64,000 nt of DNA from an uncultured Bacilli bacterium (lineage in GTDB: Bacteria; Bacillota_I; Bacilli_A; RF39; UBA660), in the NCBI GenBank assembly GCA_934148845.1, contig CAKPDH010000001.1:251963-315962 (forward strand), read 5' to 3'. The notes under the pieces are model-generated. The model was not told where the DNA came from. It saw only the letters and a list, made by a program, of their open reading frames with translations, and made no database searches. How positions within the stretch are numbered: position 1 is the first letter of the stretch; the number at the start of each line of letters is the position of its first letter. Shown here one piece after another: positions 1 to 64,000 of this stretch. The position numbers and the translations under genes are program-made.

Positions 1-732
1 GTCTCTAGATCCACTTATAACTGTTGCTTTGTGTAATTCTTTTTTTTCTTCATTTACATATTCTACAAAAGACTTTAACCCATTATCATAACAATAACTT
101 TCATGCTTGTTATCTTCTTCATCAGTTATATCTATTGTAAGACCTTCAAGTAAAAATGCACTTTCTTGCATTCTTTCACATATTGTTGTAAATGAAAAAT
201 TAACTGTAGAAAATATAGAATCATCAGGCATAAATCTTACTCTAGTACCTGTTTTACTTGTTTTATCTCTTTTTGTAAGTGGTATATCCAAACATCCACC
301 ATCTTTGAATCTTATAAAATATTCATATCCATCTCTTTTAATTGTTACTTCCATCCATTTAGATAATGCATTAACAACACTTGCACCTACTCCATGTAAT
401 CCACCAGATACAGTATATCCACTACTTTCAAATTTACCACCTGCATGAAGTACTGTATATATTACTTCCGGTGTAGTTTTACCAGATGAATGCATTCCAA
501 CTGGAACACCACGTCCGCAATCTTCTACACTTATACTTTTATCTTTATGTATTATTATTTTAATTTTATTTCCATATCCATTAATAACTTCATCAATAGA
601 ATTATCTACAATTTCCCATACTAAATGATGAAGTCCTCTTTTATCAGTTGAACCAATATACATACCGGGTCTTTTTCTAACTGCTTCAAGTCCTTCTAAT
701 ATTTTTATTGAGCTTTCATCATATTTAACCAT
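1..732 (-). CDS. parE: Type IIA topoisomerase subunit B N-terminal part (ParE/GyrB, ATPase domain). Partial: runs off the window start.
   Basis: Minus-strand translation from the ATG at 730-732 gives MVKYDESSIKILEGLEAVRKRPGMYIGSTDKRGLHHLVWEIVDNSIDE..., the hallmark GyrB/ParE GHKL ATPase N-terminus. Choosing ParE over GyrB is inference. Confidence 0.8.
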   Translation of the reverse strand, partial: MVKYDESSIKILEGLEAVRKRPGMYIGSTDKRGLHHLVWEIVDNSIDEVINGYGNKIKIIIHKDKSISVEDCGRGVPVGMHSSGKTTPEVIYTVLHAGGKFESSGYTVSGGLHGVGASVVNALSKWMEVTIKRDGYEYFIRFKDGGCLDIPLTKRDKTSKTGTRVRFMPDDSIFSTVNFSFTTICERMQESAFLLEGLTIDITDEEDNKHESYCYDNGLKSFVEYVNEEKKELHKATVISGSRD

Positions 733-836
733 ATCTATTCACCTAAATCATTATAACATATATAAACTTTTAAAGTCAAAGATTATATTAATAATTAAAA
801 TCAACATTTATATTATATTTAAAAATGATAAAAATT

Positions 837-1124
837 TTAGTTTTTATCATTTATTTCAATTTTAACTATAGTACATCCTGAATTATTATAAAATAATTTA
901 AAATCTAATACATCTTTGCTTCTTTTAAGTACTTCATGAACTTCTTTTTTTAAAGCACCGCTACCTACTCCATGTATTATACAAATTATATCATTTTTCA
1001 TATGTTTATTATCTTTTATAAATTCTAATACCTTTACTCTAGCACTATCACGATCAAGTCCATGAAGATCTATACTATTTAGAGAATCTATAAAAATTAC
1101 ATCATCTAATTTCATATTATTCAA
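837..1124 (-). CDS. Smr-domain protein (small MutS-related)
   Basis: 95 aa with IDLHGLDRDSA...IIHGVGSGALKKEV...SGCTIVKI, matching the Smr consensus (DLHGL...IIHGkGsG...GaT.V). Overlaps the upstream gene by 8 nt. Confidence 0.7.
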   Translation of the reverse strand: MNNMKLDDVIFIDSLNSIDLHGLDRDSARVKVLEFIKDNKHMKNDIICIIHGVGSGALKKEVHEVLKRSKDVLDFKLFYNNSGCTIVKIEINDKN

Positions 1125-2868
1125 GTATAGCTTTTATTCTTCTAACTCCAGAACTACTAGCCTCTTCTTTAATTATTTTAAAATGTCCAAGTTCGCTTGT
1201 ATTTTTAACATGTGGTCCACCACATATTTCTTTTGATACTGAACCTATGCTATAAACTGTTACTATATCAGGATATTTTTCTATAAACATACACTCAGCA
1301 CCACTTTTAATAGCGTCACTTTTAGACATTTCAGTAAAAGTAACATCATATTTATTGGAAATCCAAGTGTTTACTAAATCTTCTACTTTTTTTATTTCTT
1401 CACTATCTAATTTATGATCACAAGAAAAGTCAAATCTCATTCTCTCACTTGTAATATTTGAACCTTTTTGATGACAATCAGGACTTACAATTATTTTTAA
1501 AGCTGCGTTGAGTAAGTGAGTTGCAGTGTGATACTTAGTTTCAACCAAACCATTACCTCCAAGGCCACCTTTAAATTGTCCACTTGAAGCAGTTCTAGAA
1601 AGTTCTTGATGAGATTTAAATTTTTCTTTAAATCCTATTATATCTACAGTTATATTTTTTTCTTTGCATAACTCTTCTGTAAGTTCAATAGGAAAACCAT
1701 ATGTATCATACAATTTAAATGCTAAATCTTTATTTAAAATACCATCTTTAATATTTGCAATGATCCTATCAAATTCCTTTAATCCCTTTTCAAGAGATCT
1801 ATTAAATTTAATTTTTTCTTGTCTTAATACTTCAAAAACTATTTCTTTATTTTCTTCTAACTCACTATAATACTTTTTATATTTATTAATTATTAAATTA
1901 GCAAGTTCTATATCAAAATCACTATTTGTATCAATTCCAATCTTTTTAGCATGTCTTATCATTCTTCTAATTAATCTTCTAAGTATGTAACCTTGTCCTA
2001 CATTACTTGGTTTAATCATAGCGTTATCAGCGCTTATAAAAACACTAGTTCTTATATGGTCAGCAATTATTCTAATACTTTCTAAATTAGAATTATATTC
2101 TTTATTAGACATTTTACATATTAAATCTATTACATCCTTCCATATACTTGACATATAATTATCATTGACACCCTCAAGTATTGCGGTAACACGTTCAACT
2201 CCCATACCTGTATCTACGTTTTTATTTAAAAGCGGAGTAATTTTACCATCCATCTCATGGTTATATTGCATAAATACATTATTCCATATCTCAACCCATC
2301 TACTATCTTCTGGGTCAAACTTTTCAGGAACCTCATCTTCACTTCTAAAATAAAATATTTCAGTATCTGGACCACATAAACCAGGCATTTCTAAATTAGG
2401 CCACCAATTATCTTCTATTGTTTTATATATTCTATCACTTTTTATACCCAAGCTTTTCCAAATATTTGTAGCTTCATCATCAGGAAGAGCTATATCATTA
2501 CCTGCAAATACAGTTACAGCTAGTTTTTCTTTTTTTAATTTTAATACTTCAGTTAAAAATTCAAAACTCCAAGTAATTGCTTCTTTTTTAAAATAATCTC
2601 CAAGTGACCAATTACCTAACATCTCAAAAAAAGTATGGTGATATGAATCCCCTACACTATCTAAATCATTTGTTCTAATACATTTTTGATAATCACACAA
2701 TCTAGTACCATAAGGATGCTTTTTTCCCTTTAAATAAGGAATAATTGGCTGCATACCAGCAGTATTAAATAATACTGTATTATCATTTTCTGGTACAACA
2801 GGTGCACTTTTTATTTGCTTATGGCCTTTACTCACAAAAAAATCTATATACAAATCTTTTAAATTCAT
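1117..2868 (-). CDS. alaS: Alanyl-tRNA synthetase-like protein, short form (catalytic plus editing domains, no C-Ala domain)
   Basis: N-terminus FVSKGHKQIKSAPVVPENDNTVLFNTAGMQP is the class II AlaRS signature. Editing-domain motifs HTATH and CGGPH are present. Only 583 aa compared with about 870 for canonical AlaRS. Confidence 0.75.
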   Translation of the reverse strand: MNLKDLYIDFFVSKGHKQIKSAPVVPENDNTVLFNTAGMQPIIPYLKGKKHPYGTRLCDYQKCIRTNDLDSVGDSYHHTFFEMLGNWSLGDYFKKEAITWSFEFLTEVLKLKKEKLAVTVFAGNDIALPDDEATNIWKSLGIKSDRIYKTIEDNWWPNLEMPGLCGPDTEIFYFRSEDEVPEKFDPEDSRWVEIWNNVFMQYNHEMDGKITPLLNKNVDTGMGVERVTAILEGVNDNYMSSIWKDVIDLICKMSNKEYNSNLESIRIIADHIRTSVFISADNAMIKPSNVGQGYILRRLIRRMIRHAKKIGIDTNSDFDIELANLIINKYKKYYSELEENKEIVFEVLRQEKIKFNRSLEKGLKEFDRIIANIKDGILNKDLAFKLYDTYGFPIELTEELCKEKNITVDIIGFKEKFKSHQELSRTASSGQFKGGLGGNGLVETKYHTATHLLNAALKIIVSPDCHQKGSNITSERMRFDFSCDHKLDSEEIKKVEDLVNTWISNKYDVTFTEMSKSDAIKSGAECMFIEKYPDIVTVYSIGSVSKEICGGPHVKNTSELGHFKIIKEEASSSGVRRIKAILE

Positions 2869-3512
2869 AAACTCACCTCTATTATACTTTTTATTTTATC
2901 TACAACTTCTGATACTGTAAGATTAGAAGAATCTATATAAATAGAATCCGGAGTTCTAGTAAGTGATCCTACTTCTTTATGAGTATCATTATAGTCTCTT
3001 TTTCTTATATTATCTTCTATTTCTTCTAGTGAAACATTCATACCGGAAGCAACATTTTCTTTATATCTTCTTAAAGCTCTAACACTTAAATCTGCATCTA
3101 AATAAAACTTATAATCTGCATTTGGGAAAACCACAGTAGTAATATCTCTACCTTCCATTATAACATTTTTACCATACGCAATTTCTCTTTGCATAGATAC
3201 AAGTATTTCCCTTAATTTCACTATGCTTGATACTGGAGAAACTATACGTGTTACTTCCATAGTTCTAATTTCTTTACTAACATCTTCACCATTTAAATAT
3301 ACTTTATCATCCTTAAATTCTATTTTAGAATTTAAAGCAATATCAACTATTCTTGCACTATCATTAATATCAACATTATTTTTTAATACACTATACGCTA
3401 TAGCTCTATACATCGCTCCAGTATCTATATATACTAAATTACACTTATGAGCTAATATTTTAGCTACAGTACCTTTACCACTCCCAGCAGGACCATCTAT
3501 TGCTACTACCAT
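2865..3512 (-). CDS. cmk: Cytidylate kinase
   Basis: MVVAIDGPAGSGKGTVAKILA...IDTGAMYRA is the canonical Cmk P-loop and N-terminus. 4-nt overlap with the downstream gene. Confidence 0.9.
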   Translation of the reverse strand: MVVAIDGPAGSGKGTVAKILAHKCNLVYIDTGAMYRAIAYSVLKNNVDINDSARIVDIALNSKIEFKDDKVYLNGEDVSKEIRTMEVTRIVSPVSSIVKLREILVSMQREIAYGKNVIMEGRDITTVVFPNADYKFYLDADLSVRALRRYKENVASGMNVSLEEIEDNIRKRDYNDTHKEVGSLTRTPDSIYIDSSNLTVSEVVDKIKSIIEVSL

Positions 3513-3513
3513 A

Positions 3514-4047
3514 TTACACCTCTAATATACTTTCTATATCTTTAATTAATTTATAATGAGTTAGGTTTGTGACTACATAATCATAAGCATTATAATTATC
3601 TAAATCAGTTTCTGTTTTGTGCTTCTTTTCTTCTTCACTCAAATTATTACCTAATGGATTAATTATTCTAATATTAATAGAATCTTTATATTTATCCTTT
3701 ATTGATCTAATTTCGTCTACAAGCCTTGCGTCATTAACAATTATTATATCATAAAAGTAAGAAAAAATTTCTATATCTTCTAGTATTCTTCTTATAAAAA
3801 GCTTATCATCTATTTTTTCTTTAACAAGTTCTATTCCAAAATTTTGTAAAAAAGTTCTAGGTTTATTAAATTCATTAAAATCGCCTATTATTCTTCTTGC
3901 ATAATCTTTAATATAATGTCCATAAGATATAGTAATTACTTTTTTATCACTAAAATAGTTAGTGATTATTTTAGATACTTCGTCTTTACCGCTTTTAGCA
4001 TATCCAGATAATATATATATTTTAATATCTCTTTTTTCAAATTCCAT
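3514..4047 (-). CDS. P-loop NTPase, putative nucleoside/nucleotide kinase
   Basis: Walker-A-like YILSGYAKSGKDEV. Small (177 aa) and sits in an operon with cmk. Confidence 0.45.
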   Translation of the reverse strand: MEFEKRDIKIYILSGYAKSGKDEVSKIITNYFSDKKVITISYGHYIKDYARRIIGDFNEFNKPRTFLQNFGIELVKEKIDDKLFIRRILEDIEIFSYFYDIIIVNDARLVDEIRSIKDKYKDSINIRIINPLGNNLSEEEKKHKTETDLDNYNAYDYVVTNLTHYKLIKDIESILEV

Positions 4048-4054
4048 AAACCAC

Positions 4055-5176
4055 CTAATTAAAATTTAATATGTCATATTTTTCATCAATATATTTAAAT
4101 ATTACTTTAATAACTCCTATTATTGGCGTTGAAAGAAGCATACCAACTATCCCAAAGAAATGACCAAATAATAAAAGTCCTATTATTATTGTTACTGGAT
4201 TTAACTTAGTTGTTTTACTTATTATTAATGTTTGAAGTATATTACCCTCAAGTGATTGAATTATAACGATCGCTATTAATACACATATACCTATTCCAGT
4301 ACTTTGTGAAAATCCAACTATTACAGCAGGAGCCCCACCTAAATATGGACCAGCATAAGGAATAATATTCATAAGTCCACAAAATAATCCAAAAAGTATT
4401 GGTGCTTTAAGACCTATTATAGCAAACGCTACTGATGATACTAAAACAACTAAAAGTGCATCTAGAAGTGCTCCGTTAACATATCCTCTAAGAGATGATT
4501 CTATCTTACTTGCTAAAGTTACAGTAGAATCTTTAAATCTATTTGGAATTACTTCAAGTAAAAATGTACTTACATTATTACAAGATAGTAATAAATAAAA
4601 TCCAATTACAAGTCCTATTACAAATGTACCTATATATGAAATTATTGATGATAAAAAATTTATAAGTATACTAGGAAGAGACGTTGCTAAAGATTTTGAT
4701 ATGTCATCTATCTTACTGAAAATATTCTCTTCTAAATTATTTATATCTACAACATTTGTATCAAGTTTGCTTAGAATTCCTTCAATCCATTCTTTTAAAT
4801 TAGAAAAAATACCTGGAAGATTTCCAACTAACTCTATTGTTTGAGTATATAATAGTGGTATTATAGTTTTTATAAGAAGCACTATACATAAAACAAGTAT
4901 TATATACGAAAATAAAGTACCAATACCTCTTCTAACTTTTTTCTTTTCTAACCATTTAACAAATGGATTTAAAAGCCACGCTATTACTATACCTAAGAAT
5001 AAAGGTGAAAGTATTTTTAATATAGAAATAAATACTCTAGCTATCTTTAGTTCTTTAAATATTTTAAGCAATACATAAGCACCTACAACAATTAATAATA
5101 CATATACTAATTTTAATATTTTTTTAGAAATACTAACAACTTCATTTAAATTATTCTTATCTATATTTTTATTCAT
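4055..5176 (-). CDS. AI-2E family transporter (PerM/UPF0118 permease)
   Basis: Eight-TM protein with the family's C-terminal region ...NIIPYAGPYLGGAPAVIVGF... Confidence 0.8.
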   Translation of the reverse strand: MNKNIDKNNLNEVVSISKKILKLVYVLLIVVGAYVLLKIFKELKIARVFISILKILSPLFLGIVIAWLLNPFVKWLEKKKVRRGIGTLFSYIILVLCIVLLIKTIIPLLYTQTIELVGNLPGIFSNLKEWIEGILSKLDTNVVDINNLEENIFSKIDDISKSLATSLPSILINFLSSIISYIGTFVIGLVIGFYLLLSCNNVSTFLLEVIPNRFKDSTVTLASKIESSLRGYVNGALLDALLVVLVSSVAFAIIGLKAPILFGLFCGLMNIIPYAGPYLGGAPAVIVGFSQSTGIGICVLIAIVIIQSLEGNILQTLIISKTTKLNPVTIIIGLLLFGHFFGIVGMLLSTPIIGVIKVIFKYIDEKYDILNFN

Positions 5177-5277
5177 AATTAATCCTTTCTATAATCGTTT
5201 AAATTATAACATATTTTATTCAATAAAAAAAGATTATTTTTAATCTTTATATTATTATATTAAATACTATTAAATAA

Positions 5278-5312
5278 AAAAACAAATATTTTATTTGTCT
5301 TTTTAACTACTT
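5278..5312 (-). terminator. Rho-independent terminator downstream of frr
   Basis: Minus strand reads gacaaataaaatatttgtc (a hairpin) followed by a T-run. Confidence 0.5.
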
Positions 5313-5329
5313 TTTATAATTTATTTTAA

Positions 5330-5872
5330 TTAAAAGCTCATTAATTCACTTTCTTTTACTTTTAATTTTTCATCTACTATTTTATTATATTTATTAATTA
5401 ATTCTTGCACTTCTTCAATACCTTGCTTTTCTAAATCCTCTGGTATTTCTAATTTCTTTATACTGTTATTTGAATCTTGCCTTATATTTCTCAAAGCTAT
5501 TTTACAATCTTCAGCATACTCTTTAGCCTGTTTTACATAACCTTTTCTAGTTTCCTCCGTAAGAGCTGGTATATTTAATATTATCATTTCTCCATTATTA
5601 TTTGGAGTTATTCCTATATTTGATTCATAAATTGCTTTTTCTATTGCACCTATACTACTTCTATCAAAAGGTTTAATACATAATTGTCTTGCTTCTGGTA
5701 TTGATATTGTAGCAAGTTGTTTTAAGCTAGTGTCAGTTCCATAATAATTTACAAATATTCCATCTAACATAGCTGGATTAGCACGCCCAGCTCTAATATT
5801 TGTAAATCTCTTCTCCATATTTGTAATTGCATTTTTCATACTTTCTTCAGTACTTATTAAAATATCGTCCAT
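5330..5872 (-). CDS. frr: Ribosome recycling factor
   Basis: 180 aa with ...IRAGRANPAMLDGI...ISIPEAR...LTEETRK..., a typical RRF. Confidence 0.9.
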   Translation of the reverse strand: MDDILISTEESMKNAITNMEKRFTNIRAGRANPAMLDGIFVNYYGTDTSLKQLATISIPEARQLCIKPFDRSSIGAIEKAIYESNIGITPNNNGEMIILNIPALTEETRKGYVKQAKEYAEDCKIALRNIRQDSNNSIKKLEIPEDLEKQGIEEVQELINKYNKIVDEKLKVKESELMSF

Positions 5873-5887
5873 AATATCTCCTTCTTA

Positions 5888-7309
5888 TTAATATTGTATT
5901 CCCCATACAACCAATTTATCTGCATCTAAACCACATACAACACATTTATCATCTATTTTTTCTGAATCTATTATACATCTTGATTTAGTGCCTTTAATTT
6001 CTTTCATTTTAAGTTCGCATTCTTCTCTACCACACCACATAGCTTTAACAAATCCAGGATGATTATTCATAATATCTTCTACTTCTTTCATATTATGTGC
6101 CTCATAAGTTTTAGAATTTCTTCTTTCTAAAGCTCTATTATACATATCTTTTTGTATGCTTTCCATAAGATTATTTACATATGATACTATATCTATATCC
6201 TTATCTACTTTAAATTTTTCTTTAGTATCTCTACGTACAATAGTAATAACTCCACTATCAAGATCACGTTTTCCTATTTCAATTCTAACTGGTATTCCTA
6301 AAACTTCTGCTTCAGCAAATTTAAATCCAGGTGACTTTTCCGTATCATCAACATAGCAACTAATATCATTATCAAGTAATTTATTATATATATCAAGGGA
6401 TAAAAGTTTAACTTCACTATCATTTCCTACTTCTATTATAGCTACTTTATTAGGCGCTATTTTTGGTGGAAGTACAAGCCCAGAATCATCACTGTGAACC
6501 ATAATAAGTGCGCCAATCATTCTTGTTGTAGTTCCCCAAGAAGTTTGATATGCATATTCAAGTTCATTATTTTTATTTAAAAACTTAATATCATATGCTT
6601 TACTAAATTTTTGACCAAAATAATGACTAGTACCAGATTGTAAGGACACACCATTATACATTAATGCCTCAACAGTAAGTGTATATTCTGCGCCTGCAAA
6701 TTTTTCTCTTTCAGTTTTTCTTCCTGTTATTACTGGTATAGCAAGATAGTCTTCAAAAAATGTTTTATATGTATTAAGCATATTTTTTGTTTCACATTCA
6801 GCTTCCTCTTTAGATGAATGTACTGTATGACCTTCTTGCCATAAAAATTCACGACTTCTTAGAAATGGTCTTGTCTCCTTCTCCCATCTCATTACATTGC
6901 ACCACTGATTATATTTAAGTGGAAGATCTCTATATGATTTAACAACTGAAGCATAATAATCACTAAAAAGTGTTTCACTTGTAGGTCTTATGCATAATCT
7001 TTCATCAAGAGTTTTACAACCACCAACAGTAACCCAAGCAACTTCAGGAGCAAAACCATTAATAAGCTCTCCTTCTTTTTTCATTAAGTTCTCTGGTATT
7101 AAAACTGGCATATATACATTTTTATGTCCAGTACGTTTAAACATTTTATCTAGAGTACTTTGCATCATTTCCCATATAGCATATCCATTAGGTTCAAATA
7201 TTGTGCATCCTTTCACGCTAGAATAGCTAGCTAAATGTGCAGCAGTTACAACATCAGTATACCATTTAGCAAAATCTTTATCTCTACTAGTTATTGCTTT
7301 ATTAGCCAT
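5888..7309 (-). CDS. proS: Prolyl-tRNA synthetase, archaeal/eukaryotic-type
   Basis: 473 aa class II aaRS ending in a Zn-binding C-terminus CGREECE...CVVCG, typical of type-II ProRS in Clostridia. Confidence 0.85.
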   Translation of the reverse strand: MANKAITSRDKDFAKWYTDVVTAAHLASYSSVKGCTIFEPNGYAIWEMMQSTLDKMFKRTGHKNVYMPVLIPENLMKKEGELINGFAPEVAWVTVGGCKTLDERLCIRPTSETLFSDYYASVVKSYRDLPLKYNQWCNVMRWEKETRPFLRSREFLWQEGHTVHSSKEEAECETKNMLNTYKTFFEDYLAIPVITGRKTEREKFAGAEYTLTVEALMYNGVSLQSGTSHYFGQKFSKAYDIKFLNKNNELEYAYQTSWGTTTRMIGALIMVHSDDSGLVLPPKIAPNKVAIIEVGNDSEVKLLSLDIYNKLLDNDISCYVDDTEKSPGFKFAEAEVLGIPVRIEIGKRDLDSGVITIVRRDTKEKFKVDKDIDIVSYVNNLMESIQKDMYNRALERRNSKTYEAHNMKEVEDIMNNHPGFVKAMWCGREECELKMKEIKGTKSRCIIDSEKIDDKCVVCGLDADKLVVWGIQY

Positions 7310-7621
7310 ATTATCACTCCTTTTACAATTATATCAAAAAATTAATTAAAAAGATATTATTTCTAATTACTTACTTAATTTTTTTATTTTTTTATTACCG
7401 TTTTCTACTAAATTAAATATATTAGAAGTTTTAATTTTTAAAAGAGATATTAATATTAAAGTATTAATTATATCACAAGATAAAGGTGAACCAAGATTTA
7501 TTCTATTCAATAAAGACTCATTTAATGATTTTTTAATACTATTATTTAAAGCTATATAATCTATTTTAGAATCATAAACTAATCTATATTTATTTTATTA
7601 AGTGCTTCAATCATAATTACC

Positions 7622-9403
7622 TCAATCTTTATTAGATTCTTCTAAAAATTTTTTTAAATTAATAGCCACATTTAATGGTACTATTAAAGAAAGATCCTCT
7701 ACACTTGCTTGACTTATTTTATTTATAGTTTTATATTTTTTAAGCAAATCATTTTTTCTTTTTTCACCTATTCCATCTATACTATCAAGTATACTAGAAA
7801 GAGCTCCTTTACTTCTTATTTGTTTATGATAATTTATAGTAAATTCATGTACTTCATCCTGCATGCGTTCAAGTAAATAAAATAAATTACTCTTTTTATC
7901 TATTTCTATTTCTCTTATAGGATCAAAACCTAAAAGAGCACTTGTTGTATGTTTACTATCTTTTTTAAGCCCTATTACAGGTATATTTAAATTTAAATCT
8001 TTTAATACACTACGAGCTACATTTATTTGTCCAATCCCACCATCTACTATAATTAAATCAGGTCGCTCTAAATTATCTTTTAATACTCTAAAATATCTTC
8101 TATATATAACTTCTCTCATAGTATTATAATCATCATTAGTATCATTACTAATTTTAAATTTTCTATAATTATTTTTACTTGGCTTTCCATCTATATATAC
8201 AACCATTCCAGATACATTATAAGTACCAAAAAGATGAGCATTATCAAATATTTCTATTCGTGATAATTTAGATAAATTTAAACACTTCATAAGTTCTTCT
8301 TGTGCTTTTACTGTTTTATCTAAATCTTTTTTTATTAATTCAAACTTCTCAGATAAGCTTATTTCTGCATTCTTACAAGCCATATCAACTAACTTTAATT
8401 TTTCACCCTTTATAGGTTTTTTAACATTCAAATTTAAATAATCAGTCAAAATATTATTATCAACAATATCAGGCACTAATATTTCCGATGGTTTATTTAA
8501 ATTAGTATAAAAACGCGCTATAAACCTAGTTAATTCTTCACATACATCATCAACTATATCAAATATTTTACTTTCTCTACCAACTATTTTTGATCCCCTA
8601 ATAAAAAAAACCTGTACACTTAAATAACCTTTATCAAAATAATATCCAAATACATCCCTATCAACATTATCTTTAAGTTCAACTTCTTGGTTAGTTAAAG
8701 TTATATTTATATAATCAATTAAATCTTTATATTCCTTAGCATGTTCAAAATTTAATAAACTACTTTCCTTATACATTTTTTCTTCAAGTCTTTTAGTTAC
8801 AATAGTATGATCGCCATTCAAGAACTTCTTTATCTCATCTACTATGTTATTAACCAAAGCATTATCAACTTTATGAGTACAATATCCTAAACATTCATTT
8901 ATATGATAATATAAGCAAGGCTTACTTGGATATGTATTACATTTTCTAAGAGGATATATTCTATTTAACAAATTAACTGTATTACGTGCAGCCGTAACAT
9001 TAGGATAAGGTCCATATAAATGCTTAGCTTTCTTTTTTCTATTAATATTTCTAATTATTTTTAATGTAGGAGCAGATCCTGTTATAAGTTCTATATAAGG
9101 ATAGCTCTTATCATCTCTAAGCAATATATTATATTTAGGATCATATTTTTTTATTAAATTAATTTCAAGTATTAAAGATTCAACCTCGCTATTAACAACA
9201 ATATACTCAAAATCATCTATTTCACTTACTAATTTTTTTGTCTTACCATAATGAGTACCTCTAAAATAAGAATTTACTCTATTTTTTAACTTTTTAGCTT
9301 TACCAACATATATAATTACTCCATCTTTATTCTTCATAAGATAACATCCTGGAAGACTTGGGAGATTAAGTAATTTATCTTTTAATTTAGCATGTGAATC
9401 CAT
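7622..9403 (-). CDS. uvrC: Excinuclease ABC subunit C
   Basis: N-terminal GIY-YIG motif (GCYLMKNKDGVIIYVGKAKKLKNRVNSYF) and a C-terminal HhH region, 593 aa. Confidence 0.9.
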   Translation of the reverse strand: MDSHAKLKDKLLNLPSLPGCYLMKNKDGVIIYVGKAKKLKNRVNSYFRGTHYGKTKKLVSEIDDFEYIVVNSEVESLILEINLIKKYDPKYNILLRDDKSYPYIELITGSAPTLKIIRNINRKKKAKHLYGPYPNVTAARNTVNLLNRIYPLRKCNTYPSKPCLYYHINECLGYCTHKVDNALVNNIVDEIKKFLNGDHTIVTKRLEEKMYKESSLLNFEHAKEYKDLIDYINITLTNQEVELKDNVDRDVFGYYFDKGYLSVQVFFIRGSKIVGRESKIFDIVDDVCEELTRFIARFYTNLNKPSEILVPDIVDNNILTDYLNLNVKKPIKGEKLKLVDMACKNAEISLSEKFELIKKDLDKTVKAQEELMKCLNLSKLSRIEIFDNAHLFGTYNVSGMVVYIDGKPSKNNYRKFKISNDTNDDYNTMREVIYRRYFRVLKDNLERPDLIIVDGGIGQINVARSVLKDLNLNIPVIGLKKDSKHTTSALLGFDPIREIEIDKKSNLFYLLERMQDEVHEFTINYHKQIRSKGALSSILDSIDGIGEKRKNDLLKKYKTINKISQASVEDLSLIVPLNVAINLKKFLEESNKD

Positions 9404-9455
9404 AAAACCACCAAAAATATTATATCAAAAAAAAATAAGGATTTAAATCCCTATT

Positions 9456-10310
9456 TTAGTTTTCGTTATTCTTTCTTACTTTACATACTAAATAGATACT
9501 TTCGCCTACTAAGCATACTAGTAATACTAAACTTAAAATCATCCAAGCATTAGAATTATTTTCTTTTACAATTTCTTTAGGTTGATCTTCAGTTTTACAT
9601 TCTTTTTTTACAGCTATCTTAAATTTAACATCTTCAAGTCTTTTTTTAAAATCTGTCTTTTCATCACAACTTGGAAGACTTTCTACTGCTTTAAGTGCTG
9701 CTTCATAATCATCATCTTGTAATGATTTTTCACTAGCTTCTACTAAAATTCTAGCTTTCTTTATTGCTTCTTGCTTTGCAGCTTCTGCTTCTGCCTCTTT
9801 TTTAGCTTTTTCCTCTGCCTCTTTTTTAGCTTTTTCTTCTGCTGCTTTTTTTGCCTCTTCTTGAGCTTTCTTTTCTGCTTCAGTCATAGCTGGGTTAACT
9901 TTAATATCAATTGCTGCTGCAAGACCTGCATATGTATTATCGCCATCACTTGCTTCTACATTAACATTAATTCTACCAGTACCTACACTAGTACCTTTTA
10001 CTGTTATTGCAAATACACTAGTACCACTACTTACACCGCTTTGTGAATATAGAGCATATCTATTTCCACTTTGGCTCATTTTAACAAAACCGCTTTGTTC
10101 TTTAGCACTTACTAAAGCTATAGAACCTGATGTACTAAAAGTTATATCAGCACCTCTAACTTTACTTATACCATTAACTTTTACGTAAATAGTTGTTTGC
10201 TTATTTATCTTAATTGTATTTGTACCTGCTAAACTTACTGATGCTGCTTTAACACTTGGTACAACTATTAAACATAATAATAAAGCAACTAAATATTTTA
10301 ACTTCTTCAT
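9456..10310 (-). CDS. Secreted, membrane-anchored surface protein: N-terminal cohesin-like beta domain, KE-rich coiled linker, C-terminal TM anchor
   Basis: Signal peptide MKKLKYLVALLLCLIVVPSVKA. A roughly 120-aa beta-rich domain resembles cohesin (ISKVRGADITFSTSGSIALVSAKE...). An (EEKAKKEA)n repeat follows. C-terminal hydrophobic anchor WMILSLVLLVCLVGESIYLVC-KVRK. Confidence 0.45.
   Translation of the reverse strand: MKKLKYLVALLLCLIVVPSVKAASVSLAGTNTIKINKQTTIYVKVNGISKVRGADITFSTSGSIALVSAKEQSGFVKMSQSGNRYALYSQSGVSSGTSVFAITVKGTSVGTGRINVNVEASDGDNTYAGLAAAIDIKVNPAMTEAEKKAQEEAKKAAEEKAKKEAEEKAKKEAEAEAAKQEAIKKARILVEASEKSLQDDDYEAALKAVESLPSCDEKTDFKKRLEDVKFKIAVKKECKTEDQPKEIVKENNSNAWMILSLVLLVCLVGESIYLVCKVRKNNEN
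9791..9838 (-). repeat. 24-bp tandem repeat (two or more copies) encoding the (EEKAKKEA)n linker
   Basis: ctgcctcttttttagctttttcct occurs twice in a row, with degenerate copies after it. Confidence 0.6.
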
Positions 10311-10318
10311 AATTCCTC

Positions 10319-11761
10319 CTATTTAAATATTTTATCACATATTTTAACAATATCTGTTATATTAACTTTACCGTCACTATTCATATCGGCAGCCATAAAT
10401 TGCCAATCATCAAGCTGAATCTTTTTAAACATTTGATCACAAGCTTTAACAACGTCTGTTATATCGATAACTCCATTAGAGCTAACATCACCTTTTACAA
10501 TTACTTTATAATGTGCATATTTGCTATTGTTTCTCATAACAAAGATATAAGTACCTGTTGCAAGTCTATTATTGTGTTTATCCTCTGCAACAATAGTTCC
10601 ATAATCAGATCTTAATCTATTAACAAAATTTTTAAGATTTAAGTCTTTACCATCATAATATATAAATTCAAAAAGATGATCAATTTTTATGAAAGAACTA
10701 TCTGATTCATTCTTTAGCTCAATTGGATAACCGCCATATAAATGTGCCTCAGTATATTTATATGCTTCTTCTAATCTATCAATTATTTCTTTTTCATATG
10801 GATAAAAATATTTTGAAATCATTGGAGAATTAATTTTAATTTTTGAATTAATTGTAGCAAATCTTGCATTTACTTTATCTTCAACTTCTTTTATATAATC
10901 CATTATTTCATATAACTTATTATTTGCCTCAATCTTAGTTTCTGGTTCAAAAGGTAAAACCGCGCTGTCAATAATGTCAATACGATTATCAAGCATGCCT
11001 TGTAGTTTTTCCTCTATTTTATTATAAACTTTATAATAATCTTCCTTTATTTTTTTATAATAATCAGAAAAAATTTCTTTAAAATAATCATCATAATCTT
11101 CTAAATGATATAAATTATATAAATTTTGCCATTTATTTATTTTTTCTTCATACTTTGAATATATATCATTTACTCTATCAAATTCATCTAAAGCCAAGTC
11201 AAATAGCCTTCTTGCATCAGCTACACTATTTAATGAATTAACTTTACTCTTAACACTATCATAATACATATCATAATAGATCTTAACTAAATTTTTAACT
11301 GGAGATTTTAATTCTTTTATCTCAGATCTTAATTCAATAAATAAATCAAGACTTCCAGTAACCCCGCCTGATACATGACTATTTAAATAGTCCTCAATTA
11401 TACTTAAGGTTTCTTTTAAATAATCTAAATTAGAAACTAATCTAGGCTTAATACTTAAAAGACTATCACTAGCTTCAGTATAACCATTACGTTTTAACTC
11501 ATCTATTACTAAATCAATAGATTTACTATAGTCTAAACTATCGAACTTGTGAATAAATGCTTTACTGTATATACCCTTAACACTAGAAGCATAACTATTC
11601 GACCAATCAGTTAAATCGCTTACTATAGTTTGTGCAACAGCACCAGCACTATTTACTCTACTAATTACTTCTAATTGCGTATAACTTCTAGCACTTGTTT
11701 TACTTATAAAACATACAAACAAAAAAGCAGTAACTAGGAGTAAATTTTTAAACTTCTTCAT
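10319..11761 (-). CDS. Secreted dockerin-domain protein with a non-catalytic helical N-terminal region
   Basis: Signal peptide. C-terminus has two 22-residue dockerin segments, GDVSSNGVIDITDVVKACDQMF and ADMNSDGKVNITDIVKICDKIF. The second matches the canonical Ca-binding DxNxDGxVNxxD exactly. Confidence 0.65.
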   Translation of the reverse strand: MKKFKNLLLVTAFLFVCFISKTSARSYTQLEVISRVNSAGAVAQTIVSDLTDWSNSYASSVKGIYSKAFIHKFDSLDYSKSIDLVIDELKRNGYTEASDSLLSIKPRLVSNLDYLKETLSIIEDYLNSHVSGGVTGSLDLFIELRSEIKELKSPVKNLVKIYYDMYYDSVKSKVNSLNSVADARRLFDLALDEFDRVNDIYSKYEEKINKWQNLYNLYHLEDYDDYFKEIFSDYYKKIKEDYYKVYNKIEEKLQGMLDNRIDIIDSAVLPFEPETKIEANNKLYEIMDYIKEVEDKVNARFATINSKIKINSPMISKYFYPYEKEIIDRLEEAYKYTEAHLYGGYPIELKNESDSSFIKIDHLFEFIYYDGKDLNLKNFVNRLRSDYGTIVAEDKHNNRLATGTYIFVMRNNSKYAHYKVIVKGDVSSNGVIDITDVVKACDQMFKKIQLDDWQFMAADMNSDGKVNITDIVKICDKIFK

Positions 11762-12029
11762 ATCATCACTCCTTTATGATACAATTATATAACATTTTTT
11801 TTAAATAAACAAGCTCTAGAAAGAAAAAAAGTATTTTTTTACTCATAGTCTAATTTTTATAACTAGATTCTTCTTTATCCTCCATATTACTTATAATACT
11901 TGCAACCCTTATCGCACAAAACATAACAAAATAAATAAGTAAAACTAATATAAATAAAATAATTAATAATATCTTCATAAAATCACCAATTTAAGTATAT
12001 AAAAAATATTTGTCACTATTTGACAAATA

Positions 12030-12740
12030 TTATAACTTAATATTTTTATTTTTTTCTATTAAGCCTTCACTTACTAATGCATCTTTTATATTTTTAAGTT
12101 CACTAATTATTATTTTAGACACATATTGCTTTGTAACATTAAAAATACTTGCTATTTCAACTTGAGTATAAATCTTATCATAAAATCCAAAATACATCTT
12201 AACAAACTCACGTCTAGTAGGATTACATATACTATTTACCAAAAGATTAATTTTACTTAATAACTCTTTATTTTCATAATGATTTGTAACATTAAAATCA
12301 GAACTAATATAATCAAGTAATATATTGTTACGACCTTTATCATTTTCATAAATAACATCATCCAAACTTGCAAAATTATTTTTATAAACAGAAAGTGAAT
12401 ATATACGAAGTATATAGTTATCAATGCAAGTAACCGCATAAAATGAAAATACTTTACTTTTACTAAGGTCAAAATGATCAATTGCATATAATAAACCTTG
12501 AATACCTAAAGATATTAATTCATTTTTATCATAGTTTACTTTACTAAATCTTTTATTTACTCTTTGAAACACCAACCTTAAATTATGCATCAAAAGCTTT
12601 TCTCTATTTTCTTTTATACCTCTATTAAGAAGCAAATATACTTCTTCTTCTTTAGATAATGGTTTAGGTAATACAAAGTCTTCTATAAACATATTTTCTT
12701 TTTCCATAACTACTCCTAGATGATGTTTTATATAATACAC
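12030..12740 (-). CDS. RNA polymerase sigma factor, sigma-70 family (alternative sigma)
   Basis: Region-2-like LLMHNLRLVFQRVNKRF and a region-4 HTH ...TQVEIASIFNVTKQYVSKII... Confidence 0.55.
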   Translation of the reverse strand: MYYIKHHLGVVMEKENMFIEDFVLPKPLSKEEEVYLLLNRGIKENREKLLMHNLRLVFQRVNKRFSKVNYDKNELISLGIQGLLYAIDHFDLSKSKVFSFYAVTCIDNYILRIYSLSVYKNNFASLDDVIYENDKGRNNILLDYISSDFNVTNHYENKELLSKINLLVNSICNPTRREFVKMYFGFYDKIYTQVEIASIFNVTKQYVSKIIISELKNIKDALVSEGLIEKNKNIKL

Positions 12741-12767
12741 TAAAAATAAAAAAAAATAAATATATAT

Positions 12768-13214
12768 TTAACTTTTTATATATTTATTATAAAATTTACT
12801 ACACAAAAATATACCTATATAAATACCTATAGTATCTATTAATACATCAATAACCATACCACTCCTACCAGGTACAAACAATTGATGTATCTCATCACTT
12901 ATAGAATATAATATACATAAAAGTAACGCTATTAAAAAAGGATCTTTCAAATTAAATACCATAACTAAATTATATACTAAAATGCCAAGTATTAAATATT
13001 CACTTACATGGGCAAGCTTTCTTATAACTAATTCAATTTTGTCCAAAGTATTTTTATCAGTTATCCTTTTATTATTAATACTACCTACAACATTTACAAC
13101 CTGTTTTACAATTCTGCCACTAGTTTTTTTAGATTTATTACTAGGTGCGCTAGAAAAAGTAAATATTACTATCATCCATAATATCACCAGTATTACACTT
13201 ATTAATTTCTTCAT
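12768..13214 (-). CDS. VanZ-family membrane protein
   Basis: VanZ motif RKLAHVSEYLILGILVY within four TM segments. Its start codon overlaps the upstream stop (TAATG). Confidence 0.7.
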   Translation of the reverse strand: MKKLISVILVILWMIVIFTFSSAPSNKSKKTSGRIVKQVVNVVGSINNKRITDKNTLDKIELVIRKLAHVSEYLILGILVYNLVMVFNLKDPFLIALLLCILYSISDEIHQLFVPGRSGMVIDVLIDTIGIYIGIFLCSKFYNKYIKS

Positions 13215-14893
13215 TAATATCTAAACCCTCTTTTATTACTATTTATAAAATCATTAATACCAAAATAACTATTTTTAATAGTGGTAATAAAATCATCTAA
13301 TTTAACATTACAATGAAATGTAAGCTCATTATCATATATATCATAAAATTCAAGCGTTGAAATCTTATTTATATAATCATAATTTAATTTATAATTACCA
13401 TGAGCTATACAATTACGCAAATGCTCAATAATAGATTTATTTTTTATACTAAGTTCATTTAACTTATTATTATTACATATATCTACTCTTTTATTTAATA
13501 ACTCTAAGATTTCATTTTCCTTTTCTTGCTTTCTTTCATTTACATTATTAATGTTATTTAAAACTATATTATAAGCATCCTTATTACCTTTTTCTTTTAA
13601 GATTGATGCTGATTTTTCTAACTTTTTTAATTTTTCACACAGTTCTTCTTTTTCTTTCAATGAAGATTTAATTCTAATACTTATATCACTAATAACGCCA
13701 TCACCCATCTTAATCTTCTTAATATCAAATAAATCAAAATTAAAGATAGAATAATCAAGATTCAAACTATTATAAACGTTTTCAAGGCCATAAGAAAATA
13801 AAGCATTAAAAAGAGAAATAGCTGAACCTGCAATATTATTATAATCTACTACTATACCATTTTGATTAAATTTCTCTAACAATTTATTTTTATCAAATGT
13901 ATGAGCTTTTTCTATAGAATCAAGAACTAATAAATTACTTAAATTATTAACCATCATAATATGCTTAAATTTATCATCATTATAGTATTTGTTTAATAAT
14001 TTACAAATATCATAAGCTTGGTCTTTATAATTTTTAGTTTTTAAAGTATTATTATAAATGATACCAGTAATAGAGTCTAACTCTTCACCTTTTTTATGTG
14101 ATAATTTATATTTAAATTCATAGTTACCATAAACCTTAGCTTTATACGTGCTAAGTACATTTTCATCAAAAGTTAATTTATATTTATCAATAGTTTCTGT
14201 AAATTCTTTTAACGTTTTTTTAGATAAAGGTGTTTTATCTAAAGAAACTATACTACATTCAACAAATGATGTTTTACTTATAAAAGCCTTATATTCACCT
14301 TTATATTTCATTGGAACAACTCTATTATAAGGAATTTTAGAATTAATTACAATTCTTTTTTCATACTTACTTGTAAGAGGATTAATTAAAACATTTTTAA
14401 AACTATCAACTACAAAACAAGATAATTTATTAATATCAATTCTAACCTCACTACTATCTATATTAAAAACTATATTATTGTTGTCTAAATCTAAATAAAA
14501 TAAGCCATGAGATAATTTATTTCTTAACGTTGCTACTAAAAAAGTAGCAGAATTAAACGAATACCCATCTATAGTATAATTCTTATTATCACCTAATAAT
14601 TTACATGACGCTTCTAATGATTTTTCAAATACTAAAGGAATATAATAAGTATCATTATCTAAATCTTTATCAACCAAATCTTCCTTTATACCTTGAAATA
14701 AAGCACACATATTAGCAACTAAGCTAGTCTTAACAACACTAGTGTCATATTCAATATTACTACTATAATTACTACCATTTACTATATCTAATAATAAATT
14801 TAAAAAAGTGATATTACCATTAATATAATTTTCTAAAGTTTCTAATTTATTATTTTCCATTATTAATCCCTCACACACGTTATATAATAGCAT
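13214..14893 (-). CDS. Large hypothetical protein with two Rx4HG motifs (LRNKLSHG, LRNCIAHG); putative dual-HEPN RNase-like protein
   Basis: 559 aa with no signal peptide or TM. The two motifs lie near residues 125 and 500 and share the same context (L-R-N-x3-H-G), with a coiled-coil between them. The HEPN assignment is inference. Confidence 0.4.
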   Translation of the reverse strand: MLLYNVCEGLIMENNKLETLENYINGNITFLNLLLDIVNGSNYSSNIEYDTSVVKTSLVANMCALFQGIKEDLVDKDLDNDTYYIPLVFEKSLEASCKLLGDNKNYTIDGYSFNSATFLVATLRNKLSHGLFYLDLDNNNIVFNIDSSEVRIDINKLSCFVVDSFKNVLINPLTSKYEKRIVINSKIPYNRVVPMKYKGEYKAFISKTSFVECSIVSLDKTPLSKKTLKEFTETIDKYKLTFDENVLSTYKAKVYGNYEFKYKLSHKKGEELDSITGIIYNNTLKTKNYKDQAYDICKLLNKYYNDDKFKHIMMVNNLSNLLVLDSIEKAHTFDKNKLLEKFNQNGIVVDYNNIAGSAISLFNALFSYGLENVYNSLNLDYSIFNFDLFDIKKIKMGDGVISDISIRIKSSLKEKEELCEKLKKLEKSASILKEKGNKDAYNIVLNNINNVNERKQEKENEILELLNKRVDICNNNKLNELSIKNKSIIEHLRNCIAHGNYKLNYDYINKISTLEFYDIYDNELTFHCNVKLDDFITTIKNSYFGINDFINSNKRGFRY

Positions 14894-15035
14894 AAAAGGA
14901 AATAAAATACAAATGGTAACCTTATTTGTTTAAAATTATAACTCCACATAAATAATAATACAATTTTATAAAATAAAAGGCCAATGGCAAGCATACTTTA
15001 CTAATAGCCTAAATTATTAAAAGATATCTAATTTA

Positions 15036-15626
15036 TTATTTTTCCTTTTTAAATATATTGTAAATAATTGGATTATATTTAAAATAATCCTTTGACAAGT
15101 TCATTTTTTTAAATGTTCTTTTAAAGCCTTTCAATAAATAATTATCTTTGTAAATAAAATATTGCTTTTTCTTTTTCATAGGATTGTTTAACTGTTCATT
15201 ATGTAAATAAACCTCTTCATACGTACGTTCTTCATACAAAAATATTGGTAATATCTTGTTAATCAATTGTAATCCTTTTTCAGTTAAAATAATTACCGAA
15301 GATATTCCTGCTTTAATATCATCATTTATTTTGGAATCCTTGCTTAGACCCCAAAAGTCTCCAATCGTAATATCAGAGATTCTTTCTCTTTTTGCATAAT
15401 TACACTCATAACAATTTTCTCTATATATATTTCCTCTTAAAAAAATTTTATAATATTGATCCAAATGCATTTGTGATATATCTTCTAATTCAAATTCATT
15501 AAATAATTCAAACACTTCTTTAGATACTTCTATTTTATTTTTATCAAATACAACTATATATGTATTATTTTCTATAACAAGAGAATAAGGATTATCCTTA
15601 CTTTTTCTTCTCTTTGGTAAATTCAT
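15036..15626 (-). pseudogene. Truncated remnant of an FrhB-like (coenzyme F420 hydrogenase/dehydrogenase beta family) polysaccharide-locus protein
   Basis: NCYECNYAKRERISDITIGDFWGL...AGISSVIILTEKG aligns to the C-terminal half of the full-length paralogs at 20875..22047 and 42016..43164. There is no N-terminal 4Fe-4S domain. Confidence 0.5.
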
Positions 15627-16015
15627 ATTAACCCTCCAATCAATCTAAAAATTGATTGGATAAGGTGGTCCTCTAATAAATTTAGATTTTCCTAAAACAA
15701 AAAAAACACCGGGATCAAAAACCTTTTTAGGGGTTTTTGTCCCAGTGTTAAATATTTCATATTTAATTTTTTTGATTGGCATATTTAAAAGAGTATATCT
15801 TTTTAATATTAAAAATATACAGTTGTATAATAAAACAATAACATTCATCGACAGCATCACCTCTTAAGTAATGCCATTGTTGAAATAGCTATCCAAATTA
15901 TTCTTTTAAATATAACAAAAAAATATCACACTAGTAATCAAGGCATTGTCTTGTTACTTGGTATGATATTATATACTTTTTTTAAAATTATGCAATTTAA
16001 ACCATTATATAACTA

Positions 16016-17533
16016 TTATTTTTTGAAAATCTTTTTTTTAAATAAGTCACAAAAATATTTAAAATTAGAACTTTTAGAAAAAATAATAATTAATATTAAA
16101 TTCGAAATAACCATTCCGATTGCTAATCTTATAAATACTTCAATTAATAATACGTTAACATTTATAAAAGAAATTAAAAAATATGAAACAAATAAAACAA
16201 TCAAAAATGTAAATATATATCCAATAGTTTCTTTAGCATAATTGTAATAGCTTCTCTTTAATATTTTTTTATATAAAAATTTAGGATAACTAAAACACCA
16301 TAAAGTTAAGCCACTAACTATAGTACCTAAAAATATCCCGATCAATCCAAATGTTTTTGCAAAAATAATACTAAATAAAATATTTAAAATAGCCTCTACA
16401 AGTGGAACATACTTGTTTTCAACACAAATACCAGCTGCAATCATAAAAGAGTCGTAACACTTTCTCATCATTTTTTGAAAATAATTAAAAATTATAGCAA
16501 AAACAATTAGTGATGGTAAAACATAATCTTTACCTAGCCATAATTCAATAAATGGTTGAATAATAAGCATCATACAAATACCAGTAAATGTCGCAATATA
16601 AAAATTTAAAAACCTAATTCTTCTAAAAACAGTAAATATTTTTTCATCATTGTTCGTTACTAATAAATTTCCAATACTTGGCGTAGTAGCACTAATAATT
16701 TGTGAAAAAAGTGATGTAGCGGCATTTGTAATCATATAATAATTTGAACACAAACCTACACTAGCTACACCAAAAAACTTAGATATTAAAATATTATCAG
16801 TCCCATTAATTACAAAACTACCTATTTTATGAAATAACATAGCTTTTATTCTTGAGAAAATATCTTTAGTCGAATCTTTAGATAATTTATTTATATTTTT
16901 ATCTTTTAAATAAGAATAATTTTTATTAACATAAAAATTAATCGCCAAATTTTCAAAAAGTACCAAAATTATTTTCAATATTAAATATAAAAAGTAATTT
17001 TTAGTTAAAAACAAAATTGAAATTTGAAACAAGTTTAGAAATATAATATATAAAATATGAATTAAATTAATAACATAATTTTTTTGACTAGCATACAAAA
17101 TTGATCGTTTGTACGTCAAAAAATAAGAAACTATAGTTTGACACAAGAATAATAAATATACATAATAAATATTTATTTCTAAATTTGTTTCTCCAACAAA
17201 ATAGCCAATAAAAGGGGTTAATAATAAACCAAGTATTAATATAATTAAAATAATATATCTATACGCTTTTTTATAGAAAAGCATCAGTGATTTAATCTTT
17301 TCTTCGTCATTTTCCGCTATAGGTTTATACATATTAAATATTATTGCTTCGCCTATTCCTAATTCAGATATACATAAAAACGAAATTATATTGGTAAACA
17401 ATCCATTTATACCTAAATACTCTACACCTAGTATTTCTATAAAAATCTTTTGAGCAATAAAAGAAATTAAAATATTTACAAAACTAGCTATAGCTCCCAT
17501 TAAAGCATTTCTTATCGAATTATTAGTTCTCAT
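16016..17533 (-). CDS. wzx: Polysaccharide flippase (Wzx, MOP superfamily)
   Basis: 505 aa, about 12-14 TM segments, polysaccharide-biosynthesis-protein family layout, located inside a capsule/EPS locus. Confidence 0.75.
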   Translation of the reverse strand: MRTNNSIRNALMGAIASFVNILISFIAQKIFIEILGVEYLGINGLFTNIISFLCISELGIGEAIIFNMYKPIAENDEEKIKSLMLFYKKAYRYIILIILILGLLLTPFIGYFVGETNLEINIYYVYLLFLCQTIVSYFLTYKRSILYASQKNYVINLIHILYIIFLNLFQISILFLTKNYFLYLILKIILVLFENLAINFYVNKNYSYLKDKNINKLSKDSTKDIFSRIKAMLFHKIGSFVINGTDNILISKFFGVASVGLCSNYYMITNAATSLFSQIISATTPSIGNLLVTNNDEKIFTVFRRIRFLNFYIATFTGICMMLIIQPFIELWLGKDYVLPSLIVFAIIFNYFQKMMRKCYDSFMIAAGICVENKYVPLVEAILNILFSIIFAKTFGLIGIFLGTIVSGLTLWCFSYPKFLYKKILKRSYYNYAKETIGYIFTFLIVLFVSYFLISFINVNVLLIEVFIRLAIGMVISNLILIIIFSKSSNFKYFCDLFKKKIFKK

Positions 17534-18665
17534 TTATTTTCACTTCCTTATTTTTTTTAAAAATTAAATCTGCTAAAAATAGTAAAAATGGATTATAAAA
17601 TAATATAATCATACCATTTTCCATAAGTCCAAAGAAAACAAATGCAGTTAAACAAATTGCTATAGCAAAGTTTTTTTCATCTAAACCTTTTCGTACTCTT
17701 TTAGAAATTGCATATAACAAAATAAAAGTAATTATAATACCAAACTTTATCAAAAGTAACATATATGCATTATCTAGAACACTAGATGTTGAAGTAGAAT
17801 GAGTATTATAATCTATAAATAAATTCCCAAATAATGAGATGGAATATCTATTATAAAATTCGCTCATTAAAAATATTCTATTAGATAATACTTCATTTAA
17901 CGAAACCATAAAAGTGAAAACTTTTTTATATTTATACATTATTGTTAATCCAAATGATAGAATCATAAATATAAATGGTAAATTTGATAAAGAAAATTTA
18001 GCTACTTTATTATTTTTTATAAGTGGAATTACAAAAGAAAATAATAAAACTAAAATTAATGTATATATAGAACTTCTACTATTACAAAAGGTATAAATGA
18101 AAAGAATAGATAAAATAATGAAAATATATGATATTTTTTTATACTTAGTATCAAAAGTTAAATATAAGAAATCTAAGCAGACACTCATTAAATAAACACT
18201 AAAGGTATTAGGATGTCCAAATCCAAAAGAATATCTTGAAATATATTCATCTCTAAATATTATTACATTTTCTGTTAATCCATTTAAATATAATAAATAA
18301 ATAATAACCATTATAATTGATTTAGTAATCATATCAAATTTTATAACTTTTTTTAAATTTATCTCTCTAGCAGAGATAACAAATAAAATAAGATTCCAAA
18401 TGGCAGTTCCTTCAGTAATTTTCATTGAAATAAACGTAAAAATAGTTAAGATTATAATAACTAATAAATTATTCTTTTTAATTTTATTATTTTTTACATA
18501 AAAAACAAATAATAAGATTATAGGAATCATTAAATTACAGGCTCTTATTATAAAACTAATTCCATCGATAGTTACCCATCTTATCATACTTTGAAAAATA
18601 AAAAGAAAATAAGCAAATAAATATAAAAAATCAGCAACATTAACTGTACTCTTGTTAAATTTCAT
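17523..18665 (-). CDS. wzy: Wzy-like polysaccharide polymerase (multi-TM membrane protein)
   Basis: 380 aa, highly hydrophobic with at least 10 TM segments. The position between wzx and a GT is typical for wzy. Confidence 0.55.
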   Translation of the reverse strand: MKFNKSTVNVADFLYLFAYFLFIFQSMIRWVTIDGISFIIRACNLMIPIILLFVFYVKNNKIKKNNLLVIIILTIFTFISMKITEGTAIWNLILFVISAREINLKKVIKFDMITKSIIMVIIYLLYLNGLTENVIIFRDEYISRYSFGFGHPNTFSVYLMSVCLDFLYLTFDTKYKKISYIFIILSILFIYTFCNSRSSIYTLILVLLFSFVIPLIKNNKVAKFSLSNLPFIFMILSFGLTIMYKYKKVFTFMVSLNEVLSNRIFLMSEFYNRYSISLFGNLFIDYNTHSTSTSSVLDNAYMLLLIKFGIIITFILLYAISKRVRKGLDEKNFAIAICLTAFVFFGLMENGMIILFYNPFLLFLADLIFKKNKEVKINEN

Positions 18666-18671
18666 ATAATA

Positions 18672-19865
18672 TTACCTCTTCTCATTAAATTCTTTTATAT
18701 ATGAATTAAAAGTATCACAATAATTTTCCTTAGAAAATTTGTTCATGATTCTTTCATACACCACCATATCAATGCTTGTTTTATCATTTATAACAAAATC
18801 CATTTTTTTAATTAAATCCTCAGTCAAATTTTTTCTATCTACATACAAACAATCATTTTCAAAAATTTCAGGTAATCCTCCAGAATAACTAGAAATAATT
18901 TTTATATTAGAAGCAACACCTTCTAAAGCAATTAATCCAAAAGGTTCTTCCCACTTAGATGGAATAATTTGACAATTTGAAATTTGATAAAATTTATATA
19001 AGTCATAATTTTTTATTTGTCCAGTAAAAATAATATTTTTATTATTTATAGAAACATCTCTTACTTTATTTAAATAATCAGAATCATTTTTTAATGATAT
19101 CGATCCACCAACAACTAGTAATTTAATATTATTATACTTTTTGTTTAACTGATCAAATGCATTTACAAGTTCAAGAGTTCCTTTATCATCCATTACTCTT
19201 CCTACATAAATAAAAACAAAATCATCTTTAGAAATATTATATTTAAATTTTAAAGAACTAACTTCTTCTTCTGATACATTTTTTTTAAATAATTTATAAT
19301 CAATTGTATTATATAACACTTTAACTTTATTTGTTAACTTTACACCATCAATACGATTCTTAATAAATTTACTAACTGCCCAAAATTCATCAACATTATC
19401 TATTATTTCTAAAGAATTTGGATTATTTACATTAATATGATCATTGTGTAAATGCAAAACTATTTTTGAAGATGTTTTAGTCTTTTTCTTAAAATAACTT
19501 ATAAATTCATCACCATTTTCAAAAATAATTAAATCATAATAATTAATTTCATTTTTCTTTTTTAAATCATTTATTATTTCATTAATATAATATCTTTGTT
19601 TACTTTTTCCGCTTAGGACTCTATATAAATTTTTAGTTAAATGTTTAATTTTATATAAAAATGTCCCAATATCAATTAATCTAAAATTTGTATGTTTATA
19701 AATTTGTTTATCAAAGGAATTTCCTCGTTTAGCACTATAAACTGTTACGTTATTTTTATATTTTTCATCATTTTCTTGTAAAAATATATTAATTAAATTT
19801 TCGACAGCTCCTCCATGCCCACCCGTAACCGGATGAAATCCCGGAGAAATAATAAGTATATTCAT
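18672..19865 (-). CDS. Glycosyltransferase family 4 (GT-B)
   Basis: C-terminal EEPFGLIALEGVASN...SYSGGLPE motif. Confidence 0.85.
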   Translation of the reverse strand: MNILIISPGFHPVTGGHGGAVENLINIFLQENDEKYKNNVTVYSAKRGNSFDKQIYKHTNFRLIDIGTFLYKIKHLTKNLYRVLSGKSKQRYYINEIINDLKKKNEINYYDLIIFENGDEFISYFKKKTKTSSKIVLHLHNDHINVNNPNSLEIIDNVDEFWAVSKFIKNRIDGVKLTNKVKVLYNTIDYKLFKKNVSEEEVSSLKFKYNISKDDFVFIYVGRVMDDKGTLELVNAFDQLNKKYNNIKLLVVGGSISLKNDSDYLNKVRDVSINNKNIIFTGQIKNYDLYKFYQISNCQIIPSKWEEPFGLIALEGVASNIKIISSYSGGLPEIFENDCLYVDRKNLTEDLIKKMDFVINDKTSIDMVVYERIMNKFSKENYCDTFNSYIKEFNEKR

Positions 19866-19873
19866 ATTTCCTC

Positions 19874-20866
19874 CTATTTTTCAAATGAAGATTTTTCATT
19901 AAGAATTGTTTCAAAAGCTTCAATTATATCTTTTTTAGATTGTTCAAAGTCAATATCATCATTTGTATCATTAATACAAATTGTTTTTGTTTTTTGTTTC
20001 TTTATATGTTCTACTAAGTTAGAATTATTTTTAGAAACGTCAAAATATTTGCCAAATTTATAACTTCTTGGAATAAAATTTCCGTCGCATAATTGCCAAT
20101 ATCTCATTGTCCAATGACTAACATCATTATATTTTCTAAATTTATTTTTACACGTATTATTTAACATTTCATACTCTTTTTCCCAAACTTTATAAAATGT
20201 TTTTTTGCAATATGATATCGGCATATGAGGATTATGTATGCCACAAAAAGCATACCATGGTAACAAAAATAATGTTCTAAATGTTCTTAATCCATATTTA
20301 AAGTTAAAATATTTTGTGAACTTTTTATAAACTTCTCTTTTATTAAAATTACGATTAATTATATCCATATTATTTAAACATGCATGAATCGTTTGACTCT
20401 TTTTTCCAAAACTAATTAAAGGATTTTCGGCAAATTCATCTCTAGGAACTCCATCAATAAAGAAATCAGACTCTTTAACACTATTTATAATAAACATATC
20501 ATCATTAAATGCAACAAAATTTTCTGACAACCCCTCGATTTCATGCATATTTAGTTCAATTGCATTAGAATTAAATGTTGGTAAATTTTCTTCTTTTAAA
20601 TAATCCTTATGATTTATAATTTTTAATTTAGGATTTTCAGTATTCAACCATGATGGAAGATGCCCATAGGTAATAAAATATATATTATTTACCCAAGGAG
20701 CAAATTTTTCAACTCCTCTAAACCAATATTGAAGATTATCCCAGTCTCTATATCTACTGGCAGAAGCTGATAATAGCTTCTTATCTGTTTGATATTTGTT
20801 TTTTTCTTCTAACCACTTTTCGTCATTTCCATCTACCCATAAAATAACAAAATCAATTTTATTCAT
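19874..20866 (-). CDS. Stealth-family capsular phosphotransferase (hexose-1-phosphate transferase)
   Basis: N-terminal IDFVILWVDGNDEKW matches Stealth CR1 (IDxVYTWVDGxDP.W). Confidence 0.6.
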   Translation of the reverse strand: MNKIDFVILWVDGNDEKWLEEKNKYQTDKKLLSASASRYRDWDNLQYWFRGVEKFAPWVNNIYFITYGHLPSWLNTENPKLKIINHKDYLKEENLPTFNSNAIELNMHEIEGLSENFVAFNDDMFIINSVKESDFFIDGVPRDEFAENPLISFGKKSQTIHACLNNMDIINRNFNKREVYKKFTKYFNFKYGLRTFRTLFLLPWYAFCGIHNPHMPISYCKKTFYKVWEKEYEMLNNTCKNKFRKYNDVSHWTMRYWQLCDGNFIPRSYKFGKYFDVSKNNSNLVEHIKKQKTKTICINDTNDDIDFEQSKKDIIEAFETILNEKSSFEK

Positions 20867-20874
20867 ATTCTCAC

Positions 20875-22047
20875 CTACCTATGTTTAATTATGTATTTAA
20901 ATTTCTTTAACATTGATAAAAAACCAATTTTAGATAAAATATTTTTAATCAAATGTTTAATTCCTAAAATTTTCGTAATATCATATTTATTATTAAGTAT
21001 ATTATTAATAATTTTATCACGATTATCATTAATACTACACTTTTTAATAAGCGCAGGATTTTCTTTGAAAACTGATTTTAAATCAGTTTCACTAACAACG
21101 AACAATTTTGAAACACTTTCAAACAATTCTAATCCTGACTTTGAATTAATTATAACAGATGATGCACCTTTATTTCTACTTTTGATAAATAAAGATGAAT
21201 CAATCCCCCATGCATCACCTAAAATAATATCAGCTAATTCAAAATTGTTTTTCATTTGACAATTAGAGCATGCATTACGATCAAATAATCCCGCACCAAA
21301 CCCAACATAATAAGGGTCACTTACAACATCTACATGCGTATTATCATCAAAATAATATCTAGTATTTGGAGTTAACCATCCGCCTCTACCTTTATGCCTA
21401 AAATTAATATTAACTAACTTTTTATGATATTTATTTTCAACACTTTCTTTATATTTTTCAAAAATTAAAGGTGAAGGGACAGAGTGACATATAATTTGAA
21501 TGTAATACATATTATCATAGTTTTTTCCTAAATATTTTCTTATACCACTTATTTGACAAGCCATACCAAAAAAAACAACTTTACTACCTTTATTTAAACA
21601 TTCTTTTATACTTCTATAAATATTTTGAATATCAGATTGCACATATTTTGTACCGCTTAACTTATCTAAATCATTAATATCATTGGTTAAAATATGTTTA
21701 GCAACCATATTGTCCCAAACGCAACCACAAACATACCCACCATTTGAAATAATATTTTTTGCTATTTCATAACAAATACCAGAAGAAGTTGTCTTTTTTT
21801 CCAAAGTATTAAGCTCCTTTTTAAATAAGAACATACATTTTATAGGTTTCACATCTTCCGAACTCTCTTCTTGTTTTAATCTGGGACAGACTTTTTCACA
21901 TAATTTACAATCAATACATTTTTCTTTATCTATTTTCGGAATTAAAAAACCATCTTTATCATATTCCATAGTAATAGCATTTTTAGGACAAATATTTTTA
22001 CAAGCAGCGCAACCATAACATTTTTTATTAAATTCAAAATTAATCAT
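20875..22047 (-). CDS. FrhB-like protein (coenzyme F420 hydrogenase/dehydrogenase beta family) with N-terminal 2x[4Fe-4S] ferredoxin
   Basis: CYGCAACKNICP...CIDCKLCEKVCP near the start. C-terminal ...CSNCQ...ADIILGDAWG. Immediately downstream of a pyruvyl transferase. Confidence 0.8.
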   Translation of the reverse strand: MINFEFNKKCYGCAACKNICPKNAITMEYDKDGFLIPKIDKEKCIDCKLCEKVCPRLKQEESSEDVKPIKCMFLFKKELNTLEKKTTSSGICYEIAKNIISNGGYVCGCVWDNMVAKHILTNDINDLDKLSGTKYVQSDIQNIYRSIKECLNKGSKVVFFGMACQISGIRKYLGKNYDNMYYIQIICHSVPSPLIFEKYKESVENKYHKKLVNINFRHKGRGGWLTPNTRYYFDDNTHVDVVSDPYYVGFGAGLFDRNACSNCQMKNNFELADIILGDAWGIDSSLFIKSRNKGASSVIINSKSGLELFESVSKLFVVSETDLKSVFKENPALIKKCSINDNRDKIINNILNNKYDITKILGIKHLIKNILSKIGFLSMLKKFKYIIKHR

Positions 22048-23158
22048 CTAATCCGCCACAATTTTCATTCAAAAATTTTTTTGATTTATTTACTAAATGT
22101 CCAATATTTTTTTCAACTTCCTTATAATTAATATTATTATATACTTTAACATCTTTAAAATTATCATTTGTTGTCACAATATCTAAAAGTCCAGCCATTT
22201 CAAGTAATGAATATTTTCTTTCTTCTTTAATAACTTCTCCCTCATTCGTATCAAAAACAGGAACAAGTTTTTTTTGAAATAATATTGAAAAAACAGTGCC
22301 ATGAAAGGAATTTGTAACAATATATTCAGCATTTTTTATTAATTCTAAAAATTCATTTGGTCCCTCACAATAATCATTTATAAATCCAGCTCCTAAAATT
22401 TTTGGATGTTCTTCCAAATTTATAACTTTTAAACCTGTTAATTTAGATAATTTTTTAGCAACACTCCAACTATATTTTCTACAATTAACAGAATAATACA
22501 AAATATATTTGCTAGGAATTTTTTTAGACTTACTACTTCTACATAATAATTCCCACTCAGTTTTTGTTAACAATAAAGTAGGATCAACCACAAAAGTATT
22601 TTTTATATTATTATTACTTAAAAAATCACAACCCGATTTTTCTCTAACCGATATAGCTGAAAATTGTTCTAATTTATCTTTAATGAAATTTATATTATTT
22701 TGTGCAATTTCAATTGATTCTCCAAAACTTGCAGCATAAGAAACCTTTTTACCACAAAAATCAAAATCTCCAAAATAAACATTACTTCTATCATAAATTT
22801 TTTCACTCATATTCCAAATTTGATCACTACCAAAAATTAAAATATCATATTTTTTTACATAATCAGAAATATTTTCCTCGTTTATTTCCTCTGTTGGGCT
22901 AAAATTAATGTTTTCATTAAAAAAATCATCAAATTTTTGTCTTTTCTTTTTTATATCAATTTTATACATAAATGAATAAAATTTTCTTAAAACATAAGCA
23001 GGCGATAATAAGTTACAAGAACCATATTGTTTTTCTTTTTTAAAATTAACCACTTCAGCATCGACGTTATTATTTCTTAAATATTGCTGTAAAGCATAAC
23101 ACTGTAAAATAGCGCCATAATTATAGCCATTACTAAAAGTTAAAATACCAATTTTCAT
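22040..23158 (-). CDS. Polysaccharide pyruvyl transferase
   Basis: MKIGILTFSNGYNYGAILQCYALQQYL, the PS_pyruv_trans family N-terminus. Confidence 0.8.
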   Translation of the reverse strand: MKIGILTFSNGYNYGAILQCYALQQYLRNNNVDAEVVNFKKEKQYGSCNLLSPAYVLRKFYSFMYKIDIKKKRQKFDDFFNENINFSPTEEINEENISDYVKKYDILIFGSDQIWNMSEKIYDRSNVYFGDFDFCGKKVSYAASFGESIEIAQNNINFIKDKLEQFSAISVREKSGCDFLSNNNIKNTFVVDPTLLLTKTEWELLCRSSKSKKIPSKYILYYSVNCRKYSWSVAKKLSKLTGLKVINLEEHPKILGAGFINDYCEGPNEFLELIKNAEYIVTNSFHGTVFSILFQKKLVPVFDTNEGEVIKEERKYSLLEMAGLLDIVTTNDNFKDVKVYNNINYKEVEKNIGHLVNKSKKFLNENCGGLDD

Positions 23159-23170
23159 ATTTCCTCCTGT

Positions 23171-24409
23171 TTAATTTTTCTTATTATTTTCAAAATTTAA
23201 TTCCTTAATAAATCTTTTCATATATCCATCGAGTGAATATTTCTTATACATACTTGTTAAAATAGAATTATCATTATTTCTTTCCTTATCAAGTAATTTT
23301 TTTACATTAACAGATAAATTTTTTACTAAATTATCATCTTTCTCTAAAACAATTGCATATTCAGAAACATATTCAGGAATTCCACCTGAATTAGTTGTAA
23401 TTAAATTAGCACCGCAGCATAAAGCTTCTATCATAGTTAAACCAGCTGGTTCTTCCCACATAGATGGCATAATTGCAATATCTGCTGCATTATAATATTT
23501 AGGGATATTTTCTTGTTGAACATATCCAACAAAGACAACTTTATCTTTTAATTTATCTTTTATCAAATCATTAAGCTTATTATGATATTCATCTTTTATA
23601 TTTGAAGAATGCATTAAGCCACCAACAATTAACAATTTAAATTTTTCATTTGAAATTAAATTTAAAGCTTCTAAAATTTTATCAATACCCTTTTCATAAG
23701 ATAATCTACCAACAAATAATAAAATTTTTTCATCATCTTTTATATTGTATTTATATCGTAAATCTTGACAAAATTTTTCATCATTTCTAACACAAAACTT
23801 ACTTGTATCAATACAATTATATAGTGTATGAATTTTATTTTTATCTATTGGACCAATTGGGTTAGATGAAGATAAAATCTCATTTCCAACAAAATCACTT
23901 ACACACAAATAACCATTACAATTTTCAAAAACACTTTTACAATTCATATTAACTCTTGGTATATTATGTAAATGATAATAATATTCACCTTTATATTTAG
24001 ACTTTTTAATTATTAGTGCTAAAGGAATGTTATTTTCCAAAACCACCTTATCGAATGTCTCTTTTTTTAATATTTTAGAAGATTTACTTATATAATATAA
24101 CAAAGAAAAAATTGTTTTATATGAACTTGCTTTCTTTTTTTTAAAGAAAATTTTAATAAATTTAAATAACAAAAAATCAAAAAATTTTAAAATTTTAGGT
24201 ACTTTTATCCATATAAATTCTACATTATTATATTGTTCAGCTTTTGTTTGAGCGTCTTTATCGTAAAATGATACAACCTTTAAATCACATTCTTTATTAA
24301 TAGAGTTTTGTTCAACTAAATGTTCTATTAAAATTGGAACAGCGCCATCTTTCACAGCAGGTACAGGATACCCACCATTTGAATCAGCAGTAAAAATACA
24401 AACTTTCAT
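23171..24409 (-). CDS. Glycosyltransferase family 4
   Basis: EEPAGLTMIEALCCGANLITTNSGGIPE. Confidence 0.85.
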   Translation of the reverse strand: MKVCIFTADSNGGYPVPAVKDGAVPILIEHLVEQNSINKECDLKVVSFYDKDAQTKAEQYNNVEFIWIKVPKILKFFDFLLFKFIKIFFKKKKASSYKTIFSLLYYISKSSKILKKETFDKVVLENNIPLALIIKKSKYKGEYYYHLHNIPRVNMNCKSVFENCNGYLCVSDFVGNEILSSSNPIGPIDKNKIHTLYNCIDTSKFCVRNDEKFCQDLRYKYNIKDDEKILLFVGRLSYEKGIDKILEALNLISNEKFKLLIVGGLMHSSNIKDEYHNKLNDLIKDKLKDKVVFVGYVQQENIPKYYNAADIAIMPSMWEEPAGLTMIEALCCGANLITTNSGGIPEYVSEYAIVLEKDDNLVKNLSVNVKKLLDKERNNDNSILTSMYKKYSLDGYMKRFIKELNFENNKKN

Positions 24410-24418
24410 AAAAACCGC

Positions 24419-25534
24419 CTATTTAATCAAATTAATATATATATCATTTAATTTTTGTGCTTCATCTTTAATATTAAAACCATTACTAGAAATTTCCTTT
24501 TTAGTATTTTGTCTTTTAAATTTACTAACGTCTTCTAATATAATATTAGCCCATTCTTGTGTTGGTTTACATAATGACATAAATTTAGCTGAATCTAATA
24601 CTTTTGTTTCTTTAGTCATATCATAAGAAAAAATACACAGCAAACCATTAGCTTGTGCTTCAACTCCAACAACTGGTAATCCCTCATATAAGCTAGGTAG
24701 TAAAAATACATCCATAGCGTTATACAACTCATTTACATCTTCTCTTTGGCCTAAAAATTTAACATATTTTTCTAATTTTAGATTTTTAACTTTCGCTTTA
24801 ATTTCTTTCATTAAAGGACCTTGTCCTATTAATAATAAAATTGAATCCTTATTTTTTTTATGTACTTCATTAAAAATATCAATTAAAAATCTATGATTTT
24901 TTTGTTCAACAAATCTCCCTACATGGCCTATTACTAAAGTACTATCTTTAACTTTTAATTCTTTTCTTTTTTTATTTCTTACTTTCTCATCATATTTAAA
25001 TTTGTCTAAATCTATTGCATTATTAAGTAAATAAACATTTCCCATATCATATTCTTTATTCCCAAACAACCACCTACCAGCAAGTTCAGAACAGCACATA
25101 TAATCTGTTGCGAATAACTTACTAAAAGGTCTAAGTACTTGTTTTAATAAATTTTTCTTTTTTTCTTTTTTATTAGTAGTACTATGACTATGGGCTATCC
25201 TAACAGGTACTTTAGCACATTTCGCAGCAAATAAAGAAAACACTGATAACGCATTAATATGTGAATGAACTATTTTATAATTACCTTCCTTTAACACTTT
25301 TTTTAGTTCTTTATGATACTTAAATACTTTTTGATAGGGTGGTACTAATATTACTTTACCACCTAATTTTTTTATTTCATCATATGGTATATTAGTAGAA
25401 TCAGAATCGCATATAAAATCAAATTGTATTTTAGAACGATCTATATGCCTATAATAATTCATAACTACAGCTTCTACTCCACCGCCTACCCATTTTCCAA
25501 TAATTTGTGCAACGCGCACTGGTTTTGTATTCAA
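24419..25534 (-). CDS. Glycosyltransferase family 4
   Basis: YEGLPVVGVEAQANGL. Confidence 0.85.
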   Translation of the reverse strand: MNTKPVRVAQIIGKWVGGGVEAVVMNYYRHIDRSKIQFDFICDSDSTNIPYDEIKKLGGKVILVPPYQKVFKYHKELKKVLKEGNYKIVHSHINALSVFSLFAAKCAKVPVRIAHSHSTTNKKEKKKNLLKQVLRPFSKLFATDYMCCSELAGRWLFGNKEYDMGNVYLLNNAIDLDKFKYDEKVRNKKRKELKVKDSTLVIGHVGRFVEQKNHRFLIDIFNEVHKKNKDSILLLIGQGPLMKEIKAKVKNLKLEKYVKFLGQREDVNELYNAMDVFLLPSLYEGLPVVGVEAQANGLLCIFSYDMTKETKVLDSAKFMSLCKPTQEWANIILEDVSKFKRQNTKKEISSNGFNIKDEAQKLNDIYINLIK

Positions 25535-25551
25535 AATAGCACACTCCTTAA

Positions 25552-26205
25552 TTACTTAGCCCCGTTTCTCATTATTACTACTTTAATAGTTTTAAATATA
25601 ATTTTAACATCAAGCATTAAACTATAATTGTTAGAATAAAACTGTTCTAATTCTAATCTTTTTTTAAAGGATATATCACTTCTTCCATTTACTTGCCAAT
25701 AACCTGTAAGTCCTGGTTTAGTTGCAACTATATCATTATACGAATCTGCCATATCTTCTTTTTCACGAGGCAAATATGGTCTATTACCAACGAAAGCCAT
25801 ATCCCCTTTAAGTATATTTATAAACTGCGGTACTTCATCTAATGAAGTTTTTCTTAAAAATTTACCTACTTTTGTAATTCTTGGGTCATCTTTTATTTTT
25901 TTATTTAATTTATATTCTTCTCTATATTTTTTCTTTCTCAATAGTTTTTTTAATTCAATATCTGCATTTGGTACCATGCTTCTAAATTTATATAATTTAA
26001 ATATTTTACCATTTTTACCTATTCTCTCTTGTGAATAGAATATACTATCATGATCACCATTTATAATACTTATAATTTTAACAATAAGTGTAAGTGGCAT
26101 TAATACAAATATTCCAAGTATACCTACTATAACGTCAAAAAATCTTTTAACAAAGTAAAAGATATGCTTACTAAAAACAATTTCATTATTGGAAACATTT
26201 TCCAT
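25552..26205 (-). CDS. Initiating undecaprenyl-phosphate sugar phosphotransferase (bacterial sugar transferase, short WbaP/CpsE type)
   Basis: One TM segment, then KPGLTGYWQVNGRSD, the Bac_transf signature. Confidence 0.85.
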   Translation of the reverse strand: MENVSNNEIVFSKHIFYFVKRFFDVIVGILGIFVLMPLTLIVKIISIINGDHDSIFYSQERIGKNGKIFKLYKFRSMVPNADIELKKLLRKKKYREEYKLNKKIKDDPRITKVGKFLRKTSLDEVPQFINILKGDMAFVGNRPYLPREKEDMADSYNDIVATKPGLTGYWQVNGRSDISFKKRLELEQFYSNNYSLMLDVKIIFKTIKVVIMRNGAK

Positions 26206-26241
26206 ACAAACACGACCTTACTACTTTTTTTACCACTAATA

Positions 26242-26278
26242 GTATAGCAAATATGAATAGTACTTGCAAGTACTATTA
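26242..26278 (-). promoter_or_regulatory. Sigma-A-like promoter of polysaccharide locus 1, overlapped by a perfect 22-bp palindromic operator
   Basis: Minus strand reads TTGCAA, a 17-nt spacer, then TATACT. aatagtacttgcaagtactatt at 26257..26278 is a perfect palindrome centred on the -35. Confidence 0.45.
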
Positions 26279-26305
26279 GAAAATTTATAAAAAAATACTT
26301 AAGTT

Positions 26306-27028
26306 TTACTTAAGTATTAATTGTTTGTTTGTATCTATACTATAGCTATAATTTAATAATTTAAAGAAACATTCAGAATTTAAAAGTGTTATTTCAAATT
26401 CTTCTTTAGTTACTTTTAATTTACTGAATAAATAATCTAATTTATGTGGTATTTTAATATTATTTACAAGTTCAAATTCATATAGATCTATTTGTTCTTT
26501 AATATCTGTTTTATTCTTATATAAGTATGAAAATTCTCCTTTATTTATTAATTCTATATTCATAAGTTCACTTGGTATAGATAATATATTTTTATATTTT
26601 ACATTATTTAAATCTTTACTCATATAACTTTTTGGTACCAAAAAGTTATAGCAATATCTATAACATTCCATATCACTATCATATACATATGTTTTGATAG
26701 GATTTGCATATCTATAAAATCCTCTTAAATATTTATTTACTATATTATTTCTTGTTATGATTTCATCGCTTATAGGAAAGCTATTAAATTTAATATCTTG
26801 ATGGGTTAAACAATATTCATTTTTTTTATTAATAAACTCATCTATATCCATTTCTCTTTCACTATCAAGTTTAACACTTTTCTCAAATAAATCAGTTTCA
26901 AAATCAAAAAATTCTATTCCTCTTCTTTTTATTATATTTCTTTTATATTGTTCTATTTCTCTATAATTTGGTTTTAGACAATATATACTTAAAGTATTAT
27001 TATCATTAATTTTATATATTGTAGTCAT
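26306..27028 (-). CDS. Hypothetical protein, paralog A of a tandem pair
   Basis: 240 aa. Shares blocks with the upstream ORF (TLSIYCLKPN and LSIPSELMNIELINKGEFSYLYKN). Overlaps it by 17 nt. Confidence 0.6.
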   Translation of the reverse strand: MTTIYKINDNNTLSIYCLKPNYREIEQYKRNIIKRRGIEFFDFETDLFEKSVKLDSEREMDIDEFINKKNEYCLTHQDIKFNSFPISDEIITRNNIVNKYLRGFYRYANPIKTYVYDSDMECYRYCYNFLVPKSYMSKDLNNVKYKNILSIPSELMNIELINKGEFSYLYKNKTDIKEQIDLYEFELVNNIKIPHKLDYLFSKLKVTKEEFEITLLNSECFFKLLNYSYSIDTNKQLILK

Positions 27029-27626
27029 TCTTTAATTCCTTTCTTTTACTTTCTTGTTTTAAATTATTTTTTATTTTAAAGAAATATTCAGATTCATCAT
27101 TAGATAAATCTAAATTATCTATAGAAATACTTGTTACATATTTTAAAGTAAATAAATTTATAAGCTCATTAACATCTATATTATTTTCATATATATATTT
27201 AAACTTAGATTTTAAAATTAATTCTAAATTCATAAGATTATCAGGAATAGAAATAATATTATTAAATTCTACATAAGCTCTGGTAATGTTTATATCAAGA
27301 GGTACCAATAAATTTAAATTTTTATCTTTCATTTTTACTAAAGTGTAGCTTGTATATCTTAAGTTTATATAATCAGAAATCATTTTATCTTTTAATTCTT
27401 GATTAGTGTTAGTACTACTACATAAATTAATATCACTTATATCTATACCATTTAATAAATCAAGAGACTCTCTTAAACTATTTGTTTTATAATTATAAAA
27501 TATATTATTATTTCTTTTATAATCTAAAATTAAATTTTGTCTATATGAACTTATAGCATTTAAATTAGGTATTAAATCATAAACAGATACAGTATCAGCA
27601 TCATTTGATTTTATTATTTTAATCAT
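27012..27626 (-). CDS. Hypothetical protein, paralog B of the tandem pair
   Basis: 204 aa. TVSVYDLIPN and ISIPDNLMNLELILKSKFKYIYEN match paralog A. Confidence 0.6.
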   Translation of the reverse strand: MIKIIKSNDADTVSVYDLIPNLNAISSYRQNLILDYKRNNNIFYNYKTNSLRESLDLLNGIDISDINLCSSTNTNQELKDKMISDYINLRYTSYTLVKMKDKNLNLLVPLDINITRAYVEFNNIISIPDNLMNLELILKSKFKYIYENNIDVNELINLFTLKYVTSISIDNLDLSNDESEYFFKIKNNLKQESKRKELKNDYNI

Positions 27627-27659
27627 TTTAAACCTCCCTATTTAATTATACCAAAATAA

Positions 27660-27683
27660 AATTATTAGTCAAATTAAAAAGGG
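27660..27683. terminator. Palindromic hairpin gggaaaacAAAAgttttccc (bidirectional terminator-like)
   Basis: A perfect 8-bp GC-containing stem in an AT-rich intergenic region. A second hairpin sits at 27700..27735. Confidence 0.45.
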
Positions 27684-27869
27684 AAAACAAAAGTTTTCCC
27701 AGTATATATAAACACCTTACCTTTAAAGCAAGGTGAGGTGTAGCACTCTCACTCTACTTATATTATATATAATTTATAAATTAATATTCCAAAAATTTAT
27801 ATCTATAATAATATATGATTAATTATAAATTATGTGTGTACTTATTTTTGTATTTAATCTTTATTTATA

Positions 27870-28150
27870 TGCTTTTTTTGAAAATATATCATACTCATTA
27901 ATATTTCGTCATAAAGACTCCATGACAATTGTGTCGCAGCTTGCGACACTTTTTCATCACTAAACATACTATAGAATTGTTTCATCCTAAATAATGTTCT
28001 TCTGTTATATTTTTTACCAACTTCAACAACTAATTTTTTAGAATATTCATCTATAATATTATCTCCATATTTACCACCAGCTTCATTTAATAATTTACCT
28101 AATTCAAAATATATAATAACTTTATATCTTTCTTTTGAATAATCTTTAAC
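27870..28150 (-). pseudogene. Remnant of the N-terminal part of a DUF1016/YhcG nuclease gene (partial paralogous copy)
   Basis: Minus-strand translation ...FELGKLLNEAGGKYGDNIIDEYSKKLVVEVGKKYNRRTLFRMKQFYSMFSDEKVSQAATQLSWSLYDEIL aligns to residues about 30-120 of the 28183..29064 protein. No full ORF. Confidence 0.6.
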
Positions 28151-28182
28151 TTTTGCATATATTTATCTTATTTTTTATTTCA

Positions 28183-29064
28183 TCATACTAATTCATATTC
28201 TCTAGAAATAATTCTCCCATCAGAACAATATTTAATAACATACTCATTATCCTGTTTACAAATGATAATACCTACTGTGTCATTTTCTTCAATTGTTTTA
28301 ATATTTTTATCAATATAATTCATATAAGTCATAATCTGACCAGTATGTTCTTTCTTGAGTTCTGTAACCTTTAATTCTACTACTACATAACATTTATACT
28401 TAATATTATATAGAAGTAAGTCTATATAGTTATATCTATCATTTAACTTAATGGGATACTCACTTTTAATAAATGTAAATCCATTTCCTAATTCATCTAA
28501 AAAATTTTCGATATCTTCCAAAATTAATTTTTGTAATACTTTCTCTGAAAATATATCATAGTTATTGCTATTTTTAATCAAAATTGGATTCTTTACGAAA
28601 TCAACAATATTAGATTCTTTTTGCTCTATTAATTTATTTTTAGTGAATTCCGGAAGTCTTTCATATTCATTCAATTTTATTCTTTTTCTTAACTGTCTAA
28701 TAGATAGATTATTTAATTCAGTTATTTTAATATAGTATTGAAATTTATTATCATCAAACCAAAGAATTTCACAATAATGACTCCAACTTAATTTGGCAGA
28801 CAGTGTCTGCACTTTTTCATTCAACTCATAAAATTTTAACATTAACCATAGATTTCTCTTACTATAACCCTTACCTAATTCATATGTTAATCTCTTCGAA
28901 TATTCTTTTATTATTCCTTCTCCATAATGATTACCTGCTTCACTTAACATTCTTCCAACATTGTAATATGCATCCAAATCACTCTTATTAATTGAATAAC
29001 TTTTAACTTTTCTATTTATTTCATCATTTATTAATTCATTTTTAATTTCATTATAATAGTTCAT
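28183..29064 (-). CDS. DUF1016/YhcG-family PD-(D/E)XK nuclease
   Basis: N-terminal helical domain plus a C-terminal ...IDLLLYNIKYKCYVVVELKVTE... PD-(D/E)XK core. Confidence 0.7.
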   Translation of the reverse strand: MNYYNEIKNELINDEINRKVKSYSINKSDLDAYYNVGRMLSEAGNHYGEGIIKEYSKRLTYELGKGYSKRNLWLMLKFYELNEKVQTLSAKLSWSHYCEILWFDDNKFQYYIKITELNNLSIRQLRKRIKLNEYERLPEFTKNKLIEQKESNIVDFVKNPILIKNSNNYDIFSEKVLQKLILEDIENFLDELGNGFTFIKSEYPIKLNDRYNYIDLLLYNIKYKCYVVVELKVTELKKEHTGQIMTYMNYIDKNIKTIEENDTVGIIICKQDNEYVIKYCSDGRIISREYELV

Positions 29065-29075
29065 ATTACTCCTTT

Positions 29076-29666
29076 CTATGAACTACAAGTCTCAATTTTC
29101 AATTTATAATTTTTAATTTTAAACATAATACTACCATCTTGATCTGTTCTATATATTTTTGAATCACTCAAATTATTTAATACTTCTTTATTGGAATGAC
29201 CGTATCTGTTGTTTTTGCCAACACTAATAATGGAATAATTTAGATTTATTTCATTTATAAATTCTTTACTACTACTTGTTTTACTTCCATGATGACCAAT
29301 TTTTAATACATCAATACCAGATATATTATATTTATTTAATATGTCTTTCTCTTTTTCTACTCCAGCGTCTCCCATAAACATAAACTTATAACCATCAAGT
29401 TCAGTATAAATAACATTTGAATTATCATTTTCATTATCATATTCTTTTGTTTGTAAAAAATATAGTTTGTTATTATCTATATTTAATTTTTTAATACATG
29501 AATAATATTTTATTTTCTTTTTATCTAGTACTTTGATTAATTCTTTTTCTAATTCATTAAACTCTCCACAATTAAATATTACATTATCTACTTTAAAATT
29601 ATTTACTAAATTAATAGATTCTCCCATATGATCAAAATCGCCGTGTGGTGACATAAGTTTATGCAT
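29076..29666 (-). pseudogene. Duplicated 3' fragment of comEC (metallo-beta-lactamase domain)
   Basis: 196-aa ORF HGDFDHMGESINLVNNFKV...GHHGSKTSS. It is near-identical to the C-terminus of 31366..32472, with 100% DNA identity over 29297..29578 against 31585..31866. Confidence 0.75.
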
Positions 29667-29730
29667 ATGGATTTAATCAAAGAAAAAGAACTATCAAGTT
29701 GATGGTCCTTATATGATGTATCATAAAATA

Positions 29731-30450
29731 TCATTGTAACCTATTTTTAATTAATTGTTTAATATTTGAATCTTTTATTTTTTCAATTTGATCTTCAATT
29801 GAAGGATAATCATTATATCTAACTATCTTTGCTTCTGATTTATATCTATCGTGGCTAATCAGATCAATAGTCGGAGATTTTAAAGCTATATTAATTATTT
29901 TAAAATAGTACTCTTTTTCGTGTTCACTTTTTGAGTTCAAATATCTAAAAACAAAATATATGAATGAATCCATTTCATTTTTCAATATTTTCCAGTCTAA
30001 TTTAGGATTTTTATATACTATTAAATTTGTTTCATAAAATTCAGGTTCTACAGGTAAAACTGTAAAAAAAGGTTCACTAGAAACACCAATATTCCAGTTT
30101 GGATTATACATTTCACTAATTATAATATCTTTATACAATCTTTTAAAAACAGATCCATTGTATAGTTCAGAGTTTATAATAAAAATTATATTTCTACACA
30201 AATCAAAGTTCACACACAATTGAGTATTATCAACATCGTTTTCAATAATGCTTGCCATTAAATTTAAATCATCAACTCCATACTTTTTGTAAATATTATC
30301 AATCTTTTCTAAATAATGATTTCTTTCATCTGATTTTTTAAACTCATCATCTAATTCTTTTCTTGCAGCCATCTGATTATAATATTCAATCATATAAAAG
30401 TATTCACAAAGTTTATTAAAATCATTTATTTTTCTTATTAAAGTTTCCAT
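29731..30450 (-). CDS. Hypothetical protein (cargo of the comEC-duplication insertion)
   Basis: 239 aa with no recognisable motif. Confidence 0.55.
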   Translation of the reverse strand: METLIRKINDFNKLCEYFYMIEYYNQMAARKELDDEFKKSDERNHYLEKIDNIYKKYGVDDLNLMASIIENDVDNTQLCVNFDLCRNIIFIINSELYNGSVFKRLYKDIIISEMYNPNWNIGVSSEPFFTVLPVEPEFYETNLIVYKNPKLDWKILKNEMDSFIYFVFRYLNSKSEHEKEYYFKIINIALKSPTIDLISHDRYKSEAKIVRYNDYPSIEDQIEKIKDSNIKQLIKNRLQ

Positions 30451-30521
30451 AAAATCTCACTCCAATTAAAGATTATTATAACATAATATTATATAAACCG
30501 TACACGTATATATTAATACTT

Positions 30522-31349
30522 TTAATTTATAGTCTTTAATATCTTATTTTCTTTTTCTAACTCCTTCAAACTTTTCTTTGGTGTAAGCAAATTTTCAGGC
30601 ATAGTCCTATGATTTTTTTTAATTACCTTTCGAATATTTTTACCTATATTATAATGAGTTTTATTTGCATTATTTTCTCCTATAATATTATCTTCTCTCA
30701 ATGCTGCCTCTGTTTGAGTGATTCTAAACAAGTTAGCCCCTAATTCTTCACTACCCATATTATCTAAAATTTCTTCTCTATATCTTAAACCTTTTCTTTT
30801 GGCTATATCATTTGCAGTTTCTCCATTATATAGACCTTTATAACCACTATTATGAAACTTATCAAAGTTTTTAACTCCTGCATTTCTAGCTGCAATATTT
30901 AAAAAATAATTCCCTTTTTTAGTCAAATCTCTTTGATATAATCTTTTCTCATCTTCTGTTAGTTCATGATACTCTTTTTCAGAAAGTTCTTGTTTCCTTG
31001 TTTGAATAGCAAAGTAAGTTTGACCTAAAGCTACCGTTTTCTTTTTAGGATTAGCATTTTGAACAATTAAATAGCATATGTATCTAGATAATTTATAATC
31101 TTTAATTAATTCTTCTTTACCTTTACCAGTTTTTATTGGCTTCCTGACTTCGGGAAGCCAATATGAATCATCATTGATGCTATTTCTATAAGATATTACC
31201 GCTTTTTTGATTACATTATCAAAATTTTCCCACTTACTATATTCAAGTAATGGCATTAATTCTCGCGCAAACCAATATTCGTTGCCAAACTCATCTATAT
31301 GTTTAATATCTTCAAATATTTTTTCAGTATATTCTTTTATTTCATTCAT
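30522..31349 (-). CDS. dinD: DNA-damage-inducible protein D (DinD family, BRO-N/KilA-like N-terminus)
   Basis: FARELMPLLEYSKWENFDNVIKKA...LSRYICYLIVQNANPKKKTVALGQTYFAIQTRKQE matches the remembered E. coli DinD blocks (SARELAPLLDYRDWRNF...LSRYACYLVVQNGDP...GQTYFAIQTRR). Confidence 0.75.
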   Translation of the reverse strand: MNEIKEYTEKIFEDIKHIDEFGNEYWFARELMPLLEYSKWENFDNVIKKAVISYRNSINDDSYWLPEVRKPIKTGKGKEELIKDYKLSRYICYLIVQNANPKKKTVALGQTYFAIQTRKQELSEKEYHELTEDEKRLYQRDLTKKGNYFLNIAARNAGVKNFDKFHNSGYKGLYNGETANDIAKRKGLRYREEILDNMGSEELGANLFRITQTEAALREDNIIGENNANKTHYNIGKNIRKVIKKNHRTMPENLLTPKKSLKELEKENKILKTIN

Positions 31350-31365
31350 TTTATTAATCTCCTTT

Positions 31366-33360
31366 CTATTGGCTACAAGTTTTAATTTTTAATTTATTAT
31401 TTTTAATCTTAAATATAATACTTCCATCTATGTCTGTTCTATATATTTTTGAATTACTTAGATTATTCAAGACTTCTTTATTAGGATGTCCATAACGATT
31501 ATTCTTTCCAACACTAATTATTGAGTACTTTGGGTTTGCCTCATTTATAAAAGACTTACTACTGCTTGTCTTACTTCCATGGTGTCCAATTTTTAATACA
31601 TCAATACCAGATATATTATATTTATTTAATATGTCTTTCTCTTTTTCTACTCCAGCGTCTCCCATAAACATAAACTTATAACCATCAAGTTCAGTATAAA
31701 TAACATTTGAATTATCATTTTCATTATCATATTCTTTTGTTTGTAAAAAATATAGTTTGTTATTATCTATATTTAATTTTTTAATACATGAATAATATTT
31801 TATTTTCTTTTTATCTAGTACTTTGATTAATTCTTTTTCTAATTCATTAAACTCTCCACAATTAAATACCACGTTTTTTACCTTAAAATTATTTACTAAA
31901 TTAATTGCTTCTCCCATATGGTCAAAATCTCCATGTGTAATTATAAGATAGTTTATTCTCTTTATACCATTACTTTTTAAATAACTTATTGTATTATCAA
32001 TTATATTTTTATTATACACTCCTCCTGTATCTATTAATATATTACTTTTATTTAATTTAACAAAAGTAGAATCTCCTTGCATTACGTCTAAGTATGTAAC
32101 AAAGGAATCTTTTTTAAATAGATTAATATTATTGTGAATTAATATTGTAATAAAAAGAAGTAATATATAAATATATTTTTTTCTTATAAATTTATATAAT
32201 ATGAAAGTAATTAAAATATAATAATATATTATAAAAAATATATTTATTTTAGATAATATTATTTCTATTTTATAGTTTGATATAAATAAGTTTAATTGTT
32301 CTAATATATTTATTAAATATATGTATAAATTATCTAATATAGGTATAAATAATACTAAAATAGCCATAGGAAATATTATAATTGATATAAGTGGTACAAA
32401 TATCATATTATTAAATATAGTAAGAAGATTTATACTAAAATAATTATTAATTAATATAGGTATACTAGACATAAAAGCTATTAAAGATGTAATAAATATC
32501 TTTTTTATATATGTATTACATCTTCTAATTAATAAGTTAAATATAATTAAATAAAATGATACGATATAACTAAATTTAAAGCCTATATTATATATACTAA
32601 AAGGATTTATTATTATTGCAATAGTAAAACATAATATAAATATTTTATAATTTTTTATATTAAAATTTAGTATTCTATTAAATGTATAAAGTATAAAGAA
32701 TAATAAAGAGCGTATTACTGATAATGAAAAACCAGTAAGAAATGAAAATATAAATAAAAATATTATAGTTATAATATAGTTTATATTACCTTTTTTAATT
32801 TTATTTAAAATAAATAATATAATAGTTGATATTAAAGATATATGACTACCTGATATTGAAAATAAATGGCTTATGCCATTTATTCTATATGAAGTTTTAA
32901 TATTTTTTTTATATAATTATTATAACCTAGTATAAATGAGTATAAATATTCACGTGTTTTTAATTTATCTATTCTTTTTATTATATATTTTTTTAATTCA
33001 TATAATAATGATGTATTTTTCTTTAATATAGTTATATTATCTGCATGCATCTTATAATAAGTTTTTTTACTTAACATATATTTTTTATAATTAAATAAAT
33101 TAAATATACTATTTTCTTCATATGAAGATAAAGTTCCACTTGCTTTAATTTTATCTCCTAAGTTAATATTCATATTTGATTTATTAAAGTATACTCTAAC
33201 ATTTTCTTTATTTTTAACTGTATATATTATATTTTTATCACTTACTTCTATATTTGATACATATCCTATTACATACCTAGTATCTAAGTTATAATTACTA
33301 TCTACCTTTGTATATTTAATTATATATATTAAAGAAAATACTAAGAGAATTAGATAAAAT
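31366..33360 (-). pseudogene. comEC: comEC (DNA internalisation channel), apparently disrupted
   Basis: All three ComEC domains are present: the N-terminal DUF4131-like region (...MNINLGDKIKASGTL...), the competence domain (HLFSISGSHISL) and the MBL domain (HGDFDHMG...GHHGSK). The reading frame shifts by -1 after the T8 run at 32903..32910. No ATG, GTG or TTG start lies upstream of MNINL. Confidence 0.65.
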
Positions 33361-33363
33361 ACA

Positions 33364-34065
33364 TTAGAGTTTAATATAATCTTTAATTTTTGAATAAAGT
33401 TTATCCCCTATACCAGAGACATTTTTAATATCTTCTATATTTTTAAATTCTCCATTCTTTTCTCTATATTCTATAATAGCCTTAGCCTTAGTTTCTCCAA
33501 GATATGGTATATTAATTAAATCTTCTACTGTACAAGTATTAATGGATACTAAAGCACTTTTTACGTCATTATCTAAATTATCACTAGTACCATTTGTATT
33601 AACAGTATCATCTTTATTAATACAAGCATCATTTATATTATCAGGACATACACATTCATATTCAATATATATAATTTCTTTATCTTGCTTTTTATATTTT
33701 TCTACTTCGTCATTAGAATATATTATTATAATCATTTCATCGGTTATTTTTTTGCTTAAATTAATATACTCTGTATTAGCGCCATCTATAAGTCCACCCG
33801 ATAATTTTATTACATCAATTATTCTACTATCTTTTGCAAGCTCATATACTCCAGGCTTTTTTACAAAGCCTTTTATATCTACTTTTAATAATTCTGGTTC
33901 TTTATTTTCTACACTTGTTATATTTTCTATATTAGTATTATCTAATTCTTTAGTATCTTCTACTTTTCCTTGTACATCTATAACTACAAATAATAATATC
34001 ACTAAAATTAATATTATTAATATAAATAATTTATATTTATCTAAATAGTATTTTATTTTATTCAT
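33364..34065 (-). CDS. comEA: ComEA (DNA receptor; SLBB plus tandem HhH)
   Basis: TM anchor, then GFVKKPGVYELAKDSRIIDVIKLSGG (SLBB), then C-terminal EDLINIPYLGETKAKAIIEYREKNGEFKNIEDIKNVSGIGDKLYSKI (HhH). Confidence 0.85.
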   Translation of the reverse strand: MNKIKYYLDKYKLFILIILILVILLFVVIDVQGKVEDTKELDNTNIENITSVENKEPELLKVDIKGFVKKPGVYELAKDSRIIDVIKLSGGLIDGANTEYINLSKKITDEMIIIIYSNDEVEKYKKQDKEIIYIEYECVCPDNINDACINKDDTVNTNGTSDNLDNDVKSALVSINTCTVEDLINIPYLGETKAKAIIEYREKNGEFKNIEDIKNVSGIGDKLYSKIKDYIKL

Positions 34066-34127
34066 GTATCTCCTTCTGTGATTTTCCTATATATATAATA
34101 CTATTTTTTTTACTATTTTCCTTTTAC

Positions 34128-34160
34128 ATGCAAAAAAAGTGATAAAAATCACTTTTTTAA
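34128..34160 (-). terminator. Intrinsic terminator hairpin (aagtgat-tttt-atcactt) plus a T-tract
   Basis: Minus strand reads aaaaaagtgatttttatcactttttttgc. It lies at the 3' end of the GC-enriched ORF-free region. Confidence 0.5.
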
Positions 34161-34770
34161 TGGCTTTAATACAGTTAATCTTGCGTCATAGGTCAAGTTG
34201 GATTTCCCTAAATCTTACTCATCGTTACCAATAAAGCGGTTCCCCTTTAAAAGATTTAATACAAAGTATTACTTGATTACCACTCAGTACGCACTGCAAT
34301 CCTATACTAATTCACTCTAGGAGATTTCCTCACCAGTTATTTATTATTAATTCTTTTTTGCAAATAACATTTCAAATTGCATTCTTATAGATTCTAGCTA
34401 TAAACTTATAAGAATGTTAATCAATTATCCCTATTACTCACTCAAGACTAGCTACACTACCCATAACTTTCATCACGAGGTAGGTTTAATCCTATTTCGT
34501 ATTAGATCCATCAGTTTGTTCGTATAGGTCTAACACAAGAATAGGTCTCCACGGATGGTGGGTCATTTACATATGCCATTATGGATGCCCAACATCCTCA
34601 TTTCCAGCACTCACCCCAATCTGGGCGAAAGAAGCAAGCACAAGAAGTTTCACAGGTGTGCTATTGAACGGATTTTTAGCCCCGCCTTCATAATAAATAT
34701 TCTGACTAGAATAATGTGCCACCACGACTAAAAGTATATCAAATTTACACATATTTGTCAAATTGAATAC
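34161..34770 (-). ncRNA. Candidate large structured non-coding RNA of about 600 nt; identity unresolved
   Basis: Roughly 38-40% GC against about 24% around it. No ORF of 60 aa or more apart from one spurious listed ORF. Multiple local hairpins (for example ggatgCCCAAcatcc, cagtGCGTactg). Ends at an intrinsic terminator just upstream of comEA. Confidence 0.3.
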
Positions 34771-34807
34771 TTCTAATATATTATATTCTAAATAACACTA
34801 TTATTCC

Positions 34808-35308
34808 CTAATTTAAATACTTATTTATTTCTGAATCAATAAGCTTAACGAATTTTTTATTATTACTTTTATACTTTTTAGGCTTAAAAGATTTTATTTT
34901 ATCTAAAACTAAATCCAAATGTTCAAAATCATCTAAAGATAAAATATACCCTGCATCTTTAAAATTTTCAATTATTTGTAATTGATGATCATTAGTATGT
35001 TCCTTATATTTAGAAAGACGTGCTGCTGCTATTACTTTTTTATTTTTATTTAATCCAGATATTATGGAACCTACCCCACCATGTGTTATTAATATATCAC
35101 ATTTTGATATAAGATTTTCATATTCATCCATTGGTATTAAATCAAATATTTTCATTTTTTTAGATTTAAAATCACTACAGCTTCCTGCTTGTACAATAAC
35201 TTCATCTTTTATATTTCCGTTATTTATTTGCTTTTCAACTGCAGAAAGTAACCTATAAAATTTTTTATCTTGAGTACCTAATGTTACTAAAATCATTAAA
35301 AAATCCAA
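34808..35308 (-). CDS. Alg13-like glycosyltransferase subunit (Cps14G/EpsF-like; GT28 C-terminal domain)
   Basis: 166 aa with ...CDILITHGGVGSI..., partnered with an adjacent Alg14-like domain. Confidence 0.65.
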   Translation of the reverse strand: MDFLMILVTLGTQDKKFYRLLSAVEKQINNGNIKDEVIVQAGSCSDFKSKKMKIFDLIPMDEYENLISKCDILITHGGVGSIISGLNKNKKVIAAARLSKYKEHTNDHQLQIIENFKDAGYILSLDDFEHLDLVLDKIKSFKPKKYKSNNKKFVKLIDSEINKYLN

Positions 35309-37146
35309 CCTCCATATATTGCTTTAGGATAAAGCTTCATCATCTCTTCCCACTGTACTATAAAAGTATCAGCTATAGGAGAAATAATTTTACCTGCTAC
35401 AGTTTTTGTGTTTCTATTTGCAAATGTTTCAATATAAATTATTTTACTTCCAAAAACTTTGCCTATATAACACATAGGAACTGCAGTATGTGTTCCTGTT
35501 GTAACTATAACTTTAGGATTAATTTTTAAATATAAAATTAAACTTTTAATTATGTTATAGCTAAATTTAAAGATATATGTAAAAAGATGTAATTTAGTAC
35601 CATATACTAAATAGTAGACATTACTATATTTATCTTTTAATGTTTTATTTGATTTAGTCTTTTCAGTTACTATATAACTATCATATTTATTAAATAACTG
35701 TTTTAATTGAAGTAATTCATTCAAATGTCCACCTGTTGAAGATATAAACATAACTTTGTTATTAGTATCACTAATATATATATAATTAATTAACATTCCA
35801 TAAAGTAGTAAAAATAATGGGAAAATTTGTGTATCATATATTGCATTCTCAGCTATAGCATTCACTGCTATAAATCCCATAGTTATTAAACTACATATAA
35901 CACTTAAATTATATACTTCATTCTTTTTACTAAAATTGCTTAAAAATAATCTTGCAGGTTTAAATACTAGCATAATTAAAAATAGAATAAAAAACATTAA
36001 TGAAAAAGTACTAACTTCTGCATATAATAATACAAATGATGAATGTGGGTGTGTATACGGTAAATTATATTCTGGATGAAGTTTTTTAAATTCACTACTC
36101 TTCATATAATCAATATATGAACCAAATCCAACACCAGTATATTTATTTTCATTTGCTATAACTTTCGCTATATGAGCAAATTCTTCTCTATGTTGAAGTG
36201 AATAATCTTTATAATCAGAATCATCATCATAATCTTTATAATCATTTGGATTTTGATTATCTTTATCCTTATTAGAATTTATATCTGGCAAAAAGCTTAA
36301 AATGTTTTCAAATTTTGAAAAAATAGCTATTGCATCATCACAAGATTTAATTGCAAGCTTACTAGCGCCTGGAATATATACTGTAAGAAGTATCATAGTT
36401 AAAATTAATAGAAGAGTTTTAAAATTTATTGACATTTTATATAAAAATATTATTGCTAAAATTAATATTGCAAAAAATACTAGTAAAGCAGATCTTGTAA
36501 ATGTTAATAAAATATTTACATACGTGATAGTAGATGCAATAAATAATAATATAGTAATTAATTTATTTTTTGATTTACAGAAAGCATAAAATATTAATAC
36601 AAAAAATAAATTAATAAATATACCATAATAAATAGTATTAAAGAATGTTGTTGATATCCTACCTGTTGCACCCTCATAATATGAAATACCAGCCTTAAAT
36701 ATATCTTTATCAAATAAGTATTCTAATATTCCAATGCCACCTAAAATTAACAAGGATATAATAATTACTTTAAAAAATATTAAATATTCTTGTTTTTTAA
36801 AATTATACTTATATGCTATAAAAAATAAACAATATGCAACTATGAATTTTAAAAATGTATAAATACTTACTATAAAATTTCTTGTTGCAGATAAAGATGG
36901 TATAGCAAATATTATAAAAAGAAGATATATAAATGTTATTAATTTATAATTATTTTTATTTATGCTTATTTTCTTTTTATATAACATTATAAAAAAGATT
37001 AAAATAAATAGAAAACTAAGACCAATTCTAACAGGTATACCCTTAAAATTTGTTACTGATTTAGGTATAAATATAAGTAGTAATATATATATTAAAGCAG
37101 AATAAAATAACATATTATGAGTTTTTAGTTTTTGTTTTAAATTCAT
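35296..37146 (-). CDS. Fusion of an O-antigen-ligase/Wzy_C-like multi-TM domain with a C-terminal Alg14-like (Cps14F/EpsE-like) domain
   Basis: N-terminal 450 aa has about 10-12 TM segments plus TFTRSALL and YTHPHSSFVLLYAEVS (Wzy_C-like). C-terminal 150 aa (MFISSTGGHLNELLQL...VTTGTHTAVPMCYIGKVFGSKIIYIETFAN) is Alg14-like. Confidence 0.6.
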   Translation of the reverse strand: MNLKQKLKTHNMLFYSALIYILLLIFIPKSVTNFKGIPVRIGLSFLFILIFFIMLYKKKISINKNNYKLITFIYLLFIIFAIPSLSATRNFIVSIYTFLKFIVAYCLFFIAYKYNFKKQEYLIFFKVIIISLLILGGIGILEYLFDKDIFKAGISYYEGATGRISTTFFNTIYYGIFINLFFVLIFYAFCKSKNKLITILLFIASTITYVNILLTFTRSALLVFFAILILAIIFLYKMSINFKTLLLILTMILLTVYIPGASKLAIKSCDDAIAIFSKFENILSFLPDINSNKDKDNQNPNDYKDYDDDSDYKDYSLQHREEFAHIAKVIANENKYTGVGFGSYIDYMKSSEFKKLHPEYNLPYTHPHSSFVLLYAEVSTFSLMFFILFLIMLVFKPARLFLSNFSKKNEVYNLSVICSLITMGFIAVNAIAENAIYDTQIFPLFLLLYGMLINYIYISDTNNKVMFISSTGGHLNELLQLKQLFNKYDSYIVTEKTKSNKTLKDKYSNVYYLVYGTKLHLFTYIFKFSYNIIKSLILYLKINPKVIVTTGTHTAVPMCYIGKVFGSKIIYIETFANRNTKTVAGKIISPIADTFIVQWEEMMKLYPKAIYGGWIF

Positions 37147-37147
37147 C

Positions 37148-38107
37148 TTAATTACCTCCTAATCTATACATTATTTTAGCTATTAACTTATTAAATATAA
37201 GTAAGTATAAGCCCTTTTTATTAGTATAAAAATATTTATTTTTTTTATAATTTGGAAAATTATTTTTTACATTTTTTATTGCATCATTTACGGCTTTATC
37301 ATACATTTTTTTATCTTTAAAATAAGTAGCTCTTTTTATGAAAGTTGCATATAAATATCTAACATAGCAATATTCTAATTCATTTTTATAATCAAAAAAT
37401 AAGTTATTATCTTTATAATATTTTATTATTCCATTCCAATTATCAATATAGTCCCATAAACGTTTATCAAATGTTTTAGTAATAGCCCCATCTCTTTGTA
37501 CATAATTAACAAATGGTTTTTTTACTACACCAATAGAATTTATATATGGATATAGTCTATATATAAACTCAACATCCTCAAACCAAACTTTTTCTTTAAA
37601 AAATATTTTATTATCAAATAGTGATTTTTTATATATTTTATTCCAACATGCTGGATATATAGATATCATGCTTCTTTTTATATCTTCTTTAGTAGTTAAA
37701 TCTTTTTCTATATTTGAATATGCATTAACAGTATGGTCCTCATAAACATATTTTAAGTCACATACTACTACATCAAAATCTCCTGAAATTGCTTTATTAT
37801 ACATATTTAAATACATATCGCTATCTATATAATCATCACTATCTAAAAAAGCTATATAACTTCCACTAGCATGCTTTAAGCCATAGTTTCTGGCACTAGA
37901 AAGTCCTCCATTTTCTTTAATATATGATTTAATATTTTTATAATTTTTCTTATATTTATCTATAATTTTTTGACTATTATCTTTAGTACCATCGTTAACA
38001 ATAATTATTTCAATATCATTTAAAGTTTGATTTAATATACTGTCTAAACATTTTTCCAAATATTTTTCAACATTATAAACAGGTACAATAACACTTAATT
38101 TTACCAC
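37148..38107 (-). CDS. Glycosyltransferase family 2
   Basis: LSVIVPVYNVEKYLEKCLDSILNQT...VNDGTKD...DSDD. Confidence 0.85.
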   Translation of the reverse strand: MVKLSVIVPVYNVEKYLEKCLDSILNQTLNDIEIIIVNDGTKDNSQKIIDKYKKNYKNIKSYIKENGGLSSARNYGLKHASGSYIAFLDSDDYIDSDMYLNMYNKAISGDFDVVVCDLKYVYEDHTVNAYSNIEKDLTTKEDIKRSMISIYPACWNKIYKKSLFDNKIFFKEKVWFEDVEFIYRLYPYINSIGVVKKPFVNYVQRDGAITKTFDKRLWDYIDNWNGIIKYYKDNNLFFDYKNELEYCYVRYLYATFIKRATYFKDKKMYDKAVNDAIKNVKNNFPNYKKNKYFYTNKKGLYLLIFNKLIAKIMYRLGGN

Positions 38108-39057
38108 TATTTGCCACCCAATTTCTTTATAATTTTACAAGTATTTAGCATACCTTTTGACGCAAAAAAGCAAAATATTTTAAATTTATAGCTTTTCATC
38201 TTATAAATTACATTTTTTCTATAGTTTGGATAATTTTTTTTCATATATTTAGTTATATAAATACAATTTTTTTGTCCCTCATCAAAAGATAAAAATCTTA
38301 AATATGCACTATATAATAAATGTTCTATGTTTAAATATTCTAAGACAAAAAAGTATTTATCACTTCTTAATTTAAATTGTTCATTCAAATATTTCATTAT
38401 AATAAATATATCTTCCAATTTCTTAGAATATTTTTTTTGATTCATTGATGAATTATCTCTTATAACATAATAGTATAATTCTTGATCAATAAAAGAAATT
38501 TTTTTTGCATATATACCAAGTAGTGGTATTACTGCAAGATCTTCATATATACACTTTTCTTTAAAAAATATATTATTTTCTATAAAAAGTGACTTTTTAT
38601 ATAATCTACCAACAGGACCTGAGTGAGAAATCATATAATTAACATTATCATCATCACATAATTTATTGAAATTAACAAATTTTTCTTCATGTGATGAATA
38701 CTTTTTTATTAAATTACAAATAGAAATATCCGAATCATTTTCCTTCATAGAATTATATAGTTTCTCTATCATATCATTTTTTATATAATCATCACTATCT
38801 ACAAATGTAATAAGCGACCCAGTAGATAATTTTATTCCTAAATTACGTGCTGAGCCTTGACCACTATTTTTTATAGTTCTTACAACTAATCTAGAATCAC
38901 TTATTGAATCTAATACCTTTAAAGTATTATCAGTAGATCCATCGTTTATAACAATTACTTCAATATTTTTATATGTTTGATTTAATATACTATCTATACA
39001 TTTCTTAATTCTTTTTTCTTCATTATAAGCTGGAACAATAACACTAATTTTATTCAT
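38107..39057 (-). CDS. Glycosyltransferase family 2
   Basis: ISVIVPAYNEEKRIKKCIDSILNQTY...DSDD. Confidence 0.85.
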   Translation of the reverse strand: MNKISVIVPAYNEEKRIKKCIDSILNQTYKNIEVIVINDGSTDNTLKVLDSISDSRLVVRTIKNSGQGSARNLGIKLSTGSLITFVDSDDYIKNDMIEKLYNSMKENDSDISICNLIKKYSSHEEKFVNFNKLCDDDNVNYMISHSGPVGRLYKKSLFIENNIFFKEKCIYEDLAVIPLLGIYAKKISFIDQELYYYVIRDNSSMNQKKYSKKLEDIFIIMKYLNEQFKLRSDKYFFVLEYLNIEHLLYSAYLRFLSFDEGQKNCIYITKYMKKNYPNYRKNVIYKMKSYKFKIFCFFASKGMLNTCKIIKKLGGK

Positions 39058-39060
39058 AAA

Positions 39061-40059
39061 TCACCTTTTAAAGATTTCCCTTTTAATTATTCTTAAAAAA
39101 ACAAATAATTTATATCTAGTTTTACTAGTCTTTATTATTCTTTCCTTTTTTGGCATATTTAATATTACATTTGATTTTTTCCAATTTGGAAACTCATTAT
39201 TTAAAAACTTAAACATTTTATCAATATAACTATAATTATCACTAAATGAGCCTACCTTAATTAATGAAAGTAATCCTTTTTGTATTTGTAATACTGACAT
39301 TTCTTGTACTTGGTCATATATATTATTATAATCTTCTTTATCCTTTAAATAATTTACAACATCTTCTATTATAAAATAAATATCTTTATCTTTAACACTT
39401 ATAGTACAAGTCTCACCTGAATCATTTATTCTATAATAATATAAAGCTTTATCGACTTTAGAGATTTTTTTTGCTGAAGACAACGCCTTTATAACAAAAT
39501 TTAAATCCTCATACTTTAGTTTTTCTGGAAATTTAATATTTTCTATAAGAGATTTTTTATATAATTTATTCCAAGGACAATAAGCTACGGAATTAATTAT
39601 TAAAGGTTCTTTATATATTGATTTATTATATATTTTTATATCACCGCAAATTTTTTTTTCTTTATTTACATTATTAAATTTTATATAATCACATACAGCT
39701 ATATCTGAATTATTTTTAATTATACTTTCCATTAAAGATGAATACATATCATCTAAAACATAATCATCGCTATCTAAGAAGGCTATATAATCACCAGTTG
39801 AAAGATTTATACCTTTATTTCTAGTAGCACCTATACCAATGTTTTTTTGATCAATTATTTTAAATCTTGTATCACTTCCAACGTTATTTTTGATTCTTTT
39901 TAAAGTACTATCTTTTGATCCATCATTAATTATAATAAATTCAATATTTTTATATGTTTGCCTTTTTAAAGAATTAATACATTCATCAATATATTTTTCT
40001 ACATTATATGCTGGAACTATTACCGAAATTTTATTCTCATTCATTTTATCACCTAACAA
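39061..40059 (-). CDS. Glycosyltransferase family 2
   Basis: ISVIVPAYNVEKYIDECINSLKRQTY...DSDD. Confidence 0.85.
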   Translation of the reverse strand: MLGDKMNENKISVIVPAYNVEKYIDECINSLKRQTYKNIEFIIINDGSKDSTLKRIKNNVGSDTRFKIIDQKNIGIGATRNKGINLSTGDYIAFLDSDDYVLDDMYSSLMESIIKNNSDIAVCDYIKFNNVNKEKKICGDIKIYNKSIYKEPLIINSVAYCPWNKLYKKSLIENIKFPEKLKYEDLNFVIKALSSAKKISKVDKALYYYRINDSGETCTISVKDKDIYFIIEDVVNYLKDKEDYNNIYDQVQEMSVLQIQKGLLSLIKVGSFSDNYSYIDKMFKFLNNEFPNWKKSNVILNMPKKERIIKTSKTRYKLFVFLRIIKREIFKR

Positions 40060-40993
40060 ATATTTTATATAGTTTTGGATTAATATAAACTAAAACTTTT
40101 TTTATTATACTTTTTATATTTGTACATCTAAATAGTTTATATGCTTTTATTTTTCTTAATTCTCTTAAATAAATTTTTCTATCAAATTTATTTATATCAT
40201 AATATTTTTTTATAACAGTTGTCATTAAATAATTAGCAATTATATTTCTAGTATTAGAGTCCATTTCCATATTAAGGAACTCATAATTTAATATTCCCAT
40301 CTGATATAATGTATCAAATGACTTTTTAAATACTTTACTGTACTCCAAACTTTTTGTTATACTTCCTTCTCTTTGCAAATAATTATACCCAACATAATAA
40401 ATACTAGATACTGTTTTGGCACGCGCTATAACATATGGAATTAATCCGAAATCTTCATGATATCTTGAATCACAAAAACTAAATTTATTTCTTTTATAAA
40501 ATTCTGATTTATACGCATATATTACTGCCGTTTCAAATGTTTTATGACTTAATATTAACTTACTTAATGCATCAATACCAGATAATTTATTAAATACAGG
40601 AAGTTCATTAACTACAAAGATATTTTTTTTATCATAGTATTTTTGCAATCTATAACATATTAAATCATCAAAAGTTTTATTAATCTGCTCACTTAGTTTT
40701 AATAACAAATCAGGCTCTAACCAATCGTCTGAATCAACAAATAAGATATATTTTGAAGAAGATTTTAAAACTCCATAGTTTCTAGCACTAGAAAGTCCTC
40801 CATTTTCTTTACTATAAATTTTTACTTTATCTTTATATTTTTTATTTAATATATTTAAAGTATTATCAGTTGACCCATCGTTTATAACAATTACTTCATA
40901 ATTTTTATAGCTTTGATTTAGTATACTATCAATACACTTTTCTATATATTTTTCTACATTATATGCTGGAACTATTATACTAAAATCTTTCAC
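40049..40993 (-). CDS. Glycosyltransferase family 2
   Basis: FSIIVPAYNVEKYIEKCIDSILNQSY...DSDD. Confidence 0.85.
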   Translation of the reverse strand: MKDFSIIVPAYNVEKYIEKCIDSILNQSYKNYEVIVINDGSTDNTLNILNKKYKDKVKIYSKENGGLSSARNYGVLKSSSKYILFVDSDDWLEPDLLLKLSEQINKTFDDLICYRLQKYYDKKNIFVVNELPVFNKLSGIDALSKLILSHKTFETAVIYAYKSEFYKRNKFSFCDSRYHEDFGLIPYVIARAKTVSSIYYVGYNYLQREGSITKSLEYSKVFKKSFDTLYQMGILNYEFLNMEMDSNTRNIIANYLMTTVIKKYYDINKFDRKIYLRELRKIKAYKLFRCTNIKSIIKKVLVYINPKLYKIFVR

Positions 40994-42011
40994 TTTTTAA
41001 CACAACCTTTTTTACTTTTCTAATACACTTATTTGGAAATTTAACTAACTTATTTAAATTTAAAAATAATTTAAAAATATTTTTTTTATTATTAAATAAA
41101 TTATATATTTTATACTTTAATGAAAGTGATTTCATATCTTTTAAGTAAGCATATTCTTTATCAAATTCTTTTACTTTATTATATTTTGCACTATATTCTA
41201 GTCTTATTTTAGAATATTTTATTTTTACTTTATTAATTAAATTTATTTTATTTTCTATATCCATATTATTTAACACATTTAATATTATATCTTCATATCC
41301 ATTATATTTATTAATATATTCAATATAATTTTTTTGATTATGCGAGTGACTATTACTACGCTCATAATATATATATCCAACTTTATTTATATACCCGCAT
41401 TTTTCATAATAAGATATTGGTAGCAACATCTGAAAATTTTGCCCCCATCTTGATATATATATACTCATTCCACCATTAGACTTCTTAAATGAATCAGTTC
41501 TAGCCATATAGCACCCATCACAGTAGTAAATGCCTTTATCAAATAAAAAATCATAAAATAAATTTTCTTTTTTATTATTATTATCATTCCTTTTTATTCT
41601 ATATATAGGTTTACTTAAATCTGATTCTGAGTATGCAAGTGCTTCAGTCCTAACATAGCCATATTCTAAGTTTTGCTCTAAAAAGTCCACTTTCATAGAA
41701 ATTGAATTAGGGGTTAATTTATCATCTGAATCAGGCCAAGTTAAATATTTTCCCTTAACATATTTTAATCCATTATTTAATGCCCCAGAAGCTCCAAGAT
41801 TATCCTGCTTTATATATTTAAAATTAGAAAGCTTATCATTCAATTTATCTTTATATTTTTCTACTATAGAGCTAGTATTATCAGTTGACCCATCATTCAC
41901 TAGTATTAATTCTATATTAGAATAATCTTGATCTAATATAGAAAGTAAAAATCTTTCTATATATTTTTCTCCATTATATACAGGAGATAAAATTGTTACT
42001 AATGGTTTCAT
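40980..42011 (-). CDS. Glycosyltransferase family 2
   Basis: VTILSPVYNGEKYIERFLLSILDQDY...DSDD. Confidence 0.8.
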   Translation of the reverse strand: MKPLVTILSPVYNGEKYIERFLLSILDQDYSNIELILVNDGSTDNTSSIVEKYKDKLNDKLSNFKYIKQDNLGASGALNNGLKYVKGKYLTWPDSDDKLTPNSISMKVDFLEQNLEYGYVRTEALAYSESDLSKPIYRIKRNDNNNKKENLFYDFLFDKGIYYCDGCYMARTDSFKKSNGGMSIYISRWGQNFQMLLPISYYEKCGYINKVGYIYYERSNSHSHNQKNYIEYINKYNGYEDIILNVLNNMDIENKINLINKVKIKYSKIRLEYSAKYNKVKEFDKEYAYLKDMKSLSLKYKIYNLFNNKKNIFKLFLNLNKLVKFPNKCIRKVKKVVLKSERF

Positions 42012-42015
42012 TTCA

Positions 42016-43164
42016 TCACTTCCTAATAATACATTTTATAATTTCTTTTATCTTATTTATAATTTTATCTTTCGTTTTCTTTTTATATTTATTACCTCTA
42101 AAGTCCTCTTTTAGTAAACTATTAATATTCTTATTGCGATTTAAAAGCGCTATATCATTATATTTACCATTAAAAATTCTTGGATTATATTTTCTAAAAT
42201 CAAGCAAGTTTTGTTTTTTATATATGATTTCATTTTTAATGCTATCAAATAAATCACTACCAGTTAAATTATTTATAATTACAAGAGAAACACCATTATC
42301 CTTATTATCTTTAAAAAAATCTTTATCAATTTGACCTATGCCCCAAGCATCGGAAAGTGTAATATCACCTACTCTTGGTATAGTATTAAAATCACAATCA
42401 TAACAAGATTTCATCAAAAATAGATTTTTTAAATATGCCATAAACCATTCATCATTATAATGCTTATGCTTTGATACAATTTTATCACCATTAAAATATC
42501 CAAGCGAATAATTTGTCCAAGATTTATCTTTAAGTCTAAAATTAATGTTATTTACTCTTCCATTAAATCTAGATTTTAATGAATTATCGAATATTATTTT
42601 AGATGGAACACCATGACATGCTAAATCGACTACAATTAAATTAGAATTATCTATAATTTTTCTTATTGCCGCACATTGACAAGGTGTCCCAACAAATAAT
42701 ATTTTTTTAGACTTTATATTCTTTTTTATCTCATTATATATATTTCCAGGATAGCTTTGTATATATTTGGATCCTTGCATTTTAGATAAATCCGATACAC
42801 TATCTATTAAAACATGCTTAGCAGTATTATTTTCAAAAATGACTGAAGCAACCATTCCACCATAATCTAGTATTTTTTTTGCTAAATGATAAAATATTCC
42901 ACCAGATGATGATGTAGATAAAACTTTTTTATCTTTTGAATATGCAGAATATGATTTAATTTTATCCTTAGAGTTAGAATTTGTGAAAGATATTTTAGGA
43001 CAAATTTTTATACATAATCCACAATTTATACATTTATTTTTATCTATTCTATACTGATAAAAACCTTCTTTATTTAATTCTATTTTAATAGCATTTCTAG
43101 GACAAATATTCTTGCAAGCACAACATCCAGTACAGTTAAAGTTTAAATCTTTTAAATTACTCAT
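42016..43164 (-). CDS. FrhB-like protein with 2x[4Fe-4S] ferredoxin (second copy)
   Basis: CTGCCACKNICPRNAI...CINCGLCIKICP, and a C-terminal CYDCDFN...ITLSDAWG. Confidence 0.8.
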   Translation of the reverse strand: MSNLKDLNFNCTGCCACKNICPRNAIKIELNKEGFYQYRIDKNKCINCGLCIKICPKISFTNSNSKDKIKSYSAYSKDKKVLSTSSSGGIFYHLAKKILDYGGMVASVIFENNTAKHVLIDSVSDLSKMQGSKYIQSYPGNIYNEIKKNIKSKKILFVGTPCQCAAIRKIIDNSNLIVVDLACHGVPSKIIFDNSLKSRFNGRVNNINFRLKDKSWTNYSLGYFNGDKIVSKHKHYNDEWFMAYLKNLFLMKSCYDCDFNTIPRVGDITLSDAWGIGQIDKDFFKDNKDNGVSLVIINNLTGSDLFDSIKNEIIYKKQNLLDFRKYNPRIFNGKYNDIALLNRNKNINSLLKEDFRGNKYKKKTKDKIINKIKEIIKCIIRK

Positions 43165-44674
43165 GTGTTCTCCTTACTTTGTTTAATATTACTTTAAAAT
43201 TATTTCTCATTGCATGATCAAATAAATAAAATACTGAGAATATAACTAATAAAACTATAATAAAAATTACTAACATTACTAAAAACCATTTAAAGTAATT
43301 TGTACTAAATAATAAAACTTTACTTTCTAAAGGAAACAGCACAATACTTAATAAAACAAATGATAATATAACTATAATTGGTCTTATAATTAATGACTTA
43401 TATGATGCTTTTTTAAATACCTTTTTATTTATTAAACTAGTTCTTATAAATATTCCAACCAAGCTTGCAATAAATGTTGCAATTAAAATACCATTTATTC
43501 CAATAAGCTTTAATAAAATAATTGAAAGTATAATGTTTACTACAGATTCAATTATTGGAAAAAATCTACTTTCCTTAAATAATCCATTAGCTTGAATTAC
43601 AGTATTTATATTTGTTAAAATAATGTTTGATACAATAATTGCTGCAAAAGAACAACTTGATAAATAGTTAAGAATGTAATTAGGTTTATCTATCCATAGT
43701 TTAATAAAACTTCTAGCGCCCATTACAAAGCAAAATGAAATAACAAGAGTTACTGCTGAGAAAAATGAAACATAACTTTTATAATAATCTAATGTTTTTT
43801 TATCATCCTTAGCAAATGAATAACCAAATATATTACTTATCATTTGATTATTTTTATCAAATAATTCCCTTATAAAAGTAACAATATAATTATAAGATGA
43901 ATATATACTAACATAAACAGGTCCTAGAAAACTCATTAATAAAACAGTATCTACATTATTAAATATAACATAGCCTATTTGGTGAAATATCATATCTCCT
44001 GACATCTTTTTAGCACTTTTATCTGGAGTAGCCGATTTATCTAAATATGTATATTTCTTTTTACAATATGATGTAATTACTAAAGTTTCTAATATTTTAA
44101 ACAATAAGTTTACGATAACAATTGAAATTATTGAATTAGTTAATGAAACAACAAAAATTATTAAAATATCAGTAAGTAATCTAGAAATATTATAAACAAG
44201 ACCATAAGTAAATCTTTTTTGATCTGCTGTAAGAAGTGTTGTATAAGATCTAGTTCCACTTAAATAAGGTAAAGCTACAGCAAAAACCAACATAAAAAAG
44301 CAAAATGAAATTGTAATAAACAATTTAATTTCCTTTGTATACATATAAATAACAGGTAAAAGTATAACTGCTATTGATATAAAAATTATACCTATACCTT
44401 TTAAAATAGCCTTAGAACCATTAAATAATTCAGAAATCTTTTTATAATCATTATTAGCAACCGGCCTATACATTTTATATAATATGGCAGTTGAAATACC
44501 TGCCTCAGCAAGAACAATATATGATATAATATTATTTATAAACTGATAATATCCATTCATTTCAGAACCAAGTCCATGAATTATATATTTAACTTTTAAA
44601 AGTCCAACAACAGCTATTATTAAATAAAATATAGTTTCCATTACTGAATTTTGCAATATTTTCTTTAATTTCAT
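43157..44674 (-). CDS. wzx: Polysaccharide flippase (Wzx, MOP superfamily), second copy
   Basis: 505 aa with 12-14 TM segments. Confidence 0.75.
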   Translation of the reverse strand: MKLKKILQNSVMETIFYLIIAVVGLLKVKYIIHGLGSEMNGYYQFINNIISYIVLAEAGISTAILYKMYRPVANNDYKKISELFNGSKAILKGIGIIFISIAVILLPVIYMYTKEIKLFITISFCFFMLVFAVALPYLSGTRSYTTLLTADQKRFTYGLVYNISRLLTDILIIFVVSLTNSIISIVIVNLLFKILETLVITSYCKKKYTYLDKSATPDKSAKKMSGDMIFHQIGYVIFNNVDTVLLMSFLGPVYVSIYSSYNYIVTFIRELFDKNNQMISNIFGYSFAKDDKKTLDYYKSYVSFFSAVTLVISFCFVMGARSFIKLWIDKPNYILNYLSSCSFAAIIVSNIILTNINTVIQANGLFKESRFFPIIESVVNIILSIILLKLIGINGILIATFIASLVGIFIRTSLINKKVFKKASYKSLIIRPIIVILSFVLLSIVLFPLESKVLLFSTNYFKWFLVMLVIFIIVLLVIFSVFYLFDHAMRNNFKVILNKVRRTHE

Positions 44675-44675
44675 T

Positions 44676-45905
44676 CTACTCTCCCTTTAAATGTTTACAT
44701 ATATCATCAAGTGTCGCACTAACTATTTCTTTAGATGAAGAAACACTATCTGCTATTTTACTTTCTATACTGCTATCATTTTTTATATAATTGATTCTAT
44801 CGAAAACTAAACTCTCAAATTTCTTCCAAAAATTTTTTTGCTTTGCATCTAATACTAAGTTAGGAAATTTAAGACCATCAGCAATAACTCCTTTATATTT
44901 TTTACTATATGAAATACATATCGCTGGATGTCCCATTTGAAAGGTTGAAACTGCTGCATGCATTCTACAAGTTATTGTAAATTTGCCTAATCCAAGTATA
45001 ATTCTTGCTTCAACTGGAAGAATTGGTTTATCAATTAAAATGCAATTATTTGATATAAAATTATTATATTTTTTATCTATTTTTTTGTATAAAATGTTAT
45101 CATCTATTCCGTTTTTAGTAAACACATGAGCAAGACACACAACATTATACTTTTCTTTTATTAATCTTTTGATAAGATTATAAAAAGCATCTACCATTTC
45201 TTCTGGATTTTTTGAATAATTAGATAAAAGTCCTGTACCAACTACAGTTATATAATTATTTTCTTCTAAATTATACTTACCTAATATTTTTACTTTATTT
45301 TTAAGATATTCTTTTTGCAAGTTTAAATCTAGAAATGCTAAATCCCTAGACTCAAAAGAATCAGTACCTAGTACATTTTTTAAATATTTTTTTGTTTCTA
45401 AATCTCTTGTATAAATTCTTATATCCTTAAAAGTTTTCTTTGCAAGATTAATTCTCTTTCCTGTGTATGGACCAATAGTTTGTCCAACCATAATTAAATT
45501 TGAATTTGAATTAAATATTTTTAATTCTTCAAAAACAAATTTAACCTCTAAATTATCCTTAGGAAACTTATAATACACCTCAGAAAAATCATCTCCGCCT
45601 AAAATAATAATAGCATCATAAAATAAAGAAGCCTTCTTTACATGGGATTTTCTTCTTAATTTTCTTTCCAATACTCTAATATATTTGATTTTACCTGTAA
45701 GCAAATTAAATTTTAAAACATTATCACAGTATATATTATCATTTTTTGTTGCAATTCTTAAACGTTCAACATCTTGATAAGTATCAGCTTCTATGTAAAA
45801 TTTTACATCACTAATTTTTTTAGTAATATATGTTATTAAATTTTCTGCCATCATCATACTTCCATAATTATATGTATTTGAAATATTTTTTAAAAGTATA
45901 TTCAT
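44676..45905 (-). CDS. Polysaccharide pyruvyl transferase (second copy)
   Basis: 409 aa. Family-like N-terminus MNILLKNISNTYNYGSMMMAENLI. Confidence 0.7.
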   Translation of the reverse strand: MNILLKNISNTYNYGSMMMAENLITYITKKISDVKFYIEADTYQDVERLRIATKNDNIYCDNVLKFNLLTGKIKYIRVLERKLRRKSHVKKASLFYDAIIILGGDDFSEVYYKFPKDNLEVKFVFEELKIFNSNSNLIMVGQTIGPYTGKRINLAKKTFKDIRIYTRDLETKKYLKNVLGTDSFESRDLAFLDLNLQKEYLKNKVKILGKYNLEENNYITVVGTGLLSNYSKNPEEMVDAFYNLIKRLIKEKYNVVCLAHVFTKNGIDDNILYKKIDKKYNNFISNNCILIDKPILPVEARIILGLGKFTITCRMHAAVSTFQMGHPAICISYSKKYKGVIADGLKFPNLVLDAKQKNFWKKFESLVFDRINYIKNDSSIESKIADSVSSSKEIVSATLDDICKHLKGE

Positions 45906-45922
45906 AAAATCTCCTTTTCTGT

Positions 45923-46957
45923 TTATTTTTTACTTCTATCAAATAGTATATCTGTTTTAAATACAAAAATCATTAATCCAATCATTAGTACACCATATAC
46001 AATATATCCTATATTATAGTCCACTAATAACCATATAATAGATGCTAAAGAAAATAACGCTGTAATTAAATATATAATTAATACTGTTTTTCTAACACCA
46101 CAGTTTCTTCTTAATAACTGATGGTGAAAATGACTTTTGTCTGGTGTACCTATGCTTTCACCCTTTAATTTTCTTCTTATTATCGCACATGCTGTATCAA
46201 GTATTGGAACTACTAATATACAAAGTGGAATTATAATTGAAGATGTAAGTATAGTTTTAAATCCTAAAAGAGTTATAACTGAAATTATAAAGCCTAAAAA
46301 CATAGATCCAGAATCACCCATAAATATTTTTGCTGGATTAAAATTATGTACTAAAAAACCTAATGTTGATCCAAGCATTATAAATGTAAGGACAAAAGAT
46401 AATCCTATCCTTCCTTGAAAGTAAGCAATTATTCCAATAGTAAGAAAGAAAATGGAGCTAATGCCTGCTGCAAGGCCATCAAGACCATCAATTAAATTTA
46501 AGCAATTTATGCATCCTAATATAAATAGTACAGTTATAGGATATGCAAAAATTTTAAAATCAATATATAATCCTAAAAAAGTTACATCTCTAAGTAGCAA
46601 ATTACCATATATTACTACTATTAAAGCTGAAGCTAATTGACCTATAAATTTAGGAAAAGGATTTAATGGTTTAATATCATCTATCATTCCTGTAATAATT
46701 AAAATAAAACTTCCTATTAATATTGAGTTCATAATAGCTGTATGTTCACCAAAAACCATATATCCAAGTAAGAACCCACCATATATACCTATTCCACCTA
46801 ATCTAGGCATAGGAGTTTTGTGTACTTTTCTTTCATTTGGTATATCTAGTGCTCCGACATGTGTTGCTATTTTCTTAACAAAAGGAATTGCTAAAACAAC
46901 GAACACAAAAGGAATAAATATCATTAATAAAATCGTTGTTATGTTTGTATTACTCAT
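45923..46957 (-). CDS. tagO: UDP-GlcNAc:undecaprenyl-phosphate GlcNAc-1-phosphate transferase (TagO/WecA; MraY/GT4 family)
   Basis: 11 TM segments. ...NCLNLIDGLDGLAAG... and ...FMGDSGSMFLGF... are MraY/WecA signatures. Confidence 0.85.
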   Translation of the reverse strand: MSNTNITTILLMIFIPFVFVVLAIPFVKKIATHVGALDIPNERKVHKTPMPRLGGIGIYGGFLLGYMVFGEHTAIMNSILIGSFILIITGMIDDIKPLNPFPKFIGQLASALIVVIYGNLLLRDVTFLGLYIDFKIFAYPITVLFILGCINCLNLIDGLDGLAAGISSIFFLTIGIIAYFQGRIGLSFVLTFIMLGSTLGFLVHNFNPAKIFMGDSGSMFLGFIISVITLLGFKTILTSSIIIPLCILVVPILDTACAIIRRKLKGESIGTPDKSHFHHQLLRRNCGVRKTVLIIYLITALFSLASIIWLLVDYNIGYIVYGVLMIGLMIFVFKTDILFDRSKK

Positions 46958-47084
46958 CTTACCACCCTCTTAAACATTATATCATATTTAATAACGTTTA
47001 CAAACAAATTATAAAAATTTAATCTAAAAATAACTAAATATATCATTTTTTGTAAAAATAAGTTATAATTAAATAGGTGATAGT

Positions 47085-47666
47085 ATGAGCAAAGAAAAAA
47101 TAGATTTATCTATTATAAAGGATAACGATTTAGATAAAACTGGAACATTTACAGATTTAATGTCAAGAAAAGAAAAAAAAGAAAGACTTAAAGAAATAGA
47201 GTTAGAAAAAGCAAATTCAAAAGACGATCTTGAAAGCATGATAGACGAGAAAAAAAGAAGTACTAAAGATCTTTCTAAAGACTTAGAAAAAGCAAATATG
47301 GAATATAATAAAGAAAAAGAAGACATAGAAAAAACTCAAATACTTGAGTTAACTAGACAAATGAAATTCAATTTTGAAGAAAAAAAGAATGAAAATAGTA
47401 AATCTAAAAACAAATGGGTATCTAAACTAAATATAATTGGTGAAATTAATTTATTATGTATCTTATATTATATATACTTACTTGTATTTACTAACTATCA
47501 AGACAACCCTAAAAATTATTCAATAGGAGGCTTATTAGTAGTTTCACTTGTATTAATATTTGGGCTTTCCGTTGTTACAAGCAAAAAAATAAGTACATTT
47601 TTTAATATATTAAATATACTTACTATATTTCTATTTATTGCATTTAATATTTATAGTTTAATATAA
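47085..47666 (+). CDS. Hypothetical membrane protein: charged KE-rich cytoplasmic N-domain plus 3 C-terminal TM segments
   Basis: RBS aggtga lies 6 nt upstream of the ATG. It is the only plus-strand ORF with an RBS and a downstream terminator. Confidence 0.55.
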   Translation: MSKEKIDLSIIKDNDLDKTGTFTDLMSRKEKKERLKEIELEKANSKDDLESMIDEKKRSTKDLSKDLEKANMEYNKEKEDIEKTQILELTRQMKFNFEEKKNENSKSKNKWVSKLNIIGEINLLCILYYIYLLVFTNYQDNPKNYSIGGLLVVSLVLIFGLSVVTSKKISTFFNILNILTIFLFIAFNIYSLI

Positions 47667-47667
47667 A

Positions 47668-47697
47668 AAGCTTCAGCCTTTGCTGAAGTCTTTTTAA
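47668..47697. terminator. Bidirectional intrinsic terminator (gcttcagc-ctttgc-tgaagtc)
   Basis: A perfect hairpin flanked by A-runs and T-runs, between convergent genes. Confidence 0.6.
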
Positions 47698-49424
47698 TAT
47701 GATAAATCATTTGTAGATGATGCAGTAGGTGCAAAATCACTCATAGGTATAGATATTACTGGTCTATATGTACGAAAATTTTCGTCTATGGATATTGGCA
47801 CAGTAGATATATATTTTTTATCTCTTTCATCTTCATAGCTATCTTTTTGAAATGCCATAGTTGTATTATCATAAAGATATCTTTTATTATTATTATATGA
47901 ATCTAATAAATCAAAAGAGTTTGGTGCACTAAGAGTATAACGACCATTAACCTCTGAAAGGGTATAGAACCTTAAAATGTCTTTCTTCGTATCAAGTAAA
48001 GCTTGAATTTCTTCTTTGGTAGCAAGCCTAGCTTTTAGGTTCGGTGCTTGCCAAGATGCATGACTTATATCAGATGAACTTGTAGCATATCTATTAAGAA
48101 TATATGTTGTATTACCTATTGTATATATTCCATAATATCCATTTGATGAATTTTTTGCATTATATGGATCCCTAAAATTTATATTAATATTTGGTACATT
48201 CCAATCTTTTGTTTCATTATAAATAGTTTGCATAATAGAAACAGGTCCAAATAAATTACTGATGGTACTTTCTTTAGGATAACCAAATTTGGCTTTTAAA
48301 TTATTAAAATCTGAGTTTTTTATCCAATAATATATATTAGGTACTCCACCATATTCAGATTCTGACATTAGATTTATTAGATTGTTTTCTGAATCTATAC
48401 TTAAAATATAATAACGTCCAAATAAAAGTTTATGATTATTAATCTTTTTTTTATCAGGCCCAGATATGTTACAATAATATTCATCGCCTATTTCAAATAT
48501 AAGTTTATTATTTTCATCTAATTTTGGAACAGTTGCAATAATAGCCCATTCTGGGTGCTTATAATGATCTGAAAGTACCTTATTTCCTCCAGCATCTATT
48601 GTAGCAATACAAGTAGAAGTTATACTTACTTTACACTCACCTTTAAGCTTTATATCATATGAAAATCTTGAGCCACTATATTTAACTTCTACACTGTAAT
48701 CAGTAACCGGAAGATCATTATAAGTAGTGAAAGCTCCTAAACCTAGCATATTTTCGTTTATAAGAGTTGATACTTTTATACAGTATGTATTTCCATCTCT
48801 CTCTGAAAATTTATCAGGATATTTTGATACAAACTCCTTAGCAGCACTTATTATAGCTTCTTTTATACATTCATCATTATTTGTAACAACTGTTATATCT
48901 GATAAAGCATCTAATTTAACATCTTTGATTATTTTAGGTATATATTTATAAACATTTTTTGTGGAATCATAATCCGCTAGCACTATACAAGCGCTACATT
49001 TTCCTTCTTTTGTACATTTATCATAGTCTATTATTTGTTCAGTACATTCATCTACCATTTCATAGTGATAGCCACCACTATATGTTACTTTTACTATGTT
49101 TTTAGCTTTTACATTTTCATTATCATAATCTTTTAGATAACCTTTTCCCTTTAAAGTATCTACAGCTACACAATATGTATTAGTTGTTACTTTAGGATAA
49201 TTACGACTGTTATCTGAAATATATAAATCTAATGCTCTAAATATTATATTTTCATAGCTAGTATTAATAGCAAGTTCCTTATTTTTAACACTACCTGTTA
49301 TTTTGGGTAGTACTATTAACATTATTCCTATAATTAATATTATTACACTAAGCAGTTCTATTAATGTAAAACCATCTTTAGATAATGACTCTCCCCCCCC
49401 CCCGAAGCGTACGTTTGTTTTCAT
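47694..49424 (-). CDS. Large type IV prepilin-like protein (class III signal, G|FTLIELL) with a 530-aa C-terminal extracellular domain
   Basis: MKTNVRFGGGGESLSKDG|FTLIELLSVIILIIGIMLIV, with Glu at +5. A G11 homopolymer lies in codons 7-11. Confidence 0.65.
   Translation of the reverse strand: MKTNVRFGGGGESLSKDGFTLIELLSVIILIIGIMLIVLPKITGSVKNKELAINTSYENIIFRALDLYISDNSRNYPKVTTNTYCVAVDTLKGKGYLKDYDNENVKAKNIVKVTYSGGYHYEMVDECTEQIIDYDKCTKEGKCSACIVLADYDSTKNVYKYIPKIIKDVKLDALSDITVVTNNDECIKEAIISAAKEFVSKYPDKFSERDGNTYCIKVSTLINENMLGLGAFTTYNDLPVTDYSVEVKYSGSRFSYDIKLKGECKVSITSTCIATIDAGGNKVLSDHYKHPEWAIIATVPKLDENNKLIFEIGDEYYCNISGPDKKKINNHKLLFGRYYILSIDSENNLINLMSESEYGGVPNIYYWIKNSDFNNLKAKFGYPKESTISNLFGPVSIMQTIYNETKDWNVPNININFRDPYNAKNSSNGYYGIYTIGNTTYILNRYATSSSDISHASWQAPNLKARLATKEEIQALLDTKKDILRFYTLSEVNGRYTLSAPNSFDLLDSYNNNKRYLYDNTTMAFQKDSYEDERDKKYISTVPISIDENFRTYRPVISIPMSDFAPTASSTNDLSY
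49393..49403 (-). repeat. Homopolymeric G11 tract (C11 on plus) inside the 5' end of the prepilin gene; candidate phase-variation switch
   Basis: ttc ggg ggg ggg gga gag encodes F-GGGG-E. An 11-nt G/C run in a genome of about 24% GC. Confidence 0.6.
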
Positions 49425-49463
49425 ATAATTACCTACTTTCTATACTAATGATATCATATATTT

Positions 49464-51623
49464 TTATATTTTTCTAGGATTAAAATCTATATCTAGTGTT
49501 ATTTTTTTATTATTACTTAATAAATCAACTACGTCTTTTAAATTAATATATATATCTTTTGAATTTTTGTATTTAATTATTATTTGCATGTAATATTTAT
49601 TATTTATCTTAGGCATTGCATTTAAACTAGGGCCTAAAATTATTATATTTTTATTTTCTAAATATTTTTTTATTTTAATAGCTTCCTGTTCTAATTCTTT
49701 TAAATTTGTTCCTATTAATTTTATTAAGCATAAATCATAATATGGAGGATATCCTAATTTTTTTCTAATACTCATTTCTTCTTTATAAAAACTATTATAG
49801 TCATTTAGGGCTGCATATTTAATACTATAATGATCTTTATTAAAACATTGTATTATAACTTTACCATTTGTTTTAGATCTACCAGCTCTGCCTGATACTT
49901 GGCTCAAAAGAGAAAATGTTCTTTCTCCACTTCTATAATCTGGTATATTAAGTGTTGCATCCCCATTTATTACTCCAACTAAAGTAACATCCTTAAAGTC
50001 AAGTCCTTTTGATATCATCTGCGTACCAATTAATATATTGTACTTTTTGTTTTTAAAGTCATTTATTATCCTCTCATGACTTCCTTTTCTTCTCGTTGTA
50101 TCAATATCCATTCTGATAACCTTAGCCCTATCAAACTGTTTTTTTACTTCTTCTTCTAATTTTTCTGTACCAATGCCAAAATCAGTAAGATTTTTACTAT
50201 TACAATTAGGACAATTACTAGCTTTATATGTAGTATAATTGCAATAATGACAATTTAATTTATTTGAGCTTTTATGATATGTAAGTGGTATATCACAATT
50301 AGGACATTTTACTACATACCCACACTCTTTACAAGTAATAGTAGTAGAATAGCCTCTTCTATTAAGTAATAATATTACTTGTTCTAAATTATCTAATCTA
50401 TTATTAATATCATCTATTAATTCTCTTGAAAAAATTCTAAAGCCTTTTTTTATTTCTTCTTTCATATCTATTACTTTTATAACAGGCATAGATTTATTAA
50501 TTCGCTCTTTTAGCTCAAGTAATTTATATTCTCCTAAAATAGCCCTTGTATAACTATCAATTAAAGGAGTAGCACTTCCAAATATAACGGGGCAAGAATG
50601 TGTTTTAGCACGCTTAAGAGCTATATCTATTGCATTATATTTAGGGTTATTTTCTTGCTTATACGTATCTGAATGCTCTTCATCTAGTATAATTAATCCA
50701 ATATTTTTAAATGGCGCAAATATAGCACTTCTAGCACCTATTACAATAGAGACCTCTCCCCTTTGAACTTTTCTCCATTCATCATATTTTTCACCATCTG
50801 ATAAAGCACTGTGTAAAATAGCTATAGAATCCTTAAATCTAGATCTAAAAATATTTACCATTTGAGGTGTTAAACTTATTTCAGGAACAAGTACTATTAC
50901 CTCTTTTTTTTCTTCTAATACCTTTGAAATTATATTTAAATATACTTCAGTTTTACCAGATCCAGTTACTCCATGTAGTAAAAAAGGAGAAAATTTGTTT
51001 AAACAATTAATAACGCTTGATACAACTTTTTCTTGATCTTTTGTTAATACAGGCTTTATAGCATCTATATCACCATTATAATTAAGTCTATATACTTCTT
51101 TTTTTTCTTCTTTTATTACATTGTTTTTAAGTAAAGTATTTATACTTGATAAAGATATCTTAGTAAGTTCACTTTTTAAAGTAGGTTTAATTTTTAATAT
51201 ATCAATTATTTCTTTTTGACAATCGTTTTTAGGTATATATAGGTAATCTTTTAATGATAAGTATTTATCATATTTTTTATTTATATTAGTATTTTTATGC
51301 GCTTTTAGCGCTACAGGTAACATAGTTTGATATGATTGTATTAAAGAAGATAATGTTTTTTTACTTATATATTTACCAAGTTCAATCATTTCTTCTGTAA
51401 GCACTGGGTCACTATCTATTACATCTATAATATCTAATACTTTATACTCTACTTTAGATTTAGTATTTATACCTAATATAAATCCTTCTAATTTTTGTCT
51501 TCCAAAAGGAACATATACTCTTTTACCTATCTTTATTTTATCTATTAGACTATCTTTTACATTATAGGTAAATGTTTTATTTATTTTTTTAACTTTAAGT
51601 TCAACTAAAACATCTATATACAT
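49464..51623 (-). CDS. priA: Primosomal protein N' (PriA helicase)
   Basis: Walker A LLHGVTGSGKTEVY, a DEEH box, and Cys-rich zinc fingers CKECGYVVKCPNCD...CHYCNY...CPNCNS. Confidence 0.9.
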   Translation of the reverse strand: MYIDVLVELKVKKINKTFTYNVKDSLIDKIKIGKRVYVPFGRQKLEGFILGINTKSKVEYKVLDIIDVIDSDPVLTEEMIELGKYISKKTLSSLIQSYQTMLPVALKAHKNTNINKKYDKYLSLKDYLYIPKNDCQKEIIDILKIKPTLKSELTKISLSSINTLLKNNVIKEEKKEVYRLNYNGDIDAIKPVLTKDQEKVVSSVINCLNKFSPFLLHGVTGSGKTEVYLNIISKVLEEKKEVIVLVPEISLTPQMVNIFRSRFKDSIAILHSALSDGEKYDEWRKVQRGEVSIVIGARSAIFAPFKNIGLIILDEEHSDTYKQENNPKYNAIDIALKRAKTHSCPVIFGSATPLIDSYTRAILGEYKLLELKERINKSMPVIKVIDMKEEIKKGFRIFSRELIDDINNRLDNLEQVILLLNRRGYSTTITCKECGYVVKCPNCDIPLTYHKSSNKLNCHYCNYTTYKASNCPNCNSKNLTDFGIGTEKLEEEVKKQFDRAKVIRMDIDTTRRKGSHERIINDFKNKKYNILIGTQMISKGLDFKDVTLVGVINGDATLNIPDYRSGERTFSLLSQVSGRAGRSKTNGKVIIQCFNKDHYSIKYAALNDYNSFYKEEMSIRKKLGYPPYYDLCLIKLIGTNLKELEQEAIKIKKYLENKNIIILGPSLNAMPKINNKYYMQIIIKYKNSKDIYINLKDVVDLLSNNKKITLDIDFNPRKI

Positions 51624-51653
51624 AATACCTCCTGAGAATAAAACTCTTGAATA

Positions 51654-52388
51654 TCAAGAGTCATGATTTAATAATTTATTTATTATTAATAATATAATAA
51701 CTATTAGTCCTGTTATAAATAATTTAAATGTAAAATTATTTATAAGCGTTATAAAAAACTTAGAAAAATAACTATTTGTATATACAAATTTATCAAATAT
51801 ATTAAATATTTTTATAACTAGATATGGACATAATAATAATATTGAGCTTGAAAGTATGCTCGTTTTTAAGAATTTTTTATCTTTATTTAATATTAATAAT
51901 ATAACACTAATAACTATTATTACAGTTATCACTGATATAGTAATAAAGAGCTTATTATTTAAATATAATTTATGAATCATATTATATTCACGAGTTGGAA
52001 ATAAATTATATGTATATATATCATTTATTTCCTTAGCGTATCTTTTATTTATTGATATATCATTTGTATATGAATCTATAATATTATAAAGATCTATATA
52101 TCTATTAACACTCTTACCATTTATAATATTTTTTATATCTGATTTTATCATATTAATTGTAAAATATTCTAAATACTTATTTTTAATTTCCTTATTTATT
52201 ACAAAATTACTTACTTCTTCTTTTATATTATTGAATGCTAAATCATAATAGTTAATTTTATTTAAATTATTTAAAATACTTTTTTTAGTAAGTGTACTTT
52301 CAAGTGATATAAATAAAGTAAAAATAGTTAAAATAATCATAAGAGTAAATGATAAAACATGACTAATACTACTTTTCATTTGTATCAC
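51654..52388 (-). CDS. Hypothetical membrane protein
   Basis: 244 aa. N-terminal TM, mid TM and C-terminal TM segments. No motifs. Confidence 0.5.
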   Translation of the reverse strand: MIQMKSSISHVLSFTLMIILTIFTLFISLESTLTKKSILNNLNKINYYDLAFNNIKEEVSNFVINKEIKNKYLEYFTINMIKSDIKNIINGKSVNRYIDLYNIIDSYTNDISINKRYAKEINDIYTYNLFPTREYNMIHKLYLNNKLFITISVITVIIVISVILLILNKDKKFLKTSILSSSILLLCPYLVIKIFNIFDKFVYTNSYFSKFFITLINNFTFKLFITGLIVIILLIINKLLNHDS

Positions 52389-53538
52389 CTAACCATTCAC
52401 TTTTAATATTTTCTAAATATACAACTATTCTTTTATTACCGTATATATCTTTATTAGGATAACAAGTATATAATATAAGATCATAATCTTTTTTTATACT
52501 ATCATAATTATCTTCTAAAACGATCTTACTTGTCTTTACTTCATATGTAAATTTGCCATAAACTGTTTCTATAACTACTTTATCCGATTTTTTTAAGGAA
52601 TGTAGTTTTTTAAATATGCCTGTATTATGAGCTGATAGTACTGTAGCATTTTCTTCACCCGGCATAGAACTAAAGCTAGCTTGCCCAATTCCATCTTTAA
52701 GTATACTAGAACTATCTCCAAAATATACATCATCACTATCATCATCTATATATAATTTGCCATATTTTTCTCCATAAGATGGATATGATATTATTTTTTC
52801 ATCTTTAGCTACTACTTCTTTTTTAGAATTACTATAATTAACATTCATAAGAGTAATTATATCAAGATACATACTTATTTTATCATTAAATATTAGCATT
52901 ATAGGTAACAATAATATTGTTATATAAAGTAAACTTGTTAAAATTATAGATTTATATTTTAAAATTTTAAGAATGATTACAGATATAAATGTAATAATTA
53001 AAGTTATTATAATATATTTAAGAATTTTATTCATACCTACATAATTAAGTTTATCTTTTGTACTAATAACATCAGATAAAACACCATTATCATAAATTTT
53101 AATCTCATTTGTACTAGTATCTATAATAACCTTTGAAGTATCTTTACTAGTATTGGAATTATCATTAGAATCACTATCTATAATTTTCTTAGAGTTAAGT
53201 ATAATATTACTTGTCTCATTATATAATGAATATAATTCATTCTTTAAGTAATTAGGTATTTTATTTTTATCCTCAACTGAGCATACACTATATTCATTAA
53301 TTCTATTAACAACATATTTCATATTATTATATATTTTATTTAAATCACTTTCACTAACATCACGCTCATTTAATAATCTAGTATAAGATGCTTTAGTACC
53401 ATTTACAAGTGCTTGAGTTTTAGATGAACAAGTTTTAATACTAGAAGCTAAGGATATGATATCTTCTTTTGTATATGCATATACATTTGGTATTATAGCA
53501 ATTAAAAACATAATCATTAAAATTCTTATATATTTCAT
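52369..53538 (-). CDS. Sortase-domain protein with an extra N-terminal secreted domain and two internal TM segments
   Basis: C-terminal catalytic domain has VLSAHNTG (His), LILYTCYP (the TLxTC Cys) and NKRIVVY (Arg). The N-terminal 170 aa follow a signal peptide. Confidence 0.55.
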   Translation of the reverse strand: MKYIRILMIMFLIAIIPNVYAYTKEDIISLASSIKTCSSKTQALVNGTKASYTRLLNERDVSESDLNKIYNNMKYVVNRINEYSVCSVEDKNKIPNYLKNELYSLYNETSNIILNSKKIIDSDSNDNSNTSKDTSKVIIDTSTNEIKIYDNGVLSDVISTKDKLNYVGMNKILKYIIITLIITFISVIILKILKYKSIILTSLLYITILLLPIMLIFNDKISMYLDIITLMNVNYSNSKKEVVAKDEKIISYPSYGEKYGKLYIDDDSDDVYFGDSSSILKDGIGQASFSSMPGEENATVLSAHNTGIFKKLHSLKKSDKVVIETVYGKFTYEVKTSKIVLEDNYDSIKKDYDLILYTCYPNKDIYGNKRIVVYLENIKSEWLGDTNEK

Positions 53539-54278
53539 TTTATCTTCTCCCTAGCAAATAGTTTATTTGTTTTAATTATTTCATATGGTTCTACTTTTTT
53601 ATTTGAAATTATTTTATTAAAATTTTCATATACTATATCATTATACATATCATAATCTACCATATGTCTTAAAATACTTAGTCCTTTATTTATATCTAAA
53701 ACATGGTTATGTGTATCTGTACCAATGACATGTACCATATGCTTTTTTATTAATAATAATGCATTTTTTCTAACTCTTTTTCCATACTTATCTATAAGAG
53801 AAGTAATATTCATTTGAAATAGGCAACCCATATCTATTAGTTTTATAAAATCTTCTATTTTTAAATATCTATATCTTTCAGGGTGCGCTATTATAGGAGT
53901 TATACCTTTATCTTTAAGATTAAATATTATATCATACATATAATTTGACCTCTCATTTAAAGGAAACTCCATAAGTAGATACTTAGTATTATTTATTGTA
54001 GATATAAATTTTTTATCTATATATGCTAAAATATCATTATCTATAAAAGTTTCATTACCTAAATATAATTTAATATTTGTATTTTTTTGTAATTTTTCTA
54101 ATAATTGTTTTTTTTCTTTATTACTACTATTATAATTTGTTCCTATTATATAATGTGGAGTTAAGACTATATTTTTAATTCCTAACTTCTCCATTTCCTT
54201 TAATAATTTTACACTTTCCTCATATGATTTTGATCCATCATCAATACCATATAAAATATGAGTATGAATATCATTCAT
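53535..54278 (-). CDS. cpsB: Capsular polysaccharide tyrosine-protein phosphatase (PHP family, CpsB/YwqE)
   Basis: MNDIHTHILYGIDDGS...HPERY. Confidence 0.85.
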   Translation of the reverse strand: MNDIHTHILYGIDDGSKSYEESVKLLKEMEKLGIKNIVLTPHYIIGTNYNSSNKEKKQLLEKLQKNTNIKLYLGNETFIDNDILAYIDKKFISTINNTKYLLMEFPLNERSNYMYDIIFNLKDKGITPIIAHPERYRYLKIEDFIKLIDMGCLFQMNITSLIDKYGKRVRKNALLLIKKHMVHVIGTDTHNHVLDINKGLSILRHMVDYDMYNDIVYENFNKIISNKKVEPYEIIKTNKLFAREKIK

Positions 54279-54943
54279 TATTTATAATACTCATTATAAT
54301 AGTAACTACTGTGTTTTCTTTTAATTTGATTTACAACAATACCTGCTAGCTTAATACCAGTTACTTCTAAAGATTTTTTAGTTTGCATTAAAGACTCTAT
54401 TGGTGTTTTCTTATATGCACTTACAATAATTGCCTCATCGCAAAGTGAAGTAAGTATTAAAGCATCTGGAAGTCCTTGTATTGGTGGACAATCTAGTATA
54501 ATTAAGTCATACTCTTTCTTTAATATTTCAAGTAATTCTTTATTTTTTGCAGAACCAAGTATTTCACTTGGATTTGGTGGTACTATACCTGACTTTAATA
54601 CATATAAATTATCTACTTCAGTTTTATTTATATATTTTTTATAATTTTTTATATCATCAAGTAATAAATTAGATAATCCTGTTTCTTTATCTAAATCAAA
54701 TATTTTAGCTTGAGTTCCCCTTCTTAAATCACAGTCTATTATAAGGGTTTTCATATTAACCATAGCAAATGCAGCTGCTAGGTTAGATGATATAAAACTT
54801 TTCCCCTCACCTGGCATAGAACTAGTTACCATAATTGTTTTAACATTATCATCAATAAAAGTAAATTGTAAATTAGTTCTAAGAGTTCTAATAGCTTCAC
54901 TTGTAGCCCCTTTAGGTTTAGATAGTAATACTATATTATTCAT
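54278..54943 (-). CDS. cpsD: BY-kinase (CpsD/YwqD tyrosine-protein kinase)
   Basis: Walker A SSMPGEGKS, Walker A' DCDLRRG, and a tyrosine-rich C-terminal tail SSYYYNEYY. Confidence 0.85.
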   Translation of the reverse strand: MNNIVLLSKPKGATSEAIRTLRTNLQFTFIDDNVKTIMVTSSMPGEGKSFISSNLAAAFAMVNMKTLIIDCDLRRGTQAKIFDLDKETGLSNLLLDDIKNYKKYINKTEVDNLYVLKSGIVPPNPSEILGSAKNKELLEILKKEYDLIILDCPPIQGLPDALILTSLCDEAIIVSAYKKTPIESLMQTKKSLEVTGIKLAGIVVNQIKRKHSSYYYNEYYK

Positions 54944-55610
54944 GTTTACCTCCTACTGTTGGAACTTCACCTATTACAGGTAATTCTAATTTTCTTTCAA
55001 CTTCTTCTATACTTTTAATTGTTGTATCAAAGTAAAATAGAATAAATACTACACCAAAACTTAATATAATACCTATAAAAAATGATATTAATAAAGTTTT
55101 AAGCATATTGATATTATAAGGACTTTCTTCTTCTACCGCTTCATCTACAATACCAATATTTTGAATATTATATAATTTTACTACCTCACTATTAAATACA
55201 TTAGCAGTTTCATTTGCAACATCCATTGCGATTTTACTATCTCTATCAGATACACTTATCTTAATTATTTCAGTATCATTTATACTTGATACACTTATCT
55301 CTTTACTTAAAGATTCAAAATTATAATCTATATTTAAGTTATTAATAACTTTGTTAATAACTTTTCTACTTTTAATTATTTCTCTATATGTATCAACTAA
55401 ATTTTTATTTAAAGTAATATCATTGCTAGTTATTTGATTAACATCACTTCCCTTAGTTAATAATATTGTAGTATAACTTTTATACATTGGTACTTTAAAA
55501 AATCTAAAGTAAACAAATCCTGTTAAAATACACACAATAGTAATTAATATAATATATAATTTTTTTGATAAAAAATAATCAAACATTTCTTTTAAATTTA
55601 TTTCTTCCAT
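54936..55610 (-). CDS. cpsC: Chain-length determinant / BY-kinase modulator (Wzz, CpsC/YwqC)
   Basis: N-terminal and C-terminal TM segments flank an extracellular domain. The C-terminus ends in ...PVIGEVPTVG. Confidence 0.8.
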   Translation of the reverse strand: MEEINLKEMFDYFLSKKLYIILITIVCILTGFVYFRFFKVPMYKSYTTILLTKGSDVNQITSNDITLNKNLVDTYREIIKSRKVINKVINNLNIDYNFESLSKEISVSSINDTEIIKISVSDRDSKIAMDVANETANVFNSEVVKLYNIQNIGIVDEAVEEESPYNINMLKTLLISFFIGIILSFGVVFILFYFDTTIKSIEEVERKLELPVIGEVPTVGGKHE

Positions 55611-55842
55611 AACATCCTCCTACAATCTACTAGATATATTATATAACATTTATATTTAAGATTCAATAATTTTTATATGATTAAAAATTATTTTTACATA
55701 ACAAAAAAAGATGATTAAATCTTTTTAAAATTTTTGCTTATTTAAATTTAACTCCATTTTTTTCTAGTAATTTCAAGCATCAATTTTATATTTTGACTTT
55801 AAATTCTTTTTTTAAAATTTATTTATTTACGTTAACCTTCGT

Positions 55843-57006
55843 TTATTCACTCATTAATTTTACAAAATCAAAATTTAAAATTAAATTTTTCTTAATATCT
55901 AAACTTTCTATAGTTGATATAGGAAGCGATTGTTTCATTACATCATCAATCCAACGTACGCTAAGGCTTTTTATATATTTTATTTCTTTTCCCATAAGTA
56001 TTTTATCTTCATAATAGTAATTCAAAAATATTTTTATGCCTTCTTCATTTATTCCATTTTTCTTTGAACAAAATAAGTGAACTAAAATGATTGCTACATC
56101 CATTACGCTGATACCATATCTAGCATCATCAAAATCTATTAATCCTATTTTTTTATTATAATAAAATATATTTCCTTTAGTTAAATCAAAATGTAATAAA
56201 GACTTTCTATCTAAATTAATATTATCTATTTTTACTTCCTCTACATCATATATATTTTTAGATGTATAATTATGAAACAATCTAAGAGTACATGCTATTT
56301 CTTTTATAATGTCTTTTGTTATTTTAGTTTGTTCTAACTGTGTACCTAAAAGGAAATCATATAGTATCAAATGATAATTATAAATTTTCATATAAAATTT
56401 ATTATTTATAGTCTTTATTATATTTGGAACATAAAAATTATCTTTGATATCTTCTATTATTTTAATCATACTTCTATATAAATCATTATTATATATTTTA
56501 GCTACATATTTTTTATTTTTAGTTCTTATTATATATACATTTTTAACTGTTGATTCACTACTTTTTGTAATATCTACTATATCTAAATTATAGTTTTTCT
56601 CAATACTTTCTTTAAGTTCTTGTTTCATATCATTACATATATTTATAAACAAATCACGTAAGTCTTGATGAGTTAAAATACTACTTACATCTTCTATATC
56701 AACCCACTGTGCTTTTTTTAGCTCTTCTTCTTGTATTTTTAAATCAAAACTAATAGGATGTGCTAAAAAGAAAACTACTGTCTTATTAATATTTTTATCT
56801 GTAATATAATTTATACTATATCTTTTACTTTCATCTATTACTACATCTAAGTTTACTTCTTCTTTAACTTCCCTTAAAGCAGTTTCAATCTCACTTTCAC
56901 CCTCGATAACATGTCCCTTAGGAAACCCATAAAAACCTTGTTTTTGTTTTATTACTAGTACCTTATTATTATAAATAATAATAGCACCGCACGATTTTTC
57001 ATTCAT
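55843..57006 (-). CDS. Fusion protein: N-terminal NUDIX hydrolase plus C-terminal aminoglycoside-phosphotransferase/choline-kinase-like kinase domain
   Basis: Nudix box GHVIEGESEIETALREVKEEVNL. APH-like HFDLTKGNIFY...IDFDDARYG (the Brenner and DxD motifs). Confidence 0.6.
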   Translation of the reverse strand: MNEKSCGAIIIYNNKVLVIKQKQGFYGFPKGHVIEGESEIETALREVKEEVNLDVVIDESKRYSINYITDKNINKTVVFFLAHPISFDLKIQEEELKKAQWVDIEDVSSILTHQDLRDLFINICNDMKQELKESIEKNYNLDIVDITKSSESTVKNVYIIRTKNKKYVAKIYNNDLYRSMIKIIEDIKDNFYVPNIIKTINNKFYMKIYNYHLILYDFLLGTQLEQTKITKDIIKEIACTLRLFHNYTSKNIYDVEEVKIDNINLDRKSLLHFDLTKGNIFYYNKKIGLIDFDDARYGISVMDVAIILVHLFCSKKNGINEEGIKIFLNYYYEDKILMGKEIKYIKSLSVRWIDDVMKQSLPISTIESLDIKKNLILNFDFVKLMSE

Positions 57007-57245
57007 AATACTCCTTAATCTAACTATTATTTTCTTGATAAATTAAATCTATATTAGTTATTCCTATACTTTTTAAATAAGCTATATTATCTCTAACCAA
57101 TTCATAATTACAAGCCATATTTAAAACTATATCATACCAAAATAAATTTATCATTTTGTTAATTAAATCATCATTAATACCGATTAATTAAAAATTCATC
57201 TATCATACTAACACCTATTTAATTATAGCAAAAAAATATACTTAT

Positions 57246-57854
57246 TTAAAGTATATTAGTACAAGATTTTACAAAATATTTAAATATATTATTTTGAAGT
57301 TTATCATATTTAATCATAGACTCAGGGTGCCACTGAACACCTAGAAAAAATTTTTTACTTTTATCTTCTATTGCTTCTATATAATTATCATTACTATAAG
57401 CACTTATAAAAATTTTAGGATTTAAAATAACACTCTTATGTCTACTATTAACTTTTATTATGTCTTTTTTATATATATTATATAATAAAGAATTTCTTTT
57501 TATTTTAACTTCATGAGAATAATATAATTTTTTCTTATGGTTAGCAATATTAATCATATCTGATTCAAATAAAATTCCCATAAGTTGCATACCTAAACAT
57601 ATACCAAGCACTGGTTTATTTATATCATATATATATTTTAAAGCTTCTAAATCATATAACTCAAAATCATCTCCACCACTAAAGATAATTCCATCACATA
57701 AATCTATAAGGCTCTTATAATTTTGATCTAAAGTAATACCTATACAATCTCCACCATTGTAATTAATTGCTTTAATTATATCTGTATAAACATAATTAAT
57801 TAAATGTCCCTCACTACTTCTAGATTTTCTTGTTACAATACCAATTAAAGGCAT
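57246..57854 (-). CDS. Class I glutamine amidotransferase-like hydrolase (peptidase C26 / gamma-glutamyl-GABA hydrolase family)
   Basis: ...PVLGICLGMQLM... with the catalytic Cys, then ...GVQWHPE. Confidence 0.7.
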   Translation of the reverse strand: MPLIGIVTRKSRSSEGHLINYVYTDIIKAINYNGGDCIGITLDQNYKSLIDLCDGIIFSGGDDFELYDLEALKYIYDINKPVLGICLGMQLMGILFESDMINIANHKKKLYYSHEVKIKRNSLLYNIYKKDIIKVNSRHKSVILNPKIFISAYSNDNYIEAIEDKSKKFFLGVQWHPESMIKYDKLQNNIFKYFVKSCTNIL

Positions 57855-57902
57855 ATTATCACCTAATACATGATATTAAACAATTTTTAATTTAGACTAA
57901 TT

Positions 57903-58916
57903 TTATACTGATGGAATAGCGCATGTATCTTTTTTATATGAAATAGAAGTACCGGGTGGAAATGCATTTTCTCCAATAGTAACATCGCCCTCACATGCAT
58001 ATATTACTACTTCCTTAAGATTAGAATTATTATAAAACGCATAATCACCTATTGTTAAAGTAGATGGAGTAACAACCATTGCTAATAAAGAAGCATCTAC
58101 CTTTTTATTTTTAGAATTAAATACACTTAGATTTGTATCATCGTCTCTTAGACTAGTATCACTACTAACATAATTTCCTATATATAATTCTTTTATATTA
58201 TTGTTACTAAAAGCATATGAGCCTATTGTCTTAACAGAACTTGGAACATACAGTCTAGTTAAATTATTGTCTTCAAAAGCATTTGACTCAATAGTTGTAA
58301 TATAATAATCAAGTGTTACTGACTTTAAACCTTTACCTTTAAATGTTGAGCTTCCTATTTTAGAAATAGATCCGTCCCCTACATATATATTTTTATTATC
58401 ACAATTATAAGCTATATAACTTGAACTATTTTTAGTATAACAACTATCTTTTGGAACAACTTTACATCCATTTACATTTTCAACATTAAAATTATTTCTA
58501 CTTGAATCTATTGATATCGAATAATTGCTATATTGAAGATCATATATATTATCTACCTCACCATTTTTTATAACAATTTCCCCGCAAGATGGTCTATCAT
58601 TTTGAATACCTATATTTAAAGACCCACCATTAATTGAAAGTCCTCTTTTACAGCTTAAATCAGAATTTATTCCATTTAAACAGAAATTTCCATCACTATT
58701 TATAAAATATATTCCATCACGAATATAATAGCCTTTTACTTTTAAGTTAATTATATCAGCATCTAATACATTTGCATACATTCTAGCACTGCTAATAGCG
58801 CTATTTTTTTTAGAATCACTTATTACATTTAATACTATTGGAGTAACAATAGTAGCAACTATTCCAAGAAGTAATATAACTGCAAGCAATTCTATAAGTG
58901 TAAATCCCTTTTTCAT
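57903..58916 (-). CDS. Type IV prepilin-like protein fused to BspA-type leucine-rich repeats
   Basis: True start is MKKG|FTLIELLAVILLLGIV, with the RBS ggtaggtga 4 nt upstream. The longer track ORF would begin upstream of the promoter. The C-terminus has ...IESNAFEDNNLTRLYVPSSVKTIGSYAFSNNNIKELYIGN... LRR units. Confidence 0.6.
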   Translation of the reverse strand: MKKGFTLIELLAVILLLGIVATIVTPIVLNVISDSKKNSAISSARMYANVLDADIINLKVKGYYIRDGIYFINSDGNFCLNGINSDLSCKRGLSINGGSLNIGIQNDRPSCGEIVIKNGEVDNIYDLQYSNYSISIDSSRNNFNVENVNGCKVVPKDSCYTKNSSSYIAYNCDNKNIYVGDGSISKIGSSTFKGKGLKSVTLDYYITTIESNAFEDNNLTRLYVPSSVKTIGSYAFSNNNIKELYIGNYVSSDTSLRDDDTNLSVFNSKNKKVDASLLAMVVTPSTLTIGDYAFYNNSNLKEVVIYACEGDVTIGENAFPPGTSISYKKDTCAIPSV

Positions 58917-58922
58917 ATATTC

Positions 58923-58960
58923 ACCTACCATTAATATAATTATAAAAAAAAAGACATATA
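58923..58960 (-). promoter_or_regulatory. Sigma-A promoter of pilin::LRR gene 1 (TTGACA, 17-nt spacer, TATAAT) with a T9 tract in the spacer
   Basis: Minus strand reads ttgacaatatatgtctttttttttataattatattaatggtaggtgaatatATG. Confidence 0.6.
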
Positions 58961-58963
58961 TTG

Positions 58964-59305
58964 TCAATTCTTTATTAATTGTTTATTTTTAATATTATTT
59001 ACCCTATTATATTTTTTTATTATATCTTTACTCAATAAATAATCAATATAAGAATCAATAGAATAAAAGTTAATTTCTTTAAATATATAGGTAAAATACT
59101 TACTATATATATTCAAATATTTATTAATATCTAATTTAACTATATTTAGTTCCATATTTGTAAGTCCCAAATATAAACCTAATATCTTTTTATCATTTAT
59201 AGACAATATTTCACCTTCTATACTTATCTCTAAATTCTTAATTAAATCATATACATACATACCTCTATATATAGCACTTTTAACTTCAATCAATTCTTCC
59301 TTCAT
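58964..59305 (-). CDS. Hypothetical protein between the two pilin::LRR genes
   Basis: 113 aa with no motif. Coding status uncertain. Confidence 0.4.
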   Translation of the reverse strand: MKEELIEVKSAIYRGMYVYDLIKNLEISIEGEILSINDKKILGLYLGLTNMELNIVKLDINKYLNIYSKYFTYIFKEINFYSIDSYIDYLLSKDIIKKYNRVNNIKNKQLIKN

Positions 59306-59382
59306 ATATCCTCCTTTTTAGTACTATAATATTATTACATATAAAATTTAAAAAAAATGTCGAAAAAAAACTTATACAAAAG

Positions 59383-60861
59383 TTATCCTGTATAAGTTAC
59401 ATCTCCATCAGTATATTTAATAACCGTTCCTTTAGGAAATACGCTTGATCCAAATGTAACGGCCCCTTTAGGGCTATTAATTGTTACTGTTGGATTGTAA
59501 TATTGTTCCTTACAACCATTTGACTTATAGAAAGCTTTGTAACCTATATAACTAATTCCACTACCAATAGTAATTTCTCTCAAAGGATTGCAATGAAATG
59601 CATTATCTTCTATACTAGTTACACTATCTGGAATTATTATACTAGTTAAGTTGTTATTTTCGAAAGCTTTGGAACCTATATCACTAAGACCATCTGGTAA
59701 AACTATCTCAGTTAAATTGTTATTTTCGAAAGCCCCTCTCGCATAATTACTTCCAATAGTTTTAAGCTCAGATGGTAACGTTAATTTAGTTAAATTAGTG
59801 CTTGCAAATGCACCTCCTGATATCGTAGTTATTTTATTTGGTAAAACTAATGTTTCTAATTTATTACCAGCAAAAGCATCATCACCTATACTTGTTACAC
59901 TATCTGGAAATTCAATTTTTGTAATGGAATTATAGCCAAATCCAGTTAATTCCGTAAGCTTAATATCATTAGGAAATTTAATTTCAGTAATATTGTTACC
60001 CTCAAAAGCATATTTACCTATACTTGTTACACTATTTGGTAATTCTAGTGTTCCTGTTATATTGTTATATCTAAATGCAGCATCACCTATTTTTTTTATG
60101 TTTTTTCCTAAATTAACTTTATCTATTTTCATTGCATTTATAGTAAAATCTTGATTGCAAAAAGCACATGTACCAATTGATTCAACACTATTTGGAATAT
60201 CTAAGATTCCAGTAATATTGTTACCCTCAAAAGCATATTCACCTATACTCGTTATATTACTTGAAAGAATAACTTTTGTAATGTTTTTTCTGTTAAAAGA
60301 CCATTCACCAATGACATTTACATCATCTGGCATTATAACACTCCTAGGACAGAAATTATAATTAGTACTATTATTTTCGTTATCATAGTATCCAGTAACA
60401 GCCTTTTCGGTAATTGCAAAACAACCACTAAAGCATTTATATCCTTCTTCTACTGTATAATTATTATTAGTCTTGTTTATTGAATATTTGCTAGATTGAA
60501 CATTTTCAAGTTCACTTACTTTTCCATCACTTACCCTAACGTAACCACAAGAAAAATTATTTGATTTAAGTCCTAAATCAATAGTTTTACCTGAGCAAGT
60601 GGAATCAGCTTGGATTATTCCAATACAAAGTAACCCATTATTCATAATAGAATAAGTACCATCACCTATTTTATTTTTATTCATTCTTTCATTTATAATA
60701 GCTTCATTAACAGCTTTTACATATACTTTAGCACTGTTAACAACGCTTTCTTTTTTTGAATCTTCTATTACATCTAGTGCTTTTGGTACTGTTATTAAAG
60801 CTATGAAGCCAAGTATTAAAATAACAGCTATAAGCTCTATTAATGTAAAACCTTTTTTCAT
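59383..60861 (-). CDS. Type IV prepilin-like protein fused to BspA-type leucine-rich repeats (paralog 2, more repeats)
   Basis: Start MKKG|FTLIELIAVILILGFI. More than 10 LRR units (NNITGILDIPNSVESIGTCAF, NNITGTLELPNSVTSIGKYAFEGNNITEI...). Confidence 0.6.
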   Translation of the reverse strand: MKKGFTLIELIAVILILGFIALITVPKALDVIEDSKKESVVNSAKVYVKAVNEAIINERMNKNKIGDGTYSIMNNGLLCIGIIQADSTCSGKTIDLGLKSNNFSCGYVRVSDGKVSELENVQSSKYSINKTNNNYTVEEGYKCFSGCFAITEKAVTGYYDNENNSTNYNFCPRSVIMPDDVNVIGEWSFNRKNITKVILSSNITSIGEYAFEGNNITGILDIPNSVESIGTCAFCNQDFTINAMKIDKVNLGKNIKKIGDAAFRYNNITGTLELPNSVTSIGKYAFEGNNITEIKFPNDIKLTELTGFGYNSITKIEFPDSVTSIGDDAFAGNKLETLVLPNKITTISGGAFASTNLTKLTLPSELKTIGSNYARGAFENNNLTEIVLPDGLSDIGSKAFENNNLTSIIIPDSVTSIEDNAFHCNPLREITIGSGISYIGYKAFYKSNGCKEQYYNPTVTINSPKGAVTFGSSVFPKGTVIKYTDGDVTYTG

Positions 60862-60867
60862 ATAATC

Positions 60868-60912
60868 ACCTACCATTAATATAATTATAGAAAAAAAGAT
60901 AAATATTGTCAA
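60868..60912 (-). promoter_or_regulatory. Sigma-A promoter of pilin::LRR gene 2, near-identical to the promoter of gene 1 (T7 tract in the spacer)
   Basis: Minus strand reads ttgacaatatttatctttttttctataattatattaatggtaggtgattatATG. It overlaps the mutS stop. Confidence 0.6.
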
Positions 60913-63443
60913 TCTATCTTTTTTAGTTCATATAATGTATTTAATGCTTCAATAGGAGTCATATTTAATACATCTAATTCTTTAATTTTCTTTTCTATTT
61001 TAGATTCCTCTTTAGATTCTAATAAGTCAAGTGGAAATGATTCTTGAATTTTAATATCTCTTTTTTTCTCTCTTGATTCATATACGCTTAATATATCACT
61101 AGCTCTTTTTATTAATTTATCTGGTAGTTTAGCTAGACTTGCTACATGAAGCCCATAACTTTTATCTACGCTACCATCTTTTATTTTATGTAAAAATGTT
61201 ATATTACCATTTTCTTCTAAGGCAGAAACATGTACATTTTTTAAATGTTTAAGATTATTCTCAAGATCAGTTAATTCATGGTAATGTGTAGAAAACATCA
61301 TTTTACATTTAATATTATCGTGTATATATTCAATAATTGCTTGTGCGAGTGCCATACCATCAAAAGTTGCAGTACCTCTACCAAGTTCATCAAATAATAA
61401 TAAAGAATTGCTTGTAGCATTACTAATAGCATTATTAGCTTCTTTCATCTCAACCATAAAAGTTGATTCTCCACTAACTAAATCATCACTAGCTCCAATT
61501 CTAGTATATATAGCATCAAATATTTTTAATTTAGCCTCCGTACAAGGAGTAAAACATCCTATTTGAGCCATTATAACTGTTATTGCAAGTTGTCTCATAT
61601 AAGTACTTTTACCTGCCATATTAGGTCCTGTTATAAGTAATATATTTTTATCTTCATTGAATATTATATCATTAGATACATATTCACTATTTAATACTTT
61701 TTCAACTACAGCATGTCTATTATCTTTTAAATAAACTACATTATCTTTTGTAAGTACTGGTCTAATATAATTGTTTTCTTCACTAACGGTAGCAAAAGAT
61801 TGTAATACGTCAATTTCACTAATAACTTTTGCTATTTCTTGTATTGGTTTTATATATTCTTTTATTTTATCTCTAATATTTATAAATAATTCATATTCTA
61901 AATTAATTATTTTTTCTTCTGCATTTAATATTAACGATTCTTTTTCTTTTAATACAGGACTTATATATCTCTCACAATTACTTAAAGTTTGTTTTCTTGA
62001 ATATCCATAAGATTCTTTAACTAAATTAGTCATGCCTTTAGATACTTCTATATAATATCCAAATACTTTATTATATCCTACTTTTAATGTCTTAATACCT
62101 GTTCTTTGTCTTTCTTCTAATTCAAAACGTGCGATAAAATCTTTTCCATTTGATCTAATGTCTTTTAAAGAATCAAGTTCACTATTAAAGCCATCTTTAA
62201 TTAAGTATCCTTCCTTTATACCTATAGGTGGATTTTCATATATACTATTTTCAAGTAAATCATATAAAGAATCTAATGTATCTATTTTAGTATAACCAAT
62301 AGATTTTAGTATTTCATTTATTTCAGGTAAAACTTTTAATGACCTTTTAAGTTGCAAAAGGTCTCTTGCATTTGCATTTAAAAATGCAATTCTACCACTA
62401 AGTCTTTCTAAATCATATACTTCATTTAATAAATTTTTTAAATCTTCTCTTAATATAAATTTACTAATTAACTTATCTACTATATCATATCTTTTATTTA
62501 TTTCATCTATATCAACTAAAGGATTTTCTATGTATGTTTTAAGTAATCTAGATCCCATAGCTGTTTTAGTCTTATCAAGTAACCAAATAAGAGAATACTG
62601 CCTTTGTTTAAGTCTTAACGTTTCTGTAAGCTCTAAATTTCTTTTAGTATGTATATCCATGTGTAAATACTTATTAGGTACTTTTACTATAGCTTTCTGT
62701 AAATGAGATAAATCAGTCATTTTTATATTTAATATATATGTTATTAAATATTTAACAGATGTAACTTGATTCTCATCTTTTATATCACTAAATACATATG
62801 AATATTCATCTAAAGGTTCAATTAAATCATTAATAGTAATTGATATATCAAACTGATTTTTTAATATATTAATTATATTTTTGTCAAAATTAGAATTAAC
62901 TATTACTTCTTTTAATCCTAAATTTATAACTTCATTAACTAAACTTGTTTGATTATAAAGACAATTTGTAACATAAATTACACCTGTAGTAATATCAGCA
63001 TAACTAATTATGTAAGAATACTTAGTATCCATAACAAAACCTATATAATTAAAATCATTTTCCTTTAAAGATTCACTACTTATAACAGTACCTTTACTAA
63101 TTATTTGAGTAATACCTCTTGAAACTATACCTTTAGCATTTTTAGGATCTTCGAGCTGTTCACATATACCAATTTTATATCCTTTTTCTATCATTTTTTC
63201 TATATAAATAGAAACAGCATGATATGGAACACCACACATAGGTACTTTTTCATCTAATCCTGCATTTCTTCCTGTTAGTGTAAGTTCAAGTTCACGAGAA
63301 GTTGTAACAGCATCTTCAAAAAATACTTCATAGAAATCTCCTAATCTATAAAATATTATAACATCCGGATATTCCATCTTAACGCTTATATAATGCCTCA
63401 TCATAGGAGAGACTTTATCTAAATCTACATCACTTAATTTCAT
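60909..63443 (-). CDS. mutS: DNA mismatch repair protein MutS
   Basis: 844 aa. N-terminal mismatch-binding TPMMRHY...GDFYE. Walker A GPNMAGKST. Helix-turn-helix at the C-terminal end. Confidence 0.9.
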   Translation of the reverse strand: MKLSDVDLDKVSPMMRHYISVKMEYPDVIIFYRLGDFYEVFFEDAVTTSRELELTLTGRNAGLDEKVPMCGVPYHAVSIYIEKMIEKGYKIGICEQLEDPKNAKGIVSRGITQIISKGTVISSESLKENDFNYIGFVMDTKYSYIISYADITTGVIYVTNCLYNQTSLVNEVINLGLKEVIVNSNFDKNIINILKNQFDISITINDLIEPLDEYSYVFSDIKDENQVTSVKYLITYILNIKMTDLSHLQKAIVKVPNKYLHMDIHTKRNLELTETLRLKQRQYSLIWLLDKTKTAMGSRLLKTYIENPLVDIDEINKRYDIVDKLISKFILREDLKNLLNEVYDLERLSGRIAFLNANARDLLQLKRSLKVLPEINEILKSIGYTKIDTLDSLYDLLENSIYENPPIGIKEGYLIKDGFNSELDSLKDIRSNGKDFIARFELEERQRTGIKTLKVGYNKVFGYYIEVSKGMTNLVKESYGYSRKQTLSNCERYISPVLKEKESLILNAEEKIINLEYELFINIRDKIKEYIKPIQEIAKVISEIDVLQSFATVSEENNYIRPVLTKDNVVYLKDNRHAVVEKVLNSEYVSNDIIFNEDKNILLITGPNMAGKSTYMRQLAITVIMAQIGCFTPCTEAKLKIFDAIYTRIGASDDLVSGESTFMVEMKEANNAISNATSNSLLLFDELGRGTATFDGMALAQAIIEYIHDNIKCKMMFSTHYHELTDLENNLKHLKNVHVSALEENGNITFLHKIKDGSVDKSYGLHVASLAKLPDKLIKRASDILSVYESREKKRDIKIQESFPLDLLESKEESKIEKKIKELDVLNMTPIEALNTLYELKKID

Positions 63444-63557
63444 TTTACCACCATCTAAATCTAAAAACTCTAGTAATTATTTTAACAAAAAAATAAAAAT
63501 TAATCTATAAAAAACATATTAAACAAGAAAAAAAGTGTATCAACACTTCATTTTATT

Positions 63558-64000
63558 TTATATTTTTATTCCTTTACCATCAAAATAATTATCAATATCT
63601 TCTTTTATATAAGAGTTCTTGTAATCTTTATATCCTAATACTAAATCTAATAAAAGATTTTTATCTTTTATAGAGTAATCAATTAACCCCTTTAAATTAG
63701 TTTCTATTTTATTTATGACTTGAATGTCATATATAAATATTGGCTCACCATTATCTTGTTGATATTTTTTATATTTATAATATTTATTTATTATATAATT
63801 AATAAGATTAAAATAATAACTTTCATTATAATTATATAAATCAATAAGAAAATATACTATATCATCTGGAAGCCTATCTTCTATACAATTACACAAATCA
63901 TCTAAATTAAAATCTCTAGAATAATATAATAAATCATAAATATAATTTTTTGATATTTTCAAAAGTTTTTTATTTATACTTTCATCTATTTCATCAAGAT
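63558..64000 (-). CDS. Hypothetical protein. The frame stays open to the window edge, so the true start may lie outside.
   Basis: The track ORF (63558..63962) begins at a TTG. The upstream frame has no stop through position 64000. Confidence 0.4.
   Translation of the reverse strand, partial: LDEIDESINKKLLKISKNYIYDLLYYSRDFNLDDLCNCIEDRLPDDIVYFLIDLYNYNESYYFNLINYIINKYYKYKKYQQDNGEPIFIYDIQVINKIETNLKGLIDYSIKDKNLLLDLVLGYKDYKNSYIKEDIDNYFDGKGIKI

What the first reader, a model, noticed from the sequence alone, without database searches (positions are those of the whole stretch)
49393..49403. G11 homopolymer inside the leader codons of a 576-aa prepilin: candidate phase-variation switch
An 11-nt G run is extremely improbable in DNA of about 24% GC. 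It sits in codons 7-11 (FGGGGE), just upstream of the G|FTLIELL cleavage site. Adding or removing one nucleotide would truncate the protein after the leader. This is the classic arrangement for slipped-strand ON/OFF switching of surface structures.
Basis: seen in the sequence. Interest (0 to 1): 0.7.

Follow-up and report, generated by a model that had tools for sequence, protein, structure and literature searches.

The report
Poly-G on/off switch in pilin leader
A run of eleven G's in the signal-peptide codons of a large pilus-type surface protein gene of an uncultured gut bacterium is 9, 10 or 11 bases long in nearly identical strains, and only 11 keeps the gene in frame, so it behaves like a classic mutational on/off switch.

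Summary
C11 at window 49393-49403 (G11 on the coding strand) fills codons 8-11 of a 576-aa type IV prepilin-like ORF (47694-49424, minus strand). It is the only G/C run of 6 or more in 64 kb of 23.7% GC DNA.

At the same PriA-adjacent site, strains more than 99.5% identical carry G11 (two assemblies read, in frame), G10 (one, 153x coverage) or G9 (two). G9 and G10 stop translation after 14-20 codons. The switched-off gene bodies are nucleotide-identical to switched-on copies. More distant strains of the species (about 97% identity) have AGGGGG or no run there, so the tract is recent and specific to a sub-lineage.

Unexpected context: the genome has a second, inverted paralog 91 kb away. Its leader is fixed (AGGGGG) and it shares a 358-nt perfectly identical 5' segment. 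Assemblies show both orientations of the intervening segment, which would swap the two variable C-terminal modules between the switchable and the fixed site.

The mechanism is well known (Neisseria pilC has a poly-G tract in its signal peptide), so this is a new member of a known kind. Within-clone switching and expression remain untested.

The parts
49393..49403 (-). G11 homopolymer (C11 on the + strand), codons 8-11 of the leader. This is the hypermutable tract; its length sets the reading frame.
   Evidence: The length is G9, G10 or G11 at the same site in other assemblies.
49389..49392 (-). AGAG immediately 3' of the tract. It is present in all poly-G alleles and absent from the AGGGGG alleles.
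49371..49424 (-). Leader (class III signal peptide) codons 1-18, MKTNVRFGGGGESLSKDG, ending at the Gly(-1) cleavage position.
   Evidence: G18, T20, L21, I22, E23, L24 and L25 are invariant in the alignment with homologs that pass PF07963.
47694..49424 (-). 576-aa modular type IV prepilin-like gene (type A). It has a pilin-like N-terminal part to about residue 267, then a 310-aa C-terminal module of unknown family.
49031..49388 (-). 358 nt, 100% identical to the inverted paralog (type B, 802 aa) that lies 91.2 kb away on the same contig. Probable substrate for homologous recombination or inversion and for gene conversion.
49414..49444 (-). 31 nt (20 nt upstream including an SD-like TAGG, the ATG, and the first codons) also shared with the paralog.
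49448..49476 (-). Promoter-like site (TAGAAA-17-TATCAT with TG) in the priA-prepilin spacer. This is a consensus match only.
   Evidence: The number of such sites in the region is not above the shuffled expectation.
47670..47689 (.). Bidirectional terminator-like hairpin between the prepilin stop codon and the convergent 193-aa ORF.

Best explanation
The G11 run is a hypermutable homopolymer in the leader-peptide codons of a modular type IV prepilin gene, and it acts as a slipped-strand on/off switch. Slippage during replication adds or removes a G. With G11 (or G8, G14) the 18-residue leader, the G|FTLIELL cleavage site and the 558-residue mature protein are all translated. With any other length, translation stops after 14-21 codons and no pilin is made. 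Because the tract lies in the leader, which is presumably cut off by the prepilin peptidase, in-frame length changes should not alter the mature protein.

Shown here: the tract exists; it is wildly improbable by composition; its length differs (9, 10, 11) among strains otherwise nearly identical; only 11 is in frame; the switched-off genes are undecayed.

Inferred: the changes arise by slippage at high frequency, they are reversible within a population, and they control surface display of the C-terminal module (probably an adhesin).

The tract belongs to one of two expression sites, the one next to priA. A paralog 91 kb away, in inverted orientation, has a fixed AGGGGG leader.
For: The tract and reading frame are confirmed.

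Allele series at the PriA-adjacent site:
- G11, in frame: L003 (the window contig) and L064 (a second sample). The identical 576-aa protein is also on record on a 348-kb NCBI contig whose DNA was not read.
- G10, out of frame: L008, coverage 153x.
- G9, out of frame: L009 and L010.

These strains differ by 5-11 substitutions in 3.3 kb, and the tract is the only indel. In the off alleles gene callers start at an internal Met (771-aa products P0020 and P0021). Their bodies equal residues 32-802 of the on-state proteins P0019 and P0002. At nucleotide level they show 0-4 differences in 2,360 nt, all inside the shared repeat.

In 135 kb of related loci, the only G/C runs of 6 or more are at this position. 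GGG is the rarest Gly codon, and the GGG-GGG pair is unique among 53 ORFs.

Prepilin nature: Gly-1, Phe+1 and Glu+5 are present. GspG, ComGC and ComGE profiles align from residue 17/18. A family profile hits residue 1 onward of solved mature pilins (8pfb_G, E = 8.7e-5). Homologs P0006 and P0007 pass PF07963.

Precedent: Neisseria pilC1 and pilC2 carry a poly-G tract in the signal-peptide codons that gives phase-variable expression (PMC13017665, read).
Against: All tract lengths are assembly consensus calls from short-read metagenomes. One G9 contig has only 2.7x coverage. No reads were available, so heterogeneity within a sample and reversibility are unproven.

In the few assemblies available, G11 always goes with one chromosomal arrangement and G9/G10 with the other. 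The number of independent length changes may therefore be as low as two.

The window encodes MutS, so mismatch repair may damp slippage.

Curated prepilin HMMs are below threshold for this protein (TIGR02532 12.4 vs 16.3 bits; PF07963 10.6 vs 21.2 bits). No prepilin peptidase or pilus ATPase lies within the 64 kb.

Other strains of the species do without the tract.
Confidence: 0.75

Rival explanations
1. The tract is a mutational hot spot without a switch function. It arose by chance expansion in one sub-lineage, and the G9 and G10 alleles are simply recent, effectively permanent knock-outs (incipient pseudogenes) of a dispensable paralog.
For: Other strains of the species lack the tract. A second paralog with a fixed leader is always in frame. 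Elsewhere in the species the type A gene is split by an ordinary frameshift (P0016 411 aa plus P0010 224 aa), so loss of these genes is tolerated. All three off alleles share one chromosomal arrangement.
Against: Three different lengths occur among near-identical strains. Off bodies show no further damage over 2.3 kb. The in-frame allele is a net +9 nt relative to AGGGGG, that is, it preserves the frame. G runs of 9 or more are intrinsically reversible hot spots in every system studied (general knowledge).
Confidence: 0.15
2. The length differences are sequencing or assembly errors at a difficult homopolymer. The real tract has one length, or the G run is a poly-G read artefact.
For: Homopolymers of 9 or more are error-prone. 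L009 has 2.7x coverage. Two-colour Illumina chemistry produces spurious G runs (general knowledge).
Against: The run is embedded in unique sequence on both sides and maintains the frame. The same G11 is in two assemblies of different samples that were read, and the same GGGGE leader is on record on a third contig. G10 comes from a 153x contig, and G9 from two independent assemblies made with different assemblers. No other G/C run of 6 or more appears in 64 kb plus 135 kb of related sequence, which argues against a general artefact.
Confidence: 0.07
3. The tract acts mainly at the RNA or protein level: RNA polymerase slippage or ribosomal frameshifting on the G run restores the frame, or a Gly4 spacer in the leader is selected for its own sake. 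DNA length would then not give a clean on/off switch.
For: Long homopolymers can cause transcriptional slippage (general knowledge). An SD-like AGGA precedes the internal Met35 that gene callers use in off alleles (sequence).
Against: Orthologs encode RG or RRKL instead of GGGGE, so there is no conserved Gly spacer. The rarest Gly codon is used. A product starting at Met35 would lack the leader, Phe1 and Glu5, and could not be processed as a pilin.
Confidence: 0.03

Closest known systems
Neisseria gonorrhoeae / N. meningitidis pilC1 and pilC2 poly-G phase variation
   Same: A poly-G tract inside the signal-peptide codons of a pilus-associated adhesin gene. Frameshifts switch expression on and off. 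There are two paralogous copies per genome (PMC13017665).
   Different: PilC/PilY1 is not a pilin and has a Sec-type signal peptide. Here the tract is in the class III leader of a prepilin-like protein. No sequence relation was found (0 Pfam families). The host is a low-GC uncultured Bacilli-class gut bacterium. Only one of the two paralogs carries the long tract.
Poly-G/C contingency loci of Campylobacter jejuni and Helicobacter pylori (own knowledge)
   Same: AT-rich genomes in which G/C runs of 8 or more stand out and mark phase-variable surface-structure genes.
   Different: Those genomes carry dozens of tracts and lack MutS/MutL-type mismatch repair. Here a single tract was seen in about 200 kb sampled, and MutS is encoded nearby.
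Modular type IV pilins of Streptococcus sanguinis (PilB, PilC)
   Same: An N-terminal pilin module fused to a large C-terminal functional module in a monoderm bacterium (PMC8179133, PMC9934059; listed). The window also holds two prepilins fused to BspA-type LRR modules.
   Different: The C-terminal modules here match no family: Pfam gives none, and there are 21 weak hits among 1.84 billion representatives. The leader is long (15-18 aa rather than MKKG). No poly-G phase-variation control is known to me for the S. sanguinis pilins.
Campylobacter fetus sapA-homolog inversion (own knowledge: Dworkin and Blaser 1996-97); Moraxella Q/I pilin inversion
   Same: Oppositely oriented paralogs share a conserved 5' coding segment and have variable 3' parts. 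Recombination within the 5' segment inverts the DNA between them and changes which body sits behind a given expression site.
   Different: Here the inverted segment is about 91 kb. Both sites have their own start codon and upstream region, so both genes can be on. No recombinase gene is adjacent. The frequency is unknown and the evidence is from assemblies only.

Membership tests
Type IV prepilin (class III signal peptide) | Leader ending in Gly(-1), Phe/Met(+1), Glu(+5), followed by about 20 hydrophobic residues | tested here: met
   ...SKDG18|F19-T-L-I-E23-LLSVIILIIGIMLIVLP. A helix is predicted for residues 21-38. These residues are invariant across homologs.
Type IV prepilin (class III signal peptide) | Curated N-terminal methylation-domain HMM above its cut-off (PF07963 / TIGR02532) | tested here: not met
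   PF07963 scores 10.6 bits against a 21.2 cut-off. TIGR02532 scores 12.4 against 16.3. However, homologs P0006 and P0007 score 26.9 and 27.0 bits. GspG, ComGC and ComGE models align from residue 17/18 at E about 3e-5. A family profile hits residue 1 onward of solved pilins (8pfb_G, 5wda_A, 6xxd_A).
Type IV prepilin (class III signal peptide) | Prepilin peptidase and assembly ATPase/platform present in the genome | not testable with these tools
   None is present in the 64-kb window. ComEA (33364-34065) and two further prepilin-type genes are present. The rest of the genome was not available.
Homopolymer (simple-sequence-repeat) contingency locus with slipped-strand phase variation | Long homopolymer in the 5' coding region whose length changes, unless multiples of 3, cause early termination | tested here: met
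   G11 lies at nt 22-32. Lengths other than 8, 11 and 14 stop after 14-21 codons.
Homopolymer (simple-sequence-repeat) contingency locus with slipped-strand phase variation | Tract-length polymorphism among near-identical strains with unchanged flanks, and off alleles otherwise intact | tested here: met
   G9, G10 and G11 occur in strains that are 99.55-99.8% identical. The tract is the only indel. Off bodies are identical to on bodies.
Homopolymer (simple-sequence-repeat) contingency locus with slipped-strand phase variation | Reversible, high-frequency switching within a clonal population, with matching protein on/off | not testable with these tools
   No reads, cultures or expression data are available.
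PilC/PilY1 adhesin family (Neisseria) | PilY1/PilC C-terminal beta-propeller domain | tested here: not met
   No Pfam family matches the whole protein or residues 265-576. It works like pilC but is not a member.
Modular type IV pilins | A pilin module followed by an independent C-terminal module | tested here: inconclusive
   The length (576 aa) and a moderately confident N-terminal alpha/beta part to residue 267 fit this architecture. The C-terminal 310 aa could not be modelled (pLDDT 20-35) and has no family. Paralogs keep the N-terminal part and exchange the C-terminal part.
Recombinational inversion between 5'-conserved paralogs (C. fetus sap type) | Inverted paralogs with an identical 5' segment, and both orientations of the intervening DNA observed | tested here: met
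   A 358-nt perfect repeat with 5' ends 91.2 kb apart and convergent, on three contigs. PriA-A with Cad-B is seen in the window contig and scaffold_47. PriA-B with Cad-A is seen in NODE_15, and in ERZ27287441 the arms differ by 5 SNPs, so the linkage there is unambiguous if both contigs come from one strain. Caveat: these are short-read assemblies across a repeat.
Recombinational inversion between 5'-conserved paralogs (C. fetus sap type) | A single promoter serving alternative gene bodies; RecA dependence; high frequency | not tested
   Both sites have their own ATG and different upstream DNA, so the single-promoter feature probably does not hold. Frequency and RecA dependence cannot be tested here.

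The most novel reading that the evidence does not exclude
The poly-G tract may be one layer of a two-layer combinatorial surface-variation system. Two inverted modular-pilin genes lie 91 kb apart and share a perfectly homogenised 358-nt 5' segment. One expression site (next to priA) is gated by the poly-G switch, and the other (next to a cadherin-like gene) is always in frame. Homologous recombination across the shared segment inverts the 91-kb chromosomal block and exchanges which C-terminal module (A, 310 aa, or B, 540 aa) sits behind the gated site. Together the two events would let a clone display A only, B only, or both. This would be a programmed use of a very large chromosomal inversion together with slipped-strand switching in a commensal gut bacterium.
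Probability: 0.3. Interest if true: 0.7.

Novelty: new member of a known kind. Interest (0 to 1): 0.55.

Why it matters
Slipped-strand phase variation is textbook biology for a handful of pathogens (Neisseria, Haemophilus, Campylobacter, Helicobacter). It is little documented in uncultured gut commensals of the Bacilli class or in Gram-positive-type (monoderm) type IV pilins. Here public metagenomes alone give an allele series (G9, G10, G11) in otherwise identical genes. This suggests that such bacteria also gamble on display of a large pilus-borne module in the human gut. It also shows that gene callers and MAG annotation will mis-start or drop such genes: 771-aa and 542-aa ORF calls begin at an internal Met. 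If the coupled 91-kb inversion proves real and frequent, the locus would be a tractable example of two mutational mechanisms combined to vary adhesin display.

Tried and rejected
- Pfam scans of the whole protein and of residues 265-576 found no family.
- An exhaustive HMMER search of the C-terminal module gave only 21 weak hits among 1.84 billion representatives, so no function can be assigned.
- AlphaFold2 with the 8-sequence alignment gave mean pLDDT 43.9, and the C-terminal module could not be modelled. Foldseek against the PDB gave no match with E <= 0.001, and the PCNA-like top hits are meaningless.
- DNA pattern scans for the leader with a variable gap found nothing in the GTDB representative genomes or the JGI metagenomes. 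A shorter pattern found one JGI contig, with the allele that has no run.
- The protein-profile scan of representative genomes returned only distant pilins (28-49% identity), mostly in 'uncultured Bacilli' MAGs. The closest shares about 74% nt identity in alaS, so the species is not among the representatives that the row-capped scans returned.
- An alternative start codon downstream of the tract was considered and rejected. There is no in-frame ATG, GTG or TTG between the tract and Gly-1, and relatives need a start before Gly-1.
- A second copy of the gene inside the window was ruled out: there is only one match to the conserved 27-mer.
- A site-specific recombinase next to either repeat arm was looked for and none is annotated.
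- A paper in the library describing C. fetus sap inversion was sought but not found. That comparison therefore rests on my own knowledge.

Full report
**1. The observation**

Window 49393-49403 reads C11 on the + strand, which is G11 on the coding strand of ORF 47694..49424. The ORF encodes 576 aa beginning MKTNVRF-GGGG-ESLSKDG|FTLIELLSVIILIIGIMLIVLP. The tract is nt 22-32 of the gene, that is codons 8-11 (GGG GGG GGG GGa).

The window is 23.7% GC. This is its only G or C run of 6 or more; the next longest are two C5 runs. About 5e-5 runs of this length are expected from base composition. GGG is the rarest Gly codon here (60 of 843 Gly codons, 7%). Among 53 ORFs, this is the only place where GGG codons are adjacent.

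Editing the tract in silico shows that G8, G11 and G14 give the full protein. Every other length between 7 and 15 terminates after 14-21 codons. The only correction is that FGGGGE spans codons 7-12, not 7-11.

**2. What the gene is**

The N-terminus has the features of a class III (prepilin) signal peptide: Gly-1, Phe+1, Glu+5 and a hydrophobic helix.
- NCBIfam models for GspG, ComGC and ComGE align from residue 17/18 at E about 3e-5. All are far below their full-length cut-offs.
- The short curated motif models are sub-threshold for this protein: TIGR02532 12.4 vs 16.3 bits, PF07963 10.6 vs 21.2 bits.
- Support comes through homology. Relatives P0006 and P0007 pass PF07963 and align with G18, T20, L21, I22, E23, L24 and L25 invariant.
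- A profile of the family matches residue 1 onward of solved mature pilins: S. sanguinis PilE1 8pfb_G (E = 8.7e-5), GspG 5wda and PilA 6xxd.

The AlphaFold2 model is moderately confident for residues 20-267, which form an N-terminal helix plus two alpha/beta repeats. It fails for residues 268-576. Foldseek found nothing. The C-terminal 310 aa match no Pfam family and have only 21 weak relatives among 1.84 billion representatives.

By architecture this is a modular type IV pilin, a class described in Streptococcus sanguinis (PMC8179133, PMC9934059). Two more prepilins fused to BspA-type LRR modules lie at 57903-58967 and 59383-60912. Both have short MKKG|FTLIEL leaders.

The gene looks monocistronic. 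A promoter-like site lies in the 39-nt spacer after priA, and a bidirectional terminator-like hairpin lies at 47670-47689. No pilus ATPase or prepilin peptidase is present in the window. ComEA, MutS and a large polysaccharide-synthesis cluster are present.

The organism is an uncultured low-GC bacterium from human gut metagenomes. The window is part of ENA ERZ28615896 scaffold_26. The nearest representative genomes found are 'uncultured Bacilli bacterium' MAGs, at about 74% nt identity in alaS.

**3. Related loci: the decisive evidence**

A protein search found only 9 relatives. Clusters 1-3 each have 9 member sequences, and all were listed. Several members begin at an internal Met (MLIVLPK...), which is what a gene caller does when the leader is out of frame. 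Reading the DNA of the encoding contigs gave the following series at the site immediately downstream of priA:

| Leader DNA | Loci | Frame |
|---|---|---|
| TTC-G11-AGAG-TCA | L003 (window contig, SAMEA4765811); L064 (SAMEA4765870) | in frame |
| TTC-G10-AGAG-TCA | L008 (Hadza E-H_F_1_1963 NODE_15, coverage 153x) | out of frame |
| TTC-G9-AGAG-TCA | L009 (Hadza I-L_M_10_2632, 2.7x); L010 (ERZ27287441; this contig starts 8 nt before the ATG, so priA itself is not on it) | out of frame |

- The identical 576-aa protein is also on record on a 348-kb NCBI contig, whose DNA was not read.
- Over 3.3 kb around the tract these strains differ by 5-11 substitutions (99.55-99.8% identity), and the tract is the only indel.
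- The out-of-frame genes are undamaged. P0020 and P0021 equal residues 32-802 of the in-frame proteins P0019 and P0002. At nucleotide level the bodies differ at 0-4 positions in 2,360 nt.
- In 135 kb of related loci, the only G/C runs of 6 or more are at this position.
- Strains about 97.3-97.7% identical have TTC AGG GGG TCA (L005) or TTT AGA AGA AAA CTA (L006, L007, L068) at the same place, encoding RG or RRKL.
- More distant relatives have 4-5-residue leaders of the MKKG type.

The extended leader is therefore lineage-specific. The long G run is a recent expansion in one sub-lineage, and its length is the fastest-changing character at the locus.

**4. Mechanism**

The best explanation is slipped-strand mispairing at the G run, shifting the reading frame of the leader. 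The result is an on/off (phase-variable) switch of the pilin. Placement in the presumably cleaved leader means that in-frame length changes would leave the mature protein unchanged.

Shown: the tract, its improbability, the frame consequences, the allele series, and the intact off alleles.

Inferred: that the changes occur by slippage at high frequency, that they reverse, and that they control display of the C-terminal module.

Caveats:
- All lengths are consensus calls from short-read assemblies, and no reads were available.
- G11 co-occurs with one chromosomal arrangement and G9/G10 with the other, so the number of independent changes may be small.
- MutS is encoded 11 kb away.

Confidence is 0.75. 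The rivals are a non-adaptive hot spot with recent knock-outs (0.15), sequencing or assembly error (0.07), and RNA- or protein-level effects or a selected Gly spacer (0.03).

**5. Unexpected context: a second site and a 91-kb inversion**

Each genome has two paralogs. Type A is 573 or 576 aa and type B is 802 aa, with B-like variants of 697-828 aa in other strains. They share the N-terminal part and differ in the C-terminal module.

On the window's own contig the type B gene (L069) lies with its 5' end 91,215 nt from the 5' end of the window gene, and the two genes are convergent. The same layout is seen on scaffold_47 and on Hadza NODE_15.

The second site follows dockerin- and cadherin-like genes and always has the AGGGGG leader. 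Within each genome the two copies are 100% identical for 358 nt after the tract (window 49031-49388) and then diverge sharply. Strain-specific SNPs in this segment are usually present in both copies of a genome. This indicates gene conversion or repeated recombination.

All four junction types exist. PriA-A with Cad-B occurs in the window contig and scaffold_47. PriA-B with Cad-A occurs in NODE_15, in Hadza I-L_M_10 and in ERZ27287441. The downstream genes travel with the gene body. In ERZ27287441 the arms differ at 5 SNPs, so the G9-B and G5-A linkages there do not depend on repeat resolution, provided both contigs come from one strain.

The simplest reading is inversion of the 91-kb block by homologous recombination across the shared 5' segment. 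No recombinase gene is adjacent. This would exchange which module sits behind the poly-G-gated site. Because short-read assemblers can mis-resolve a 358-nt repeat, I treat this as probable rather than proven. Whether it is frequent or 'programmed' is open.

**6. Comparison with known systems**

In mechanism the tract matches Neisseria pilC1/pilC2. Those genes carry a poly-G tract in the signal-peptide codons of a pilus adhesin gene, giving frameshift phase variation (PMC13017665). It also matches the poly-G contingency loci of the AT-rich Campylobacter and Helicobacter genomes (own knowledge).

It is not a member of the PilC/PilY1 family, since no such domain was found. The protein belongs, by architecture, with modular type IV pilins. 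The inversion resembles C. fetus sapA-homolog inversion and Moraxella pilin inversion in using a conserved 5' coding segment (own knowledge). It differs in scale (91 kb) and in having two active expression sites.

**7. Verdict**

It is a new member of a known kind of switch. It is of moderate interest because it comes from an uncultured gut commensal, sits in the leader of a prepilin, and may be coupled to a large inversion.

Noticed in passing
window 49031-49388 (-); paralog on the same contig outside the window (L069 3001-5409); also L004, L008, L064, L065: An inverted paralog (802 aa) lies 91.2 kb away with a 358-nt perfectly identical 5' segment. Assemblies of near-identical strains show both orientations of the 91-kb block, which swaps gene bodies between the poly-G site and a fixed-leader site.
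   Followed up: partly
window 57903-58967 (-) and 59383-60912 (-): Two further prepilin-type genes (MKKG|FTLIEL after a probably mis-called upstream TTG start) are fused to BspA-type leucine-rich-repeat modules. The genome therefore carries a repertoire of modular pilins. A 113-aa ORF with no family match lies between them.
   Followed up: partly
L067 1-300 (ERZ26858496, 1,989-nt contig, coverage 3.8x): In a roughly 90%-identical type A copy, the leader upstream of ...LSKDG is replaced by unrelated DNA that ends in a G7 run. That DNA is preceded by the 3' end of an ORF matching DUF4368, a domain that, from my own knowledge, occurs at the C-terminus of large serine recombinases. This may be a mobile element integrated at or near the G-run position.
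   Followed up: partly
window 60909-63443 (-): A complete MutS (domains I-V) is encoded 11 kb from the tract, so mismatch repair is probably present. Campylobacter and Helicobacter, where poly-G tracts abound, lack it.
   Followed up: no
window 33364-34065 (-): A ComEA-like protein (SLBB plus HHH_3 domains) suggests a DNA-uptake (competence) apparatus, and hence a prepilin peptidase somewhere in the genome.
   Followed up: no
window 34808-46957 and 52369-55610 (-): The prepilin and priA sit inside a polysaccharide-synthesis region. On one side are Wzz/CpsD/CpsB-like genes and a sortase. On the other are a WecA-like transferase, a pyruvyl transferase, a flippase-like gene, an FrhB-like Fe-S protein, five GT2 glycosyltransferases and a Wzy_C/Alg14 fusion. 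In the other arrangement this cluster would be moved 91 kb away from its Wzz/CpsD/CpsB partners.
   Followed up: no
P0016 (411 aa) plus P0010 (224 aa), on contigs of related strains: In some strains the type A gene is split by a frameshift after ...NNLKA; the frameshift site was inferred from the protein sequences only. The leader there reads FRKS, that is, the G5 run is interrupted. Separately, priA is split into 646 and 50 aa in L006.
   Followed up: no
window 49318-49322 (-), just before Met35 of the ORF: An SD-like AGGA lies 4 nt upstream of the internal ATG that gene callers use in frame-shifted alleles. A leaderless product from off alleles cannot be excluded.
   Followed up: no

Follow-up and report, generated by a model that had tools for sequence, protein, structure and literature searches.

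Tandem pilin-leucine-rich-repeat genes with duplicated promoters and strain-variable modules beside mutS in an uncultured gut Bacilli lineage

Two reverse-strand genes of an uncultured Bacilli bacterium, located next to mutS and here called A and B, combine a prepilin-like N terminus with leucine-rich repeats (LRRs), which raises the question of what kind of proteins they encode and how these are expressed and diversified. The stretch analyzed (the window; 64 kb) has a GC content of 23.7%, and the lineage is an abundant, uncultured human-gut one found in Hadza, Nepali, and industrial cohorts. The open reading frames first listed for the two genes (57903..58967 and 59383..60912) are mechanical TTG-start calls, in which the TTG is the first half of each -35 hexamer; the true starts are ATG codons (Table 1). 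The mutS stop codon (TGA, 60911..60909) sits within the -35 hexamer of gene A, and a third pilin-LRR paralog (C) is located just beyond the window, upstream of mutS. Apart from this gene, the 10 kb past each window end contains housekeeping genes. An orphan gene between A and B likewise ends within a promoter, its TGA (58966..58964) being part of the -35 hexamer of gene B. It has no Pfam or NCBIfam match, and a search of 5.8 billion proteins returned homologs confined to its own cluster; it is present in 18/18 loci, with a pN/pS of 0.05.

Table 1. Coordinates of the features described for the window
Feature	Position	Strand	Remarks
Gene A, predicted modular pilin, 492 aa	59383..60861	-	ATG at 60861
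Gene B, predicted modular pilin, 337 aa	57903..58916	-	ATG at 58916; from Pfam, NCBIfam, alignment with P0128, and length survey
Orphan gene between A and B, 113 aa	58964..59305	-	Own RBS AAAGGAGG
Third class III-signal protein, 576 aa	47694..49424	-	SKDG/FTLIELL; residues 15-84 match pilin module
Strain-variable cassette of gene A (LRR array)	59395..60347	-	No DNA similarity to L002 allele; flanks 93-97% identical
Promoter A	60884..60912	-	-35 TTGACA 60912..60907; 17-nt spacer; -10 TATAAT 60889..60884; 12/12 consensus
Promoter B	58939..58967	-	-35 TTGACA 58967..58962; 17-nt spacer; -10 TATAAT 58944..58939
RBS of gene A, GGTAGGTGA	60866..60874	-	4 nt before ATG 60861; read from sequence
RBS of gene B, GGTAGGTGA	58921..58929	-	4 nt before ATG 58916; same element as gene A
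105-nt direct repeat	Copy 1, 60809..60913; copy 2, 58864..58968	-	84% identity; spacing 1945 nt
Intrinsic terminator of gene A	59363..59398	-	Hairpin overlaps stop codon; then T8, first two T paired in stem

Both proteins begin with MKKG/FTLIELxAVIL (slash, predicted cleavage site), with Gly at -1, Phe at +1, Glu at +5, Gly at +14, and Pro at +22. The class III signal that was originally read from this motif in both paralogs is borne out by profile searches (IPR012902): the Pfam N_methyl family (PF07963) scores 22.1 bits for A and 26.8 bits for B (cut-off, 21.2), and NCBIfam TIGR02532 scores 26.3 and 30.4 bits (cut-off, 16.3). The N_methyl score of A is barely over the cut-off, and the predicted head, a small beta structure at residues 68 to 158, has no significant Foldseek similarity to pilins. 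Both points would fit Sec-secreted BspA-like surface proteins in which the prepilin-like N terminus arose by chance and either is cleaved by signal peptidase I or acts as a signal-anchor. However, TIGR02532 is well over its cut-off in both proteins, and the G/FTLIE motif is unvarying over hundreds of relatives. A profile of the pilin module (~140 positions) matched 15,399 cluster representatives at E ≤ 1e-10, and PDB sequence matches to the N-terminal 162 residues were exclusively to pilins and pseudopilins (MshA, 3e-6; PilE1; PilA) and reached residue 80. The modeled alpha1 helix of A (residues 7 to 60) has the canonical length (54 residues; expected, ~53, of which ~21 are hydrophobic for alpha1N) and includes Gly18 and Pro26 of the precursor. 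These correspond to mature Gly14 and Pro22, helix-breaking residues typical of T4a pilins. We therefore consider the Sec-secreted alternative extremely improbable. Across the alignments, F+1, T+2, L+3, E+5, and L+6 do not vary in any aligned homolog; Glu+5 is retained in each of the 18, 58, and 127 relatives aligned and Pro+22 in at least 90% of them, and the alignment consensus sequences have Gly as the majority residue at +14.

In gene A, the leader MKKG (codons 1 to 4) and alpha1 are followed by the beta-sheet head and a linker (162 to 169); the pilin module of gene B comprises codons 1 to 160. The remainder of each protein matches Pfam LRR_5 (PF13306; cut-off, 27.7 bits), in four stretches in A (1.9e-72; 241.5 bits) and two in B (2.5e-20; 73.1 bits), so that both domain families suggested for an HMM check are above their cut-offs in both proteins. 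The LRR solenoid of A extends over residues ~174 to 483 (roughly 59413..60342), and B has a short array from residue ~166; at the DNA level, a repeat search found 11 copies of a 66-nt unit. The proposed order of a hydrophobic pilin helix and then BspA/TpLRR-type repeats is also seen in the predicted structure of A, in which alpha1, the small beta head, a floppy linker (pLDDT < 50) that parts two confident modules, and the solenoid follow one another. This solenoid is like those of solved BspA/TpLRR-type proteins and represents a PF13306/IPR026906 module. The BspA-family proteins compared were Tannerella forsythia BspA, Treponema TpLRR/LrrA, pneumococcal PcpA, group B streptococcal HupY/LrrG, and the structural-genomics proteins 4fs7 and 4h09 from Bacteroides/Eubacterium. 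Such proteins are known to be exported by Sec signals and anchored as lipoproteins, by choline binding, by LPXTG, or through T9SS, whereas the carrier in A and B is a pilin module. With N_methyl and LRR_5 on one polypeptide and a short linker between the modules, A and B agree with the definition of modular pilins (Raynaud et al., 2021).

The fusion had been taken for a nonstandard, possibly undescribed family; however, its architecture is already cataloged. The combination IPR012902-IPR026906 (N-terminal methylation motif plus BspA-type LRR) is among the most frequent modular pilins, with 18 proteins and a further 6 with two LRR_5 matches (Raynaud et al., 2021, Dataset S1 and Fig. 8; PMC8179133), and its LRR domain belongs to a group that the authors described as having "no clear function." The cataloged domain architecture is exactly that of A and B, but the entry comes without locus anatomy, promoters, population variation, or a taxon focus. 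A literature search for PF13306 together with PF07963, or for a pilin-LRR fusion, found nothing beyond this entry, and the architecture has never been studied experimentally. It occurs in dozens of metagenomic clusters and is common in uncultured gut Bacilli. Relatives with the GFTLIELLA pattern, among the matches listed at ≤41% identity, are labeled as uncultured Bacilli, Tenericutes, or Erysipelotrichaceae bacteria. In the wider clade, the same pilin module is joined to many other C-terminal modules (LRR, DUF6273, DUF285, Ig-like, lectin, and modules of no assigned type). The third prepilin of the original prediction (47694..49424) does have a class III-like N terminus, and its residues 15 to 84 align with the pilin module at an hhalign probability of 97%. 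That it forms one family with A and B is not supported, as it shares the signal and alpha1 only; searches found no LRR and no Pfam match in this protein, including its C-terminal 490 residues.

The near-identical upstream regions with TTGACA, 17 nt, and TATAAT that had been described for A and B proved to be part of a duplication. From the -35 hexamer to the ATG, 50/54 nt are identical, and the direct repeat spans the promoter, the 5' untranslated region (5'UTR), and the first 17 codons, into alpha1; past it, the similarity goes on for ~200 nt at about 76%. A and B are thus paralogs with a common duplicated promoter, 5'UTR, and alpha1 segment. Perfect TTGACA-17-TATAAT matches occur just twice in the window, with both strands counted, against 0.14 expected from shuffles (two matches were obtained in 2/100 shuffles). 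At the other end of gene A, folding gave a terminator hairpin of -16.1 kcal/mol (z, -4.57), and none of 200 shuffles was equally stable; its AT-rich stem explains why a consensus terminator scan did not detect it. Given perfect duplicated promoters, separate transcription units, and the terminator of A, expression is probably strong and constitutive rather than phase-variable. An invertible promoter was also considered and rejected: inverted repeats were only weak AT-rich pairs, none common to A and B, and the orientation was the same in all assemblies.

Phase variation had been suggested by the homopolymers in the two spacers, which can indeed be read directly: T7 at 60897..60891 in promoter A and T9 at 58952..58944 in promoter B, where the run overlaps the start of the -10 hexamer by its final T. 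The layout was likened to slipped-strand-regulated fimbrial promoters. Slippage in T7 or T9 would shift the -35/-10 spacing and switch each gene on or off, as in Mycoplasma hyorhinis vlp or Bordetella fim. Known promoter-spacer contingency loci include the poly-A tract of M. hyorhinis vlp, the poly-C tract of Bordetella pertussis fim, and the TA repeats of Haemophilus influenzae hif, which resemble A and B in having a repeat inside the promoter spacer of a gene for a surface structure. Both tracts lie within the 17-nt spacers, so that a length change would alter promoter geometry, and runs as long as T9 are rare in the window (four runs of ≥9 nt). However, T7 and its 17-nt spacer were unchanged in 18/18 syntenic, independent metagenome assemblies of the species, and T9 and its spacer in 19/19, from different people and cohorts; these lengths are read from assemblies, i.e., consensus sequences, and describe the between-strain level, at which low-frequency subpopulations may hide. 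Neither promoter varied in the 18 syntenic loci at that level, the spacer was always the optimal 17 nt, and the tracts remained the same even where the downstream coding allele differed. Runs of T7 length are commonplace at this GC content (141 A/T runs of ≥7 nt in 64 kb, or 2.2 per kb), and classic contingency loci carry longer tracts than T7 and T9. The proposed comparison of tract lengths across strains thus removes a tempting reading as wrong: slippage control of these genes is very unlikely.

What does vary between strains is the coding sequence. The species contains at least six allele classes of gene A (395 to 561 aa), in which alpha1 is 95 to 98% identical, the head is one of two types with 27% identity to each other, and the LRR arrays are unrelated (22 to 48% identity); the flanks of these alleles are 99.2 to 99.4% identical. 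The repeat domain of this one gene is exchanged wholesale between strains. Gene B and paralog C differ by single repeats: B has one 22-aa repeat fewer in this strain than in the usual form (337 versus 359 aa), and C has gained or lost one (350 versus 372 aa). The pN/pS values of the LRR modules (0.47 to 0.73) compare with 0.05 to 0.09 in neighboring genes; they are below 1, and positive selection is therefore not demonstrated. Whole LRR arrays would be swapped between strains by homologous recombination in the conserved sequences on either side, the pilin 5' end and the 3' flank, and unequal recombination among the 66-nt repeat units would add or remove single repeats. Antigenic variation of Neisseria PilE, one of several hypervariable surface-protein loci comparable to gene A, is similar in its conserved N-terminal pilin helix, its highly variable exposed C-terminal part, and its mosaic alleles, which point to recombination. 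In contrast to PilE, the variation at gene A is seen between strains and is known here from strain comparison, and whole 300-aa repeat arrays are swapped rather than mini-cassettes. Silent LRR cassettes of the pilS type were searched for by tblastn of six A alleles against the window, which matched only A and B.

Whether A and B are built into a filament bears on the surrounding genes. All open reading frames of the window were read, and phmmer searches were run with Pfam-verified PilB/T/C/D/M/N queries from L050. Neither the window nor the 10 kb on each side contains homologs of pilB, pilT, pilC, pilD, pilM, pilN, T2SSE, or T2SSF, or a prepilin peptidase, assembly ATPase, platform protein, or small major pilin; the same queries found no PilD homolog in the window, L001-L018, or L099-L103. 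Since the machinery is absent from this interval, we infer filament incorporation from the features of the proteins. The window does contain comEA and a comEC fragment, a hint of a Com system. From perfect stand-alone promoters one would expect abundant expression, and this is unusual for a low-copy minor pilin.

These observations are also compatible with display independent of any filament, in which the class III signal and alpha1 would only direct export and anchor the protein in the membrane, in dependence on a prepilin peptidase, and would hold the module through the wall in unpolymerized form, similar to archaeal class III-signal sugar-binding proteins. Type IV filament machinery is missing near A and B and near most large pilin-like genes in related metagenome-assembled genomes; the relatives are scattered, multicopy per genome, and very diverse in their C-terminal modules, with strong promoters of their own at A and B, and fitting a module as bulky as 35 kDa into a filament would be difficult for steric reasons. 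On the other hand, the invariant Glu+5 described above serves subunit-subunit contacts, Pro+22 and Gly+14 are conserved as well, and a full pilin-like alpha1 and beta head are kept instead of a bare anchor. In L068, a relative is located directly 3' of a T2SSE-like ATPase gene, and the modular pilins PilB and PilC of Streptococcus sanguinis, which have been studied experimentally, are filament subunits (PMC8179133, PMC9934059). We regard display without a filament as an unlikely, though serious, contender.

The reading that we favor, and consider probable in its entirety, is that A and B, of which C is a further paralog, belong to the modular type IV pilins as defined by Raynaud et al. (2021). 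The four-residue leader MKKG would be removed by a prepilin peptidase whose gene lies elsewhere in the genome. The hydrophobic alpha1N, with Glu5, Gly14, and Pro22, would hold the protein in the membrane and would most probably allow it to enter, at low copy number, the tip of a T4P or Com-type type IV filament. The short flexible linker would then place the solenoid on the cell surface as a ligand-binding module; adhesion is predicted from the fold family, and a pilus-tip role is plausible. Each gene would form its own transcription unit under a perfect sigma-70-type promoter derived from the promoter/5'UTR/alpha1 duplication, with transcription of A stopping at its own terminator. PilB (pilin plus vWA) and PilC (pilin plus lectin) of S. 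sanguinis offer the closest parallel. They, too, combine a class III signal with a small pilin module and, after a short linker, a bulky C-terminal binding module of a kind not restricted to pilus biology; their host is a monoderm Firmicute, and their proposed role is that of a tip-located adhesin (PMC8179133, PMC9934059). A and B differ from them in that a BspA-type LRR solenoid takes the place of the vWA or lectin module and is swapped between strains in A; moreover, A and B are stand-alone units beside mutS with their own consensus promoters, outside a pil operon and away from machinery genes, and are known here from their genes.

A more speculative suggestion, to which we give rather little weight, is that one pilin module acts in this low-GC gut Bacilli clade as a general-purpose surface-display carrier, with the LRR array at the mutS locus swapped as a cassette. 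On this view, the carrier would be used by dozens of pilin-module genes per clade, independently transcribed and away from any pilus operon. If true, pilin modules would play the part here that sortase/LPXTG anchoring plays elsewhere, with specificity switching at the level of strains, and the arrangement might include an LRR-decorated filament in which a strongly expressed modular pilin is the major subunit.

Modular pilins are a recently recognized route to new binding functions for type IV filaments, and those studied so far are the vWA and lectin versions of one streptococcus. Among modular-pilin architectures in databases, the LRR version is one of the commonest, with its function unassigned. 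The mutS locus offers a compact test case, with two or three paralogs and simple, strong promoters in an abundant uncultured human-gut lineage. One pilin carrier occurs there with at least six LRR arrays that are unrelated to each other, and this natural allelic series could help to establish which ligands the arrays recognize, whether their exchange is driven by host immunity, phage, or niche, and whether bulky modules sit at the tip.

Genes A and B, two tandem minus-strand genes of the window, are true prepilin-LRR fusions. Both proteins share the N terminus MKKG|FTLIELxAVIL (Phe1, Glu5, Gly14, and Pro22 in mature numbering), and both carry the class III signal and the two domains named in the original prediction. 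For proteins A and B, respectively, the scores were 22.1 and 26.8 bits for N_methyl (PF07963; Pfam cutoff, 21.2) and 26.3 and 30.4 bits for TIGR02532 (NCBIfam cutoff, 16.3), and the BspA-type repeat family LRR_5 (PF13306) was matched at 1.9e-72 (241.5 bits; cutoff, 27.7) and 2.5e-20. Weaker N-terminal NCBIfam matches were to GspG, ComGC, and PilA, and the LRR part matched the streptococcal adhesin HupY/LrrG. An AlphaFold model of A (18 homologues as input; mean pLDDT, 84.9) places the LRR solenoid (about residues 174 to 483) after the pilin helix (7-60), beta strands (68-158), and a low-confidence linker (162-169). PDB sequence matches of the N-terminal 162 residues were to type IV pilins or pseudopilins only, the best being MshA (3e-6; residues 2-80 aligned). 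Given the family scores, the modeled helix, and these matches, the signal and the long N-terminal helix (alpha1) are firmly pilin-like. The ORF list had TTG starts (57903..58967 and 59383..60912), but this TTG belongs to a -35 hexamer, of which it forms the first half; the true starts are ATG codons, each preceded at 4 nt by GGTAGGTGA.

Coordinates of the pilin-LRR genes and of other features of the window and its flank
Feature	Position	Strand	Remarks
Gene A	ATG 60861, ORF to 59383	-	492 aa; N_methyl + LRR_5
Gene B	ATG 58916, ORF to 57903	-	337 aa; N_methyl + LRR_5
Gene C	L099:7806-8924; L100:7872-8924; L101:3273-4325 (retrieved contigs)		N_methyl + LRR_5; beyond the window's end, on the upstream side of mutS
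mutS	60909..63443	-	Directly upstream of gene A
113-aa ORF	58964..59305	-	Between genes A and B
Class I glutamine amidotransferase-like gene	57246..57854		After gene B
576-aa protein	47694..49424	-	16-residue leader, SKDG|FTLIELL
Sortase	52369..53538	-	Within capsule (CpsB/C/D-like) gene block
comEA	33364..34065
comEC region	29076..32472	-	Looks rearranged
480-aa secreted protein	10319..11761	-	Ends in two candidate dockerin-like repeats
284-aa neighbor	9456..10310	-	Signal peptide, K/E/A-rich stalk, putative C-terminal membrane anchor

The almost identical upstream regions are likewise borne out: from -35 to ATG, 50 of 54 positions agree, and both promoters are perfect TTGACA-17-TATAAT matches (60912..60884 and 58967..58939, minus strand). 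These are the only two in the 64-kb window on either strand; shuffled windows had a mean of 0.14, and two matches were reached in 2 of 100. The duplicated stretch forms a direct repeat of 105 nt (84% identity) that begins exactly at -35 and extends into the alpha1 codons. The TGA stops of mutS (60909..60912 region) and of the 113-aa gene (58964..58967 region) are embedded in the TTGACA of promoters A and B, respectively, and the duplicated unit therefore begins exactly where the upstream ORF ends. At the end of gene A, a T run follows a strong hairpin (dG, -16.1 kcal/mol; z, -4.6), and the gene is therefore a self-contained transcription unit.

The T tracts in the promoter spacers had been proposed to permit slipped-strand regulation. 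We compared 18 syntenic loci, retrieved by exact-protein look-up from independent human-gut assemblies (Hadza and other ENA/Logan samples). The tract was T7 in promoter A (18/18 assemblies) and T9 in promoter B (19/19), even before a completely different coding allele, and the spacer was 17 nt in every assembly. A/T runs of at least 7 nt are commonplace in the window (n = 141, 2.2 per kb; GC content, 23.7%), and a repeat search around both promoters revealed no convincing flanking inverted repeats. Since tracts and spacer are invariant, phase variation is without support at the between-strain level; rare variants would be visible in read-level data only.

The coding sequences do vary between strains. 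The 12 distinct sequences of gene A fall into six or more length classes (395, 473, 484, 492, 545, and 561 aa). Identity between alleles is 95 to 98% in residues 1-70 (alpha1), 27% between the two types of pilin head (95 to 100% within one type), and 22 to 48% between LRR arrays of different classes; a C-terminal tail is common to some classes only. The flanking DNA is 99.4% (mutS 3' end) and 99.2% (amidotransferase gene) identical between strains, and between the window and the retrieved locus L002, DNA similarity is lost from 60347 and regained at 59395. Gene B encodes 359 aa in nearly all strains, with exactly one 22-aa repeat fewer in the window's strain and in L014 (another retrieved locus). 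The pN/pS ratios were 0.73 within the 492-aa class of gene A, 0.47 in the LRR part of gene B, 0.08 in mutS, and 0.09 in the amidotransferase gene. Such a pattern is consistent with replacement of the binding module by homologous recombination, in which the conserved 5' end of the pilin part and the 3' flank would act as recombination arms. A search within the 64-kb window found no silent LRR cassettes.

The 113-aa gene is a species-restricted orphan, yet it occurs in every strain compared and evolves under strong purifying selection (pN/pS, 0.05); it may serve the pilin genes in an accessory or regulatory role. No homologues outside its own cluster were found among 5.8 billion proteins. Gene C, a third paralogue about 1.6 to 2.7 kb past window position 64000, has a 372-aa product in the window's strain type; elsewhere the product is 350 aa long, one 22-aa repeat shorter. 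Its promoter differs from those of A and B (TTGTAA...TGCTAAAAT), and downstream of gene C comes a 305-aa acidic ORF without a Pfam match, whose 3' part is window 63558..63962. The only other class III-signal protein in the window, the 576-aa protein, had tentatively been counted in the same family; it shares only residues 15-84 (alpha1) with the pilin module, and the grouping is not supported. Its C-terminal 490 aa match no family, and strains differ in its length (573 or 576 aa, with shorter fragments as well). The window and the 10 kb beyond each of its ends yielded no homologues of PilB, PilT, PilC, PilD, PilM, or PilN.

Elsewhere the window contains housekeeping genes, a large cluster for polysaccharide synthesis, genes of the CpsB/C/D type, the sortase, comEA, and a fragment of comEC. 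Between the amidotransferase-like and NUDIX/APH genes (window 57007..57245 versus L001:4499-8824, a retrieved contig), most strains have four additional genes without Pfam matches (134, 620, 590, and 102 aa) on a 4.3-kb insert, which is absent from the window's strain and from L014/L099. In the comEC region, a 368-aa ORF (31366..32472) matches ComEC residues 308-660 only, and the metallo-beta-lactamase end of that ORF has a nearly identical counterpart in a 196-aa ORF (29076..29666). Two unrelated ORFs (29731..31349) separate these 3' copies, suggestive of an insertion that duplicated the 3' end. The sortase best matches class D (TIGR01076 above cutoff), is extended by 230 residues at its N terminus, and has internal membrane segments. 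The dockerin-like candidates of the 480-aa protein are DVSSNGVIDITDVV... and DMNSDGKVNITDIV....

The architecture is more widespread than this locus. A search with protein A recovered many metagenomic proteins with PF07963 and PF13306, among them one from an NCBI "Bacilli bacterium" MAG whose only annotation is LRR protein. Against 1.84 billion cluster representatives, a pilin-module-only profile had 113 matches at E ≤ 1e-30; with E ≤ 1e-10 as the threshold, the number rose to 15,399. N_methyl was present in all of the best 127 representatives and LRR_5 in 43; others carried Flg_new, DUF285, DUF6273, Ig-like, Fib_succ_major, or no known domain. GTDB relatives among the matches listed were almost all MAGs of uncultured gut Bacilli, "Tenericutes," and Erysipelotrichaceae, frequently with several copies per genome; the 58 large pilin-like ORFs listed from these MAGs had modules of diverse kinds, with DUF6273, LRR_5, and DUF285 in 8, 6, and 4, respectively. 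One Hadza "uncultured Bacilli" MAG has an array of five large, pilin-like tandem paralogues (L091:1276-12037; ~680-690 aa), all with a class III signal. In an uncultured Erysipelotrichaceae MAG (L068:1495-3865), a 341-aa modular pilin-like gene directly follows a weak T2SSE-like ATPase ORF (phmmer, 1.6e-9 to PilB), among the few cases in which such a gene adjoins possible assembly machinery.

Modular pilins were defined from Streptococcus sanguinis PilB by Raynaud et al. 2021 (PMC8179133). In their InterPro survey, IPR012902-IPR026906 already figured in the 15 commonest architectures, with 18 proteins and a further 6 that had two copies, and the LRR domain was counted among those with "no clear function." Of the original prediction, the prepilin-LRR fusions stand; the family is not undescribed, and phase variation is not supported. 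The literature searched contained no study of a pilin-LRR protein. A and B are probably surface adhesins, and we infer their processing, filament incorporation, and adhesion. The best reading takes them as modular type IV pilins with constitutive and strong expression, whose binding module would be diversified through cassette replacement plus repeat gain or loss. What the locus adds is a natural allelic series together with a compact promoter anatomy.
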